Below are positions 1-64,000 of a DNA stretch of 64,000 nt, in pieces. The translations under genes and the position numbers were made by a program. Under the pieces are notes generated by a model. That model had not been told where the DNA came from, did not search any database, and saw only the letters and a list, made by a program, of their open reading frames with translations. This DNA is from an uncultured Acidimicrobiaceae bacterium (GTDB lineage Bacteria > Actinomycetota > Acidimicrobiia > Acidimicrobiales > Bog-793): the NCBI GenBank assembly GCA_963807575.1, contig CAWECD010000013.1, positions 21,703-85,702 on the forward strand, read 5' to 3'. The number at the start of each line of letters is the position of its first letter. Position 1 is the stretch's first letter.

Positions 1-270
1 GCCTCCCAGGATTGATTCTCGATTAATTGCCATCACGTTACAGGTTGGGCCATTGCCGAGAGACTGAAACCGCCACCGACCGACCCGGCCGAAGGTCAGT
101 ATGACATCGTTTCGCAACATTTGCTCTCCCTGTGGCCGTACGGCGGATCGTCGCCTCACCAGGGAGCCCCGGCCGGCGAGGACAGCGCCTGGGCTACACT
201 GCTCGGACCAGGCCCGGAGCGAAGATCGCCAAGGCAAACGGCCCAATCTCTCAGGATCCGGAGGCGTGAC

Positions 271-1551
271 GTGCCCGCGACCGTGGTGGTCGGAACCCAG
301 TGGGGCGACGAGGGCAAAGGCAAGCTCACCGACCTCCTCGCCAGGGACGTGAGCGTCGTCGTGCGCTACCAGGGCGGTCACAACGCCGGCCACACGATCG
401 TCGTCGGCGACGAGACCTTCGCCCTGCAGCTGATCCCGAGCGGGGTCTTCTACGACCATGTCGTCCCCGTGATAGGCAACGGCGTCGTCGTCGAGCCGAC
501 GGTGCTGCTCGCCGAATGCGCCGCGCTCACCGCCCGGGGCATCGACACGAGCCGCCTCGTCGTGTCAGGTAACGCGCACCTCGTGATGCCCTATCACATC
601 GAGCTCGACAGGGTCACCGAGCGCTACCTGGGCAAGGCCAAGCTCGGGACGACCAAGCGGGGGATCGGGCCCGCCTACGCGGACAAAGCTGCCCGGATCG
701 GCCTGCGGGTGCAGGACCTCTTGGACCCGAAGATCTTCCGCCAGAAGCTCGACGTCGTGCTGAAAGAGAAGAACGCGATCCTCGCCAAGGTCTACAACCG
801 CCTCCCGCTCGATGCCGACCAGATCGCCGCCCAGTACCTCGACGAGGTCGCACCCGCCCTCGGGCCGATGATCGGCGACTCTGTGAGGCTGGTGCACGAG
901 GCGCTCGACGCCGGCCAGCAGATCATGCTCGAAGGCGCCCAGGCCACGTTCCTCGACCTCGACCACGGGACCTATCCCTTCGTCACCTCCTCGAACCCCA
1001 CTGCCGGCGGTGCCTGTGTCGGCACCGGGATCGGGCCGAGGGACATCGACCGGGTTCTGGGCATCGCCAAGGCCTACGTGACACGGGTCGGCTCCGGTCC
1101 CATGCCCACGGAGGTAGACGGCGAAGAAGGGGACATGCTCGTCGAGCTCGGACATGAATACGGGACGAACACCGGGCGCAAGCGCCGGCCTGGATGGCTG
1201 GACCTTGTCCTGCTCCGCCATGCTGTGCGACTGAACTCCCTGTCGGAAATCGCGATCACCAAACTCGACGTTCTCTCCGCCTTCGACACCGTAAAGGTCT
1301 GCGTCGGCTACCTGGACGGAGACGAGCTGTACGAGCACGTCCCCTACCATCAGTCGGTGCTCCACCGGGTCCAGCCCGTGTACCGGGAGTTGCCGGGTTG
1401 GCGCGCGGACCTGTCCAGTGCGAGGACCGTATCCGATCTCCCCGAAGCGGCCCACGGTTATCTGGACGTCATCGCCGGCTACACCGGGGTGCCGGTGACC
1501 TATGCCGGAGTGGGGCCCGGCAGGGAGCAATACGTACGCTTGAGCGCGTGA
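271..1551 (+). CDS. purA: adenylosuccinate synthetase
   Basis: [30 protein letters not shown] and [21 protein letters not shown] motifs; GTG start at 271 with GGAGG upstream. Confidence 0.97.
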
Positions 1552-1606
1552 GCCGGGCAATGCGGCATCGCCTCGATGCGCAAGCCGGCACAGGAGAGGG
1601 AGCGGC

Positions 1607-2938
1607 ATGATCCCCCGCTACTCAATGCCCGAGATGTCAGCGGTCTTCGCCGAGGAGACCCGACTCGGCATATGGCTCGAGATCGAGCTCCTGGCCGTGG
1701 AGGCATGGTCGAAGCTCGGCGTCGTCCCGCCCGCACACGCTGCGGTGTGCCGTGAACGCGCCCCTCAGGTCGATGCCGCCTTCGTCCGGCGTGTCGCCGA
1801 GAGGGAGGCCGTCGTCGACCATGACGTCGCTGCGTTCGTCGACGTCGTGCAGGAGTCGATCGGTGAACCTGAAGGATCCTGGATCCATTACGGCCTCACC
1901 TCTTCCGACGTGGTCGACACGGCTTTGTCCGCAATACTCGTCCGGTCCGCAGACCTCCTCCTCGTCGCGGTCGGGGATCTGGTGTCGGTCACCAAGCGCC
2001 GCGCTTACGAGCTCGCGGCAGTGCCCACCGTCGGGCGGACTCACGGCATGCACGCGGAACCGACGACCTTCGGCACCAAGCTCGCGCTGGCCTGCCTGCA
2101 AGCCGACCGTGACCGGACACGGCTGCTGCGCGCACGAGAGATGGTCAGGGTCGGGAAGCTGTCGGGAGCAGTGGGCACCTACTCGAACATCCACCCTTCG
2201 GTCGAGCAGCACGTGTGCGAAGCCCTCGGGCTGCAGCCTGTTCCGGCCACACAGGTCATCGCGCGGGACCGCCATGCCGAGTACCTGTACGCGTGCGCCG
2301 CGCTCGGCACCACTGTCGAAGCTCTCGCGACCGAGATCAGGCACCTGCAACGAACCGAGGTCGGCGAAGTCGAGGAGCCTTTCACGAAAGGTCAGAAAGG
2401 CTCGTCGGCAATGCCCCACAAGCGAAACCCGATCACCGCCGAGCGTCTCGCGGGCCTTGCCCGGGTGCTGCGCGGTTACCTCGTTTCCGGTCTCGAGGAC
2501 GTCGCGCTCTGGCACGAGAGAGACATCTCACACAGCTCGGTCGAGCGGATCGTGCTTCCGGACGCCAGCCACGTCGCCTACTACGCGGCAACGAAGATGA
2601 CCACGCTGATCGACGGCCTTCAGATCCATGCCGATCGCATGCTCGAGAACCTGCTCGAAGGCTCGCACGGGCTCGTGTTCTCCCAGCCTGTGCTGCTCGC
2701 TCTAATCAGTTCCGGCCTGAAACGCGACGCCGCGTACCGAATCGTGCAACGTGACGCGCTCGCTGCTCATGCGCAGCGGCGTTCCTTCCGGGCCATCCTC
2801 GCGGAAGACCCCGAGGTCTGCGAAGCCCTCGGTGGCAGAGACAAGGCGACGAGATCGTTGGACGTCGCGTTCGACCTCACCCGCTCACTTGCGAACATCC
2901 AGCACGTCTTTGCCGCCCTCGAAGAGATATCCGGATAG
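1607..2938 (+). CDS. purB: adenylosuccinate lyase
   Basis: MIPRYS start, GSSAMPHKRNP fumarate-lyase signature, LWHERDISHSSVER; follows purA. Confidence 0.96.
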   Translation: MIPRYSMPEMSAVFAEETRLGIWLEIELLAVEAWSKLGVVPPAHAAVCRERAPQVDAAFVRRVAEREAVVDHDVAAFVDVVQESIGEPEGSWIHYGLTSSDVVDTALSAILVRSADLLLVAVGDLVSVTKRRAYELAAVPTVGRTHGMHAEPTTFGTKLALACLQADRDRTRLLRAREMVRVGKLSGAVGTYSNIHPSVEQHVCEALGLQPVPATQVIARDRHAEYLYACAALGTTVEALATEIRHLQRTEVGEVEEPFTKGQKGSSAMPHKRNPITAERLAGLARVLRGYLVSGLEDVALWHERDISHSSVERIVLPDASHVAYYAATKMTTLIDGLQIHADRMLENLLEGSHGLVFSQPVLLALISSGLKRDAAYRIVQRDALAAHAQRRSFRAILAEDPEVCEALGGRDKATRSLDVAFDLTRSLANIQHVFAALEEISG

Positions 2939-3105
2939 GTCGTCGGCACCTACTCCGCGCTCCACGAGCGCGGCACGACTGCTTCTCAGACCCCGTGGTC
3001 AGCGCCCTTCACACAAACTGGGCACAGGTTGTCTGCACACCCAACAGCACATGGTGTGTGAGAAACCGGTCCGGAAATGGTCAACGCAACCTGACCGGCT
3101 TGCGC

Positions 3106-3537
3106 TCAGGACCGGCGACTCCAGTGGATCCCGGCCTTCTGGAGCACCTCGGCCGTCACTCCTGCCTCTCGCCAGGTCGCGTAGTCGATCCCCTTGCGTG
3201 ACCCGTAATCGGCTGCGACCACGATAAAGGCCTTCTCGAGCTCAGGAAGGTCGTCCACGGACTCGGCACTGGCGCCCTCGATTCGCCGCTCGAGATTGCG
3301 CCGCTCTTGGATCAAATGAATCCGCTGTAGCGGATCTGCGGCAACGAGCTTCAATTCGAGGTCTTCAAGACGCGCTTTCAAGGCATCCGCGCTCGTCGAA
3401 CGCCCACGACGTGGCTTCGACCGCTCGAGCGCTACAAGGTACCGACGCACAGCATTGCCCTGGCGGCGACCCTCGGCGAGCGCGTCTTTGTGCGACGCAG
3501 AGAGACCAGGCTTGGTTGGCTTTTTTCTTGGTGGCAT
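3106..3537 (-). CDS. hypothetical helical protein, possibly DNA-binding
   Basis: Coherent ORF MPPRKKPTK...KPRRGRS...YATWREAGV...KAGI with a basic N-terminus and coiled-coil-like middle; function not recognised. Confidence 0.7.
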   Translation of the reverse strand: MPPRKKPTKPGLSASHKDALAEGRRQGNAVRRYLVALERSKPRRGRSTSADALKARLEDLELKLVAADPLQRIHLIQERRNLERRIEGASAESVDDLPELEKAFIVVAADYGSRKGIDYATWREAGVTAEVLQKAGIHWSRRS

Positions 3538-3921
3538 ATGACCAGTATTGCCGATAACGACGGCCCGTTCCAATACCGCTTAGCCGGTCATCGTGCCGAA
3601 GGCTTATCTCTCGCGCGAGATGAGCTCGGAGCCGGCACTTCATCGCTCGCCCGCTCTCACCGGCAGAGGCTACGAGATGATCATCACCCCCTCAGCTCAC
3701 AAACAGGAACCGCTTGAAACTTGCGAGGTTTCCGGTAATACGCAACGAGCATTGCCCGCGCGCGTCGTGCCCTGCACACACTGGAAAGCTGCCCCTCAGG
3801 AACCGCATTTTGCTCTCCGGACGAGAGGCGATCGCTTCGGAATTGCACACCCGGGAGGCGTCGATAACCACTGAGAATTGCTTGCGCGACTGAAGAAACC
3901 GCGCGGGCGGGCCAGCCGGAT

Positions 3922-4404
3922 TCAGTCGCGCTGCACGAGGAAGGTGCCCGTCGAGCGGCTCACGAGACGCCCCTTTGCGTCCTCGATGCGCGCCTCGGCA
4001 AAGGCGATCTGCTTCGCCTGGCGCATCACGGCCCCACGCACTGCGAGCCTCTCACCGGCGGTGGCCGGTCGCATGGTCTCGGTCTTCAACTCGAGGGCCG
4101 CGCCAGTGCGGTCCTTGCCGGAAAGGCCGGCATTGACTGCGAAGCTCATCGCCGCATCGAGCACGAGGGCGTACACGCCGGCTTGGACCACACCGTGCGG
4201 GTTGCAAGCCACGGTCGTGGGCTCCCAGGACGCGGCTGCCCAGCCCGCCCGGTCGTCGTCCTCGATCCCGTAGTCCTCGAACGAGACCCCGACCGCGGCC
4301 AGGATCGCCATGCCACCGTCGCCCAGCCACCGGCTCATGTCCTTCCTGGCAGGCGGTCCCTCGGGACTGACACGACCTTCTGTTCTGCTCGGCACGGTCT
4401 TCAC
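3922..4404 (-). CDS. PaaI-family (hotdog) thioesterase
   Basis: NPHGVVQAGV..LVLDAAM motif; GTG start with AGGAG. Confidence 0.85.
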   Translation of the reverse strand: MKTVPSRTEGRVSPEGPPARKDMSRWLGDGGMAILAAVGVSFEDYGIEDDDRAGWAAASWEPTTVACNPHGVVQAGVYALVLDAAMSFAVNAGLSGKDRTGAALELKTETMRPATAGERLAVRGAVMRQAKQIAFAEARIEDAKGRLVSRSTGTFLVQRD

Positions 4405-4474
4405 CGTACTCCTGACACCGCCGGGCGCATGTGCGAGAGCCGCGCAAGGAGGCGGCCCAGCCAAGAGCGGTGTG

Positions 4475-4843
4475 TCAGTGGTACTGCGTGGCCATCATCG
4501 CCCCGACGACGATGCCGACCAGACCGCCGATGAGGTACCAGTTGCTCGTGCCGCCGGGCATGATCCCCACGTAGTTGCCGACGATCAGGAGCAGCCCTAT
4601 CACGAGCAACGCGAGCAGCACCGGCCCGAACCAGCGTGGGCTGTGCCTGACGCTCTTGGGGATCGGGGCGGTGTAGCGCTTGTTGACGTCACGGCCCTTT
4701 GGCGGTGTGGCCCGGCCGCCTGCCGCCTGGGCCCGGCCGCCTGGCGGTGTGACCCGGCCGCCTGGTGGTGTGACCCGGCCCTTTGTCGCGGTCGGTTTCT
4801 TCGAGGAGGTGCCGTCGTCTGATCCCGCACGTGCCTTGGCCAC
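4475..4843 (-). CDS. crgA: cell division protein CrgA
   Basis: SPRWF motif, two TM helices, NWYLIGG...MATQYH end; canonical position next to trpG/pknB. Confidence 0.88.
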   Translation of the reverse strand: MAKARAGSDDGTSSKKPTATKGRVTPPGGRVTPPGGRAQAAGGRATPPKGRDVNKRYTAPIPKSVRHSPRWFGPVLLALLVIGLLLIVGNYVGIMPGGTSNWYLIGGLVGIVVGAMMATQYH

Positions 4844-4891
4844 GACCTTCGAGGATAGTCATGATTCGCGCGACCGGTAACCTCGAGCGCC

Positions 4892-5497
4892 ATGGGCATC
4901 AAGGTGGCGGTCGTCGACAACTACGACAGCTTCGTCTACAACCTCGTCCAATACCTCGGCGAGCTCGGAGCGGAGCCAGTCGTGGTACGCAACGACGCCG
5001 TTGACGTGGCCGGCTTGAGGGCACTGGAAGCCGCCGCACTGCTCGTGTCGCCGGGCCCCGGCCGGCCCGAGCACGCGGGCGTCAGCTCGGCCGCCATCGC
5101 CGAGTTAGGGGGTGAGGGCTTCCCGGTCCTTGGCGTTTGTCTCGGCCACCAGTGCATCGGCCAGGTCTTCGGTGGACAGATCGTGCGTGCGCCCGAGATC
5201 GTGCACGGCAAGGCGTCGCCCATCCACCACGACGGGCGTGGCGTCTTCAGGAACCTGCCCGAGGTGTTCCAGGCCACGAGGTACCACTCGCTCGTAGTCG
5301 GCGCCGACTCGATCCCCGACTGCCTGGAGGTGACAGCCTGGACCGCCGGCGGCCTCGTGATGGGACTGCGACACAGGGCACTGCCGATCGAGGGCGTGCA
5401 GTTCCACCCGGAGTCGATTCTCACCGGCGTTGCCGGGCACCAGTTGCTCGGGAACTTCCTCGAGATCGCCGCGTCGGTCACACCCGCAAAGAGGTGA
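4892..5497 (+). CDS. pabA: aminodeoxychorismate/anthranilate synthase component II (glutamine amidotransferase)
   Basis: DNYDSFVYNLVQY, SPGPG, GVCLGHQ, RYHSL and GVQFHPES motifs. Confidence 0.92.
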   Translation: MGIKVAVVDNYDSFVYNLVQYLGELGAEPVVVRNDAVDVAGLRALEAAALLVSPGPGRPEHAGVSSAAIAELGGEGFPVLGVCLGHQCIGQVFGGQIVRAPEIVHGKASPIHHDGRGVFRNLPEVFQATRYHSLVVGADSIPDCLEVTAWTAGGLVMGLRHRALPIEGVQFHPESILTGVAGHQLLGNFLEIAASVTPAKR

Positions 5498-5574
5498 CCC
5501 AGCTGACCGTACGGCCCGGCTGAGGCGCACGAGGTCAGGACCGGGCCGATGACGCAACTGCGCCGGTGCGCCCC

Positions 5575-7620
5575 TTAAGGCGTGATCCCGGATATCCCCG
5601 ATACCGACGGAATGGTCGTCGTCGATGATGTTGGGGCGGGCTGCTGGACGTAGATGACGACTGTGAAGCCCCACTTCTCCTGGGTGCCGGGAGCGACGGA
5701 CTGGCTCGTCACCCAGTCTGCCTCGGTGCCCGGAACGTTGACCAGGCTGACAGTGCCCGTGAGGTGGGCGTTCTGAAGAGCCGCCATCGCCGCGCCCTGG
5801 GTCCTGTGGACCACGTTCGGGACCACGGCGGCGGGGCCTTGGGAGATGAGAAGTGTGATCGTCGATCCGTACGCGCGCTTGGTCCCGGGCGCGGGTTGGA
5901 TCGTGATGACGTTGCCAACCGGCACAGTGCTCGAGAACTCGTTGACGGGGTTGATAACGAAGCCCGCAGCGGTGAGCAGGTCGCGTACCGGCTGGATCGC
6001 CTGGCCGACGATGGCCTTGGCAGGCGGGAGCTTGACCAGCTTCAGACCATGGGCGACCGTGAGGGTCACAGTCGTGCCGTAGGGGTAGTCCCCGCTCGCC
6101 AGGCTCTGGCTGAGAACCGTGCCCACCGGAACTGCCGCATTGGGCGACGCCTTGTAGACCACGTGGAGCCGGAAGCCCGCAGACCTGATCTGCGCCTTGA
6201 CCGAGTCGAGACTGTCACCAACCACATAGTTCAAGAAGACCGGCGCCGGACCTCTGGAGACGGTCAAGCGCACCACCGTGTGCTTGCGCACCGACGCCCC
6301 TGCGGCCGGGACCTGGTTCGTCACCAACCACTTGTTCGCCTCGCTGCCGGTCTGAAACGTCACGACCGGCTCGAGGCCCTCGTTGCGCAGCACTGACTCG
6401 GCTTTCTTGTAGGGCATGTAGACGACGTCTGTGGGATGCATCCAAGGCAGCGCGCCGAAATACCCGAGTGAGCGCCCGCCGTAGTAGGCGATCGCCACAA
6501 GTGCCACGACGAGTACGAGGGCAGCAGCCACCCAGGGCACGAAGCGCCGTTTCGGGTACTCCGGTGAACCGGCACCCGGACCGGAAGACGGCACCCTCTC
6601 CTGGATCTCGGTCGGGGCGACCGGCGCGCCCGCCGCCGTCAGGACCATTGTCGGGTTGACCGGGATCGCGATCGTCTGCGCACCTACGTCGGGCGGCGAG
6701 GGTGGCGGAGCCAGAACGGGCAGTCCACGCATGAAACGCTCGAGATCGTCGTGGAAGTCCTGTGCGGTCGCATATCGGGCCTGCGGCTGCTTGGCCATCG
6801 CATGCATGATGATCGCCTCGAGATCGCGTGGCACCCGGGGCTCGATCGCACTCGGCAGAGCGGCTGTTTCCGACACGTGCTTGTAGGCGATCGCCACGGG
6901 CGTGTCGGCGGTGAATGGAGGACGGCCTGTCACCATCTCGTAGAGCACGACACCAAGCGCGTAGACATCGCTGCGGCCGTCCACGCCGAGTCCCTGAGCC
7001 TGTTCGGGCGAGAAGTAGGTGGCCGTTCCCATCACCAGACCCGTCTGGGTGACGCTCTCGCTCGCGCCGATGGCCCGCGCGATGCCGAAGTCGGCAACCT
7101 TCACCTGGCCATCGGCGGTTATGAGGACGTTGCCGGGCTTCACGTCACGGTGGACCACACCATGGCGATGCGCGTAACTGAGGGCTTTCGCGATATCGGC
7201 TGCAACTGCCGCCGCTCGCGTCGGCGCCAGTGGCGCCTGGGTGCGGATGACCGAGGACAGCGGCTCGCCGTCCACGTACTCCATGACGATGTAATAAGTA
7301 CGGTCGGCTTCGCCCCAGTCAAAGACAGGGACGATGTTCGGGTGCGACAGGTTCGCGGCGGCCTGTGCCTCCCGCCGGAAACGCTCGACGAACGAGTGGT
7401 CCGACGACAGCTCCGGGAAGAGCATCTTCAAGGCGACAGGGCGATCGAGCAACAGGTCATGGGCCAGATAGACCTGAGCCGTCCCACCACGTGCGATCTG
7501 GCGGCTCAGCTCGTAGCGGCCGTTGTAGACCGGAGGCGGGGTCTCGGGCATCGTCGGGGACAGCCTATTCGTCGGCCCGACCCGTCCGGACGCACGGTCG
7601 GGGGGCAAGGTGCCGCTCAT
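5575..7620 (-). CDS. pknB: Ser/Thr protein kinase with PASTA repeats
   Basis: HRDVKPGN, DFGIARA and YFSPEQ motifs, TM helix, C-terminal PASTA-like repeats; ATG overlaps the pbpA stop (ATGA); alternative start 7551. Confidence 0.93.
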   Translation of the reverse strand: MSGTLPPDRASGRVGPTNRLSPTMPETPPPVYNGRYELSRQIARGGTAQVYLAHDLLLDRPVALKMLFPELSSDHSFVERFRREAQAAANLSHPNIVPVFDWGEADRTYYIVMEYVDGEPLSSVIRTQAPLAPTRAAAVAADIAKALSYAHRHGVVHRDVKPGNVLITADGQVKVADFGIARAIGASESVTQTGLVMGTATYFSPEQAQGLGVDGRSDVYALGVVLYEMVTGRPPFTADTPVAIAYKHVSETAALPSAIEPRVPRDLEAIIMHAMAKQPQARYATAQDFHDDLERFMRGLPVLAPPPSPPDVGAQTIAIPVNPTMVLTAAGAPVAPTEIQERVPSSGPGAGSPEYPKRRFVPWVAAALVLVVALVAIAYYGGRSLGYFGALPWMHPTDVVYMPYKKAESVLRNEGLEPVVTFQTGSEANKWLVTNQVPAAGASVRKHTVVRLTVSRGPAPVFLNYVVGDSLDSVKAQIRSAGFRLHVVYKASPNAAVPVGTVLSQSLASGDYPYGTTVTLTVAHGLKLVKLPPAKAIVGQAIQPVRDLLTAAGFVINPVNEFSSTVPVGNVITIQPAPGTKRAYGSTITLLISQGPAAVVPNVVHRTQGAAMAALQNAHLTGTVSLVNVPGTEADWVTSQSVAPGTQEKWGFTVVIYVQQPAPTSSTTTIPSVSGISGITP

Positions 7621-9140
7621 CGCTGCATCGCCAGGGCCTTCTGCATCACGGCGGCGACGACAGGCCCGGCGATCTGGGCACCGGTCACGTCGCGGCACGA
7701 GGGTCCCGGCGGGATCGGAACGATCGCCGCAACTGCGACGGTCGGCGTCTGGCCGGGACCGGCCGGTGCGGTTGCTATGAGCCAGTTGTAGGTGCCGCAA
7801 CCGAGCGCATTGATCTGTGCTGTGCCGGTCTTCGCGGCCACGGGTGGGAACAGGTAGGAGGGGAACACCCCGTATGCCGTGCCCAACGGGTTCTCAGTGA
7901 CACCCAGCATCAGCTGGCGGACGGTCTCCGCGGTCTGTACCGAAGTTGCGCGGCGCCAGGCATGTGGGTGGTAGGTTTCCACGAGATTGCCCTGAGCGTC
8001 AATGATCTTGTCCAACAGGTGCGGTGTCATGATGACGCCATTGTCCGCGATACCTGCCGCGACAAGTGCCATCTGCAACGTCGTTGCCGTGACGTCCTCC
8101 TGGCCGATCGCGGACTTCATGAGACCCGGCGTGTCGCCGGCGAAATCCTGCGGCGGTGGGAAATTCGATGCCGCGGCTTCACCTTGGGGCAGGTCGATAG
8201 GCGGGACGGCATCGAAGCCGAATGCGGAGGCCTCGAGGTAGAGCTTCTCGGGCCCAAGACGTTGGCCTACCAGGGCGAAGGCCGTGTCGCAAGACCTCAA
8301 GAGAACCTGTGCCAGAGAACCGCCGCAGTACTCACCGTCGAAGTTGTACAACCTCTGGCCACCCGTCTCGGGAAGGGTCACGTAGGACACCGAGTTGAAG
8401 AACTGGGTTGCGATCTGGGGCGCGCGGTCGAAGATGGCGGAGGAGTCGACGACCTTGAAAGTCGATCCGGGTGCTTTCGCCTGGGCTGTCGCGTAGTTGA
8501 TCAAGGGATCACCGGGCGAGCGCAAGAGCTTGTTGTAGCTGCTGATGACGGAGTCGTAGCCGGACTCGCCCTTCGGGCCGCTGTGGACCGCGAAGACGTT
8601 GGGGTCAAAAGTCGGATTTCCGTACATCGCGAGGATGGCCCCCGTTCGCGGGTCGATGGCGACGACTGCACCGGTCCGGCCGGCAAGGGCTTCTGCAGCA
8701 GCCTGCTGGAGCGCCACCGAGACTGTCAGAGTTATGTCGTCGGTCGTCTTGTGCTGAGTGAGCAGTTGACCAAGAGTTGAAGACGGCGTGTTGTGCTGGG
8801 TGAGGAACTGGTTGTACTCGAGCTCGAGACCGGTTGCGTTTCCCACGGCGACCGACTCATAGCCGGTTATCCCGGCGAACAGGGTGGCCGTGGCCGGGGG
8901 ATAGACCCTGAGCTCTCCGTAGCCGTCTTTGGTGGGCTCCGACATGGCGAGCACTGCGCCGTCCGAACTGTAGATGTCGCCTCGCGCGAGCGTGTAGGGG
9001 TCGGGCAGAAGCGTCTGATTGTGCGGGTTGTCCACGAGGGACTTGGCTTGGCGGACCTGGAAGTCGTTCAACTGAAGGAACAGCAGGACGAAGCAGGCCA
9101 AGAGCACGAAGCCCAGCCAGCGAATGCGGCGATTGATCAT
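7617..9140 (-). CDS. pbpA: class B penicillin-binding protein
   Basis: N-terminal TM helix; STFK, SCD and KTGTAQ transpeptidase motifs. Confidence 0.92.
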   Translation of the reverse strand: MINRRIRWLGFVLLACFVLLFLQLNDFQVRQAKSLVDNPHNQTLLPDPYTLARGDIYSSDGAVLAMSEPTKDGYGELRVYPPATATLFAGITGYESVAVGNATGLELEYNQFLTQHNTPSSTLGQLLTQHKTTDDITLTVSVALQQAAAEALAGRTGAVVAIDPRTGAILAMYGNPTFDPNVFAVHSGPKGESGYDSVISSYNKLLRSPGDPLINYATAQAKAPGSTFKVVDSSAIFDRAPQIATQFFNSVSYVTLPETGGQRLYNFDGEYCGGSLAQVLLRSCDTAFALVGQRLGPEKLYLEASAFGFDAVPPIDLPQGEAAASNFPPPQDFAGDTPGLMKSAIGQEDVTATTLQMALVAAGIADNGVIMTPHLLDKIIDAQGNLVETYHPHAWRRATSVQTAETVRQLMLGVTENPLGTAYGVFPSYLFPPVAAKTGTAQINALGCGTYNWLIATAPAGPGQTPTVAVAAIVPIPPGPSCRDVTGAQIAGPVVAAVMQKALAMQR

Positions 9141-9147
9141 CCGGTTC

Positions 9148-10527
9148 TCACTTGTTCTGCACCGTCGTTGTCGTCGCGCGGAACGTGGTCGTCGTGGTCG
9201 ACTCGCTCGGTGCGACTACCGTGCGTTCGAGCGAGAGGCTGTGCACGAGGTTGCGAGCCGCCTGGTAGGAGGCTTCCTCCATACCCTGCTTCAAGTAGGC
9301 GACATTCGAGGCGAGCAAGTCGGCTGGTGTGATCGTCGTGCGTTCCACGACCGAAGGCTTGAGCCACAGCAAGCCGCCCGGACGCCCCTGGAAGATCGTC
9401 ACATAGCCCTGATCGAGCCCGACGTAGAACGATGCCTTGTCGAACCAGATCACGACGCCCGCGGTACTCCCGAGGATCCCCACGAAGACGAGCGCGAACA
9501 GCGCGACCCGGATCGTGAAGACTCGGTCCCGTTGTTCCTTGGGGCGTTTGGCCCTCACAAGTAGCATCGGCCGGCTACGAGCCGGACCCTGGCCCGCCCG
9601 AGGCGACGAGGCCGTCGGCGCGGAGACGACCGCACTCACCGTACTCGGCGGCGGCGTCGAGGCCGCGGCGCTCACGGCCGGCGTGAGCACAACTGCCTCG
9701 GTGATCGGTGGTGCCTCGGCGCCCGAGGCGGGGCCCGGCGCGCCGGGCGCGGCCAGGGGGATCACGACGATGTCGTCGTTCACCACCGGTGCCTCGCCGG
9801 CGAGAACGTCGAGCACGACGACGGTCACGTTGTCGATCCCGCCACGATGAAGGGCCAACCGCACGAGCGCGCCCGCCGCCTTCTCGGCATCGGGCTCGTC
9901 GAGCAGGACCTCGGCAATCTCTTGCTCGCCGAGCTCGTTGGTGAGACCGTCACTGCAGAGCAGCACGCGGCTGCCGGGCTCGAGGTCGAGCTCCCAGCAG
10001 TCCACTTCGATGCTGGGCTCGATCCCGAGTGCACGCGTCAAGATGTGCCGATGTGGGTGAACCGCCGCCTCTTCAGGGGTCAGCTCACCGCTTCGGACCA
10101 TCTCCTCGACAACGCTGTGGTCCTCGGTCAGCTTGTGGGCACGGCGTTCGCTCCGGTCGACGAGATAAGCCCTCGAATCACCGACGTTCACCAGAGCAAG
10201 GCGCAGCTGGCCACCGGGCTCGTCGCCGACATAGGCAGCTGCAGTCAGGGTCGTGCCCATACCGCGAAGGTTGCGGTCGGACTGGCTGCGGCTGTACACC
10301 GCCGAGTTGGCGGCGCCGACGGCTGCGAGCAGGCCATCTGTCGTCCTGTCCCGACGGTAGGCCTCGAGCAGCTGCTCAACCGCGATGCGGGCCGCAACCT
10401 CGCCGCCAAGATGCCCCCCCATCCCGTCAGCGACTGCCGCCAGGTCGTTGGTTGCGAGGGCGACGTCCTGGTTGGTGGAGCGTAGATAACCGGTGTCGGT
10501 CGCGGCCGCGGTCCGCAACCGGCTCAT
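9148..10527 (-). CDS. pstP: PP2C-family Ser/Thr phosphatase, membrane anchored
   Basis: RSTNQD, VADGMGGH, GTT, NVGDSRAY, CSDGL and GGIDNVT motifs; TM helix. Confidence 0.93.
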   Translation of the reverse strand: MSRLRTAAATDTGYLRSTNQDVALATNDLAAVADGMGGHLGGEVAARIAVEQLLEAYRRDRTTDGLLAAVGAANSAVYSRSQSDRNLRGMGTTLTAAAYVGDEPGGQLRLALVNVGDSRAYLVDRSERRAHKLTEDHSVVEEMVRSGELTPEEAAVHPHRHILTRALGIEPSIEVDCWELDLEPGSRVLLCSDGLTNELGEQEIAEVLLDEPDAEKAAGALVRLALHRGGIDNVTVVVLDVLAGEAPVVNDDIVVIPLAAPGAPGPASGAEAPPITEAVVLTPAVSAAASTPPPSTVSAVVSAPTASSPRAGQGPARSRPMLLVRAKRPKEQRDRVFTIRVALFALVFVGILGSTAGVVIWFDKASFYVGLDQGYVTIFQGRPGGLLWLKPSVVERTTITPADLLASNVAYLKQGMEEASYQAARNLVHSLSLERTVVAPSESTTTTTFRATTTTVQNK

Positions 10528-10976
10528 CTGGCAACCTCGAGAACCGTGCTCCCGACCTTGACACGGTCCCCGCGGCGCAGCCGCGCAGGAACGTCCAGAC
10601 GCTCGTCGTTCAGCCAGGTACCGTTTGTGGAGCCGAGATCCTCGATCCACAGCTCACCACTTCGCGTGAAAACGCGGGCGTGGATCGAGGATGCAAAGCT
10701 GTCGTCGTCGAGTGGCACCGCGCAACCCGGCGAACGGCCGACGGTGACTTCGTCGCCGAGCTCGAAGACACGCCCGCGCCGCTGAGGAGGGTCGATGACG
10801 CGCAAGCGCAAGACGAGCGCCTTGTCGGCAGCGACGGGTGCCGAAGCCGGCGCTTGCGGCTGCTCGGCACGCGAACGCCGCACCTCGACCCACACCATGC
10901 GGGCGGCATAGACGAAGAAGAGCCAGATCGCCGCGAGCAGGGAGTAGCGGAGAATCTCCAGGAGGGAGTGAGGCAT
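10524..10976 (-). CDS. fhaB: FHA-domain protein with N-terminal TM helix
   Basis: VGRS...SSIHAR...DLGSTNGT FHA motifs. Confidence 0.88.
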   Translation of the reverse strand: MPHSLLEILRYSLLAAIWLFFVYAARMVWVEVRRSRAEQPQAPASAPVAADKALVLRLRVIDPPQRRGRVFELGDEVTVGRSPGCAVPLDDDSFASSIHARVFTRSGELWIEDLGSTNGTWLNDERLDVPARLRRGDRVKVGSTVLEVAR

Positions 10977-10990
10977 GGCGTCGCGACCGC

Positions 10991-11644
10991 CTAGGAGGGC
11001 TCGAACCTGAGAGCCGTCGTCCCCACGGAGATCACGTCGCCCGGAACCAGGCGGTGCTCGCGAACCGGGACACCGTTGACTCGGGTCCCGTTGGTCGAAC
11101 CGAGGTCGACGACGAAGATCGCGTCGCCCTCACGACGCACTTGGGCGTGACGACGCGACACGTTCGGGTCGTCGAGGACGACGGCACACTCGGGCAGGCG
11201 CCCGATCGTCACCACTTGAGAGCCGATCCCGACGCGGCGTCCGTCAGGGAAGACGAGCCAGTCGCTCGGTCGGTCGTCGCCTTCGACCAACTCGCTCTCG
11301 ATCGCGAAGGTGCTCACCGACAGGCCATCATCGAGATGCAGCTCCAGGTTCACCGGACCGACGAACTGGTAGCCCTCGCGACCGGCATGGTCCCGCACCG
11401 CGGTGATGAGCTCACGCTCCAGCGAATCCCCGAAATCCTCGAATCGTCCGAAGTCCTCAGACGAGAGGAAGATGTGGAACTGGTTGGGCACAATGAACCC
11501 GTGGATGCCCACAGAGCGACGAAGATCCATCTCACGCGTGAGCCGCCGGCCGAGCTCTATCGGTTGGAGCTGGCCGCGGAACGCCTTGGCAAAGGCACCT
11601 TCGACCAGACGCTCGAGGCGACGCTCGAACTGCTGCAATCCCAT
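10991..11644 (-). CDS. fhaA: DUF3662 + FHA domain protein
   Basis: MGLQQFERRLERLVEGAF...PNQF N-terminus; IGR...VSRRHA...DLGSTNGT FHA domain. Confidence 0.9.
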   Translation of the reverse strand: MGLQQFERRLERLVEGAFAKAFRGQLQPIELGRRLTREMDLRRSVGIHGFIVPNQFHIFLSSEDFGRFEDFGDSLERELITAVRDHAGREGYQFVGPVNLELHLDDGLSVSTFAIESELVEGDDRPSDWLVFPDGRRVGIGSQVVTIGRLPECAVVLDDPNVSRRHAQVRREGDAIFVVDLGSTNGTRVNGVPVREHRLVPGDVISVGTTALRFEPS

Positions 11645-11758
11645 GGTGCAACAAGACTACTGGCGAGGTGAACTGGCCTGATGGCGCGACGGGATCGGTC
11701 CTGCCCCGAAGCTGCGGCAATGAACCGAGCCGGCCGTCGCGGCTATCGTCTCGGTAAC

Positions 11759-11842
<84 letters not shown>

Positions 11843-12066
11843 CCTTCTAGGACTCAGGAGTTCGTGTGAACGCGACCGCGACCCGCCGGGCCACGGGCTG
11901 GTTCGGCAAGACTGGTGGCGGTGCTGAGGTGGTCTCCGGCACGGGCCGGGCCAGAAGCGGGGTATCATTGTGGTGCACCAGTCCTAACCACGCAGGCTGA
12001 GTGCTGTGCTGGTATCCGTCAATGGACTCCCGCTCTAATGTGCGTGGAGCAAGAGGAGTTCCAGAG

Positions 12067-12270
12067 ATGGCAGTAGGTACTGTGAAGTGGTTCAACGCCA
12101 CCAAAGGCTTCGGGTTCATTGCACCCGATGGCGGCGGCGAGGACCTCTTCGTCCACCAGTCAGAGATTCAAGCGCAGGGCTACCGCGAGTTGCTCGAAGG
12201 CCAAAGGGTTGAGTTTGAAGTCACCCAGGGCAAGAAGGGCATGCAAGCCAGCAGCGTTCGCGCAATCTGA
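12067..12270 (+). CDS. cold-shock protein (CspA family)
   Basis: [15 protein letters not shown] and LFVHQS RNP motifs; GAGGAG RBS. Confidence 0.95.
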
Positions 12271-12328
12271 AGTCTCACGTCCGCAGCTGGGAAGCTGCTG
12301 ACGTGAACCGCAGGTAAAGGAGCTCGAC

Positions 12329-12451
12329 GTGGCCAACAAGTCGCCACAGAAGGACTCGGGCAAAAAGCCCGGGAAATCGCTGAAGGAAAAGCGCGCGGCC
12401 AAGAAGGCGAAGCAGGCACCGGTGAAGATCGGGACCGGCAAGCCGGCCTGA
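12329..12451 (+). CDS. small Lys-rich protein (40 aa), absent from the ORF track
   Basis: AAGGAG RBS, GTG start, MANKSPQKDSGKKPGKSLKEKRAAKKAKQAPVKIGTGKPA*; mostly G/C third positions. Confidence 0.7.
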   Translation: MANKSPQKDSGKKPGKSLKEKRAAKKAKQAPVKIGTGKPA

Positions 12452-12550
12452 GGTTCTCGAGCAGCCAAATCGGTTCGGCTTTCCACGATCTCTTCAAGGT
12501 CGTGGTTTGTCGCGTCCGCGGTGCGCGAATCTGCGCGGGTCTGCCAGGAT

Positions 12551-12781
12551 ATGGCGATGAGCGATGTGTACGGGAACAGCCCTGCGGTTGAAAGGCCTGA
12601 CCCCTTCGTCGCGGGGGATGCCGCGGACGAGGTGTCGCTGGACAGCGAGATCGACTACGACGACGAGCAGGAAGAGGACCAGATGCCTCTCGACGTCGTC
12701 GAGGCGATGGAGGTCGGCGTGATGCTCGACGACCCGGAGACGGTCAGCGATGACGATGCTGGTGACGACCGGCTCGGTTGA
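12551..12781 (+). CDS. small very acidic hypothetical protein
   Basis: Asp/Glu-rich 76-aa ORF with coding-like codon usage. Confidence 0.6.
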   Translation: MAMSDVYGNSPAVERPDPFVAGDAADEVSLDSEIDYDDEQEEDQMPLDVVEAMEVGVMLDDPETVSDDDAGDDRLG

Positions 12782-12791
12782 CAGCTGGGCA

Positions 12792-13592
12792 CTACGTCTC
12801 GGCCGCTGAACGCCCGGCGGCTCGGGCCTGTGCAGTCTTGCCTGTCGTCCATGTCGTCCCTGACACGGGTGCCTCCGTCCCCGGTGCAAACTTTGCGCTT
12901 GCCAGCACGGCCCCGTGACTCAGTACCGAAGCGGACCGTATGCGCCCGGTCCCCAGCGCCAATGTGACGCCCCAGGCTCCGTAGCCGTCTTCGAGCCAGA
13001 AGGTGCCGAGCAGCATCGTCTTGCCCCCGGCCAGGCTTACCTGACAGCTCGCCTCGCCGGACCACGACCCGTCATCGAGGCTCATGAACAGCCAGACGGT
13101 CCGGCCCGAGTACACCGTGACGTTGCCGATGCTGCGGCCGCCAGCGTCGAGGGACGCCGTCTCGGCACGTCCCCCGGGCTCGGTGCCGAACGCGGATCGG
13201 CCCACGGCCGGCTGCGGGCCACCGCGCAGGAGCCATCCGGCGCCGACACCCACCCCGGCAGCAACCAACACCACAGCGCACGCCAACACCAATAAGGATC
13301 GCCGCACAGACCACCGCCGGCGCGGGAACTGCCGGGGCGCGTGCCCGGCCCCGAGTCGTTCCATGAACCTCACCTCGAACCCGAGCGGCGGCTCGACACC
13401 TGGCACGACCTCGAGCAACGAGTCGGCTGCGAGAGAGAGCTGCTCCATCTCGGCTTGGCAGCCCGGGCACGCTCCGACATGGGCGAGTGCCTGCGCGCGT
13501 TGTCTTCCCGTCGAGATCCCGAGCGCGAGCTCCGCGATCTCCTCGGCGTACTGAACGCATTCGGGCCCGGAGCGCACGTCGTCACCGCTCAT
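12792..13592 (-). CDS. zinc-binding anti-sigma factor (zf-HC2) with TM helix
   Basis: HVGACPGC motif; overlaps the stop of the upstream sigma factor. Confidence 0.82.
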   Translation of the reverse strand: MSGDDVRSGPECVQYAEEIAELALGISTGRQRAQALAHVGACPGCQAEMEQLSLAADSLLEVVPGVEPPLGFEVRFMERLGAGHAPRQFPRRRWSVRRSLLVLACAVVLVAAGVGVGAGWLLRGGPQPAVGRSAFGTEPGGRAETASLDAGGRSIGNVTVYSGRTVWLFMSLDDGSWSGEASCQVSLAGGKTMLLGTFWLEDGYGAWGVTLALGTGRIRSASVLSHGAVLASAKFAPGTEAPVSGTTWTTGKTAQARAAGRSAAET

Positions 13593-14170
13593 CGACGGCT
13601 CCCTTCACTGGTCATCGTTTCTCGAAGCTTGCTGAGGCCCGCGCGTATCCGCGTCTTCGCAGTACCGAGCGGGATCGTCTCGGCCTCGCTGATCTCGGCG
13701 GCGGTCATCCCGTAGAAGTACGCGAGCACCAGGGCCCGGCGTTGCTCGGCAGTCAGGCACGCGAGCGCCAGGTGGAGCCCGCGTGCGGCATCGGCGTTCA
13801 CGGCGGCGCCTTCGGGCAACACGTCGTTGCTCGCCAGGCCGAGATTTACGAGATCGTCGGGGTCGGTCGGCACCGCCCGGCGCATTCGCAGGGCGTCGAT
13901 GGTGAGGTTGCGGGCAATCGTGAGCACCCAGGTGGAGACGGCGCCGCGACGGGAATCATAGACCGGCGCATGCCGCCAGGCCCGCAAGAGGGCCTCTTGT
14001 GCGATGTCCTCGGCAAGGGCCGCATCGCCGACCATGCCAAAGGCCAGGCCGTACACTCTTCCCTGATATCTCCTCACGAACGCGAGCGCGGCACGCTCGT
14101 CGCCGTGCGCCATGCCGGCCAGCAACGACTCGTCGGAAGGCCTCTCCGTCGGCTCCCGCATCCGTCGCAT
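13589..14170 (-). CDS. ECF RNA polymerase sigma factor (SigK-like)
   Basis: AEDIAQE...W..TIARN region 2; EIS....IPLGTAKTRI region 4. Confidence 0.9.
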   Translation of the reverse strand: MRRMREPTERPSDESLLAGMAHGDERAALAFVRRYQGRVYGLAFGMVGDAALAEDIAQEALLRAWRHAPVYDSRRGAVSTWVLTIARNLTIDALRMRRAVPTDPDDLVNLGLASNDVLPEGAAVNADAARGLHLALACLTAEQRRALVLAYFYGMTAAEISEAETIPLGTAKTRIRAGLSKLRETMTSEGSRR

Positions 14171-14449
14171 CACATCAGGTACGTCCGAGAAGGACGCCTG
14201 GATTGCATCGCGGCACTGCCGAGTCGCCAGGGCAGGGTCGAGAGGAGGCATGTGGGCCGGGCCAACCGACCCCGGCTCACCTGGCACTGCCCGACATGAG
14301 ACTGACAACACCGGAACCCGGCCTTGCCATCCCGGACGACCGGCATTGCCGCTCCCGAAGAAGCGAAACGGCACGGAATTGCGCGCTCCGGCGGTTGACT
14401 TGAGCTGCCTGCAGAGCGTGGGCGTCCTCGGCACAGTAGATTCCCGCAG

Positions 14450-15670
14450 GTGAGCGGTGCTTACGGACCCAACCGGCGGCCGCCCAATCGGCGGCCGACC
14501 TCCGGGCGTCTCGACCCGGCGGTCTACCGGCGCCGGCGCCTGGGCGTTGCCCTGGTCGCCCTTCTCATCGTCGCGATGCTCGTCGGGATCATCTCGCTCA
14601 TCGGCGGCGGGGGGCCCTCGGGCCAGAAATCGACGTCACACACCACCACAACGCTCACGCGCCTGCGCCCGACTGGGATCGGTTACAGAACCGTGACCTG
14701 GACAGACACCAACCCGAGTGCCGGGCTGGTCGTTAACCCTGCTCCCGGAGGCAGCGCCGGCCTCCGGACGCTCGTCACCGAGATCTGGTACCCCTCGATG
14801 GGCGGTTCCAGGAATAAGCCGACCACAGACGCGCGACCCGACTACCGCGCCGGCCCGTTCCCGGTCATCGTCTTCGCCCACGGATTCGACACCCTGCCCA
14901 ACACCTATACGCCTCTTCTGGTCTCGTGGGTGAAGGCCGGCTTCGTGGTGGTAGCACCGCTGTTCCCCGACGAGAACGCCAACCTGATCAACTCCCTCGG
15001 CTCACGCACCACCACCCAGAGCGAGCTCGCCGAGTCGGACGTCGTGAACGAGCCCTACGACATCGCCGACGTGGTCGACGAGGTCGAGTCGGGGGCCGGT
15101 GGTGCCGCCTCGAGCCACGCCGCCTGGCTGAAGGGTCTCGTCGAACCCGGCAAGATCGCCCTTGCGGGTCACTCCGACGGCGCTCAGGCGGTCGCGGCCC
15201 TCGTCTACTCGGGCAAGTACGCCTCGAGCTATGTCGAGCTGGCTGTCCGCCCCTTTGGCGTCCTCATCCTGTCGGGATCGGAGCTCACCGGTGTCTACGC
15301 ACCGCCGGCCGACCCGCCGCCGGTGCTCTTCGTCCAAAGCGCCGCCGACAGCTGCAACCTGCCCCAGGACGCCGCCACGCTGTTGCACGGCGTGGGAGGT
15401 GGTTTCTTCCTGAAGCTCGTCAGCGCGCACCACTTCTCGCCGTACGTGGGCACGGGCCCGGCTGCGCCGGTAGTCCAGAGGCTCACGGCCGCGTTCTTGA
15501 ACGAGGCGCTCGTCGGCACGCCGAGCCTCTCCGAGCTGTCGTCATCTCTTGTGAAGTCGGGCATCGCGAGGCTGTACGGACCGTCGAGCGCTCCGGTCTT
15601 GGCCCCACTCCCCGCACCCAGCCCGGCGGAGCGCTCCGCGGCCTGCACGGCACCCAGCTCACTGCCCTGA
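14450..15670 (+). CDS. membrane-anchored alpha/beta hydrolase
   Basis: N-terminal TM helix; PVIVFAHG, GFVVVAP and GHSDGA nucleophile elbow. Confidence 0.8.
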   Translation: MSGAYGPNRRPPNRRPTSGRLDPAVYRRRRLGVALVALLIVAMLVGIISLIGGGGPSGQKSTSHTTTTLTRLRPTGIGYRTVTWTDTNPSAGLVVNPAPGGSAGLRTLVTEIWYPSMGGSRNKPTTDARPDYRAGPFPVIVFAHGFDTLPNTYTPLLVSWVKAGFVVVAPLFPDENANLINSLGSRTTTQSELAESDVVNEPYDIADVVDEVESGAGGAASSHAAWLKGLVEPGKIALAGHSDGAQAVAALVYSGKYASSYVELAVRPFGVLILSGSELTGVYAPPADPPPVLFVQSAADSCNLPQDAATLLHGVGGGFFLKLVSAHHFSPYVGTGPAAPVVQRLTAAFLNEALVGTPSLSELSSSLVKSGIARLYGPSSAPVLAPLPAPSPAERSAACTAPSSLP

Positions 15671-15782
15671 GCCCCCCCCGGTGGCGACGTAGCCTCGAGG
15701 TCCTGAGGTGTCGGGCGAGCCCGGACAAACCTAATTCCATCGTCTTCATGCAAAGAACTCGCTGGTAAGCCAACATGTCATC

Positions 15783-17453
15783 ATGGACTTGCTCGTCGTC
15801 GTCGGGTCAGACCAGCCGCCCGAGCGCCTGGCCGTCCGGGCGCACCACATTCTCACGGTCCCTCTCGCCGAGGTCACTCCGACACTGATCGCCGAGATCC
15901 GGGCACGGATCCCCCGGCACGTCGCGGTCTTCGGCGCGGGCGCCGCCGCGGTCGCCACGAAGTTGTGCAAGGCCGGCCTCCCGACAGAGCTGCACACCGA
16001 CGAGGACGTGTCCGAGCTGTCGGACCTGATCGGCGTCGAGGTTGTGCCGCTGACCGATCCCGGGCCGAAGATGGAAGTGGCAGATTCTCTCCTCGACCTC
16101 GTCGGCAACACACCGATGGTGCGCCTCGACCGGATCGGTCGGGACCTCCCATGCCCGCTGGTCGCCAAGCTCGAGATCCTGAACCCTGGAGGTAGCGTCA
16201 AGGACCGGCCCGCCGCAGCGATGATCGAGGCGGCCGAACGCGCGGGGCTGCTGAGGCCCGGCTCGACGATCGTCGAGGGCACTTCGGGCAACACAGGCGT
16301 CGGGCTCGCGATCGTCGCCGCCCGGCGTCGCTACCGCTGCGTGTTCGTCATGCCCGACAAGATGGCCCCGGAGAAGGTCGCTCTGCTCCGTGCCTATGGC
16401 GCGGAGGTGGTCCTGTGCCCGACCGCGGTCGCGCCGGACCACCCGGAGTCGTACTACTCGGTGACGGCGCGCCTTGCCGAGGAGATCCCCGGCGCCTTCC
16501 ACCCTGACCAGTACCGAAACCCCGAGAACCCGGCATCCCACGAGGCGTCGACGGGCCCGGAGATCTGGCGCCAGACTGCCGGACGCGTCAGCCACTTCGT
16601 CGCCGGCATCGGCACCGGCGGGACCATATGCGGCATCGGACGCTACTTGAAGGCGCAGAATCCCGACGTCCAGATCGTCGGTGCCGATCCCGAGGGCTCC
16701 GTCTACTCCGGGGGCTCCGGGAGGCCCTACCTCGTCGAGGGCATAGGAGAGGACTTCTGGCCTACGACCTACGACCCGAAGGTGGTCGACCGAGTCGTGA
16801 TGGTGAGTGACACCGACTCGTTCTTGACCACTCGGCGTCTCGCCGTCGACGAAGGGATCCTCGCCGGAGGTTCTACGGGCACCGCCATCTGGGCGGCACT
16901 CCAGCTCGCGCCGGACCTGCGCCGCGACGACGTCGTCGTCGTCCTCGTCCCCGATTCGGGGAGGGGGTACCTGTCCAAGCTGTACAACGACGAGTGGATG
17001 GTGGACCACGGTTTCTTGAGGACGAAGGGACAGACCGTCGCCGATCTTCTCGACCACAAGGGCGGCCGCCTGCCCGGGCTGATCCACGTGCACCCGGGCG
17101 AGACCGCCCGCCAGGCTGTTGCGATCATGGCCGAGTACGAGGTCTCGCAGGTCGCGGTCATCCAGGCCGAGCCCCCCCTCGCAGCAGCCGAGGTGGTCGG
17201 GGCCGTCCACGAACGAGATCTCATGCAGCAAGCGGTACGCGACCCGGCGATCCTCGATCGGACGGTGGCAGAGGTTATGAGCCCACCGCTCCCGTCGGTC
17301 GGCAGCGGTGAGACGGTAGAGCTCGCGCTTGGCCGCTTGGAGGAGTCGCCGGCGGTGATCGTGCTCGACAACGGGCACCCTGTCGGTGTGATCACCCGGT
17401 CGGACGCGCTCGCGTTCCTGGCTCAGTCCGGCTCCCCGAGGGAGGCACGATGA
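15783..17453 (+). CDS. cystathionine beta-synthase with C-terminal CBS pair and an extra ~96-aa N-terminal segment
   Basis: GNTP, NPGGSVKDR, TSGNTG and GIGTGGT motifs; CBS domains. Confidence 0.92.
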   Translation: MDLLVVVGSDQPPERLAVRAHHILTVPLAEVTPTLIAEIRARIPRHVAVFGAGAAAVATKLCKAGLPTELHTDEDVSELSDLIGVEVVPLTDPGPKMEVADSLLDLVGNTPMVRLDRIGRDLPCPLVAKLEILNPGGSVKDRPAAAMIEAAERAGLLRPGSTIVEGTSGNTGVGLAIVAARRRYRCVFVMPDKMAPEKVALLRAYGAEVVLCPTAVAPDHPESYYSVTARLAEEIPGAFHPDQYRNPENPASHEASTGPEIWRQTAGRVSHFVAGIGTGGTICGIGRYLKAQNPDVQIVGADPEGSVYSGGSGRPYLVEGIGEDFWPTTYDPKVVDRVVMVSDTDSFLTTRRLAVDEGILAGGSTGTAIWAALQLAPDLRRDDVVVVLVPDSGRGYLSKLYNDEWMVDHGFLRTKGQTVADLLDHKGGRLPGLIHVHPGETARQAVAIMAEYEVSQVAVIQAEPPLAAAEVVGAVHERDLMQQAVRDPAILDRTVAEVMSPPLPSVGSGETVELALGRLEESPAVIVLDNGHPVGVITRSDALAFLAQSGSPREAR

Positions 17454-18622
17454 GCTGGTCCAGTGATCAAGCGGGAAGAGGCCCGGGGTTCTCCACACGG
17501 GCGATCCATGCCGGCCAGGACCCCGATCCCCTCACGGGAGCGGTCGTCACGCCGATCCACCTCGCTACCACCTTTGCCCAAGAGGCTGTAGGCAAGCACA
17601 AGGGCTTCGACTACGGCCGCACGCGCAATCCGACGCGCGTCTCGCTCGAGACCACGATCGCGTCGCTCGAGGGGGCGAGCCACGGCTACGCGTTCTCGAG
17701 CGGCATGGCCGCGACCGACGCCGTTCTCCGTCTGCTGAGGCCGGGCGACCACCTGATCATCCCCAACGACGCCTACGGCGGCACCTACCGACTCGTGTCG
17801 AGCATCTATGCAGGGTCCGGTGTCACGTTCTCGCCGGTCGAGCTCCAAAGCCCCGACGCGCTGGCGGCCGCATGGCGCGATGAGACCCGCCTGGTGTGGG
17901 TGGAGACACCCAGCAATCCGAAGCTCAAGATCATCGACATCGAGGCTGTCGCCGCAGTTGCGCACGCTCATGGCGCTCGCTGTGTCGTCGACAACACCTT
18001 CGCCACGCCCTACCTCCAGCAACCGCTCGGCCTGGGTGCCGACGCCGTCGTGCACTCCTCGACCAAGTACCTGGGCGGGCACTCCGATGTCGTGGGCGGG
18101 TTCGTCGCGACCAGCGACGAGGAGCTGGGATCCCACCTCGGTTTCGTCCAGAACTCCGCCGGCGCGGTGCCGAGCCCGTTCGACTGCTACCTCGTGCAGC
18201 GCGGCGTCAAGACCCTCGCGGTTCGTCTCGACCGCCAATGCGCGAACGCGGTCCTGATCGCGGCGCACCTGCTCGCCCACCCGGCGGTGCAGGAGGTCTA
18301 CTACCCGGGGCTTGCCCATCATCGGGGACACGAGCTCGCAGCACGTCAGATGCGCGCCTTCGGCGCGATGGTGTCCTTCACCTTGCGGGGCGGCGAGCCG
18401 GCGGCTCTCGAGGTGGCCGCGGGTACGCGACTGTTCACCCTGGCCGAGTCGCTCGGGGCCGTCGAGTCGCTCATCGAGCTGCCGGCCAGGATGACCCACG
18501 CCTCGACCGCCGGCTCCGAGCTCGAAGTTGATCCCTCGCTCATCCGGTTGTCAGTCGGCCTCGAGACCGTCGGTGACCTGCTCGAGGACCTCGACCATGC
18601 GCTCGCACTGGCAAGCCCGTGA
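17450..18622 (+). CDS. cystathionine gamma-synthase/lyase
   Basis: YGRTRNPT, ETPSNP, DNTFATP, HSSTKYLGGHSD and AESLG motifs. Confidence 0.92.
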   Translation: MSWSSDQAGRGPGFSTRAIHAGQDPDPLTGAVVTPIHLATTFAQEAVGKHKGFDYGRTRNPTRVSLETTIASLEGASHGYAFSSGMAATDAVLRLLRPGDHLIIPNDAYGGTYRLVSSIYAGSGVTFSPVELQSPDALAAAWRDETRLVWVETPSNPKLKIIDIEAVAAVAHAHGARCVVDNTFATPYLQQPLGLGADAVVHSSTKYLGGHSDVVGGFVATSDEELGSHLGFVQNSAGAVPSPFDCYLVQRGVKTLAVRLDRQCANAVLIAAHLLAHPAVQEVYYPGLAHHRGHELAARQMRAFGAMVSFTLRGGEPAALEVAAGTRLFTLAESLGAVESLIELPARMTHASTAGSELEVDPSLIRLSVGLETVGDLLEDLDHALALASP

Positions 18623-18668
18623 GCACACAGGTCACCCCCAGGTCCCCGTAGGCGTCGCTGCGGCCGGG

Positions 18669-19844
18669 TCAGGTCCCAGGGATGCGAGGCAGGATCGGGA
18701 AGCAACGATCCTCCAGCCTCCCGAGTGCGTAGGTGGGATACATCCCCCAGAACAGAGCGCGGCACTTCTCGGACCAGACGAGGGCGGCGGGCGAGGACAG
18801 CCGGCGGTGGACCTGCAGGACCCCACCCTCGAAGACCCGGTACTCGGCCCAGCTGCCCGGGAAGTCCTTCACGCACGCAACCTCGGCATAGGGGACATCG
18901 CCAGTCTGGACGAACTTCCGCACCCGGTTGCGGTGGGTATGCCCGGCAAAGTAGCCGCAGATGGCCGGACGCCTCGCTATCACCTCGACGAGGCGCTCGG
19001 AGTCGTTCGGGTTGATCCCGAAGTAGTCCGGAGACCGGTTGGCCGAACCCGGCTTCCAGGCGTGATGATGGCCGAACACCAGCACCGGCCGGTCTGCGCG
19101 CGCGCCGAGCTCGTCAAGCCACTCCAGCTGCTCTCCACGAACCTGGCCCGAGTCCCTGCCCTCGATGACCGTGTCGAGCAAGGCGAGCGTGACGCCGGAA
19201 AGCTCCATTTCCTGGCAGGGCTCGCACGCATAGTGACGACCCGAGAACGCGTCGTGGTTCCCGCGCACGTACAAGAGGCGGTCGCCGAACGAGTCCAGGT
19301 AGCACTGCAAGAAGGCGTCGTACTCCCCGACCAGGCCCGACGAGGTGAGGTCGCCCTTGACCACGACCGCCGCTGGCTCGATCGCGGCGATCTCGGTGAC
19401 CGCGGCGCGGCTCATCATCTCCGGGTACGGTGTTGCGCCCTCCGGCGACGAGTTCTCCACCACCGGGCCCAGCCGCTCGAAAAAGGCCTGCAGCTTGTCC
19501 TTCGCGTCCGCCATGGCCTGCACGTCCATCCCGCCCGCGGCCAAGTAGCCGACAGTGTCGGTGATGTCGGCGATCCTGCCGCACTCGGCCTCGCCGAAGT
19601 GAACGTCGTTGACGGTGGCGAACCTGCAAAGAAGCTCGCCCGGAGGCCGATCGAGCGTGCGGGTCGCGATCCCGTGGCGCAGCACGGGCGAGCCGGGCTG
19701 CAGACCTGTGATGACTTCGTAGCCGGGTCCCGGCCAACTACCGGGCACGCCGACGGTCTCGATGCTGTTGGGAGAGTGGAGATGGAAGACGACCTCGTCC
19801 TCGGCGACAGTCGTGAGATCCCAGACCTCGGCGACGGTGCTCAT
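18669..19844 (-). CDS. metallophosphoesterase
   Basis: DVH, GDLT, GNHD, HH and GHTH motifs. Confidence 0.87.
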   Translation of the reverse strand: MSTVAEVWDLTTVAEDEVVFHLHSPNSIETVGVPGSWPGPGYEVITGLQPGSPVLRHGIATRTLDRPPGELLCRFATVNDVHFGEAECGRIADITDTVGYLAAGGMDVQAMADAKDKLQAFFERLGPVVENSSPEGATPYPEMMSRAAVTEIAAIEPAAVVVKGDLTSSGLVGEYDAFLQCYLDSFGDRLLYVRGNHDAFSGRHYACEPCQEMELSGVTLALLDTVIEGRDSGQVRGEQLEWLDELGARADRPVLVFGHHHAWKPGSANRSPDYFGINPNDSERLVEVIARRPAICGYFAGHTHRNRVRKFVQTGDVPYAEVACVKDFPGSWAEYRVFEGGVLQVHRRLSSPAALVWSEKCRALFWGMYPTYALGRLEDRCFPILPRIPGT

Positions 19845-20095
19845 CACCACGCCTGCCCCGTCCGCGGCCGATCCCGGCGCAGGGACGCCGGAGCGTGCCA
19901 CCATCGCCCCGAGAAACGCCACGCGTGCTCCGGTCCGGCCCCTGCCAACCCACGGCTGCCGTTCCGGGAATCGTCCTTGTTCAAGCCTCTGGGCCAGCAG
20001 ATAGCCACGGCCGCGGCGATCGCGTCGGCCACCTCCGCAGGAGCGCTGAGCGGTCGAGGCGGCACACCCCGGCGGGTCCGATCGGCGTTGCTCAA
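19844..20095 (-). CDS. probable acyl-CoA carboxylase epsilon-subunit-like small protein
   Basis: Coupled to the pccB stop (TTGA) and to the next gene (TGATG); EVADAIAAAVA helix and a W-rich WRFSGRWW tail. Confidence 0.6.
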   Translation of the reverse strand: MSNADRTRRGVPPRPLSAPAEVADAIAAAVAICWPRGLNKDDSRNGSRGLAGAGPEHAWRFSGRWWHAPASLRRDRPRTGQAW

Positions 20096-21666
20096 AGCGG
20101 CACGTTCCCGTGTTTGCGTTTGGGTATCTCCTCCCGCTTGGAGGCGAGCAGCCGAAGGGCCCGCACCAGGACGCGACGGGTGTCGGCCGGGTCGATCACA
20201 GCGTCGACGTAGCCCCGTTCCGCCGCGACATAGGGGTTCGCGTAGCGCTCGATGTAATCCTCGACAAGCTCGGCGCGGCGGCCGGCAGGGTCGGGCGAGT
20301 CAACGAGCTCACGCCGGTAGACGATCTCGACGGCACCTTGCGGGCCCATGACCGCGAGTTCGGCCGATGGCCACGCGTAAGCGAAGTCAGTACCGATGGA
20401 CTTGGAGTCCATGACGATGTACGCACCACCGTAGGCCTTGCGAATGAGCACTTGCACCCGGGGTACGGTTGCCTCGCAGTAGGCGTAGAGAAGCTTGGCA
20501 CCATGGCGGATGATGCCCCCGTACTCCTGGTCGGTTCCGGGCATGAAGCCCGGGACGTCGACGAAAGTGACCAGCGGGATGTTGAAGGCGTCACACGTCC
20601 GCACAAACCGGGCGCCCTTCTCCGACGAGGCGATGTCCAGCACGCCCGCGAGCACGCTCGGCTCGTTGCCCACGATCCCGACGGCGCGTCCCCCGATCCG
20701 GGCGAAGCCGCATGTCAGGTTCATCGCCCAACGCGGGAAGTACTCGAGGTACTCGCCTCCGTCGACGACCGCTCTGATCACCCGCCTCATGTCATAGGGC
20801 TGGTTCGGGCTGTCCGGGACCATGTCGCGAAGCTCGATGACCTGCGCGTCCAGGTCCTCGGGCTCTTCGAGGTCGGGCGGCGCCTCGAGATTGTTCAAAG
20901 GAAGGAAAGACAGCAGATAGCGGACCTCGTCGAGGCAGGCCTTCTCGTCGGGGGCGACGAAAGTGGCGACACCCGAGCGCGTCGCGTGGCTCACAGCTCC
21001 CCCGAGCTGCTCGAGGGTCACGTCCTCACCGGTGACGGTCTTCACGACATCGGGCCCGGTGATGAACATGTGGCTCGTCTCGTGCACCATGAAGATGAAG
21101 TCCGTGATCGCCGGGGAGTAGACGGCGCCTCCGGCACACGGGCCGAGGATGACGCTTATCTGGGGCACCACCCCGGAAGCGCGCACATTACGGGAGAAGA
21201 TCCCGCCATAGCTGTGAAGCGAGACGACGCCCTCCTGGATGCGTGCCCCGCCCGAGTCCTCGAGGCCGATGATCGGCACCCCCACAGATAGCGCAAGGTC
21301 CATGACCTTGTGGATCTTCTCGGCGTGCGCTTCACCGAGCGCCCCGCCGAAAACGGTGAAATCCTGGCTGAACACGCACATGCGCCGACCGTCGATCGTC
21401 CCGAAGCCCGTGACGACCCCGTCGGTGTAAGGGTGGGAACGCTCGAGGCCCATGCCATGGGACCGGTGCCGGACGAGCAGGTCCATCTCCTGGAACGAGC
21501 CCTCGTCGAGCAGGTAGTCGATCCGCTCACGGGCGGTCATCTTGCCCTTGGCCTTGTGCGCCTTGACCGAGCGCTGTGACCCGGCGTTGATCGCCTCCAC
21601 CTGCCTGGCCTCGAGCGCGGCAAGCCGGGCGCCCATTGAACGATCGGCCATGGGGTGCTCCGCCAT
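20092..21666 (-). CDS. pccB: acyl-CoA (propionyl-CoA) carboxylase beta subunit
   Basis: GKMTARER, DSGGARIQEG, GPCAGGAVY and KHGNVPL motifs. Confidence 0.92.
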   Translation of the reverse strand: MAEHPMADRSMGARLAALEARQVEAINAGSQRSVKAHKAKGKMTARERIDYLLDEGSFQEMDLLVRHRSHGMGLERSHPYTDGVVTGFGTIDGRRMCVFSQDFTVFGGALGEAHAEKIHKVMDLALSVGVPIIGLEDSGGARIQEGVVSLHSYGGIFSRNVRASGVVPQISVILGPCAGGAVYSPAITDFIFMVHETSHMFITGPDVVKTVTGEDVTLEQLGGAVSHATRSGVATFVAPDEKACLDEVRYLLSFLPLNNLEAPPDLEEPEDLDAQVIELRDMVPDSPNQPYDMRRVIRAVVDGGEYLEYFPRWAMNLTCGFARIGGRAVGIVGNEPSVLAGVLDIASSEKGARFVRTCDAFNIPLVTFVDVPGFMPGTDQEYGGIIRHGAKLLYAYCEATVPRVQVLIRKAYGGAYIVMDSKSIGTDFAYAWPSAELAVMGPQGAVEIVYRRELVDSPDPAGRRAELVEDYIERYANPYVAAERGYVDAVIDPADTRRVLVRALRLLASKREEIPKRKHGNVPL

Positions 21667-21795
21667 GGCGCGACAGGCTACCGGCCGCAGAGGATGCTGA
21701 GAACGTTTCGCCGCGAGCAACCGCGAGAGACCGACGGGCCGCGGGACACCGGTGGGTGGCGGGCACCGGTCTGCCGCGCGCCATACGCTGCGAGC

Positions 21796-22386
21796 GTGAG
21801 TGACGACGACCTGTTGCGCCGGCTGCGCACGGGCGATGAGTCTGCCTTCGCGGAGCTGGTCGACACCTACCACTCGTCAATGGTCCGCCTGGCACAGACA
21901 TTCGTCTCGAGCCGGGCAGTCGCCGAAGAAGTCACACAGGACACCTGGCTCGCCGTGGTGAAGGGCATCGACCGCTTCGAGGGCCGGTCGTCACTCAAGA
22001 CCTGGGTCTTCCGCATCCTCGCGAACAGGGCGCGGTCGACCGGCGCGCGCGAGCAACGCACGACACCGGTGGACCTATCCGATGAATCGACCGTGGACAG
22101 GCGGCGCTTTGACACCGGAGGGGCCTGGGCGGATCCGCCGGCGCACTGGTCTGACGAGATCGTCGACCGGCTCTCGAGCGGGCCCCTCGTCGCCGAGGTG
22201 CGAGCCGCCCTCGCCGAACTGCCCGAGAGCCAGCGTGCCGTCGTAACACTTCGCGACTTGGAGGGACTGTCCAGCAAGGAAGTATGTGAAGTGCTCGAGA
22301 TCAGCGAAGCCAACCAGCGGGTACTCCTGCACCGCGGCCGCAGCCGGATACGTGCCCGTCTCGAAGACGACTTGGTGAAGCGATGA
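21796..22386 (+). CDS. ECF RNA polymerase sigma factor
   Basis: AEEVTQDTW, FEGRSSLKTW and NQRVLLHRGR motifs. Confidence 0.9.
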   Translation: MSDDDLLRRLRTGDESAFAELVDTYHSSMVRLAQTFVSSRAVAEEVTQDTWLAVVKGIDRFEGRSSLKTWVFRILANRARSTGAREQRTTPVDLSDESTVDRRRFDTGGAWADPPAHWSDEIVDRLSSGPLVAEVRAALAELPESQRAVVTLRDLEGLSSKEVCEVLEISEANQRVLLHRGRSRIRARLEDDLVKR

Positions 22387-22658
22387 GGCTACCCACGCTC
22401 CACAGGGACATCGTCTGCCGGCAGGCGGTCGAGCTCGTGACCGACTATCTGGAGGGCGCGCTGTCGCGGCGCGACACCCGACGGTTCGAGGCGCACCTTG
22501 AAGCCTGCGATGGCTGCGAGGAGTACCTGCGACAGGTCCGAGCGACGATCAGAGTCCTTGGGAGCGTGCAGCCCGATGATCTCGCGCCGGAGACCCGCGA
22601 CGGCCTGATCGAGCTCTACCGCCAGTTCCTGGAGGATGGGGCTCCCGGAGCGCGATAG
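22383..22658 (+). CDS. small zf-HC2 anti-sigma factor
   Basis: C...VELVTDYLEG...HLEACDGC; overlaps the sigma stop. Confidence 0.87.
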   Translation: MRLPTLHRDIVCRQAVELVTDYLEGALSRRDTRRFEAHLEACDGCEEYLRQVRATIRVLGSVQPDDLAPETRDGLIELYRQFLEDGAPGAR

Positions 22659-22667
22659 CCCGTCCGG

Positions 22668-23066
22668 CTACTCCTGAACCAGCTCGATGAGGGCTCCGAA
22701 GGCGCCGCGAGGATGCACGAAGGCCACCGTGGTGCCGCGCGATCCGGGTCTCGGCTTCTCGTCGATGAGCTGGACGCCGGCGGCTCGCAGCCTCTCCAGT
22801 GCCGCGGCACAATCGGCCACCCGGTAGCCGACGTGGTGGATGCCCTGGCCTCTTCGTTGGAGGAACCTCGCAACCGGGGAGCTGGCGGTGGTGGGGCTGA
22901 GCAGCTGGATGAACGACTCGGCGACTTCCAGCAGTGCCTCCTCGACTCCGTCGTGATCGATCCGCTCGCGATGGGCGACCCGGGCGCCGAGCACAGACTC
23001 GTACCAGGCCACCGCCGTGTCGAGATCGCGCACAGCGATGGCGACGTGGTCGATCTCGGTCATCAT
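22668..23066 (-). CDS. mce: methylmalonyl-CoA epimerase
   Basis: IDHVAIAV, GIHHVGY, FVHP...LIELV; near pccB. Confidence 0.9.
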   Translation of the reverse strand: MMTEIDHVAIAVRDLDTAVAWYESVLGARVAHRERIDHDGVEEALLEVAESFIQLLSPTTASSPVARFLQRRGQGIHHVGYRVADCAAALERLRAAGVQLIDEKPRPGSRGTTVAFVHPRGAFGALIELVQE

Positions 23067-23224
23067 CGGGGGCTCTGATCGATTGCCGTCCACTGGCCCA
23101 GCCTCCTGAAAACGGTGATCCTGTCAAGGTGTTCCGGCCGGCGGTGCTGGTGGCCTGCGCGTTGCCGGTAGCCAGGGCGCCTCTGCCCTGCTCGAGGCGG
23201 CCCACGGTGAGGCGGGAGCAGACC

Positions 23225-23824
23225 TCAGCCGCTGACCTCCCGGCGGCCCTCGAGGGCGCGCCCGAGCGTTAGCTCGTCGGCATACTCAAGGTCTCCGCCG
23301 ACAGGTAGCCCGCTGGCTATGCGTGTCACTTTCACCCCGAGCGGCAACAACAGCCGCGCGAGGTACATCGCCGTCGCCTCTCCCTCGAGATTGGGGTTCG
23401 TGCACAAGATCACCTCGGCTACGCCCTCGGGGCCGAGCCTCACCAGGAGGGGCCGCACGCGCAACTGCTCGGGGCCGACTCCGTCGATCGGGCTCAGCGC
23501 TCCCCCGAGCACGTGGTAAGTACCGCGGAACTCCCGAGTTCGCTCGACGGCCACAATGTCCCGCGGGTCCTCGACGACGCAGATGATGCTGCGGTCGCGG
23601 CGTGGATCGGAGCAGATGGTGCACAGCTCGGTCTCCGCGACGTTGAAACATCGGTCGCAGAGCCGAATACGGTCCTTCACCTCGACAATGGCCTGCGCTA
23701 GGCGGAGGGCGCTGTCCCTGTCCGCCTCGAGCACGTAGAACGCGATGCGCTGAGCAGAGCGCGGCCCGACGCCAGGCAGGCGCCCGAGCTCGTCGACCAG
23801 CTCTTGAATGGGCCCGGCGAACAC
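23225..23824 (-). CDS. recR: recombination protein RecR
   Basis: [12 protein letters not shown]4 zinc finger, [15 protein letters not shown] and GGDLEYADE motifs; GTG start gives 199 aa. Confidence 0.95.
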
Positions 23825-23831
23825 TGGACGG

Positions 23832-24400
23832 TCAGGCCTGCGGATCGTCGGCGACTGAGCCGGCGACCTGGTCTTCGGCGTCGTCTTCCACAACCTCGTC
23901 GTCGGCGCCTTCGCCGTCGTCTTCTTTTTGTCGTCTTCGTCTTCGCCGAGCGCGCCAAGCCCGGCGAAGGTGCCGAGATCCAAGCCCGTGCCAAGGTTCC
24001 CCATCAGCCCCTGGAGATCGACTCCGGCCAGCAGACCGCCGAGGTCGAGATCGTTGACGAGGCCACCGAAGTCGAGCCCACCCGCGAGACCAGGATCACC
24101 CGGCACCTGCACCGATGTCCTGAGCTCGGTGATCCTGTCGAGCGCATCTTGAAGCGCGGCGAGCACGGCATCCTCGAGAAACGTCGGGTCCGCTGGATCG
24201 ACGACCGAAGGGTCGATGTGCACGGACTCGACCTCGAGCGATCCGGTCAGCCGTATCACGACGGCACCGCCGGCGACGTGGCCCTCGACGATGGTCGCCT
24301 CCACCGCCTCGGCTTGTGCCTCGAGGTCGGCCCGAGCTTCCTGCAACCGGGAGAACAAGTCACCCAGCCCCCCGATCGGAGACGAGTCGCCCTCGCCCAT
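23832..24400 (-). CDS. ybaB: YbaB/EbfC nucleoid-associated protein with an apparent frameshift at an A5 run (23925-23929)
   Basis: [10 protein letters not shown]...IDPSVVDP...LEDAVLAA; lies between dnaX and recR; the acidic tail continues only in the -1 frame, to TGA at 23832. Confidence 0.8.
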
Positions 24401-24401
24401 G

Positions 24402-26468
24402 TCAGACCTCCTCTGCGCCGGGAAATGCCTCCATGAGCCGGTCCTGCGCCCACGACAGCGTGTCCCCGGCAACACTTTCGCCACCTGGATCGAGATCATC
24501 GGGGTCGAGCATCTCATCGTCGGCGCCGTCTCGATCATGGCCTGCCGGCACATTGTCAGCGGGCGCAGCTCGGCCCGGGCTACCCGGAGCCACAGCAGAG
24601 CCCCGATGCGTTCCTCCGGCCGCGGGGTCCGGGGCTTCACCTCGCGTGCGAGCCGCAGGCGGGGACGTCGGCAATGTCTCGCCGTAGGCGTCTCCCCTCG
24701 CTTGTGAAGTTCCCCGGGGTCCACTGGAGGTCGAGGCGGGCGTCGAGTGCCCGGCCCCGAGGCCGGTCTCGGCGATGAGCCGCAGCTGAACAGAGCGGCC
24801 AAAGTAGCGACTGAGCGCTTGTGCGACCTCCTCGGAGTCAAAGCTTGCGCGCTCGACGTGGGCAGAGTTCGGCAAGGCGAGAATGGCCGTCGCGCCCTCG
24901 GTGGCGAGGAACCGGCCCACGGCGAACACGGCGCGAACCCGGGGGCGCAGCTGGCTCAACACGTGGTCACCCCACGCAGCGACGAGCTCATCCCGGGTAG
25001 GGGGAGGCAGGGCGCTGTCCGGCGACGGCTCAGCCGTGGCATCCGCGCTCATCGCTGGCGCCGGGGAAACAGAGGTGGCGCCAACCGGGCTCGGTGGTGA
25101 TGGCGAGGCGGCAGGCGGCCGAGAAGAGCCCGGCCCGTCCACACCGGCTGAGGGGACGCCGGCTGGTGCGATGCCGGCGCTGAAGGCGCCGAGCGCCGGT
25201 TGCGATCCGATCTCGGCGTGAGCTCCAGGAAGCGGCTCACGCGGCTGACCGGTTTGAGCGTCTGCCAGAGTTCGCCCCACGATTGGTACGGCAGGAGGTG
25301 GCGGAGGCGAGGCAGGGCCGACCGGCGGCACCAGGTTCTGGATCCGGCGTTCGAGCCGTTCGATCCTCTCGAGCAAGGCGCTCGAGTCGTCGTCGGTCTC
25401 TGGGTGGGTGAGTCGAACGATAGCGACCTCGAGCGTGATCCGGCTGTCGAGCGCGTCCCGCATCGCCACAAGTGCCGCTCCCAGCACCTCCATGGCGCGG
25501 ACGCTCCGAGCGGGCCCGAGCAGGAAACCCTGCCTCCCGCGCGACACTGCCGGTGGGGAGGCCTGCGACCCCTGCAACGCCGGTGGCTCACCCTCCCGTG
25601 GCAAACCGGGCGCCACGGCTTCGAGGAACTGGCCTCGCAGCTCCTCGAGGAGCTCGGCAGCGATCCGCGGCGCATCACGGCCCGAGACGAGCGCGCGCTG
25701 GACGACCTCCAGAGCACGGGCTGTGTCACGCTCCGCCAGCGCGACGACCAGCTCGTGAAGCAATGACGTGTCGTCATCCACGACACCTGACGCCACCACC
25801 TGGTCGAGCGCGGAGATGGCGTCACGCGCCGACCCTCGGCCGCGGCGGACAGCGGATTCCACCGCGGAGTCGGGCAGCTCGAGCTGGGCGTCTCTCGCGA
25901 TGTCGGTGAGCAGCAGTGCGAGCACGTCCGAGTCGAGCAGATGGAACTCGTAGTGCTGCGTGCGGCTGCGAATCGTGGGGAGGACCTTTTGAGGATCGGT
26001 TGTCGCAAGGACGAACACGACGTGTTCCGGGGGCTCCTCCAGCGTCTTAAGCAGCGCGTTCGAAGCGGACTGCGAGAGCATGTGGACCTCGTCGACGATG
26101 TACACCTTCCAGCGACCGGGCGTGGCGAGGGAGGCCCTTGCGACAAGGTCTCGCATGGCATCAACCCCGTTGTTGGACGCCGCGTCGAGCTCGTGGACGT
26201 CGAAGGAGGCGCCCCTGGTGATGTCCAGGCAGGAGTCGCACACACCGCACGGCTCACCGTCGAGGGGGCTCGCGCAGTTCAGCGCCTTCGCGAGGATCCT
26301 CGCCGTCGAGGTCTTGCCTGTCCCGCGCGGTCCCGAGAAGAGGTACGCGTGCGCGACGCGGTCGTCCCGCACCGCATGACCTAGTGCCTTGACAATGTGG
26401 TCCTGGCCGCGGACCTCGGCAAAACGCTGCGGGCGGTAGCGCCGGTAGAGCGACTGGTAATCGACCAT
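24402..26468 (-). CDS. dnaX: DNA polymerase III subunit gamma/tau
   Basis: [33 protein letters not shown] and TIRSR motifs. Confidence 0.96.
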
Positions 26469-26695
26469 TGCTGCGAGCCTACGACTTGGCGAACGCCACT
26501 GACCGCGGCGGGCCGCCGTGTGGGCGGCCCGCCCTGCCAGCAAGAAGAACCGATCGGCGGGGCGCCGTCACCCACCTCCGGAGACCTCGACGGGGCGTAC
26601 TGGCCTCAGCACGACCGGACCCCACCTGTGCATCGCCGCGCGCCCATACTCGACATGGGAACTCACAGGTAGCCGAAAACGGGCCCCCGTTGCCG

Positions 26696-26715
26696 AAAAA
26701 GAGCCCTTTTGGCTC
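26696..26715 (-). terminator. intrinsic terminator downstream of SRP RNA
   Basis: Minus strand GAGCC-AAAAG-GGCTC hairpin followed by TTTTT. Confidence 0.55.
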
Positions 26716-26850
26716 CGGCGCTGCCGTGCGCAGCAGCCAGGTCCCCTGCGGCACACAGGCGAATCCGCTGAGAGCTGCTGCCTTCCGGCCCTGACTCGAT
26801 TCACGGTCGCCCGTTGCGCAGAACCCGGCTACTGCGCGCGACAGCGCCAG
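26715..26850 (-). ncRNA. ffs: signal recognition particle RNA
   Basis: TCAGGGCCGGAAGGCAGCA domain-IV motif in a long hairpin; canonical position upstream of dnaX; core 26736-26829, outer helix extends to the given ends. Confidence 0.9.
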
Positions 26851-26881
26851 TAAGTGCAACGATAGCGGCCTGAGGCTTCTT

Positions 26882-26966
26882 GGAGGAGTGCGAGAGCGGC
26901 CGAATCGGCACGATTGGAAATCGTGTGACCTGCAAGGGTCCGTGGGTTCAAATCCCACCTCCTCCG
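26882..26966 (+). tRNA. tRNA-Ser(GGA)
   Basis: GGAGGAG/CTCCTCC acceptor stem, CACGA-TTGGAAA-TCGTG anticodon arm, variable arm, GGTTCAAATCC T arm. Confidence 0.96.
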
Positions 26967-27036
26967 CTGAAGAGTCCCTGTTCATGGGCTTGTATTTGCC
27001 GCATTTAAGCCTCGCGGCCGAGCCGCAGAAGCGTTT

Positions 27037-27059
27037 TGACCACCAAAGTGACCAGCAAA
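27037..27059 (+). repeat. putative integrase arm-type site pair TGACCACCAAA-G-TGACCAGCAAA
   Basis: Tandem 11-mers ~70 bp inside the left att; matched at 39688. Confidence 0.65.
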
Positions 27060-27699
27060 CTTTGCCGGCAGCGCCGCGACGGCCCTCTGCCCCAACGGTC
27101 GTCGTACGCGGCGGCGGAAGGGTCGCCGTCTCCTACCCAAGAGTCCGTGATCATTCGCTCCTAGTTGCTTGAACTGTGCCACATTGCCTTAACGATCACG
27201 GTTCCCACTTCGCCGGAGCCCACGCCGGGCGTGGTCTGCAGACGAACATGCTCGGCGCCCGCGCTCCCCTCAAGTACGCCGTGGGCGTAGGCAAACCGGA
27301 CTCACTGTGCCGCCGTCGACAAAGAGAAGCTACTCCTGCGCCCGAGAGCGCTTCTTGGGATTGGGCCATCGTAGGTCTCCTGGACGGCCGTGCCTCTCAG
27401 CACGACAGGCCAACTGGCTCTCGGCACATCAACCCAAAGAGTTCGAATCAGGGGCGAGGCGGCCCTTCACTGCCCGGTGGCACCGCGGCGCTTCCCGCAC
27501 GAGATGCCCCGGTCGTCGCCGGACCGGCGGGCCGGCCCTACTCGAGAAGCAAGGCGAGCACGGGTGCAGGCAGCGCCCACGCCGGATGCGTCAGGTCGAG
27601 CACGGTCCGGGTGGCTACGACGCCACCGGCGAACTTGGCCCCGATCGCTTTGGCCTCGGACCGCCAACCTGACGAAGCCCTATGTGGAAAGCCACATAG

Positions 27700-27940
27700 C
27701 AGCTCGTCACCGGGCTCCACGGGCGGGCGCCAGATGACGACCTCTCCCCGGCGCACCTCCTCTGTAAAGCGGGCCCGCACATAGCGCCGAAGGCTCGCCA
27801 CGCTCACTTCCAGCCCGGCCTCATCGGCGAGGCGCTGGTGGATCACCGACACCGGCACGACGCCGACGAGATCGGCGATGTACTCATGGTGCTTGGTGAT
27901 GTCGCCCCAGGTGGGCCGGACGAGCCTGGTGTCGTAGAAC
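27700..27940 (-). pseudogene. IS21-family transposase fragment
   Basis: ...SVIHQRLADEAGLEVSVASLRRYVR...RPPVEPGDE resembles the IstA region before the DDE core; truncated at both ends. Confidence 0.7.
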
Positions 27941-28137
27941 GTATGTACGTTGAGTATCGTTGACTTATTGCTCAGCAGTTCCTCGCCCTAGGCCCGCGGC
28001 TCCGAGGCCAGATCTCCGGGCGCCGACAGACCGATCTGCTGGCCGGAAGTGGAGCAGAACTAGGCCGATTGGCCGCCCCGAACAGATGGTTATTTTGCCC
28101 GTCGTGACTGCCGATTCGTGGTTCGGTCCGCGCTATC

Positions 28138-28797
28138 TCACCGTCCGAATGCCCACGCCACCATGAGGGGGAACTCTTCTCGCCAGAACGCGTCGCCGTG
28201 CGATCCGTCTCGCACGGTCATCGCGACGTCCCCACCGGCATCGCGCAGCGCGTCCGCCCAACGGGTGGCGTTCTTGCGAAAGAACGGCTCCCGCGTGCCG
28301 GCGACGAGGTAGGTGCGCGGAAGTGGGCTCGGCATCACGGCCGGCGGTACGTAACCGCCGCCTGGCGAGGCGCAGAAGACCACGCCGTAGAGGTCCGGAT
28401 GCCGAAGCCCCATTGCGAGCGAGAGCTCGCCACTCGCGGAGACGCCGCACACCGCCGTGCGCTCGGCGGGCAGCGTCACGCCGAAACGCGAGCCCGCCCA
28501 CCGGCGGACATCGCCCACGAAGAACTTCTCATGTGCCGCGAACCGTTGCGGGTCGGCCCAGTCAAGGTCGGTGTTGTCCACGTACTCCTGAAGCCGGAGC
28601 CTCTCATCGGCCAGACGGTGTGCACCGACGATCATCGTCGGTGGCCCGGCGGCCACCTCGAGGTCTCCGCCCCATTTCGAGATCAGCTGACCGTCACCGG
28701 CAAAGACGACTGCTTCGGGTGGATCGGGGGGCACGTACACGGTGACGTCGCGACCACCGTCGTAGTCGAAGGTCTCGATGACGAGCTCTCCCGCCAT
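28138..28797 (-). CDS. putative esterase (alpha/beta hydrolase)
   Basis: RDVTVYVP, GVSASG nucleophile elbow, C-terminal His (GSHG...W). Confidence 0.8.
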   Translation of the reverse strand: MAGELVIETFDYDGGRDVTVYVPPDPPEAVVFAGDGQLISKWGGDLEVAAGPPTMIVGAHRLADERLRLQEYVDNTDLDWADPQRFAAHEKFFVGDVRRWAGSRFGVTLPAERTAVCGVSASGELSLAMGLRHPDLYGVVFCASPGGGYVPPAVMPSPLPRTYLVAGTREPFFRKNATRWADALRDAGGDVAMTVRDGSHGDAFWREEFPLMVAWAFGR

Positions 28798-28886
28798 GGA
28801 CGACGTCGTCACCAGCCGCCTTGCCAGCAATGGCCTAATGAGCGCGGCCGAGGTCGTGAGCAGCAAGATCGCATTGATGTGGCCGA

Positions 28887-29315
28887 TCAGTGGCCCGACT
28901 CATGGGCGTCGCGGATGTCGCAAAGAGTGACGAGGCCGCGCCGCAGTGACGTCACCCCATCGACACCCAGGTGTTCAGTGAGCTCTGCGTCGACATCACC
29001 GATCGCAGACGCGATCGCGGCGCCCACTCGTCGACCGAGGTCGGTTGCCACCCATGCTTCAGCGTTCAGCCGCATTAGGCCCAGGCGGCTGAGCTCATCG
29101 AGCAGCTGCTGCTGGCGCTCGCCTGGTGCGACCTGCTGGATCACAACGTCCGGCTGTAGGTTGCGGTTCGCAAGCGCGGCTACCACCAGCACGCCGCCGC
29201 GTGGCAGCGGCGGACAGCCCGCCTCGGCCAGGGCGTGCGTTATCGCATGGGCATAGGCACCCTGCGAGGCTCGTAGAAGTGAGGGAATCGGTATCTCGTC
29301 GGCCGTTCCAGGCAT
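28887..29315 (-). CDS. MarR-like winged-helix protein
   Basis: QQLLDELSRLGL...TDLGRR pattern; helical 142-aa ORF. Confidence 0.6.
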   Translation of the reverse strand: MPGTADEIPIPSLLRASQGAYAHAITHALAEAGCPPLPRGGVLVVAALANRNLQPDVVIQQVAPGERQQQLLDELSRLGLMRLNAEAWVATDLGRRVGAAIASAIGDVDAELTEHLGVDGVTSLRRGLVTLCDIRDAHESGH

Positions 29316-29538
29316 ATCGCGAGCCTAGGCGGGCCAGCCCCACCAGGTGCTACAGGCGCGCTGTCGCCTGCACGCCGAAGATTCCATCTGAGCGGAGCCG
29401 TGGGGAGCCCTTCGTGCCGTCTAGGTGGATTGTCCATCAGACGGCTCGGCGTCCGCGATATCGCCGATTTTGGCGCACACGCAACGCATCGCGCCTGCGC
29501 CCGACCTCCGGCGCAGATTTGGCAATACTGCGACTTTC

Positions 29539-30180
29539 CTACTGGCGGAGGGGCTCGAAGCTCAGTTGGCCAGCGCCCAGGCCCAGGGCCCACTCGACCC
29601 CCTCAAATTGGGTGCGCATAAACATCCCAGCGACCTCGGCCGGGCTGCCGCGCACACGGCGGTTGAGCCAGGCCTCGACTGTGGACGACAGGGCGCCGGA
29701 GAAGGTGGCGCTGACAAAGCTGACCGGGACGGGTGGAGCGGTGCCAAACCGCCTGCTCAGCTCGGCCAACGCCGCTGTCACAATTTCTTGTAACGCTGCG
29801 GTGAACGCTGCCCGGGCCTCCGAGCCCGCGGCGCCGCTTAGCGCGGCGCGGTAGAGGTCGGCGTGCTCTTTGGCATGACGAAGCACTTCGGCCACCGCCG
29901 CTCCTGAATAGATGGGCTCCTCGAGCGGGATGAGCCCCTTGACCCGCAGCGCAAGCTCGTCGAACAGTTGCTCGTAAGCCTCGCGTAACAGTGCTGCTTT
30001 GTCCTGGTAGTGGGCGTAGAAGGTGGCCCGCGTAACATCGGCCGCCTCGGCGATCTCATCGACAGTCACAACGTCGAAGGACTTGGTGGCGATGACTTTG
30101 AGCAGCGCTTGCTGGAGCGCGGCCCGGGACTTGCGCTGGCGACGGTCTAAGCGCCGCACGTCCGACTTTTCAGGGGTCAT
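29539..30180 (-). CDS. TetR/AcrR-family regulator
   Basis: DRRQRKSR...VTVDEIAEAADVTRATFYAHYQDK HTH. Confidence 0.92.
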   Translation of the reverse strand: MTPEKSDVRRLDRRQRKSRAALQQALLKVIATKSFDVVTVDEIAEAADVTRATFYAHYQDKAALLREAYEQLFDELALRVKGLIPLEEPIYSGAAVAEVLRHAKEHADLYRAALSGAAGSEARAAFTAALQEIVTAALAELSRRFGTAPPVPVSFVSATFSGALSSTVEAWLNRRVRGSPAEVAGMFMRTQFEGVEWALGLGAGQLSFEPLRQ

Positions 30181-30264
30181 GTGCAATAGTGTACATCACG
30201 TTGGTATATGTACGCAATGTATGATAGCATCCTGTACGTTAAGTACGTTGTCCAGGGAGAGGCA

Positions 30265-30798
30265 GTGGTAGTGGGTGGGTGGTCTTGGGCGAATGATGCC
30301 CAGTTGGTCGTCGCTGGAGGGAGCCTCATGCTGGCCCTGCAGCAAGGCGTTGTCTGGCGCTGGGAAGGACGAAAGTCGACCGCTGGCACGGTCATCCTGG
30401 CCGCGCTAGCCACCACAGCGGTTTCGGTCGCCAATTTTGTGACCCTGGACAGCTTGTCCTCCCCGCTGAGCGCAGACCCGTGGCTCTTCGCTCGCTGGGT
30501 CGCTGTGTGCCTGCTCGCCCTGACGATGTTCCCCCTGGCCGGCAGCCTCATAGGCCAACGGCCACCAACATGGCTGTTGGCGGCTGCTGTGCTCGTCATT
30601 GGCGCGGGCTTGGCCCTCTGGCCAAGCTCGGACCTCATCTACCGGCACCGCTTCCTCCACGGACTGCCCTCGTTCGGGCCGCTGAACTTGCCGGTCGAAA
30701 TGACGGTCATCACCCTGGTCTTCGGCTACCTGTGCTCGGTCGCCTGGCGCGCCCCCTTGGAGCCCGAGCGGCTGATCCTGAGCTTCGGCATCCTCGGC
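30265..30798 (+). pseudogene. N-terminal multi-TM part of a GGDEF/EAL gene interrupted by IS21
   Basis: Hydrophobic ORF ending SFGILG at the target duplication; rejoins 33505 in frame. Confidence 0.8.
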
Positions 30799-30955
30799 TG
30801 CGGATTCCGAGCCATTCCGTACACCCGTTCCGATCGAATCCGTACATCGCTTCCGACGTTTTCGTACACCCGGTGAGGAGCTCGTCGCGCACGCTGGCGT
30901 GAGCTAGGGCCTGCTCGGCAGGCTCCTCGGACAAGTCCCGTCCGAGGAGCAGCCG

Positions 30956-32497
30956 TTGCCCAGACCCCGTGTCGCCATGCGAAAGATCCGAGATGTCATC
31001 CGGCTGAGCTTTGGAGAGAAGCTGAGCCGCCGCCAGGTGAGCGCCTCACTCGGTATCCCGTTCACCACGGTCTCCGACCACGTCCTTCGTGCCAAAGAGG
31101 CGGGGCTCACCTGGCCGCTGCCTGAGGGTCTCGACGATCACGGCCTCGAACAGCTGCTGTTCCCGCCACCCATTCCGACAGGCGTCACCCGCCCGCTCCC
31201 GGACTGGAAGTACGTGGATCGCGAGCTGCGCAAGAAAGGCGTGACGCTGCAGCTTCTGTGGCTCGAATATCGCGAGGCTCATCCCGACGGCTATGGCTAC
31301 AGCCAGTTCGCCAACCTCCATCGCGCCTGGAAGCGACGAGTCGACGTCGTCATGCGCCAGGAGCACCGGGCGGGCGAGAAGCTCTTTGTTGACTTCCCAG
31401 GCCAGAAGATCCCCATCTATGACAGACGAACCGGCGAGGTGACGCTCAACGCCGAGCTGTTCGTCGCTGTCGCTGGGGCATCGAACTACCTGTTCGCCGA
31501 GGCGTTTCCATCCCAGGAGCTCCTCTACTGGGTGAGCGGGCACACCCACGCGTTTGAGTTCATGGGTGGCTGTCACGAGATCGTGGTCTGCGACAACCTC
31601 CGTTCGGGTGTCACCCGGCCCCACCGCTATGAGCCGGACGTGAACGCCACCTATCAAGAGATGGCTGCCCACTACGGCATCGCCATCATCCCGACTCGCA
31701 CCTACAAGCCCCGCGACAAGGCCAAGGTCGAAGCTGGTGTGCTCCTTGCAGAGCGCTGGATCATCGCCCGGCTCCGACATAGGCACTTCACCTCGCTCGC
31801 AGAGGCCAATGCCGCGATCTCACAGTGCGTGGCTGTGATCAACGCCCGGCCCTTCAAGAAGTTGGACGGCTCGAGGAGGTCATTGTTCGAGCTCTTGGAC
31901 CGGCCGGCACTCAGGCCACTTCCGCCCGAGCGCTATGAGTTCGCCACGTGGAGGCACGCCAGGGTCAACATCGATTACCACGTCGAGTCGGACCACAACT
32001 ACTACTCGGTGCCCTATCAGCTCGTCGGCAAGCTTGTCGACGTGCGCGCCTCTGCGAGCACGATCGAGGTCTTCTACAGCTCAAAGCGCGTCGCCTCGCA
32101 CCTTCGAAGCTTCAAGCGGAACCACTATTCGACCGATCCCGCCCACATGCCCGAGTCCCACCGCCGCTATGCGCAATGGACCCCGGGCCGCATCATCAAC
32201 TGGGCCGGAGTCACCGGTCCCTCGACCGCCAAGCTGATAGAAGCGATCCTTTCCTCGCGGCCCCATCCCGAACAGGGCTTCCGCTCTGCTTTAGGCATCA
32301 TCCGCCTCGCCGACCGTTATGGCACAGAACGGGTCGAGGCCGCGAGTGCCCGGGCTCTTCATCTCCGGGCCTACTCCTATCGAAGCGTGCAGTCGATCCT
32401 CGCCCATGGTCTCGACAAACAGCCCTTGCCAGATGACCACCCGAGCCGTCTCCATCCTCGCCACCACAACGTGCGCGGGGCCACTTATTACCGATGA
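30956..32497 (+). CDS. istA: IS21 transposase
   Basis: GEKLFVDF, DNLRSGV, PRDKAKVE and YSVPY motifs. Confidence 0.94.
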   Translation: MPRPRVAMRKIRDVIRLSFGEKLSRRQVSASLGIPFTTVSDHVLRAKEAGLTWPLPEGLDDHGLEQLLFPPPIPTGVTRPLPDWKYVDRELRKKGVTLQLLWLEYREAHPDGYGYSQFANLHRAWKRRVDVVMRQEHRAGEKLFVDFPGQKIPIYDRRTGEVTLNAELFVAVAGASNYLFAEAFPSQELLYWVSGHTHAFEFMGGCHEIVVCDNLRSGVTRPHRYEPDVNATYQEMAAHYGIAIIPTRTYKPRDKAKVEAGVLLAERWIIARLRHRHFTSLAEANAAISQCVAVINARPFKKLDGSRRSLFELLDRPALRPLPPERYEFATWRHARVNIDYHVESDHNYYSVPYQLVGKLVDVRASASTIEVFYSSKRVASHLRSFKRNHYSTDPAHMPESHRRYAQWTPGRIINWAGVTGPSTAKLIEAILSSRPHPEQGFRSALGIIRLADRYGTERVEAASARALHLRAYSYRSVQSILAHGLDKQPLPDDHPSRLHPRHHNVRGATYYR

Positions 32498-32508
32498 AAG
32501 GAACTGCC

Positions 32509-33264
32509 TTGCTCTCCAACTCCACCATCGAGGGATTACACGCCCTTCGCTTGAACGCCATGGCGTCAGGGGTCATCGAACAGCGCGAGCAGCCCGACTA
32601 CGCAAACCTCGGCTTCGAGGACCGCCTCGGCCTGCTCGTGGACAAAGAGCTCCTCGCCCGGGGCAACAGGCGGCTCACGCGGATGTTGAAGGCCGCGAAG
32701 CTCAAGCTCCCGGCGGTGATCGAGGACATCGACTTCCGCCGTCCCCGTGGGCTCGAGCGACAAGCGATCCTGCACCTTGGCGAGTGCCACTGGGTGAGAG
32801 AGCATCAGGTGATCCTCATCGTGGGCCCGACCGGTGTCGGCAAGACCTATCTCGCCTGTGCGCTCGCGCACTCAGCGATCCGTCACGGTCACACGGCGTT
32901 ATACCTGCGCGCCCCGCGGATGTTCGATGAGCTTGCCATCGCCCGCGTGGACGGCCGGCTGTCACGGCTCATGTCCGCCTGGGCGCGCATCGACGTCTTG
33001 GTGATCGACGACTGTCTCATCCGCCCGCTCAATCCGGACCAGGCAGCCGACTTACTAGAGGTGGTCGAAGATCGTGCCCAGCTGCGCTCGACGGTGCTCA
33101 CCAGCCAGCTCCCGGTCGCCAACTGGCACGAAGCCATTGGCGACCCCACCATCGCCGATGCCGTGCTGGACAGATTGTTGGAGAGGGCGAACCGCATCGA
33201 GCTCATCGGCGAGTCCCTGCGTCGCGGCGAAACGACCGCCGCGAAGTCGAGAAACTCCAAGTGA
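32509..33264 (+). CDS. istB: IS21 helper ATPase
   Basis: GPTGVGKT Walker A, VLVIDD Walker B, ADAVLDRL. Confidence 0.94.
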   Translation: MLSNSTIEGLHALRLNAMASGVIEQREQPDYANLGFEDRLGLLVDKELLARGNRRLTRMLKAAKLKLPAVIEDIDFRRPRGLERQAILHLGECHWVREHQVILIVGPTGVGKTYLACALAHSAIRHGHTALYLRAPRMFDELAIARVDGRLSRLMSAWARIDVLVIDDCLIRPLNPDQAADLLEVVEDRAQLRSTVLTSQLPVANWHEAIGDPTIADAVLDRLLERANRIELIGESLRRGETTAAKSRNSK

Positions 33265-33504
33265 TCACAAGGTACAGACGACTCGCGGGTGGGGCCAGAT
33301 TCCGTGAGCACGAACGGTGGAATCGACTCGAGATCTCAGATGCTCGACTGCTTGCTTCAATGCCTGCAAACTATCGATCAGTCACTGCGAAGGAGGTGAG
33401 CTAACGGGATAGGCCCTCAAGCGTCGGCCGCTGCGCGGCCTCCGACACCCCGCGTCCGAAAACTCCGGACTGGGTGTACGGAATCATCGGATTACGCACT
33501 CGGC

Positions 33505-35157
33505 TCGTTGCTAGTAGCCATTGCGTCGTCCGTCCTACCCGAAAGTTTCGGAATGGAGCTGGCCACCGGTTACTTGACACTTCCGGCTCTGGTTTCGCTG
33601 GCGGCATTGTTATGGACCCGCCAGACCAATGCGTTCAAGCTTGCCCGGCGCCTCGGAGACCGCCAGCAGGCATTGGCCGAGCTCGGCCGCTCGGCGCTCA
33701 GCTCGGATCTCCCAGCTCTCAACCTGGCAGCAAACAAGGCGATCGCGCTGCACCGGGCCGGCGAGTCCGACTGGGACGCCGAGTTCGCACAAGACGTCGG
33801 AGCTATCACTACACGCGCCACTGCGCAGCGCCGAGCGAACGAGGAGCTGGAGCGGAGGGCCACTACGGACGAGCTCACCGGGCTCCCCAACCGCTTGTCC
33901 CTATTGGCTCTCATAGACCAGGCGGTCACAGAGTGCCGCGCGAACGGGTCCACCATTGCGGTCGCTATGTGTGACATCGACCGGTTGCGCAGGGTCAATG
34001 ACGTGTACGGCCACGCAGTGGGTGACGAGGTCCTCCAAGGCGCTGCCGCGCGTCTTCGGGGCTTGCTTCAACCCGGAGAGGTCGTCGGCCGTTTTGGCGG
34101 CGACGTGTTCGTGTTGTTACATCCCGGCGTTACTGACAGCAGCCAAGTGGACGAGCTGGGCCAACGACTCGCGGGCGCCTTCGACCGGGCCATCGCCAGT
34201 TCCCAAGTAGCTACGGCCATAACCGCGAGCGTCGGGATCGTCACCTTCACCCCCGGGCTCCACGACGGCGCAGATGCGATGACGCTTCTCCGTGACGCCG
34301 ATACCGCCCTGAACGACGCCAAATCCCGCGGCGGTGCAGCGATCGGTCAATTTGACGAGCGCCTGCGATCTGCCGTCGTGTACCGCGCCGACCTTGAACG
34401 ACGCCTCGTAGGCGCTGTCGAGCGAGGGGAGATCATCGTCCATTACCAGCCGATCGTCGCGCTGCCAAGCGTGCGCATCGTCGGCTTTGAGGCACTTGCC
34501 AGGTGGGAGAACGACGGTGTCCTGATGGCCCCCCTCGAATGGATCCCAGTCGCCGAGTCGACCGGGCTGATCGACGAAATCGGCGCTGAGGTCCTACGGC
34601 AGGCAACGGCTCAGCTTCGGGAATGGTCGAAGGCCGGTCGTCGCCTGCAGATGAGCGTGAACGTCTCGGCGCGACAGCTGTCAACAAGAGGGTTCCTCGA
34701 AACCGTGGCGCGCTGCAACGATGGCCTCCCCCGTCGCACCTTGACTGTAGAGGTGACCGAGTCGCTTGCCGTCGACGACCACGCTGTGCGGATGCTGCAA
34801 GAGCTCCGGCGAATTGGCGTACGTGTTGCCCTCGACGATTTCGGTACTGGTTATAGCGCGCTGGCCGCCATCTCCCGCCTGCCGGTCGACGAGCTCAAGA
34901 TCGACCAGTCCATCGTTCGGCGGATCGACCATAGAGACGGCCGCGCCATCATCACTGCTGCGATCGGGATCGCCCGTTCGCTGAAACTGTCGGCGATAGC
35001 CGAAGGCATAGAAACGCCGAGCGCGCAAGCTGCTTTGGTCGAACTGGGGTGTAGATATGGCCAGGGGTACCTCTATGGCCGACCGACGGATGCCCGGGCC
35101 GCAGGCCAGCTCCTCATGTCGGAGTCGCCCTTCCCACACACTCAGCGACCTCAGTGA
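33505..35157 (+). pseudogene. C-terminal GGDEF(degenerate)+EAL part of the IS21-interrupted gene
   Basis: DELTGLPNR, GHAVGD, GGDVF; YQP, EAL, DDFGTGYS, KID, AEG and QGY motifs. Confidence 0.85.
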
Positions 35158-35542
35158 ACCCCCTTCGAGGCTGCCGAGGGAGTAGAGCCAACAGCTTCGC
35201 AGCAGCCGAAAGCCCAGGCCTGACGCTCAGGTTGCTGAGGCCTGGTCCCTGGGTCGCGTACCGGTAGATCGCTCCGCCTACGACAATCTGGCGATGCAGA
35301 ACATGCTTTCTTGCGCCTGTTCGGTTCTTTCGTTGTGCCATTCCTCTGAATACAGATCGACGGATGTTTCGTTCCCGAGCGCTCACACGAGCTGACCGAG
35401 GATCGCGGCGGCGTCAGGCTATGGCGGGGGATTTGGCCGCTGTTGTGGCGTTGCGCGTCTCGGTCAAGGGTGTCCCGTCATCACTCATCAAGCTCTTCTT
35501 CGTTTAGAAGCTTGATTGTCTTCACCACGGTTGTTTGCGCCG

Positions 35543-35992
35543 TTACCGAACTACGTCGGTGGCGTATTTCGCCATCGTCCTGCCGATGTCGGCGGGGTTG
35601 AGCACCCCCTCCTCGTCGACGGGGAGCTTGCTCAGATCACGGAAGTACTCCACGTAAAGATCGGGAGTGAGAGTGCAGATGAACTTGGCTGGTTGGCCGA
35701 AGGGGTTGGAGAAAGTGTGCGGCGTTCCCGCGGGGACCGTGACGCACGACCCTGCTTCGACGTCGACGCTGTCGGCCCCGGTGCTGAATCTAAGCATGCC
35801 CTCGGTCACGATGAAGATCTCGTCGTGTTCACGGTGAAGGTGCTGGGGCGGGCCAACCGGGCTCGGCGGTACCGTCGCCTCGATGATGCCCATCCGATGC
35901 TGGGTATGGGTACCGTCCTCGATGATGCGGCAGCGGATCGCCCCGCCGCCTGACTGCTCGCCGTCGTTTGGCCGTACGACCAAGATGGACAT
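35543..35992 (-). CDS. cupin domain protein
   Basis: PPQHLHREHDEIF...PAGTPHTF; GGAG RBS. Confidence 0.87.
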   Translation of the reverse strand: MSILVVRPNDGEQSGGGAIRCRIIEDGTHTQHRMGIIEATVPPSPVGPPQHLHREHDEIFIVTEGMLRFSTGADSVDVEAGSCVTVPAGTPHTFSNPFGQPAKFICTLTPDLYVEYFRDLSKLPVDEEGVLNPADIGRTMAKYATDVVR

Positions 35993-36003
35993 GGCTCCTC
36001 CCC

Positions 36004-36519
36004 TTACGCAAATGGACGCTCGTAATTAACTGTTAACCCGCTGGCCTTACCCGAGAGGGCGAACTCGTAGGAGGCGCGGACCAGTCGCAGGACGACGTCA
36101 CGCTCGAGTTCGTTGCGGGGGGCGTAAAGCATGATGATCGTCGCGGGCGCTTGACCGCTCTGCACGAGGTAGTGGGGTTCGGCCCATCCTGCCCGTTCCG
36201 CCGCGACGGCTAATGGCAGCGGTAAAGCGGCGTGCAGGCTGAAGTCACCTTCCGCATGCACGTGGCAGAACTCGCGCCCCACCAAGAAAGCCTCGGCCGG
36301 CCCACCTGCGGCGCTGCTGTCCAAAGCGAGGGCACGGGCGCCCTTCACCGCGATCGCGGACGGCTGTCCGAGCACAGATCGCCACGTCAGCGCCTCGGCA
36401 AGAATGGCGTCCACTTGCCGGCTGTCGGCGGGTTGCTGGTCCAGCTGGCTGTGCGGGAGCCCGGTGCTGGTAAGCGGCCGGGACCCGTCCCGAAGTTGCA
36501 GGTGCAGTGGATCGGTCAT
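36004..36519 (-). CDS. luciferase-like/DUF5519-type protein
   Basis: PHSQLDQ, EFCHVH..D.SLH, GWAEPH and YAPRN motifs. Confidence 0.7.
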   Translation of the reverse strand: MTDPLHLQLRDGSRPLTSTGLPHSQLDQQPADSRQVDAILAEALTWRSVLGQPSAIAVKGARALALDSSAAGGPAEAFLVGREFCHVHAEGDFSLHAALPLPLAVAAERAGWAEPHYLVQSGQAPATIIMLYAPRNELERDVVLRLVRASYEFALSGKASGLTVNYERPFA

Positions 36520-36520
36520 C

Positions 36521-36970
36521 TCAGCCGCCGAACCAGAACAACTCGATCGGGATTCCGTCCGGGTCGCGGAACAGAACCAGGGCGTGCGGCACCGGCTCGG
36601 TGCTCTCGAACAGTGCTTCGTGTTCGACGCCAACTTCGTCGAGGTAATTGATCCACTCGTCGATGGCCTCCCGACTGGTGACTTGAAGCGCCAGGTGGTC
36701 GAGTCCGGTGCGCCGCGGGCTGAACATCTGCCTGTCCGCGTCGGGATGGTGGTCGAGGCCCACGAACAGTCCGGTACCGGGACGTGTCATCACGACGGCG
36801 TAGCCGTCGCCAGTCGCGTGCGGTTCGGCGAAGGCTCGGACAAGGCCTAGAACCTCGCTGTACCACGCCTCGCTGGCACCGATATCACGGACCGTGAGAC
36901 CGAGATGGTGGAGTCCGGTCACCGTCGGAACTGTGCGGCTGGATGGGGATGTTTCGGTAGTGGTGGTCAC
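36521..36970 (-). CDS. VOC/glyoxalase family protein
   Basis: LHHLGLTV, GLDHLAL and RDPDGIPIEL motifs. Confidence 0.88.
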   Translation of the reverse strand: MTTTTETSPSSRTVPTVTGLHHLGLTVRDIGASEAWYSEVLGLVRAFAEPHATGDGYAVVMTRPGTGLFVGLDHHPDADRQMFSPRRTGLDHLALQVTSREAIDEWINYLDEVGVEHEALFESTEPVPHALVLFRDPDGIPIELFWFGG

Positions 36971-37000
36971 GTTCCCCCCCTGTTGGTTGGTTGCTTCGAC

Positions 37001-37025
37001 ACTATGAGATACACTGTCTCATAGT
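37001..37025. promoter_or_regulatory. putative TetR operator
   Basis: ACTATGAGA-N7-TCTCATAGT inverted repeat between divergent VOC and TetR genes. Confidence 0.65.
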
Positions 37026-37077
37026 GAGACTTTGAGTATCATGCACCTGAGGCCCCTTCGTGTCAAGGAGCGAAGTG

Positions 37078-37695
37078 ATGGATAGTTCACGCGATACCGG
37101 GACGCCGGCTGGTCCCAGAAGCCGCACCATGCGTCTGTTGAGGGAGGCTGCCCGAGAGCTCCTGCGCACCGGAGGCCCGCTCACCGTGCCCGCCGCGGCC
37201 GGGCTCGCTGGCGTGTCGCGGGCAACCGCCTACCGCTACTTCCCGAACAACGACTCCGTGGTGCTGCACGCGACGATGTCCCTCGCCGACAACCCGCTCG
37301 AAGACGCCGACTGGACCTCCGGCGCGGTCGCATCGCCCGACGAGCTGGGTGCCAGGGCCGCCGACCTCGTACGCGCGACGGCAACGTGGGCTTTCGACCA
37401 CGAGACCGAGCTGCGCACGATGCTGCGCCTCTCGCTCACGCCCGAACGAGAACAAGTAAAGCCCCGCCGGGGCCTCACCAACCGAGGCCACTGGATCGGC
37501 GCACTACTCGAAGGCTTGCCCAGTGACGTCCCGCCCGCCGCACGCGAGCGTCTCGCGGCCGCCCTCATCCCGCTGTTCGGATCCGACGCCGTCGTCTGGA
37601 CAACTGACATGGCAGAGCTACCTCGTGACGAGGCGATCGAGCTCCTCGCTTGGATGGCGCGAGCCCTCATCGCCGCCACCGTGGAGGGCCGGTAG
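37078..37695 (+). CDS. TetR/AcrR-family regulator
   Basis: AGVSRATAYRYFP HTH; AAGGAG RBS. Confidence 0.9.
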   Translation: MDSSRDTGTPAGPRSRTMRLLREAARELLRTGGPLTVPAAAGLAGVSRATAYRYFPNNDSVVLHATMSLADNPLEDADWTSGAVASPDELGARAADLVRATATWAFDHETELRTMLRLSLTPEREQVKPRRGLTNRGHWIGALLEGLPSDVPPAARERLAAALIPLFGSDAVVWTTDMAELPRDEAIELLAWMARALIAATVEGR

Positions 37696-37999
37696 CACCC
37701 CAGCTTCCCGCTCGCCCTCATCAGGGTGCACGTAGGGCGCGGCGAGCATACGGTGTTCTTTGTCTCTAGAGGCTTCCCCAACTATGCCGCCACCGGATAG
37801 CACTGAGCGCGCCCTATCGACGGCTGGGCGGGCGCACGAGATCGCCGACTCGGAGCGGGTCTGCGATGCTCGCCGCGGGCAACCGACGTCGTTCTGGCGC
37901 GTCACCATCCGGGCGTGCTGGATGCCAACGAAGAGTCCACCAGATGGTCTCCCGTCAGGAGATCGCTCACTCCTGTACGACATCTCCTAGCCTCGGCTC

Positions 38000-38944
38000 G
38001 TGAGTGAGCCGGTCGTCATCCATGAATACCTTCGGAAGGCACGAGAGACGTCGATCGAAGGCCTGACCTGGCTCGGTCGGCTGCCCGGCCTCATCGAGGA
38101 GGCGTGCCACAGCTGGAATGTCGAGATCGCCGGGGCCCCATACCAAGGGGGGGTGTGTGGCTGGGTGGCACCGGTACGCGGCGCCAGCGGTGACGCCGTG
38201 CTCAAGGTCAGCTGGCCGCATGCCGAAGCGGCGACCGAGGCCTTGGCGCTGCGTTGGTGGGACGGCGCCGGCACGGTCCGGCTGCTCGCCGTTCGCGATA
38301 CCTGGACGATGCTGCTCGAGCGCTGCGACCCCGGCACGCCGCTTCGCGACGCCGGACTCCCCAACGAGCGCGGGTTGGCGATCGGTGCCGAAGTGTTGAA
38401 TGCCCTATGGAGCAAAGGAGTCCCGCCCGACGACGGCCCACGCTTCGACGCGATGGCGCAAGTCTGCGACGAGTGGGCGCAGGGGGCGCAGCGCCGGGTC
38501 GAGAGACATGGTGCTGTGCTGCGTGCGCTCGGAACCGACCCCGGCATCCTCACCCTGGGCATCGAGCTACTCCGCCTGCTCCCTCGCTCTGCGGATCGGC
38601 AGGTTGTGGTGCATGGTGACTTCAATCCTGGCAACGTGCTCGCCGCGAGTCGGGCACGATTTCTCGCGATCGACCCAAAGCCTATGGTCGGCGACCCGGC
38701 CTACGACCCATGGTCGCTGGTAGCCCAGCTCGACTCGCCCTTCCGACTGCCCGACGTGGCGCGCGTCGTCCTGTCGCGCATCCGCCGGCTCGCGGAGCGG
38801 CTCGACCTGCCCGCGCAACGGATCGCTGCCTGGGGTATCGCGCGCGACGTCCAGGGAGGCCTGTGGGCAGCGTCGGAGGGAAACGCTGGCCTCGGAGCGA
38901 AATGGATTCGCTCGGCGACAATCACCGCGCCGATGCTGAGTTGA
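38000..38944 (+). CDS. aminoglycoside phosphotransferase, APH(6)/hydroxyurea-kinase-like
   Basis: AVLKV, EALALRWWDG, LLER, HGDFNPGNVL and AIDPKP..GDPAYD motifs. Confidence 0.82.
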   Translation: MSEPVVIHEYLRKARETSIEGLTWLGRLPGLIEEACHSWNVEIAGAPYQGGVCGWVAPVRGASGDAVLKVSWPHAEAATEALALRWWDGAGTVRLLAVRDTWTMLLERCDPGTPLRDAGLPNERGLAIGAEVLNALWSKGVPPDDGPRFDAMAQVCDEWAQGAQRRVERHGAVLRALGTDPGILTLGIELLRLLPRSADRQVVVHGDFNPGNVLAASRARFLAIDPKPMVGDPAYDPWSLVAQLDSPFRLPDVARVVLSRIRRLAERLDLPAQRIAAWGIARDVQGGLWAASEGNAGLGAKWIRSATITAPMLS

Positions 38945-39078
38945 CGGCTCCCGGACCCTTGGTGGGTGACCGATGACACCACGAATCGCTTGTCGCGACC
39001 GAACGACGTTGCCGCGCCGAAGCGCCGATTCGGTAGCGGGTCCGGGTGTCTGCCAGGTGCCGTCGGCTGTGGTTATGT

Positions 39079-39532
39079 GTGCCGATACGCGTGCTGGTCG
39101 TTGGTCCGGGAGGGGCGGGCAAGAGCACCTTCGCACGCCAGCTCGCGGCTACCACCGGGGCATCGTGGATCGAGATCGACAAGATGTTCTGGCGGGCTGG
39201 GTTGACGCCCCTCGCCGCCAAAGAATGGGAGGGCGCGGCTGCAACTCGCCGATACCGTCTTGCTGCTTGACGTGCCTCTGTGGAGGCGCGTTTGGCGCTC
39301 GCTGCGGAGGTCGCGTGAGCGGATGGGCTATTGGGCGTGGCTGCTGAGCTGGCGCAGACGGTACCGCCCGCGTTTGCTCGAGGCCGTCGCCGCCTGTCCC
39401 AGCGTCGAGCTATTTGTTTGTAGTCCGTACGACTGCCGACCGACAGCAGGTGATCGGCGCGCTCGCATCCTCGATGTAAGTAGCGTGGCGCCGATACATC
39501 AAACGCGGCTGCCAGCGGAACCGATGGCATGA
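39079..39532 (+). pseudogene. adenylate-kinase/topology-modulation-like P-loop protein, broken
   Basis: GPGGAGKST...IEIDKMFW, then frame change to LLDVPLWRRVWR. Confidence 0.65.
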
Positions 39533-39687
39533 CCCGCCTTTCACTTGAACGCGGGGTCTAGCATCTCGACGCTCTGGCGCCAGCAGGCTAAGCAAAGAGT
39601 CTTATCCGCGCTGCCAGAGGTGATAGTGGTTCCGACGCCCCGGGCGCCCAGATATTTCAGCCACAGTCGCCTCGTCCTTCCCGAGGT

Positions 39688-39710
39688 TGACCACCAAACT
39701 GACCACCAAA
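39688..39710 (+). repeat. putative integrase arm-type site pair TGACCACCAAA-C-TGACCACCAAA
   Basis: Perfect tandem 11-mer ~100 bp inside the right att; same motif and orientation as 27037. Confidence 0.7.
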
Positions 39711-39811
39711 GCGAAGGACTTCAGCGGCCTGACCCGGACGCCGCCGGACGAGATACCTCACCTGACCTGCGAGAATGGACGAACTCGGACAGCGTTAGAC
39801 CAGCTTGATGG

Positions 39812-39868
39812 GATTGGAAATCGTGTGACCTGCAAGGGTCCGTGGGTTCAAATCCCACCCTCTCCGCT
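39812..39868 (+). repeat. att site: duplicated 3' half of tRNA-Ser(GGA)
   Basis: Identical to 26912-26959 for 48 bp, then CTCTCCGCT versus TCCTCCGCT in the tRNA. Confidence 0.93.
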
Positions 39869-40127
39869 CGCTCTAGATTTTTCACGCTCGCAGACCGCAC
39901 CGGGCCGCGGCTCGGGGCTCATGAGGGCCACGGGGCTAAGGAAACAGGGACGGGTGGCCTGTCCCAGCTAAGCGCGTCCGTGGAGAGCCATTCCCGCGCA
40001 CGTTACCTTTTGCCAACGCACCGTCAGACCTGGCTTCGGCCACTTCTCGTCTTCATTGCCGTATGCGTCGCCAGGCCGAGGATGTAGCAGGTTCAGGCCC
40101 GTCGGCTCCGGCGGATGGAACGCCTGG

Positions 40128-42644
40128 TTACTCCGAGTGCAACACGAGCGCCGTTGGCGTGCGGGCCGCGATGCGTCCTGGGAGAGCGGCCACGACATTG
40201 GCGAAGCACAACGCGCCGAGCGCGATGAGGACCATGGACAGAGCGGGAACCGTGGGATCGGGCACGGCCGAGATGCCCTCGGCGAACAACGTCCAGAGCC
40301 ATCGCCCGAGGGCGATGCCGATCGGCATGCCGATCGCGACCCCGACGGCGACAGACGCCGAGGACTGCCACAGCACCGAGGCCAGCAGCTGGCGGCCGGT
40401 GAGCCCGAGCGCCTTCAAGAGGGCGAGCTCCCGACGGCGGCGCCGGACTGACGAGACGAGGGTGAGCGCGAGGGCCCCAAGTGCCCCCCCGGCGAGGATC
40501 GAGGCGAGCACGGTCGGAGTCGACCCGACGGCGCCGTAGTTGGCTATCTCGGCCGGGCGAAGGACCGACACTACGCCGCCGACCGGACCGTCCTGGGAAC
40601 CGTTCAGGATCCGGTCGACGCGTTGGAGCGAGTGCCGCGCCGCCGACGAGCTCACCCCCGGCCGGATGGTGATCAGGAACGCGTCCGGACCGGGCACCGC
40701 GCTCCCCTGCGTGTTGAGCTCGTCGGCCGGGAACAGAGTCGAAGCCATGACTGCGCCGCTGCCCATGTGGAGATCCGGACTGCCCGAGCCCCCGATGGTG
40801 GGCATCGTGGCCGTCCCGACGATGTGCAGGTGCACCGGCCGTCGCGCTCCGGTGTCCGCGACGACGGTGTCGCCGACATGCTTGTGGAGCGCGGCCAAGG
40901 TCGCAGGCCCGAGGACCACTTGGTCCGCCGACTGCAGTGGGTGCCCAGTGAGTGGTGTCGGGACGACGGCTGCGTTCGGGCGCACCGCGAGGACGCCCAC
41001 CTGCTGCCCGTCGATCACCGCGTCCTCGAAATACACCCCGGCCCAGTGCTCCACGTCTGGGTCGTGGTCAAGCAGGGCGGCGGTCTGCGCGGCGGGCAGG
41101 TCCTCGGCCCCCGAGAAGCCGGACAACAGCACGTAATTCCAGTTCCACCCGTAGAGCGGGGGATGAGAGACCAGCGCGGTGAGGCTGGCCCCGAAGATGA
41201 TTGAGGCCGCGACCACGACGACGGCCAGCACCGAGCCAAGAATGGCCGAGCGCACCGGCGCCACGTCGCGCCCGGCGCCTGAGCCGAAGGCCCAGCGAAT
41301 GCCGGTCGCTGCCGAGGGACCCAAGCCGGACGCTGCGGCGACGCGCGATAGGGTCGGAGCCCGCTCGGTGCGTTGGCGTCTCGCCAGGGCGCCACGGTGC
41401 GGGGCGGCTTGGTACGCCGAGAGGACCGAAGCCGCGCCTAGGACCACGACCAGGACCGCGAACCCGAGGCCCAGGACAGTCCAGTCGAAGGCGACACCGA
41501 GGTCCGGGTAGAGGGGTCGCACGGCACCGAAGGGGGCCAGGGGGGAGAGACCAACGGCCACGACCACCGCAAGCACAGCCCCGAGCACGACCGCGCCGAG
41601 GACGCCGACCAGCCCGTCGGCCGTCGTCATGACAGGCCCGGCCCCGAGCGCACGGAGCACCTCACCGTCGTCCGCGTTGACGCGTATGAGGCGGCGCACG
41701 ATCTGGCCGCCGATCAAGAGGGCGGCGAGAGCCGCGATGAGCCCGAATGCCCCGAATGCGATCGACTCCGGCCGGATGGAGCGCTCCACCAGGCTCACGG
41801 TGGAGGCGTTGGTCTGGCCTCCGCCGATGCTCCCGATTGCCGGCACGAGCCGCTCGATTGCCCGGGCCACGGCGGCCTCGTGCCGGGTGCCGCCGTCGAG
41901 CTTCAGGGCGACATAGGAATAGCCGGCGCAGCATGTCGCCAGCCGCCGGGTCAGCGCTGGAGTGAACACGCCGAACTGCGACCCCAGGGCGGTGTCGTCA
42001 TCCTCGACTACCTGGGAGCTCGACTCAACGATGCCGACCAGCTTCAACTCGAGCGACACGTGGGGCCGATCGGGGAGCACACCTGTGGCTACGGCCGAGC
42101 TCACCTGCGCGTCGGAGTAGACGCCGATGGCGAATGTCGACCCGACATGGAGCCCGTACTCCGCGGCGCCACCCGCCGACATGACGAGCTCGTCCTGGAC
42201 GTCCGGGTCGAACATCCGACCCCGGACGACGGTGGCGCGATCGACGGTCGTGTACTCGCCGTTGAGGCTGCCTTCGAAGGCCGGTGGCGTCTCGCCGGCC
42301 ACGGCGTCTACGGCCACCTTGGTCATCTGGGTGAGGGTGGGATCGAACCCGATGACGTAGGTGGCGCGCTCGACGTAGGGCAGCCGAGCGATGGCACGGT
42401 CGACCCGAGCCGAGTACCCCGTTCCCGTCACGGAGACGTACTCGTCGAAGGCCACCACGTCCGAAGGGTTGGTGCTGGCCAGGTAGACGGGAAAGGCACC
42501 CTGGGTGCGCCGGGCGCCGGCCACCGCCCCCATGGCCACTCCGCCCAGGATGCCCACCACCAAGACGACGCCCAGGTACCCACCCCAGCGGCGAGCGAAC
42601 GTGGACCGGAAGCGCCACCAGGAGAGCAGCGCTACCCGTCGCAC
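40128..42644 (-). CDS. FtsX-like ABC transporter permease
   Basis: Two FtsX-type repeats (LRALGA; RRRELALLKALG); multiple TM helices; no adjacent ATPase. Confidence 0.85.
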   Translation of the reverse strand: MRRVALLSWWRFRSTFARRWGGYLGVVLVVGILGGVAMGAVAGARRTQGAFPVYLASTNPSDVVAFDEYVSVTGTGYSARVDRAIARLPYVERATYVIGFDPTLTQMTKVAVDAVAGETPPAFEGSLNGEYTTVDRATVVRGRMFDPDVQDELVMSAGGAAEYGLHVGSTFAIGVYSDAQVSSAVATGVLPDRPHVSLELKLVGIVESSSQVVEDDDTALGSQFGVFTPALTRRLATCCAGYSYVALKLDGGTRHEAAVARAIERLVPAIGSIGGGQTNASTVSLVERSIRPESIAFGAFGLIAALAALLIGGQIVRRLIRVNADDGEVLRALGAGPVMTTADGLVGVLGAVVLGAVLAVVVAVGLSPLAPFGAVRPLYPDLGVAFDWTVLGLGFAVLVVVLGAASVLSAYQAAPHRGALARRQRTERAPTLSRVAAASGLGPSAATGIRWAFGSGAGRDVAPVRSAILGSVLAVVVVAASIIFGASLTALVSHPPLYGWNWNYVLLSGFSGAEDLPAAQTAALLDHDPDVEHWAGVYFEDAVIDGQQVGVLAVRPNAAVVPTPLTGHPLQSADQVVLGPATLAALHKHVGDTVVADTGARRPVHLHIVGTATMPTIGGSGSPDLHMGSGAVMASTLFPADELNTQGSAVPGPDAFLITIRPGVSSSAARHSLQRVDRILNGSQDGPVGGVVSVLRPAEIANYGAVGSTPTVLASILAGGALGALALTLVSSVRRRRRELALLKALGLTGRQLLASVLWQSSASVAVGVAIGMPIGIALGRWLWTLFAEGISAVPDPTVPALSMVLIALGALCFANVVAALPGRIAARTPTALVLHSE

Positions 42645-42914
42645 CTCAGCGTCCCTTGGTCGCGTCCGCCGGCCTGGGCGGGCCCGGCACGCGGGTCGAC
42701 CAGGCGTCGATCGTGGGGTCGGTCCGACCGAGTGCGCAACCCATCGCTTCAGTTGTCCAACATCGGTCGGGCCGCGGCAAGGGCGTCAGCTGCGCCATCA
42801 CGGTAGTGGTAGCCCCCCCGAACGGAGGTGACAGGCCTCGACAGACAGGACGAGAACGCAATTGGGGCGGGGACTCTCTTGCCTGCCTCCTGGTTCCTTG
42901 TCTCGCCTGTGGCT

Positions 42915-43145
42915 TCTCACAAAGACACGCCGCACACCTTCACGACGTCCGCGTCCGAGGGGGCCCGTTTCTTGCTGGTAACGGAACCGGCTGGTTTCGA
43001 CGGCTCCATGCGCTCCGGTGCTGAGGCGGCGAATGCCCTTACCTTGTCGCCAGCTCCTAGCCAGCCTCCAGACCCAGAACGATTGGGTACCCCTACCGGG
43101 AAATACGGAATCGAGATCCTTGGGCTGCCCGGCCTTTCGTCTTGA
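42915..43145 (+). pseudogene. C-terminal fragment of a cupin protein
   Basis: DTPHTF...ARFLLVTEPAGF...YGIEILG; first cupin motif missing. Confidence 0.6.
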
Positions 43146-43348
43146 AGGTCGCAGATCTTGTTGCCCGGGGCAGTCCGGGTATCGCTCCACATGGGGCGAA
43201 CTGACGCGGCAGGACGACACCTTCCACCCGGGTGACGATCATCCCAGCCGGGCGCGCAATCGCCGGGTAATGGTCTATCCGGCCACGCCTTCTCCGGCTC
43301 AGAGATTCACCCTCCGGTAGGTTTCGATCAGGCGAAGAAAAGTGCTTG

Positions 43349-43641
43349 GCGGGTTCGAAAGCACCTGCATGCTCTCCGCGTTGTCATAATCACAACGTTT
43401 TGCCAGTTCAACGGGCAGTTCCGCGTCCGTTCGTACAACCAGTAAGTGATCCAGGTTCGAACCCGACACGGGAGCGATTCCTCACCCATCAGCGAGCTGC
43501 ACAGACGTTCAACCCGCGATCCCTCACTTTCGATGCCAAGGCTTGCGCTGTATGACACCAGAACCTGTCTGATCGGGCGCGCCGGCAGCATGTCGACCAC
43601 GATTTTCTACGGGTCCATTCTGGGCCGCCCTTGATCGGCAC
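43349..43641 (+). repeat. tRNA-Ser-like junction repeat, copy 1
   Basis: GCGGGTTCGAAA..CTCTCCGC followed by ~260 bp clearly homologous to copies 2-4; longest match is to copy 3. Confidence 0.85.
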
Positions 43642-43822
43642 AGCTCGCCGCCTAAGCCGTCTCTGGCACGGCCGGTCTCGTCCTGTCATCTGCCTTGATG
43701 ACATTGAGGCTCAGAGCATCGACAGCCCGATCGGTGGTGCACGATGAGCGTCGACGGCTACCCAGTTAGCTTCGACTTCAAGCGCTCGGAGACCATGAGC
43801 CGCCCTCATCGAGAAACCAATG

Positions 43823-44437
43823 TCATCCCGAGATCGTCACCTCTTGACGGACGAAGGACGGGTCCTTGGCCGCCTTCAAAAGCCAGCCCGCAATATCGGC
43901 GCGGCTCACCTTGTGGGTGAGCGACAGCTTCTTGTCGTCGGGAACGATCCGGGACGTACCACTGGCCGGCTTGTTCGTCAGGACAGTCGCGTAGACGATC
44001 GTCCACTCGAGGTCGCTCGAGCGCAGGAGTCTCTCGCTTGCGGTCTTGTCGGCAATCGCCTTGCTCATCGTCAGGTTGGACATGAGCTTCGTCACGGGAC
44101 CAAACCGGTTCCGCTCGACGGCGAAGGACGACATGACAACGACCCGACGCATCCCCGCATGGTGGGCCCCGTCGATGATGGCGCGGACGGCGTCAGACAT
44201 GATCGACGGACCCCTCCCGCCGAGCGTGCTGATCACGACGTCGGCACCGGCCATGGCCTTGGCGAGGTCCGTAGCGCTCGTGGCATCTCCGTGGATTAGG
44301 TCCACACCGTCGCGTGTGAGCCCGACATTCACGTTCGTGCCGCGGACCAGAGCAATCACGCGGTCGCCAGCGGCTACCGCCTGCTCAACGACGTGCACGC
44401 CTGTTCCGCCGTTTGCTCCAAGAATCAGGATATTCAT
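43823..44437 (-). CDS. NAD(P)H-binding atypical SDR (BVR-B-like)
   Basis: GANGGTG, GDAT, SDLEWTIV and VSRADIA motifs. Confidence 0.87.
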   Translation of the reverse strand: MNILILGANGGTGVHVVEQAVAAGDRVIALVRGTNVNVGLTRDGVDLIHGDATSATDLAKAMAGADVVISTLGGRGPSIMSDAVRAIIDGAHHAGMRRVVVMSSFAVERNRFGPVTKLMSNLTMSKAIADKTASERLLRSSDLEWTIVYATVLTNKPASGTSRIVPDDKKLSLTHKVSRADIAGWLLKAAKDPSFVRQEVTISG

Positions 44438-44499
44438 GCCGCGCGTCCCGCCTCTGCGTCGCCGTCAAATAGGTCGCACCCGAACTGGCCTCGGTTAGC

Positions 44500-44682
44500 G
44501 TCGACTCCCGCTTCGTGGTCGAGGGCTCCGACCTGCGGGCCTGGCTCGAGCGGCCCGGTTTCTTCGAGCCGGCCGACCGCCGCGCCGTGCCTGTGCAGTA
44601 ACGGCTGCGCCGCGGGCACGTACCCGTTGCAGTCCGGGTCAATGTCATCGATCTCTTGCATCAGAACGATGTATGCAGACAT
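44500..44682 (-). pseudogene. DUF1330-like remnant
   Basis: MSAYIVLMQEIDD...YVPAAQPLLHRHG start, then loses resemblance. Confidence 0.45.
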
Positions 44683-44749
44683 CTCGTCCCTTCTCTCGTG
44701 TCGCGTCGCCGAAGAACGGGCGCGCGGGCAAGCTGCGGTCATGGCGGGC

Positions 44750-45622
44750 CTAGTTGTCCAGTCCAGCGACTTGCATGCGGAGAGCATCGAGCTCTTCGTC
44801 GGTCTGTTCGTGGACGGCCTTCATGAGTTGTTCGGCGTCCGGTCCGATCGGTACGCGGATCGGCGCAGGCTGTTGCTGGGCAACCTGGATGACGCGTGCC
44901 GCTGCGGTGGGGGCGTCGAGTCCACTGCTTTGCATGCTGTTGAACGTCGCGCTGAACGCTGCGAAGGCGTCGCCGTAGAGCAGGCGCTGCTCGGCCGTCA
45001 TGGATTCGGCTGTCTTCTGCAGCGCGCGGGCGGTGGCCGCAGGGCCGCCCGTGGCCATGTTGCCTGGCTCCACGATCACGAAGTGGACGCCGAACGGCTC
45101 GAGCTCGGCCCGGTAGACGTCGGCGAACGCTTCGAGCGCCGCTTTCGATGCGCTGGAAGGGCCGTTGAACGGAAGGGGGAATTTGCCGGTCGCCGAGCCG
45201 ATCTGGACGATCCGTCCTCGGGCCCTGCGCAGAGCCGGGAGAAAGACGTTGATGACCGCCAGGCTGCCGAACACGTTGACCTCGAACTCGTGGCGTATCG
45301 CCTGTAGGGGCAACACCTCGAGTGGGCCCGGGGTGAGGATGCCGGCGTTGCTGAACAGCACGTCGAGTCCGTGGTCGCCGAGTTCACCGGTGGTCTGCTC
45401 CGCCCACGAGTGCACCGCTTTGTCGTCGGTTACGTCGACGATCGTCAGTCGCACGGATCCGTCCGACGCCTGCTGGAGGTCTTCGATTTCCTGGGCGGAC
45501 AACGCGGTGCCGAACACCCGGTAGCCCTGTTCGGCGAGGCTGAGGGCGATCTGTCTTCCCAACCCTGCTCCCGCCCCAGTGATCGCGGCGGCAGGGGTGT
45601 TGTTGCTTCTCACATCGGTCAT
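44750..45622 (-). CDS. short-chain dehydrogenase/reductase
   Basis: TGAGAGLG, SNAG, VNVFG and VEPG motifs; catalytic YxxxK appears as SSASK. Confidence 0.87.
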   Translation of the reverse strand: MTDVRSNNTPAAAITGAGAGLGRQIALSLAEQGYRVFGTALSAQEIEDLQQASDGSVRLTIVDVTDDKAVHSWAEQTTGELGDHGLDVLFSNAGILTPGPLEVLPLQAIRHEFEVNVFGSLAVINVFLPALRRARGRIVQIGSATGKFPLPFNGPSSASKAALEAFADVYRAELEPFGVHFVIVEPGNMATGGPAATARALQKTAESMTAEQRLLYGDAFAAFSATFNSMQSSGLDAPTAAARVIQVAQQQPAPIRVPIGPDAEQLMKAVHEQTDEELDALRMQVAGLDN

Positions 45623-45635
45623 CTTCGACTCCTCT

Positions 45636-46569
45636 CTATGGGATGATGACGAGCTTGCGGGTGGCGGTGCCGGCCTCGAGCCGCCTCCATGCCGACGCAG
45701 CGTCGTCGAGCGGCAACCGTTCGACGTCCAGGCGCAGCGCGCCACTCTGGGCGTACGCAGCGAGCTGTTCGAAGGCGGCGGCGCGTTCCGCTCCTGAAAA
45801 GGCCCAGTTGGCGTGAGGCAGGGTGCTGACCAGCTTGTTGCGAAAGATGGGCGCTGCGAGCGTCGCCGCTGCGCCTGCGGCGTTGCCGACCTGGACGACC
45901 CGGGCGCGCGGACGAGCTACGTCGATCGCATGGGCGATGACCGGCCCCCAGACCAAGTCGAGGATCAGATCGACACCGTCGCCCGCCACCGCCCGCAGCC
46001 GTTCGCTGAGGGTGTCCAGTTCGGCCGTCGACACGGCGGCATCCGCGCCATGCTCGAGGACCACTTGGCGGTTTTCGTCGGCTCGGACCGCACCCACGAC
46101 CTGCGACGCGCCCAGCAGCCCGCGCGAGCTGGGTTGCCAGCTGCCCGACCTGTCCCTCGGCGCCCAAGATGAGCACCCGCTCCCCGGCCATGAGCCGGCC
46201 GGTGTTGGTCAGCGAGAGCCAGGCGGCGATACCGGATACCCCGAGCGCTGCCGCGAACGCTGGGTCGAGGTCGGCTGGCACCGTGGCGGTGTCCGCCCCC
46301 GCCAGCGGCACGCGCTCGGCGAGGGAGCCATACGGGAGCCTCGGGCCTCCGAAGTAGGACAGCGTGCCGTCCGCGAGGCGAGCGATGCCTTCAACGCCGG
46401 CGATGAACGGAGGAGAGGGCTGCCGGGCGGGCATCTGTCCGGCCGCAACGATCAAGTCGAACGGGTTCAACGCGGCGGCGACGACATCTGCCACGTCATC
46501 GCCCGTCGGATCGGCGAACTCCTCGACGATAGGGACGCCACCAAGGGCATCAACGACTGCTGCACGCAT
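45636..46569 (-). pseudogene. quinone oxidoreductase (MDR family), frameshifted near 46120
   Basis: ALNPFD, GVEG, LILGAEGQVG; removing one G at 46119-46121 restores ARLLGASQVVGAVR. Confidence 0.8.
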
Positions 46570-46761
46570 GGTGCACTCCTTTCTGTTTGATTGAGCCCAG
46601 CGCCAGAAGCGCCCGCCGAACACGTGGATCGGCGGCAATGCATCTTGATGGCCTGCTGGGCGGGAACTGGAGGCGACTGTCGCCTCCGATCTTTCTGATC
46701 ACCAGAAACAGCTCGGCCTCGGCCGGGCGGATGGTCTACCCGGCCGGGGTCGGCCGTCGGT

Positions 46762-47256
46762 TTACGATTCGCCTCTGCCTTCGACCATGCCGTTGGGGTT
46801 CTGGGCAGGAACAGGCTTTCCGAAGACTGCGGGCCCGAATGACGGAGCGACGTTGGACTTCGGATCGCCGACTAGTTGCAGTACGTCCCAATGCTCAGCA
46901 GCCTTGCCTTCATCGTCCATCCGGAAGATGTCGACAACTGCCATCCCGTGGTCGTCGGGATCGTCGTCGATGAAGTTGTAGAACACGCCGTGTGTGTACA
47001 CGTAGTCACCGGCGGCGATGGTGCGGTGGTACACGAGGCGTGCGTTCTTACGCTCCGTCGTGACCTGCGTGAAGTAGTTCATGATCCCCTGGGGACCGTC
47101 CTCGAGCAGGGGATTGTGCTGGATGTAATCCGGACGCGTGTACTTCTCGATCGCTTCCTTCGGCCGCTTCTGGTTGATCATCATCTCGTTCCAAGCGATG
47201 ACGTTCTCCAGGTTGCGCACGGCTCGGCTGTCGCGCGGGTCGACGCTCTTGATCAT
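46762..47256 (-). CDS. SnoaL/NTF2-like protein
   Basis: YIQHNP, DIFR and EHWDV motifs. Confidence 0.87.
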   Translation of the reverse strand: MIKSVDPRDSRAVRNLENVIAWNEMMINQKRPKEAIEKYTRPDYIQHNPLLEDGPQGIMNYFTQVTTERKNARLVYHRTIAAGDYVYTHGVFYNFIDDDPDDHGMAVVDIFRMDDEGKAAEHWDVLQLVGDPKSNVAPSFGPAVFGKPVPAQNPNGMVEGRGES

Positions 47257-47276
47257 GACTGCCTCCTTCTTGTGTC

Positions 47277-47316
47277 TGACTGACGATATCCTCATATATG
47301 AGTCTATCGTCTGTCA
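47277..47316. promoter_or_regulatory. putative TetR operator
   Basis: 40-bp near-perfect palindrome TGACTGACGATATCCTCATATATGAGTCTATCGTCTGTCA between divergent genes. Confidence 0.7.
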
Positions 47317-47385
47317 AGAGGGATTCGTCATAAGCGACGAGAACAGCTAAGATGTAGCTACAGACCCGAGCGGGAGGCGCGACAG

Positions 47386-48123
47386 ATGGCCGAGCTGACA
47401 ACCACAAGCAACCGGCTCGAACGGCGCAAGGCGCAAACGCGGGCGGCCCTCATCAGCGCCGCCCAGAGCTTCCTCGCCGCCGGGAGTCTCGATGTCCCGA
47501 TCCTTGAGATAACCCAGGCCGCTGACGTCGGGTTGGGTTCCTTCTACAACCACTTCGAAAGCAAGGAGGAGCTGTTCGAAGCGGCGGTGGAAGACGCTCT
47601 TGAGCTGCTCGGCAGTCTCCTCGACGACCTGACCGCAGACATCGACGACCCCGCTGTCGTCTTCACCCAAAGCTTCCGCCTCTTCGGTCGCCTCCACCGT
47701 CGCAACCCCGAGATGAGCAAAGTCTTAATCAACAACGGTCTCGCCACGGCCGGCTCGGCCCGGAGCCTCGCCTTCCGGGCGCTCCGCGACATCAAGGCGG
47801 GTGTTCGTACCGGGCGATTCACCGTCAGCGACCCTGAGCTGACGCTCATCATCATTGTGGGCGCTTCCCTCTCCCTCGGACAGTTCCTCCACGATCACCC
47901 TGAACGCGACGACGCCCAGGCCACCGATGAGGTCGCCGAGGACCTCCTCCGACTGCTCGGCATCCCCACCCGGCAGGCCCAGCGGATCATGGCCCTGCCC
48001 CTCCCGGACCTCGACGCCTGGCGTGGTCGAGACGGCCAGGCAGGCCTTCCCGACTCGGCCTCGCCACGCTCCGCAGGTCTGCCAGCGGAAGCGAACTTGC
48101 CACGGTCAGCCAAGTCTGAGTGA
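47386..48123 (+). CDS. TetR/AcrR-family regulator
   Basis: ITQAADVGLGSFYNHFESKEEL HTH. Confidence 0.92.
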   Translation: MAELTTTSNRLERRKAQTRAALISAAQSFLAAGSLDVPILEITQAADVGLGSFYNHFESKEELFEAAVEDALELLGSLLDDLTADIDDPAVVFTQSFRLFGRLHRRNPEMSKVLINNGLATAGSARSLAFRALRDIKAGVRTGRFTVSDPELTLIIIVGASLSLGQFLHDHPERDDAQATDEVAEDLLRLLGIPTRQAQRIMALPLPDLDAWRGRDGQAGLPDSASPRSAGLPAEANLPRSAKSE

Positions 48124-48527
48124 TCGGCCGACGCTTCCGCATGGCTCGGTGCCAGTTCCTCGTGACCACCGCCCGGTGGCGGCACCATTGCCCGGCGTGT
48201 TGAGGATGGCAGGCGTCGAGGAAGCCGCCGGAGGAGCCGGCCGCAGCTGAAGCGATCAGCGAAGGCCGAGCGCCTCGACGGACGAGCGAGAATCGACTGC
48301 GCCTCGGGGGTCACGTGCCTTGGCTGATCCTCTCCGGTGCCGGGACCAACTGGCCGCGGACCCCTTGAATCACGCCGTTACACAGAACTTCTGACGGACC
48401 CGTCGCTGGGCTCCCTCGAAGTGGCTCCCTGCTGGCCGAGATGTGCGGCGTCGGGCTCATGCAGCGCTTTCGAATCCTGCCGACCTCGAACAGGGGTCAG
48501 TCGAGGAAAGTGGGCTCGAACCACGAT

Positions 48528-48810
48528 GCGCAGCTGGGCTCACCCAAGCAAATCGTTGATCAAATGTCTGATCTGGTCCCAGGCGTCCTGGTTCAAACGT
48601 TGTCCCACCCTCTCCGCGTTGTCGTAATCACAACGTTCTGCCAGTTCAGCGGGTCGACTCCGCGTCCCTTCGTACAACCAGTGAGTGATTCAGGTTCGAA
48701 CCCGATACGGGAGCGATTCCAGGCCCATCGGCGACGGCTGCACAAGCGCGCCCGACCCCAGCGTTCCACCGTTGTGTTCCGCGCCAAAAGCTCGCGCTGC
48801 GTGTCCCAGT
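48528..48810 (+). repeat. tRNA-Ser-like junction repeat, copy 2
   Basis: GGTTCAAACGTTGTCCCACCCTCTCCGC at 48590-48617 plus shared flanks. Confidence 0.88.
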
Positions 48811-48873
48811 GCCGTCTGATTGAGAATCCACCGAGACGGGGCTGTTCGCCATCTCTCACGAACGCCGAACGGA

Positions 48874-49476
48874 TCAGTCTGGACGCGCTTGACTGCTCCG
48901 AGGGTGGATGGTCTCACCCCGGGCCAGCGTGGCGACGAATAGTTCGATCCGCCGACGGCGGGTCTCCGTCCGCTTGGCAGTGGTCACTCGATAAAGGACT
49001 GCATATCGATTACTGGCGTCCAGCTTCTCGAACATGGCCAATGCAGGAGCGTTGGCAGCGAGTGCCGCGGCGAGGCCGGATGGCACCGTCATCGCTCGTT
49101 GGCCCTCGTAGGCACGGTCCCAGCTGCCATCCTCCTTGGCGCGCTCCACCGCGGCCATTCCTCCAGGCAACATGCGGCCTTCACTAACAAGCCGATCGGC
49201 GAGAGCGACATTGCGCTTGGACCAACTGCTGCCCGGCCGGCGCGGGGTGAACCTCCTGCGGAACGTCCGCTCGTCGCCCTTGGCGAGCTGGCCGTCGACC
49301 CAGCCGTAGCGGATCGCTTCCTCGAGGGCCTCGTCGTAGGTGAGGCGGGTTGGCTCGACCGTGCCCTTCTTGGCGAGGACGAGCCAGACGCCTTCGCTCT
49401 CGTATTCGTGCTCGGTCAGCCACTGGGACCAGGTCGCCGCGTCGGCGACAGTGAGAACCGGAACCTCCTTGGACAC
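48874..49476 (-). CDS. YdeI/OmpD-associated family protein
   Basis: EALEEAIRYGWVDG, FTPRRPGSSWSKRN and AKRTETRRRRI motifs. Confidence 0.88.
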   Translation of the reverse strand: MSKEVPVLTVADAATWSQWLTEHEYESEGVWLVLAKKGTVEPTRLTYDEALEEAIRYGWVDGQLAKGDERTFRRRFTPRRPGSSWSKRNVALADRLVSEGRMLPGGMAAVERAKEDGSWDRAYEGQRAMTVPSGLAAALAANAPALAMFEKLDASNRYAVLYRVTTAKRTETRRRRIELFVATLARGETIHPRSSQARPD

Positions 49477-49779
49477 GGTGCCCAGTCTCGCGCCGAGGTG
49501 GTGGCCGATCTTCGCCCCAGATCAGAGCGCGGCTCGTCGATCAGGGCGGGCAGCGCGCAAGACGCTGACATCTCGTCCTGAGCGCGTAACTGACACCCGG
49601 GGTGCGTTGGCCAAGGACATGCCTTCGGCGAGCGTGCCCATACTCGGCGATCACGAACGAGCGCGACCGCCGCTGACGCAGGGGCAACACAGATCGGACA
49701 GTCGGCACCTCTCATTCTTCACTCCTGCGGCTACGTCAAGCGAGCGTCGTGCGAAGATGAAGACGTGGGCACCATCCGA

Positions 49780-50004
49780 ATGAGGCTCGCAAACTTGCCG
49801 CTGGTGGGACGGTTCGCTGTCGTCGGTGCAGGTAGTGCGGGTGCGGCCGGAGCGGTCGCCGGACTGACCATCGGGTTGATCGTGTATGCACCGACCGCGC
49901 CGTTTGCCCTAGTGGAGCTTGCCTTGCCTTCGGCTGTCGTCGGTGGGCTCGCTGGACTTGCGGCCGGAGCCGGCGTCGCAGTCGTCCGCAAAATGCGTCG
50001 TTAG
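49780..50004 (+). CDS. small membrane protein
   Basis: Two hydrophobic segments flanking YAPTAPFA. Confidence 0.45.
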   Translation: MRLANLPLVGRFAVVGAGSAGAAGAVAGLTIGLIVYAPTAPFALVELALPSAVVGGLAGLAAGAGVAVVRKMRR

Positions 50005-50119
50005 CAATCTGTTCTGAGACGCACGGGGTAGCGCGACCCGGATTGACCGAAGTCTGAGCGTCATACTCGGCGTTTCGGGCGCCTCTTAGCCCCGTCATGT
50101 GCGGCGCTCTGTGTTCCCT

Positions 50120-50769
50120 CGCAGAGCTCGTGGTACTAGCTGTCGTCGTGGCGGTCGCTGCCGGAGCTTTCAGCCTTCTGGTCTCGTGGTATTACCAGCC
50201 CTACTTCGCGACGGCTAATCCGTCCCTTTCGCTCTCTGAGGCGTCCCAGTTCAGCGTCTCCCTGTCCGACCTACGTGGGGTCGCGTTCGCCGCTTGGACG
50301 CTGGCAGCCTTCGCGATCGGAGCGCTGGCCGGCATGCTCATCCGCCGGGTCGTTCCTGCGATCGTCGCCACCCTGGTTGCCTACACCGGCCTCGCGCTCT
50401 TGGCCGGGAATTATCTGCGCGAGCACTACTTGGCGCCGCTGCTCACGACCAATCTGAACGTGCCCAGTCTCGCGTTCGTCCTGAGCCAGCGGTGGACCAA
50501 GAGCGGCAGATTCGTGTTCTAGAGCTGGAGGGACGCTCCCCCCCAACCTCATCCAGGCATGCGTCAGCGCTCCGTCGGGGTTTGGCAACAAGCCGTCGCT
50601 GACCGGCCTCTACGAGTGCTTCGTCCGTAACGGCTATGCGCAATTGACCCGCTACCAGCCGGTCAGCCGGTTCTGGCGATTCCAGTGGATCGAGGGCGGC
50701 CGGCTCCTCGCGCTATCGGTGCTGCTCATTGCCGTGACCGTTTGGCTGGTCCGGCGGCGGGCGACCTGA
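50120..50769 (+). pseudogene. ABC transporter permease remnant
   Basis: GMLIRRVVPAI...YQPVSRFWRFQWIE...RRRAT*; 5' end missing and internal TAG at 50520-50522. Confidence 0.75.
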
Positions 50770-50810
50770 TCGTCCCAATCGCTCGCATCAGAACCCTGGT
50801 TGTTGGTACA

Positions 50811-51656
50811 TCACAGTTCGCGACGGTCAAAGCTGACGATCCCCGCACCGAGCACCGCAAGGAACCAGACACCGACCCAGACCAAGTACGTCCACGTTGG
50901 CGGTGCCTGTGCGAAGAACGGATTGCCGCTGTCGGGCGAATTTGTGAGGCGCTGCACAACAAAGGACTGCGGCTCCAGGTAGTAGATCGCGCCACGCCAA
51001 AGGCCATCGGTCGGAAGGATGTAGCGCGCGACGTCGCCGATGGTCGTGAGCGAGGAGATCTTGAACGCGGTCCCGAGCGATCCGACGACCCCTGCCAACC
51101 ATGCTGCCCCGAACAGCGCGATCGCGACGACCCCGGTCGCGATGGCCGACAGCCGCGTGCTGAGCAGCAACGTGAGCGTGAGGAGGATGGCACCCTCGGC
51201 GAAGAGGTAAAGGGCGACGAGCACGGGGCTAGGCGGAACGAACCCGGCGACCCAGTCGACGACGCCGACCTCGAGACCGGAGACCACTGCCGAGTAGGCG
51301 AGGATGACGGTCGCGAGGCCCAACCATTTACCGAGGAGGACCTCGCTCCGTCTTACCGGTCTCGCGAGTATTGAGAGAAGCACGCCTGATTCAGCCTCTG
51401 CCGAGATGGCAGGCGACGCCATCGCCGAAGCGCTCAGGGCGACGACGAAGCTGAACATGAACATGAACAAGATGAGCGCCTGGGGGATCGCTACGCCGAC
51501 CTCTCCCGAGGTGATGCTGGCGTTGTGGCTGAGACGATCGAATCCCCACGCGCTGAGCGCGACGAGCCCGATGGTGATAGCCACACACGCCGCGACGAGC
51601 CGCCGTCTGACCGCCTCACGAAGGGTGAGCAAGGCGATCGTGACAACCGGGTTCAT
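50811..51656 (-). CDS. ABC-2 type transporter permease
   Basis: TLREAVRRR, EAESG...RPVRRSEVLLGKW and FDRREL motifs. Confidence 0.88.
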   Translation of the reverse strand: MNPVVTIALLTLREAVRRRLVAACVAITIGLVALSAWGFDRLSHNASITSGEVGVAIPQALILFMFMFSFVVALSASAMASPAISAEAESGVLLSILARPVRRSEVLLGKWLGLATVILAYSAVVSGLEVGVVDWVAGFVPPSPVLVALYLFAEGAILLTLTLLLSTRLSAIATGVVAIALFGAAWLAGVVGSLGTAFKISSLTTIGDVARYILPTDGLWRGAIYYLEPQSFVVQRLTNSPDSGNPFFAQAPPTWTYLVWVGVWFLAVLGAGIVSFDRREL

Positions 51657-52645
51657 GACTTGCCCAGCAGCTCGAGGAAGCGCTCTTCGAGGGTCTGCTG
51701 ATCGGGGATGACAGCCCCGATTCGGCCACCGGCGCTCACGACCGCGGCCACGAGTGCAGGGATCTCATCAGCTTGAATCCGGGCCACGGTCAGCCACTCG
51801 CCATCTCGCGCGACGTCGCCGAACTTGGCGATCACCGCGAGGTCGTTATCGTTCAAGCCCGCCACCTTGAGCCGCACGCTCGAGGAGCGACCGAGGAGGT
51901 CCACGAGCGCGCCAGTAGCGATCGAACGTCCCCGATCAATCACGCAGACCCGATCGCAGACGTGCTCAGCTTCCTCGAGGAGGTGCGTGTTCAGAAAGAC
52001 CGTGGCCCCCCGTTCCCGGACCCGGCGGATGATCCCGCGTACGTCGTGGCGACCAACTGGGTCGAGGGCGCTCGTGGGCTCGTCCAAGATGACGAGATCC
52101 GGATCTCCGACGAGCGCGACGGCGAGTCCGAGGCGCTGCTGCATGCCTTTGGAGAAAGTGCCGACCTTGTCGCCGCGGCGCTCGGCGAGGCCAACGGTCT
52201 CGAGGACCTCGTCGATTGCGCTCATAGCTCGGCCGCGTGGGAGCTGGATCAAGCGACAGTGCAGCATCAGCACCTCAGAGGCTGTCAGCCAGCTCTGGAA
52301 CCGGAAGAGCTCCGGGAGGTAGCCGATCCGCCGCCTCGTCTCCCGATCACCCGCCGGAGCGCCGAGCACCATCGCCTCGCCGCCGGAGGGCCGAACGAGA
52401 CCGAGCAGGAGCTTGACGGCCGTGGTCTTGCCTGCCCCGTTCGGACCGAGGAACCCGAAGACCTCACCGCGGCCGACCGTCATCGACAGGCCGCCCAGCG
52501 CCGTCGTGGTGCGAAACTCCTTGCGAAGCTCGATCGTGAGCACGGCCGGCGAGACGCGCGGATCCCCACGGGACGTGTCCGCCACGCAGTCGTTGGCTAG
52601 CGACGCGTCCTCGCTGATTGGCTCAGCCGATCTGTTGAGCGACAC
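51653..52645 (-). CDS. ABC transporter ATP-binding protein
   Basis: GPNGAGKT, FSKGMQQR and ILDEPT motifs. Confidence 0.92.
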   Translation of the reverse strand: MSLNRSAEPISEDASLANDCVADTSRGDPRVSPAVLTIELRKEFRTTTALGGLSMTVGRGEVFGFLGPNGAGKTTAVKLLLGLVRPSGGEAMVLGAPAGDRETRRRIGYLPELFRFQSWLTASEVLMLHCRLIQLPRGRAMSAIDEVLETVGLAERRGDKVGTFSKGMQQRLGLAVALVGDPDLVILDEPTSALDPVGRHDVRGIIRRVRERGATVFLNTHLLEEAEHVCDRVCVIDRGRSIATGALVDLLGRSSSVRLKVAGLNDNDLAVIAKFGDVARDGEWLTVARIQADEIPALVAAVVSAGGRIGAVIPDQQTLEERFLELLGKS

Positions 52646-53729
52646 TCAGAACGTCCTCCTTGTCGAGCAGGCCGGCCACGGCATGGACAACGTCGTTGTG
52701 GTCCTCCCATATCGCTCCAGAGGCCGCATTGGAATTATCGGACAGCACCACTGCCGGTGACCCGTCGATCTCGGTCGACTCCGAGCTAGCTCCAGGTGGT
52801 GTCGGGATCGGCAAGGTCGTCTGCAGGTTCCCGAGCAGGCGGATCTCCGCGGCGACGTCGGCCGGCACGCCCGGCTGGGACAGCAAGAAGTTCTCAATCT
52901 GATTCGTCGTCGCGCCAGTCGAGGTCGCAATCGGTTGCGCCACGGTGAGGATCGCGAGCGGTCCGATGTCATCGATCGTCGTCGCGCCGCTGTAGGACAC
53001 TGCGACCGCCGGACCGAGGCTCACCACGAACGAACTGCCCGAGAGGCCAGATCCGGCATTCGCGCCGAAGTCGATCGTCGCAGTGACCTTCGGCATGACC
53101 GCGTAGTGATCGATCCCACTCACGCCGTTCGGAAGCGTGGTCGGAAGCGTCACCGAGAGCCCGGTCGCCGCCTCGGCGTCAGCGAGGGACGCGACCTGCC
53201 CGGCTCCCCCCGACGACGTCCAGCTCAGCATGCCGAAAGGCAGCGTCTCTGATCCCGACGGACTCCTGAATCCGTCGAACGAGGTCGTCGTGTTGAGCCC
53301 CATCAACTGGGTGAGCTCTTGCACGTCGGCCTGGCTCACAGGCACCCTGGCGACCTGGGTCGGCGCGAAGACGGTGGTGAGCGTCGCAGCGGCAGCGACA
53401 CCGACGATCACGACGCCGACCGCGGCAAGCGAGGCGCCGGTGCTGAGCGAGACGCCCATGAATCGCCAGCTGCGACGCGGTCCGACGCGCCATGTCGTCC
53501 GGCGCGAAGGCCTCTCGATGAGCGACGCTCGAGAGCGGGCAAGCCCCGCATCGGTGTCGGAGGGCACCCACACGTCGAAAAATCGCTCGACCGTCGCGGC
53601 GTCCTCGGTGATCCGCTGCGATCGCGCCCGACAACGCGCGCATCCCTCGACGTGTCGAGCGTCCCGGTCGGTGACGGCGAACGGCTCGTCGATGAGCCGA
53701 CGAAGCGTGCCGTCAGGAACGTGTCGCAT
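52623..53729 (-). CDS. membrane-anchored zinc-binding anti-sigma factor
   Basis: HVEGCARC motif, TM helix, extracellular domain; AGGAGG RBS. Confidence 0.78.
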   Translation of the reverse strand: MRHVPDGTLRRLIDEPFAVTDRDARHVEGCARCRARSQRITEDAATVERFFDVWVPSDTDAGLARSRASLIERPSRRTTWRVGPRRSWRFMGVSLSTGASLAAVGVVIVGVAAAATLTTVFAPTQVARVPVSQADVQELTQLMGLNTTTSFDGFRSPSGSETLPFGMLSWTSSGGAGQVASLADAEAATGLSVTLPTTLPNGVSGIDHYAVMPKVTATIDFGANAGSGLSGSSFVVSLGPAVAVSYSGATTIDDIGPLAILTVAQPIATSTGATTNQIENFLLSQPGVPADVAAEIRLLGNLQTTLPIPTPPGASSESTEIDGSPAVVLSDNSNAASGAIWEDHNDVVHAVAGLLDKEDVLSVAQQIG

Positions 53730-54258
53730 GATCAACCTCCTTACGAAATCTGGCCTCGGCGCGCCGCAGCATCGTCCCGACCTGTCCGATATTTACTTCC
53801 ATCGCCCCGGCGATCTCGGCGTAGCTGAGCCCGCTGTGGCGAAGCACGAGAACCGTCGCGGCGTGTTCCGGCATACGGGCGAGCGCGGTTCGTACTTCAC
53901 GACCTTCTTCGTTCGCGATGACGAGCTCCTCCGGGCCAATCGCCGGCGTTGCCTGCGGGACGCGCTCTTGGCGCACCTGACGGCGACGGCGGCCGCGGAC
54001 GGCGTTCAGGCTCGCATGGGACGTCGCAACCTTGACCCAGGCCCGCGCGTGGTCGGATCCGAGGGGCTCTGGGAATCGTTGCTGGGCTGCGATCAGAACG
54101 TCCTGGGCGACGTCCTCTGCGAGGTGGGGGTCGCGAACGATGCCGTAGGAGATGCGCACTAGCAGCGGATACTCCGTCCGGAAGAACTCCTCGAAGCCGG
54201 TCGTTGCTGGCAGAGCTCCACCCCTCGCTTTAGGCGGCAAGGTCAATACGGTCCCCAT
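53713..54258 (-). CDS. ECF RNA polymerase sigma factor
   Basis: AEDVAQD; LRHSGLSYAEIA...VGTMLRRA. Confidence 0.9.
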   Translation of the reverse strand: MGTVLTLPPKARGGALPATTGFEEFFRTEYPLLVRISYGIVRDPHLAEDVAQDVLIAAQQRFPEPLGSDHARAWVKVATSHASLNAVRGRRRRQVRQERVPQATPAIGPEELVIANEEGREVRTALARMPEHAATVLVLRHSGLSYAEIAGAMEVNIGQVGTMLRRAEARFRKEVDHATRS

Positions 54259-54938
54259 CTATTCGTAAGCACCGCAGGCCGTGATTTTGTGACAGGGAAT
54301 CTGAGCGAGCAAACCCGTAGGTGCCATCCCGGCGCAAGCGCGCTTTCGCGCTGAACTGTGATCACTGATAAGCGACGTTGAGACTGTCGTCCCAAGGTCA
54401 CTCACTGCGGGCGGCTTCGGGTCCTTTAATCCGCTCGATGAGCGGGAACGACGAGACAATCAGGCCCAGCCACGCAGCAATCGATCCGCGGCGGAGACCA
54501 CCGACCCTCCTTAACGTTCACGCAAATCGGCGGCTGATCCACCAGATGCAGAAGCCGCTAAAGGCGACGGCGACTCCGGCAAAGACAGTCTGATTGAGTA
54601 ACGACAGGCGTTGAGGCTCAGCCGTAACGTCAAGGGGTCTGGACGGGAGGCTCTCGAACTGTCTGCCGATCACGATTGGTCACCTTCGCGAAACCGGTTC
54701 GGCGTTTTCACTCGTTCCGTGCGACCTCGGGTCCCGTGATCCGGTTGAGGAGCGGGAAAGTCGAGGCCATGATCGCGAGTGACGCCGCTAGTCCGCCGAG
54801 GACGGTCGCCCAGTACGCGCGGCAATAGAGTCGGCAGGCGGTCGTTCGTGCCGAGCTGCCCAACTGGCTTTCTCCTGCGCCTAGTACTCGAGCGACACCG
54901 AACTCGGCGATCTGGGTGGACTAGTCGACCGACCCTAG

Positions 54939-55338
54939 AAGCCATCCACCTCCAGGGTCCCGAACTCACAATTCCGGGAATCGCGCAGCTACGCTCATCA
55001 AAGGAGGTTCTTGATCAGCCGTCTCACCTGATCCCAGGCGTCCTCGTTCAAACGTTGTCCCACCCTCTCCGCGTTGTCGTAATCACAACGTTCTCCCTTT
55101 TCAGCGGAGGGCTTCCGCGTCCACTCGCTCAAGCAGTGAGTAATTCAGGTTCGAACCCGGCACGGGCACGATCCCGTACTCATCGACGAAGGCTGCACGG
55201 ACGCTTGGTTCGGCGGTTCCACTGCCGTTCCAGGCCAAAAGCTTGCGCTGTGTGACGCCAGAGCCTCGATCGGGCGCGCCGGCAGCAGCTCGACCACGAT
55301 GTTCTGTGGGTCCATTCTGGATCGTCCTTGATCGGCAC
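54939..55338 (+). repeat. tRNA-Ser-like junction repeat, copy 3 (longest)
   Basis: GTTCAAACGTTGTCCCACCCTCTCCGC at 55046-55072; left flank shared with copy 4, right flank with copy 1. Confidence 0.88.
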
Positions 55339-55581
55339 TTCGGCCCGCGGCGGGAACGCGGTAGTGGGACAACTCCGACGAGCGGTAGGAGGCAGCGCCG
55401 GGTGGCGCCGTCTCCGGCTGGGTTGACACCGAGGCGGATCCGCCATCTCGGCGCGAACGATGGGCGACAACTTGAGTGCCCTCGCCGGAGTGTCCGCAAA
55501 GGCGAGCCTCGAGGTTGAGCCGTGACAGCCAATTGCGCCGGCTCTGTCCGCTGGTCTGGTTGGCCGCCGAGTCCGTGTGCG

Positions 55582-56475
55582 CTAAGCAGCAGGCGTCGCG
55601 ATATGGAATGCCGTACGGCATCGTTCGGCCAGCTCACGAGCGGCCACGCTTCCGCTCCGCCGCCAGAGAACGGCCAGCAAGGCGGGGATCGCCACGTCGC
55701 GGATGGGTAGGACGCGAAGCAGAGCTTCGTGCGCGGCGGCCAGCGAACTGCTGAGGATGCCGACGCCGAGTCCTCGGGCGGCGAGGTCGGCGATGGAGTC
55801 GGCTGAGGCAGCTTGGATCACGATCGTCGGTCGGAGACTGCGGGCGGCGCAAGCCTGGTCGAGCACGGCGCGCAGCCCCGTACCGGTTGGCATGCACACG
55901 ATCGGGTGTCTCGCCACCTGCGCGAGAGTGGTGGTCTTGCGACAGGCCAGCTCGTGGCCAGAGCGAACGACGGCGACGAGTCCCTCGCTGACGATGACGA
56001 GCGAGGCAAGGTCCTCGGGCGCACGGTGCGCGCAGCCGACGAGTGCGAGATCGACGCCACCGCGGCGCAGCTCGTCGATCAGTTGGTCGGAGCCGCCTTC
56101 GCGCACGGTGATCTCCACGGCGGGGTGTGCCTCGTGAAAGCTCGCGAGCGCGTCGAAGAACGGCGTAATCGCACAACCGACCACCATTCCCACCGTCAAG
56201 CGGCCGCGCAACAGCTGGCTCGTCTCGCCCACGGCCTCGCCGAACGCCTGCGCAGCGGCCAGCGCGGCGCGTGCGTGCTCGAGGGCAGCTTCGCCGGAGG
56301 CCGTGAGCCTGGCGGTGCGGGCCGAGCGGTCGAACAGTTCCGTGCCGAGCTCGCGTTCAAGCTGTTTGATCTGGGCGCTGACCCCGGACTGGCTGATGTG
56401 GACCCGCGCGGCGGCTCGGGTGAAGTTGGCTTCCTCGGCCACCGCGACGAAGTACTCAAGCTGGCGGAGATCCAT
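55582..56475 (-). CDS. LysR-family regulator
   Basis: MDLRQLEYFVAVAEEANFTRAA...SQSGVSAQIKQLE HTH. Confidence 0.93.
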   Translation of the reverse strand: MDLRQLEYFVAVAEEANFTRAAARVHISQSGVSAQIKQLERELGTELFDRSARTARLTASGEAALEHARAALAAAQAFGEAVGETSQLLRGRLTVGMVVGCAITPFFDALASFHEAHPAVEITVREGGSDQLIDELRRGGVDLALVGCAHRAPEDLASLVIVSEGLVAVVRSGHELACRKTTTLAQVARHPIVCMPTGTGLRAVLDQACAARSLRPTIVIQAASADSIADLAARGLGVGILSSSLAAAHEALLRVLPIRDVAIPALLAVLWRRSGSVAARELAERCRTAFHIATPAA

Positions 56476-56578
56476 GAGCATTGATTCTAGCATTGATCTG
56501 AAGTATCTGTTTGACTCATGATAAGTACAGGCGCAAGATTGACGCTTCCACCAAGAAACGTGAGAAAGGAAGAACGCT

Positions 56579-56968
56579 ATGTGTGACAAGGCCGCTCGCG
56601 AGAAGGCAACAACGCCAGAAGACCTGACGCGACTGTTCGTCGAGCGTTCCAACGCCGGCGATGCAGATGGGGTCGCCGAGCTCTACGAACCCGACGCCGT
56701 GATGGCGTACCCGCCCGGGCAGCTCACCATCGGGCGCGACGCCATCCGCGACCTGTGGAAGAGCGTGCTCGCCCACCGCCCACATTTCACGCCCGAACCA
56801 CCCCTTCCGACCCTGATCTGCGGCGACATCGCCCTCACGTCGACGCCACCGAGCGACGGCGCCGGCGCTCGCGCGCAGGTCGTCCGTCACCAAGCCGACG
56901 GCAGCTGGCTGCGGGTGCTGGACCAGCCCGAGTTCATCAGCCGGCCGATTTCAGACAGACCGGCCTGA
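56579..56968 (+). CDS. NTF2/SnoaL-like (YybH/DUF4440) protein
   Basis: NAGDADGVAELYEPDA...RHQADGSW...DQP. Confidence 0.82.
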   Translation: MCDKAAREKATTPEDLTRLFVERSNAGDADGVAELYEPDAVMAYPPGQLTIGRDAIRDLWKSVLAHRPHFTPEPPLPTLICGDIALTSTPPSDGAGARAQVVRHQADGSWLRVLDQPEFISRPISDRPA

Positions 56969-57010
56969 CAGCACCGATCCAAGCGCAAGCCCCGAACAGG
57001 AGACGATTCC

Positions 57011-57523
57011 ATGCCCACGACCACCGAGCCGACCACGACACAAGCAGGCTATGTCCCGGTGCCGGTCCGCTTCGACTTCGACGCCTTGGCGCTCGCTACC
57101 TCCAAGGCCGTCGCCGGCCTCCACCAGGCGGCGATCGAGGATCTCACAACTGCCAAGGTCGACCCCCAACTGATCGAACTCGTCCGCCTACGCGCGTCGC
57201 AGATCAACGGGTGCGCTTACTGCGTCGACACCCATGCCAACGACGCTCGGGGAGCGGGCGTCAGCCCGCAGCGCGTCGATGCCGTCGCAATCTGGCCGGA
57301 TGCACCCCTCTTTACCGAAGCCGAACGCGCCGCCCTCGCGCTGACCGACAGCGTCACCCGCCTATCAGAGACACACGCACCCGACTCCGTCGTTGCCGAC
57401 GCCCTGAGGGTGCTCGGCCAACAGCAGACGGTTGCGATCCTCGGGCTGATCGTCTCCATCAACGCCTGGAACGAAATTGGTGTGACCAGCCGCTGTTGGC
57501 CGATCTCGCCACGCGAGCCTTGA
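57011..57523 (+). CDS. AhpD/carboxymuconolactone decarboxylase family protein
   Basis: ELVRLRASQINGCAYCVDTH and INAWN motifs. Confidence 0.9.
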   Translation: MPTTTEPTTTQAGYVPVPVRFDFDALALATSKAVAGLHQAAIEDLTTAKVDPQLIELVRLRASQINGCAYCVDTHANDARGAGVSPQRVDAVAIWPDAPLFTEAERAALALTDSVTRLSETHAPDSVVADALRVLGQQQTVAILGLIVSINAWNEIGVTSRCWPISPREP

Positions 57524-57660
57524 CACCATTGGGATGGTGTAGTTGGCCGGGACGGCCGTCCGCTCGGCTGCCGCCTACCGTGGAGTTGCTTCCAATCCCC
57601 GTCTCGCCCACAACGCCGGCTGGGAGTGCACGACGATCCAGGCCGGACGAAGATGTCGAC

Positions 57661-57975
57661 ATGCCCCATGTCCTGATCATCGATCCCCTGAGCGAAGTGG
57701 CCATTCAACCTGGCGCCGTGGTCTCAAAGGTCGTGCACCGTCGCGACGGGATGAACGTGACTGTCTTTGGCTTCGACGCCGGCGAGGAGCTGACCGAGCA
57801 CCAGGCGGCCCGCGCTGCCGTAGTTCAGGTACTGTCCGGACGGCTTCGCTTGACCGTTGACGGTGAGGAACTCGAGCTGACTCCAGGGTCGTGGCTGCAC
57901 ATGACGTCCGGCACGCCCCACTCCCTGGTTGCCACTGAGCCGACCATCATGCTGTTGACCCTCACCGGTTCCTGA
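57661..57975 (+). CDS. cupin domain protein
   Basis: FGFDAGEELTEH...PHSLVA...MLLT. Confidence 0.85.
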   Translation: MPHVLIIDPLSEVAIQPGAVVSKVVHRRDGMNVTVFGFDAGEELTEHQAARAAVVQVLSGRLRLTVDGEELELTPGSWLHMTSGTPHSLVATEPTIMLLTLTGS

Positions 57976-58199
57976 CCGCCTTGGAGCGGCGCGGAGGCCG
58001 CATATCCCCGAACATCGCCTGTGCACGAGACCTGTCCCAGCCCCAGATCGCCGGTTCGCGGACGCACAGAATGACAGCCCGAGCCGTTAAGCGGCGCGTA
58101 ATCGGTGTTCAGTCCGGACTCGAAGACCGATCAGCGTCGCGAAAGGGAGCGTAAATCAAGCCCAGGGGTCCCGAACGGGAACGGGTTTACGAGCCCCGC

Positions 58200-58515
58200 A
58201 AGCCATCTACCTCACCGCCCGCTCTCACAGTTCCGGGAATCAATCAGCTACGGTCATCAAGGAGATTCTTGATCAGCTGCCTGACCTGATCCCAGGCGTC
58301 CTGGTTCAAACGTTGTCCCACCCTCTCCGCTGTTGTCATAGACACAACGTTCTGGCTGTTCAGCGGGCAGTTTCCGCGTCCGTTCGTACAACCAGTGAGT
58401 GATTCAGGTTTGAACGACACGGGCACGATTCCAGCCATCAGCGATGGCTGCAAGAGCGCTCGGCCCAGCGGTTCCACGATTGTGTTCCCGCCAAAAGCTC
58501 GCGCCGCGAAGCCAG
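58200..58515 (+). repeat. tRNA-Ser-like junction repeat, copy 4
   Basis: TGACCTG..AGG.GTCC.TGGTTCAAA-CGTTG-TCCCACCCTCTCCGCT; 58316-58331 identical to 39853-39868. Confidence 0.88.
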
Positions 58516-58658
58516 GAATGTCGATCTGGACGAGGCGACCTTCGCCCCGGAGCGTCGTCTTGGCCGTCGTTATGCGCTCGCCCCTGGTGTAGAAACCGTA
58601 CGCCGGGCTCGAGGCGGATCGGCGCTCACGTTGCCCGATCGACACCGGCACATATGCG

Positions 58659-59438
58659 CTACCGTTGGTCGGCACCGACCTCATTGCCGGTAAGCTTGAA
58701 TGACGGGGACCCGACTGCTGACTGATTGAACCCCTTCACGATCAACCAAAGGGCCAGGACCACCTCCTGCACGCCTATCGGAAGATTGAAGATCACTTGG
58801 GTCGTGGAGATGTATCCGGTGACGCGGCACAACACCAGTAGGGCCGCCACGAGGCCCAAGATGACCCCAGCGGCACCCCAAGCCGACGACCATCGAGGAA
58901 TTAGCTGCGCTTGATAGAACACTGCGTAGTACATGAGAGCGCCCACGTGAAAGGCGAACACCGCGGCGCGGCTCGCTCGATCACGAAGCGCCAGTAACAA
59001 ACCACCAGAGCCTTGGAAATACGACCGACGTGGCGCTCCGGCCGTCACAATCTCCTGACTCAAGGTCAAGAACAGGAGCGCGTCGATCGCGACAACTACA
59101 TAGAAGACGCCCTCAATGACTCGGAAGGCCACCGAACCAAGAGCGAGTACTTCGCCGTGTCTCCTCAAAACTCGGTACAGCGAAATGGCAATCCCAGCGC
59201 TCGCAAAAGCGGCCACCAACTGAAAGAACGCTCCCACAATCACGCGGTCTTGGTTCGCAAACGCCTTGAGAAGATAAGCGGAGCTGTTGAGGATCGGATT
59301 CAAGAGGCCGGTACTCACCAAGCTGGCAACGGTCGCGGTGATGAATAGGATTCCCGCAAGCCTTGCCCTCCATCTGTCTGGTTCCACCACCACCGCCCAC
59401 TGTAGGACCGCTCTTGGCGGACTCGGCTCCTGTGCCAT
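58659..59438 (-). CDS. DUF4386 family membrane protein
   Basis: ARLAGILFI, FRVIEG, LIPRW and EVVLALWLIVKGF motifs; start uncertain. Confidence 0.75.
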   Translation of the reverse strand: MAQEPSPPRAVLQWAVVVEPDRWRARLAGILFITATVASLVSTGLLNPILNSSAYLLKAFANQDRVIVGAFFQLVAAFASAGIAISLYRVLRRHGEVLALGSVAFRVIEGVFYVVVAIDALLFLTLSQEIVTAGAPRRSYFQGSGGLLLALRDRASRAAVFAFHVGALMYYAVFYQAQLIPRWSSAWGAAGVILGLVAALLVLCRVTGYISTTQVIFNLPIGVQEVVLALWLIVKGFNQSAVGSPSFKLTGNEVGADQR

Positions 59439-59578
59439 TTATCGTCAGGCACGGTGAGACGTCGCCCGGCAGGGCCGGAGGTTCGAGCGATAGGCCGAAA
59501 GGGTGTCGTATAGCACATACTGCCGGATCCAGTGCCCCCTTGGACCTGTCGTCGTCGGCGAATCGGCTAACTCTCGCG

Positions 59579-61148
59579 GTACTTGGATAGCGGGGTCCAC
59601 CACCTGAGCAGACCCTGAACGTATTGTTGGGAATTCCGGCGCGCATCACATCTTCGGGCGGAGAACCCAACTCCTACAAGGAGTTGGTCGCTGAGATCGC
59701 TCAGCTTCGCCGGCTTCTCGAGGCCAACACCGCCGAGCTCCGGGAGCTGAACGACCGCTTGGCCGAGCGTGAGGCGCGCCTTGCCGAGCGTGATGCCCGT
59801 GTCGCAGAGCTGGAGCGGCTGCTCGCCGAGTCCCGCCGTTCGGGAAAGCGCCAGGCCGCCCCGTTCTCCAAAGGCGACCCGAAGGAGGAACCGGCAAAGC
59901 CGGGCAGGCGCAGCGGCGAGGCCCACGGTCGCCACGGCCACCGCATGGCACCGACCGGGCTTGTCGACCGGGAGCTCGAAGCGCCCCTCCCGTCGTGCTG
60001 CCCGGACTGCGGCGGCGAGCTCGAGTTCGAGTCCCTGGCCGAGCAGTTCCAGGTCGACCTGGGGGAGATGCGTCCGGTGACGACGCGCTTTTCGGTTCCG
60101 ATCGGCCGCTGCAAGAACTGCAACAAGCGGGTGCAGGCTCGCCATCGCGAGCAGACCTCCGCTGCCCTTGGGGCAGCCTGCTCGGGGGTCGGCCCAGTGG
60201 CCAAAAGCTGGGCTGCCTGGCTCCATTACGGCCTCGGGCTGAGTTTCGTGAAGTCCTCGAGGCTGCTTGCCCGCCTCGGGATCAACGTAAGTCCCGGGGC
60301 GCTCTGCCAGGCAGCGCAGTCGACCTCGACCGACCTCGTCCCGGTGCAGGACTCGATCGTCAAAGCGGTGAACGACTCGCCGATGATCGTCCCCGACGAG
60401 TCGGGCTGGCGAGTGGGGGGCGAGGGCGCCTGGCTGTGGACGGCCGCGACGCCAGCGGCGACGGCCTACTGGGTCGCCGACGGGCGCGGCTATGACGAGG
60501 CCTGCGAGGTGATCTCGCCCGAGTACTCCGGCGTCATGGTGCGTGACGGCTGGGCGCCCTACCGCAGCTTCACCAAGGCCACTCACCAGACATGTTGTGC
60601 CCACCTGCTCAGGCGATGTGACGAGCTGATCGCCGACCTGCCCGCCTGGGCACGATCCACTCCGCGCAGGGTCCGGGAGATCCTCATCGAGGCCCTCGAT
60701 GCCCGGGATCTCGGCGAAAAGGAGCGACAAGCCGTCGTGGCCGACCTCACAGAGCGCGTCGCGATGCTCGCCGACGACGCTCAGCCCCACGACGAGAACC
60801 GCAAGCTCGCAAAGCACCTCTACGCCGAGAAAGAGGCCCTGTTCACCTTCCTCACACACGACGGCGTCGATGCCACGAACTGGCGGGCGGAGCAGGCGAT
60901 CCGCCCGGCGGTCGTGAACCGCAAGGTCTGGGGCGGGAACAGGACCTGGCGGGGAGCCGCCACCCAAGCAAGGATGATGAGCCTCATCCGCACCGCCGCC
61001 CAGCAGAACCTCGACGTGATCGAGTTCCTCACACGCCTCGCCCGGGCACCCACGCCGGAGGACGTACCGCCGCTTTTCGCGTAGAACGACTCCTCCTCCG
61101 CTCGTCATTCATCGAGATGGGCTGAGTAGGGACCCGCTATCCAAGTAC
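59579..61148 (+). mobile_element. IS66-family single-ORF insertion sequence (1570 bp)
   Basis: 16-bp perfect IR GTACTTGGATAGCGGG; 8-bp duplication CTCTCGCG (59571-59578, 61149-61156). Confidence 0.9.
59624..61084 (+). CDS. IS66-family transposase
   Basis: Coiled coil, CPDC/CKNC zinc finger, DESGW, RDGW..Y, CCAHLLR and TNWRAEQAIR...RKVWGG motifs. Confidence 0.9.
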   Translation: MLGIPARITSSGGEPNSYKELVAEIAQLRRLLEANTAELRELNDRLAEREARLAERDARVAELERLLAESRRSGKRQAAPFSKGDPKEEPAKPGRRSGEAHGRHGHRMAPTGLVDRELEAPLPSCCPDCGGELEFESLAEQFQVDLGEMRPVTTRFSVPIGRCKNCNKRVQARHREQTSAALGAACSGVGPVAKSWAAWLHYGLGLSFVKSSRLLARLGINVSPGALCQAAQSTSTDLVPVQDSIVKAVNDSPMIVPDESGWRVGGEGAWLWTAATPAATAYWVADGRGYDEACEVISPEYSGVMVRDGWAPYRSFTKATHQTCCAHLLRRCDELIADLPAWARSTPRRVREILIEALDARDLGEKERQAVVADLTERVAMLADDAQPHDENRKLAKHLYAEKEALFTFLTHDGVDATNWRAEQAIRPAVVNRKVWGGNRTWRGAATQARMMSLIRTAAQQNLDVIEFLTRLARAPTPEDVPPLFA

Positions 61149-61394
61149 CTCTCGCGAACGTCCCGCATCGCCGGCTGATCCGTTTGTCGACTGTGCCCCC
61201 GGTCCCGCGGGGGATGCGATCCCTACCCGTGCGGTCGCGGGCGCCTGAGTAAGTCGCGTTGGCATTCGGCGCGACGTTCTGCTCGCGCTCGCCCCAACCA
61301 GGACTGCTTCGCTAGCCCGTGTCCGATGGGCGAGCGGTCGATGTGGTGTCGCGTCCGCGAATGGCTCTTATCCGTTGGCCAACGTCGATAGTCG

Positions 61395-62372
61395 TCAGAC
61401 CGCGACGACGACCTTGCCGCCAGGATGACCTTGCGCCAGGTACTGGATGGCCTCGGGCGCCTCATGCAGCAGGAATGTCCTGTCGATGACCGGTGTGACC
61501 TTCCCTTCCTCGATCATCGTGGTCAGGTACTCCAGGTCTTCGGTGCGCTCCTTCGCGGTCACAGCTCGCAGTCGCTGGTCCGAGAACAGCGACCGAAGGG
61601 GTGCCCGCAGAATCTGGCGGTCGAAGCCACCGAGCCAGCGGTCGCCTCCTTCGCCGCCGACGATCGCCAGGGTGCCGTGCGGCATGAGTGCCCGGCGAAG
61701 CAAGGACAGGGGACGGCGCCCGGCGGTGTCGAGGATCAGGTCAAACTGCGGTCCGTGCGCGTCCACCTCCTCGCGGGTGTAGTCGATCACATCGTCGGCG
61801 CCGATGGACCGGACAAGGTCGGTCTTCGTCGTGCTGCACATACCCGTCACGCGGGCACCGAACGCGTGGGCCAGTTGGACGGCGAAGGATCCGACGCCGC
61901 CTGCCGCGCCGATGACCAGCACAGACTGGCCTGGCTGCACGTGTCCGACATCACGCAACCCCTGCAGCGCGGTCATGCCCGAGATGGGCACCGCCGCAGC
62001 CTGCTCGAAGATCAGATTGGCGGGCTTGCGGGCAAGGTCGCTCTCCCGCGAACGCGCAAACTCAGAGAAGGAGCCGAAGGTGCTCACGCCGTAGACCTCA
62101 TCACCCGGAATGAACTGGGTCACGCGGCTACCCACGGCCTCGACGACACCGGAGAGGTCGCGGCCTCGCACAGGCACCTTCGGGCGGCGGACACCCATCC
62201 CCATGAGGCGCACTAGGTAGGGAAGACCCGTCATGAGATGCCATACCCCGGGGTCGACACCGGCCGCCCGCACTCGCACCAGGACTTCGCCGTCGCCGAT
62301 TACTGGTATTTCGATGTCCGCCAACCGCAAGGTGTCGGTCGATCCGTAGACGTCCTGCACAATCGCCTTCAT
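61395..62372 (-). CDS. NAD(P)-dependent MDR-family oxidoreductase
   Basis: MKAIVQDVYG, GAAGGVG, GADDVIDY and GKVTPVIDR motifs. Confidence 0.9.
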   Translation of the reverse strand: MKAIVQDVYGSTDTLRLADIEIPVIGDGEVLVRVRAAGVDPGVWHLMTGLPYLVRLMGMGVRRPKVPVRGRDLSGVVEAVGSRVTQFIPGDEVYGVSTFGSFSEFARSRESDLARKPANLIFEQAAAVPISGMTALQGLRDVGHVQPGQSVLVIGAAGGVGSFAVQLAHAFGARVTGMCSTTKTDLVRSIGADDVIDYTREEVDAHGPQFDLILDTAGRRPLSLLRRALMPHGTLAIVGGEGGDRWLGGFDRQILRAPLRSLFSDQRLRAVTAKERTEDLEYLTTMIEEGKVTPVIDRTFLLHEAPEAIQYLAQGHPGGKVVVAV

Positions 62373-62611
62373 TCCAGATCCTCCGTCGTCCCCTCTACCC
62401 TGAGTCTCCTCTAAGGCCGGAGGTCGCGCCAGAACGACGACCATTGGGTTGCGCGGATCACAGCTAGACAGCACCAGAGTCGTTACGCGCTTAGGCAATG
62501 TGAGCTGTTCGATCCACGCGAGCGAGAGCATTCCCTGAGCCCAGATGACCTGCAAGAATGCGGCTCGGCTACCTTCCTGCTCGTCGCGAATCGGGCGCGG
62601 GTCAGAGATCC

Positions 62612-63088
62612 TCATGAAGGTCCTGCTCGGCCAGGTCTGGGCTGCTGCAGTTCACCGGCCGCCAGCGACGCTGCGTCTGCGGCAGCTTGAAGGAAGCTCC
62701 GGATGGCTTCTCTGTGCTCAGCTGGGACCTGGGCAGCAATCGTCCTGATCCGGGTGTGGTAGTTGACCAATCCGGCAGGCGTTCGGTCGGCGGCCTGCCC
62801 TGACAGCTCGACCAGGATGTAACGGCGGTCGCTTGGATGGCGACGGCGCCGTACCCAGCCCCCGTCTTCAAGCCGGTCGACGAGCATCGTGATCGCCCCG
62901 GAGGTGAGCGACAACCGATCGCCCAGCTGGCGTTGCGTCAGCGGCCCGTCAGCCTCCAGATGCTCGAGGGCGTCGAGGTCCGTCGCGCTGATAGCCGCTC
63001 CGCTCGCAAGCACGGCTCGCATGCGGTCTCGTTCCAGGCCGAACCGCTGGAGGCTAGCTGCCATCTCATCGGGGCTGGGTGTCTTCAT
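62612..63088 (-). CDS. MarR-family regulator
   Basis: LTSGAITMLVDRLE..GWV.R..HPSDRR. Confidence 0.9.
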   Translation of the reverse strand: MKTPSPDEMAASLQRFGLERDRMRAVLASGAAISATDLDALEHLEADGPLTQRQLGDRLSLTSGAITMLVDRLEDGGWVRRRRHPSDRRYILVELSGQAADRTPAGLVNYHTRIRTIAAQVPAEHREAIRSFLQAAADAASLAAGELQQPRPGRAGPS

Positions 63089-63118
63089 TTGACTTCAGTA
63101 TAGCGAATTCGTATGCTA

Positions 63119-63131
63119 CTTAGCAACTAAG
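63119..63131. promoter_or_regulatory. putative MarR operator
   Basis: CTTAG-CAA-CTAAG palindrome in the AT-rich divergent intergenic region. Confidence 0.5.
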
Positions 63132-63162
63132 CTACCGACTAACTAAACAATAGGAGTCCTCA

Positions 63163-64000
63163 ATGATCAAACCTACTTCCACTGGTGCCTCAACCCTGGT
63201 AGGGCCCGAGATCGATGTGAAGGCCCTCTCCAAGACCTACCCGGGCGGAGTAGAGGCAGTGAAGAGTGTCGACTTTCAGGTCGAAGCCGGAGAAGCGTTC
63301 GGGCTGCTCGGTCCCAACGGTGCCGGCAAGTCGACCACGATCGGCATGCTCGCCACCACGATCACTCCTACGAGCGGGACCGCCCGACTGGCGGGTTTTG
63401 ACGTCGCCACCAAGCCGATCGCGGCGCGAGCAGTCAGTGCCGTGGTGTTCCAGGATGCGGTCGTCGATCGATCCCTGACCGGGCGACGCAACCTGGACAC
63501 CCACGCCCGACTATGGGGTCTGGACCAGGCGACTGCCAAAGCCCGCATCAGCGACGTCGTGGACGCCTTCGACCTCGGCGGGCTCATCGATCGACCGGCG
63601 CACAGCTACAGCGGCGGTCAGCGGCGACGCCTCGAAATCGCTCGGGCGCTGGTTTCAGCCCCCCGAGTTCTGTTCCTCGATGAGCCGACAGTCGGCCTCG
63701 ACCCGCGGATTCGCCATGAGCTGCTCGATTTGCTCGGAGGACTACGGGCTCGGACCGAGATCACGGTGCTGGTCACTACTCACTACCTGGAGGAGGTCCA
63801 GCAGCTGTGTGATCGGGTCGCCATCATGCACAAAGGCCAGATCGCTGCTGTGGGCTCACCAACCGCGCTCAAGGCCGGTCTCGGCTTGGAATTGGTGGAA
63901 CTACACGTGGACGGCGACATGTCGTCGACCCTTGCGACTCTTCGCTCTCGGGGGCTCGCAGGCGACGACGCCTTCAGCATCGGCACCACTATCACGATCC
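63163..64000 (+). CDS. DrrA-like ABC transporter ATP-binding protein (runs off window)
   Basis: AGGAG RBS; GPNGAGKST, YSGGQRRR, LFLDEPT and TTHYLEE motifs. Confidence 0.9.
   Translation, partial: MIKPTSTGASTLVGPEIDVKALSKTYPGGVEAVKSVDFQVEAGEAFGLLGPNGAGKSTTIGMLATTITPTSGTARLAGFDVATKPIAARAVSAVVFQDAVVDRSLTGRRNLDTHARLWGLDQATAKARISDVVDAFDLGGLIDRPAHSYSGGQRRRLEIARALVSAPRVLFLDEPTVGLDPRIRHELLDLLGGLRARTEITVLVTTHYLEEVQQLCDRVAIMHKGQIAAVGSPTALKAGLGLELVELHVDGDMSSTLATLRSRGLAGDDAFSIGTTITI

Follow-up and report, generated by a model that had tools for sequence, protein, structure and literature searches.

The window, that is, the whole stretch of 64,000 nucleotides that we analysed (window positions are contig coordinates minus 21702), comes from an uncultured soil Acidimicrobiales bacterium and carries a row of gene cassettes 3′ of a serine tRNA gene. 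This tRNA-Ser(gga) gene, the anchor of the island, lies on the plus strand at 26882–26967 (ARAGORN). The core genes dnaX and ybaB-recR are located upstream of it (Pfam on upstream ORFs), and the anchor locus is conserved in all 21 of the 21 genomes of the genus.

The anchor is followed by two att-bounded units that carry no integrase. The proximal one, E0 (26968–39811), encodes an esterase, a TetR regulator, IS21 (IstA/IstB), a GGDEF-EAL protein, a cupin, a luciferase-like protein, a second TetR and an APH(6)-like kinase; neither Pfam analysis of its ORFs nor a search for recombinase families across the contig revealed an integrase in it. Its left end is a diverged copy of an end, termed B2, which in relatives carries a tyrosine integrase. 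E0 is closed by a 57-nt direct copy of the 3′ half of tRNA-Ser(gga), from the anticodon stem to the end (39812–39868, plus strand). Two bases are swapped in the acceptor strand of this copy, which reads CCTCTCC and matches the core of the repeat described below. The second unit, E′ (39869–43371), starts at an end of another type, B3 (TC..TTCACGCTC), contains an FtsX-like permease gene on the minus strand (40128–42644) and finishes in a left arm that we call A′. Elsewhere, the B3 end was found after a real tRNA (L076) and after an A arm and core (L018).

Beyond these units, we observed a non-coding repeat of 360–445 bp, with four same-strand copies in the window and a fifth one 5 kb past its end. 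The initial annotation had placed four same-orientation repeats here, and both the alignment and the repeat finder (which grouped their segments as families D1–D5, D7 and D11–D13) agreed with those positions, although a profile built on the four copies gave slightly wider bounds. The mean column identity of the four-way alignment is 66%. Apart from these five copies, blastn detected no others in the 3.66-Mb assembly. A MITE or another IS-derived repeat was thus rejected as the source, as five copies on one contig and one strand, with none elsewhere, lack the scatter of such elements; the picture in relatives is alike.

Each repeat consists of three parts: an A arm, a 15-nt core and a B arm. 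Joint 2 (48481–48898, core 48603–48617), joint 3 (54908–55352, core 55058–55072, with a C extension after the B arm) and joint 4 (58167–58590, core 58316–58330, with one extra T before the B arm) all follow this plan on the plus strand, while joint 5, outside the window, is limited to the A arm and core (G000:C13:90904-91122). The core 15-mer, TCCCACCCTCTCCGC, starts at 39853, 48603, 55058 and 58316. Four occurrences in the window compare with 0.01 expected, and none of 100 shuffles gave four. The arms around this short core are about 170 nt and 200–260 nt long, conserved and non-coding, and the B arm begins with a 17-bp palindrome. The A arm closes with a degenerate 3′ half of tRNA-Ser, whose T-loop carries an insertion of 5 nt. 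Its last ~60 nt align to the tRNA-Ser 3′ half, which bears out the proposed tRNA origin of the left half of each joint. Copies 2–4 indeed contain GGTTCAAA-CGTTG-TCCCACCCTCTCCGC, and copy 4 retains TGACCTG..AGGCGTCC from the variable arm, both as described before.

Joint 1 (43301–43657, plus strand) is built of the A′ arm, the core CTCTCCGC (43372–43379) and a B arm with a C extension. The different lead-in noted earlier for this copy does finish in CTCTCCGC, and homology to the other copies begins there. Copy 1 is not the end of the array but a joint whose left arm, A′, is of a second type, found again in other genomes. The B arm of this joint differs very little from the one placed directly after tRNA-Ser(gga) in the related genome G006 (L010).

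The 5-nt insertion is not simple decay. It gives the B palindrome a partner of 8–9 nt in inverted orientation, and it lies in a 22-mer, AACGTTGTCCCACCCTCTCCGC, that MAGs of other genera share without a change, although their flanks differ.

The repeats separate cassettes that are free of recombinase genes, as proposed (PF00589 and PF00239 sought on the contig; Pfam on cassette ORFs). The cassettes are 2.8–6 kb long; both strands bear genes, and each cassette set brings regulators of its own (Pfam on ORFs). M1 (43658–48480) encodes an NAD(P)H-binding protein, an SDR, a SnoaL-like protein and a TetR regulator; it is 95% identical in G006, where it directly follows the tRNA, and at two loci in G016. 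M2 (48899–54907) is a mosaic of an OmdA/YdeI-like protein, a small membrane protein and an ABC-2 transporter block (about 50785–54580); in relatives, a truncated B or an A-core belonging to this block lies to its left. M3 (55353–58166), with a LysR regulator on the minus strand and a cupin-domain protein on the plus strand, shares 91% identity with a copy in G018. M4 (from 58591 to the window end at 64000, and on to joint 5) carries a DUF4386 protein, an IS66 insertion (59571–61148), a zinc-ADH and MarR. Contigs of runs X2, X4 and X5 lack this IS66, with 8 shared bases at that joint.

In relatives and metagenomes, the B arm abuts intact tRNA-Ser genes directly, and four such genes are used. 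We found it after tRNA-Ser(gga) in G006 and at 7 metagenome loci, after tRNA-Ser(gct) in G007, G012 and one metagenome locus, after tRNA-Ser(tga) on contig C8 of our own genome as well as in G012, G007 and one metagenome locus, and after tRNA-Ser(cga) on our contig C13, in G016 (L016) and in G008. A pattern for the palindrome at the B start matched 10 sites in the host genome (G000), 7 of them directly after a tRNA or tRNA-like end. Altogether, 47 distinct B starts comprised 16 preceded by an A-core, 16 preceded by a tRNA and 15 others. Conversely, the A-core is joined to right arms other than B at c5, L008, L011, L012, L018 and L020. In the 16 tRNA–B joints and in the joints of A-core to other arms, homology stops exactly at ...CCGC / GTTGTC.

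Because B joins real tRNA ends, the crossover would have to lie 3′ of the insertion, in the last about 6 shared bases. The earlier claim that the tRNA-derived module has become its own site therefore holds only in part. Some junctions fit a precise crossover in the core less neatly, namely the varying distance between the tRNA end and the B palindrome (0, 1, 2 or 27–28 nt), the duplication of GTTGC ahead of B at L060 and the B-like starts found also after tRNA-Ala(tgc). At some joints (L079, L023, L066), the 12–15-nt acceptor end is present in short tandem copies.

The A and B halves assort independently. Over 21 joints, identity in the A arm shows no correlation with identity in the B arm (r=0.12, Mantel p=0.05), and discordant pairs combine A arms 97–99% identical with B arms 71–81% identical, or B arms at 93% with A arms at 48%. 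For example, joint 2 and its G006 ortholog share 99% of the A arm and 81% of the B arm, and joint 3 shares 97% and 71%, respectively, with a G016 joint. In the latter pair, the switch occurs about 40 nt into B and not at the core, which is what homologous recombination would give.

A family search found the repeat in 18 of 20 genomes of the same genus, and in all 15 contigs with at least two matches, all matches lie on one strand. Cassettes are 91–95% identical across species, compared with 75–84% for the adjacent dnaX in the same genomes. From genome to genome, one and the same cassette can differ in its rank and in the tRNA-Ser locus that it occupies; one M2 segment, for instance, is located in the tRNA-Ser(gct) array of G007. 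Module content and order also change from one species to another, and the breaks fall at the core or close to it. In the assembled contigs of the runs, which end at the repeated core, we saw neither a circle nor an empty-site joint.

A search for a recombinase at the distal end of the array had been suggested; the whole 189-kb contig has no match to Phage_integrase (PF00589) or Resolvase (PF00239), while elsewhere in the genome there are 44 and 6 matches, respectively. In tblastn searches with 32 integrase domains, none was detected inside the examined arrays, and no locus that we examined held an autonomous integrase-bearing element with the A and B arms. The B2-type integrase element shares only its target with the cassettes, and A-core–B2 joints occur in G018 and G020. 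Of the 21 genomes of the genus, only 4 contain it at an identity of at least 96%, and it is absent from G000 and most array-bearing genomes. ORF clustering of the cassettes returned regulators, ABC transporters and the like, with no recurring transposase. No Y1 transposase was found in G000, its two full-length IS110-family genes lie away from the array, and a simple pattern search gave no dif-like match in the joints.

We consider it moderately probable that the repeats are attP-like joints in a tandem series of integrative cassettes, which are non-autonomous and would be moved by a putative recombinase acting in trans. Each repeat would then be the joint of two adjacent, tandemly integrated cassettes, each ordered as B arm, cargo and A arm, and the attachment site would be A-core-B. 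This site is the size of an attP, and its arms may hold binding sites for the recombinase and accessory proteins. Entry would use either the very last bases of a tRNA-Ser gene at its 3′ end or the identical core within a joint already in place; it would keep the tRNA intact, place B beside it and shift older units distally. Repeated entry would build an array of one orientation, later decaying through deletion and IS insertion. We infer that a tyrosine integrase carries out the reaction as site-specific recombination, that proteins bind the arms and that the cassettes are still mobile.

An additive island could also grow by homologous recombination, with the joints serving only as RecA homology anchors, through which DNA arriving from relatives would be gained, exchanged or lost, and no site-specific enzyme involved. 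Orthologous joints are 93–99% identical between species and long enough for such exchange, one switch point lies within B, no examined array contains an integrase, and a general model of cassette gain at tRNA genes has been outlined (PMC4119200). We nevertheless think this unlikely. Homology ends sharply at the core boundary, the four tRNA-Ser genes joined to B share only their last few bases with the core, and the conservation of 350 nt of non-coding DNA would be left unexplained. Moreover, copies within the genome are a poor substrate for homologous recombination because their identity is only 77–84% for the greater part of the repeat (87% in the shared 135-nt B start). The joints might instead be decayed att scars of once autonomous integrase elements, now inactive and vertically inherited. 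The deletions, truncated arms and IS insertions in the arrays agree with such a history, as does the lack in G000 of the integrase type found at the same tRNA in relatives; degenerated elements and scattered partial tRNAs are also part of the tycheposon islands as far as they are described (10.1101/2020.12.28.424599). Vertical decay is hard to reconcile, however, with cassettes that are better conserved than dnaX, with a single cassette seen at differing ranks and tRNA-Ser loci, or with non-coding arms conserved to the point of a 22-mer identical across genera, and we judge it quite improbable.

A transposon-like element that targets tRNA 3′ ends by a non-integrase enzyme, with B as its terminus and the tRNA-like A as captured flank, would account for the constant left edge of B (GTTGTC) at a varying distance from the tRNA end (0–2 or 27–28 nt). 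It would also suit the B arms that follow Ser, Ala and one other tRNA-like end, the pentamer duplicated at one locus and the 8–9-nt inverted repeat flanking the joint. Yet the cassettes share no transposase, G000 has no Y1 enzyme and its two full-length IS110-family genes are located elsewhere, and blastn of the assembly found no scattered copies. The partial tRNA copy at the distal end is, in turn, a hallmark of integrase-type att sites, so that this origin appears very unlikely. Finally, there is little to recommend a small gene, pseudogene or structured RNA gene on either strand. In 24 of 24 genus-type copies, a minus-strand frame in the A arm, AERVGQRLNQDAWDQVRQLIKNLL, reads without interruption up to a stop that is itself conserved. 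Its pN/pS of 0.45 is lower than that of the five other frames (0.72–1.51), and copy 4 holds an ORF of 146 aa. Variability, however, has no 3-base periodicity (permutation p 0.30–0.96), and indels of 1–2 nt at the core shift the frames between copies. Pfam was empty apart from a single match (E=0.043). When 1.84 billion representatives were searched exhaustively with phmmer, 13 proteins of 40–127 aa were returned; their N-termini are unrelated, and what they have in common is limited to the last 24 residues. Longer proteins, sought by a word-based search, were not found. A protein-coding gene or pseudogene family was thus rejected for want of a consistent frame or protein relatives. A known RNA family was likewise rejected: Rfam finds nothing in the repeats, and with the E-value limit set at 1 its sole match was a chance one on the 57-nt tRNA copy, while the consensus fold is weak (alifold, -5.3 kcal/mol) with unconvincing covariation.

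Tandem cassettes served in trans would have parallels in several known systems. Staphylococcal composite SCC islands contain ccr-less pseudo-SCC units, and Xer-dependent modules (IMEX, pdif modules) are recombinase-free units between recombination sites. Our array shares with both the recombinase-free units between repeated sites and, as proposed here, an enzyme encoded elsewhere, but enzymes and sites differ: the joints have no dif-like match and the contig no serine recombinase. In integrons, each cassette is followed by attC, a short imperfect palindrome, in contrast to the joints of 360–445 bp seen here. An integron has an integrase gene and attI beside its first cassette. Here dnaX and ybaB-recR lie upstream, with no adjacent integrase and no recombinase on the contig, and the cassettes are multi-gene (2.8–6 kb), use both strands and carry their own regulators, whereas those of integrons are mostly single-gene and promoterless. 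What the two have in common, going by the available account of integron arrays, is recombinase-free cassettes with their own sites, one orientation and a fixed entry point (PMC4119200).

The same source describes additive flexible genomic islands of Alteromonas, in which a conserved tRNA is the cassette target and, as here, the number and kind of cassettes differ among strains or species; the part of it available to us stays at the level of gene content, without a conserved joint sequence (PMC4119200). The tycheposon islands of Prochlorococcus, as far as they are described, share serial integration beside a tRNA, partial tRNA copies between units, distal displacement of older material and the build-up of degenerated elements and cargo. 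What defines a tycheposon is an integrase of its own (a tyrosine recombinase in 910 of 937), often together with replication genes, and other material in the islands has no defined ends (10.1101/2020.12.28.424599). Our cassettes, by contrast, have no integrase of their own, yet keep conserved paired ends.

The array also resembles the accretion of CIMEs (cis-mobilizable elements), which, in the portion of a review available to us, are att-bounded elements without integration or transfer genes and decay products of a related ICE or IME beside them (PMC5704250, which lists Pavlovic 2004 and Bellanger 2011 among its references). Shared with CIMEs and tandem ICE/IME accretion, so described, are att-bounded units that lie one behind another, all oriented alike, at a tRNA gene's 3′ end, stacking through entry into an att site already in place, direct att repeats containing the target-gene 3′ end (here the 15-mer, the tRNA alignment and the B–tRNA abutment) and the absence of recombinase genes from the units (Pfam, tblastn). 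Unlike CIMEs as outlined there, the cassettes have an autonomous relative with the same arms at none of the examined loci, each retains about 350 nt of conserved arms, and the family extends through the genus, with four tRNA-Ser genes in use. The array may therefore be seen as a variant of a known route by which genomic islands grow at tRNA genes.

The array lies in a 3.66-Mb MAG of 24 contigs (G000), where the window corresponds to C13:21703-85702, and all genomes with which it was compared are MAGs as well. Its anchor is tRNA-Ser(gga) at 26882-26967, and a 57-nt copy of the 3′ half of this gene is found at 39812-39868. Alignment and a profile confirmed that four degenerate repeats in the same orientation follow the tRNA, as the initial annotation had proposed, and all of them lie on one strand. 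With a profile built on the four copies, these repeats, here called joints, span 43301-43657 (joint 1), 48481-48898 (joint 2), 54908-55352 (joint 3) and 58167-58590 (joint 4). The profile also found a half-length joint 5 at C13:90904-91122, outside the window, and a blastn search of the 3.66-Mb assembly found no copies beyond these five. The 15-mer TCCCACCCTCTCCGC occurs 4 times in the window, against 0.01 expected. A scattered, MITE-like repeat was rejected, as the copies are instead clustered and co-oriented. The same repeat is present in public Acidimicrobiales and Acidimicrobiaceae MAGs from peat, fen and soil.

Each joint consists of an A arm, a core and a B arm; joints 1 and 3 also have a C extension. 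Of the roughly 170 nt of the A arm, the final ~60 nt align with the 3′ half of tRNA-Ser, so the tRNA origin ascribed to the repeat in the initial annotation holds for the left half of the joint. This tRNA-like end comprises TGACCTG, a CCAGG..CCTGG hairpin and GGTTCAAA, and its former T-loop carries a CGTTG insertion. The core, CCCACCCTCTCCGC, represents the T-stem and acceptor strand of tRNA-Ser; its exact end is also present in a genuine tRNA-Ser(gct) of an Aquihabitans MAG. The B arm (200-260 nt) begins 0-2 nt past the core, but 27-28 nt past it in three joints. It opens with the 17-bp palindrome GTTGTC-N5-CACAAC, followed by GTTC.., and holds the highly conserved GGTTCGAACCCGACACGGG.

As a result of the insertion, the T-loop reads AACGTTGT, which has its inverted counterpart, ACAACGTT, in B. 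Of 16 joints between A-core and B, 11 contain both octamers, with 26-28 nt between them. In one relative the palindrome is preserved through a double change, to GTCGTC..CACGAC. A 22-mer over the insertion and core recurs unchanged in MAGs from other genera despite diverged flanks. The left arm of joint 1 (A′) is different, though also T-loop-like, and recurs in G010, G015, G017 and G007. At some joints (L079, at G019:C78:3757; L023; L066) the acceptor end, i.e. the last 12-15 nt of tRNA-Ser, stands in 2-3 tandem copies, and at L060 the pentamer GTTGC is duplicated ahead of the B palindrome. Both may be traces left where the tRNA end recombined repeatedly.

The repeat was found in 18 of the 20 other genomes of the genus and in 0 of 4 from other genera of the family; in other families there were only marginal 25-28-nt matches, in 2 of 16 genomes. 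All matches were on one strand in each of the 15 contigs with at least two. In relatives, intact tRNA-Ser(gga), (gct), (tga) and (cga) genes directly precede B, and such joints make up 9 of 28 metagenome loci, plus two in G000. Since the tRNA keeps its own acceptor sequence there, any crossover would have to fall at the boundary or within the final ~6 bases that both sides share. A B-like start is also preceded by tRNA-Ala(tgc). The A-core in turn adjoins right arms other than B: B2, the end of an integrase-bearing element, and B3, found after the 57-nt copy, after joint 5 and after a real tRNA in G018. Over 21 joints, the identities of A showed no correlation with those of B (r=0.12, Mantel p=0.05), and some pairs were clearly discordant.

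The cargo of the cassettes is ordinary accessory genes: dehydrogenases, SnoaL and TetR in M1, OmdA and an ABC-2 transporter in M2, LysR and a cupin in M3, and DUF4386, ADH and MarR in M4. Cassettes of relatives often carry GntR with an ABC transporter. M1 is 95% identical in G006, directly after the tRNA, and in G016, at two loci. The ABC block of M2 shows 91-94% identity across five genomes, where its left neighbours differ and arms are truncated. For the genomes in these comparisons, identity of the adjacent dnaX is just 75-84%. A piece of M2 was found within the tRNA-Ser(gct) array of G007. Cassette identities above those of dnaX, at differing loci, indicate at the level of sequence that cassettes have moved between tRNA-Ser loci and, recently, between species.

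Both proximal units, at 26968-39811 and at 39869-43371, are likewise att-bounded and integrase-free. The unit next to the tRNA carries an IS21 pair at 30956-33264, with an IstA-like protein (rve and Mu-transposase C domains) and IstB, and a gene of the APH(6)/hydroxyurea-kinase family at 38000-38944. The IS66-family element at 59571-61148, with its transposase ORF at 59624-61084, inserted recently. In three runs, contigs that lack it link 59570 to 61149, with 8 shared bases, and an identical copy lies at G000:C9:70990-72561.

The modules had been described as integrase-free, and contig C13 indeed yielded no Phage_integrase or Resolvase match. Nor did tblastn with 32 integrase domains of G000 detect an integrase inside the arrays at the loci examined. 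In family searches of ten relatives, integrases near the repeats were only those of a tRNA-Arg element or located 5′ of the tRNA. A 394-aa integrase (402 aa stop-to-stop) close to A-core in G004, G006 and G003 is that of a neighbouring tRNA-Arg(acg) element. In G012 and G007, the integrases beside tRNA-Ser(tga) are on its 5′ side, and a candidate at G008:C4 is a mere 64-aa fragment, 5.5 kb distant. A 328-aa tyrosine integrase lies behind the B2 end, convergent to tRNA-Ser(gga), in G001, G005, G009 and G017 (loci L074:644-1630, L078:655-1641 and L072:1956-2942), and the end of its element has two copies of the direct repeat GACCACCAAAC. This integrase is 96-100% identical among carriers whose dnaX is ~78-81% identical to that of G000, which suggests from sequence comparison that the element is actively spreading. 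As a universal helper it was rejected: it does not co-occur with the arrays and is missing from G000 and most array genomes.

Other candidates fared no better. A simple inner-dif pattern for Xer matched one unrelated place, the octamer motif was near none of the serine recombinase genes, no Y1 transposase was found in G000, and, as to a viral origin, two pattern scans of viral contigs gave 0 matches. Across its 3.66 Mb, G000 has 44 Phage_integrase matches, and many of these converge with a tRNA gene. Tyrosine-recombinase genes stand in a row at G000:C7:16173-22237 (six) and C16:225-2661 (three), so these are likely trios of recombinases.

In no relative does the flank past joint 5 adjoin tRNA-Ser(gga), the distance from the tRNA being 14 kb in G011, so no empty site could be defined. 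In four public runs (X2, X4, X5 and X9), all represented as contigs, contigs end at the core. In X4, additional letters stand between the two sides of joints that link repeat copies, and these joints fit copies from other strains. A loose end at 58331 is the joint 5 flank, the A arm of joint 5 being near-identical there. Contigs C7 and C8 of G000 share long syntenic regions that are ~84-90% identical, about 86% as a single figure (e.g. C8:180000-200000 and C7:55043-74972), with duplicated tRNA sets; the MAG may therefore mix two related genomes. The two contigs offer a natural comparison, for at tRNA-Ser(tga) the B start is present in C8 and absent in C7. At C7:57331-68794, 11.3 kb that lack any integrase match separate tRNA-Ala(tgc) from a partial tRNA-Ala copy, after which comes a B-like palindrome. 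The C8 tRNA-Ala(tgc) has a B-like start directly after it, then sequence resembling an IS110-family element of C9.

That the repeat is a gene or an RNA is hardly credible. Minus-strand ORFs looked protein-like, yet a coding reading was rejected on periodicity, Pfam, N-termini and protein searches: variability showed no 3-base periodicity across 24 copies (p 0.30-0.96), reading frames differed between copies, and repeat ORFs had no Pfam match. When 1.84 billion representative proteins were searched exhaustively, 13 ORFs of 40-127 aa matched, which have only their last 24 residues in common, with unrelated N-termini. A further search found no longer proteins with their motif, though that search is weak evidence. 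The A-arm minus-strand frame has a pN/pS of 0.45, the lowest of six. Its 24 codons (48518-48617, 54973-55072 and 58231-58330, minus strand) run through the tRNA-derived part and are open up to a conserved stop in all genus-type copies, with no consistent start among the copies compared and no relative in protein searches. As for RNA, the repeats had no Rfam match and consensus folding was weak; only the A/B inverted octamers emerged from alifold of both strands.

We lean towards the reading that a site-specific recombinase acting in trans integrated non-autonomous cassettes in tandem. It accords with joints that are of attP-like size and half derived from a tRNA, with a sharp break that recurs where the tRNA ends, with the hybrid joints and with arms that assort freely. 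The rivals, in falling order of probability, are homologous recombination at the joints, which is unlikely, an inactive fossil, which is quite unlikely, and a transposon targeting tRNA ends, which is very unlikely.

It is possible, if rather doubtful, that the array represents a system of gene capture that resembles integrons and extends across this genus of uncultured Acidimicrobiales. What moves would be a multigene cassette with only a bipartite ~350-bp att (B and A arms), and the entry site would be any tRNA-Ser gene, with a sister family at tRNA-Ala. The T-loop pentanucleotide would have been gained as a recognition element and would pair with the palindrome of B. The recombinase, encoded elsewhere and possibly non-canonical rather than an element-borne integrase, would shuffle cassettes among four tRNA-Ser loci and between species.

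Islands linked to tRNA genes grow by accretion. To our knowledge, the bulk of their content usually has no visible ends or known means of movement, and we know of no cultured members of this lineage, which is widespread in soil and peat. Paired conserved ends and recent crossing between species make the mobility of such ‘cargo-only’ DNA directly testable. If one trans-acting enzyme does serve many cassettes, genes would be captured here by a second route akin to that of integrons. A literature search of a limited collection found no account of the repeat or of such arrays in Acidimicrobiia. The closest known systems are CIME accretion (PMC5704250), tycheposon islands (10.1101/2020.12.28.424599) and additive islands (PMC4119200). 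The array differs from them in three respects: no autonomous relative was found among the loci examined, conserved paired ends stand on every integrase-free unit, and several tRNA-Ser genes are used.
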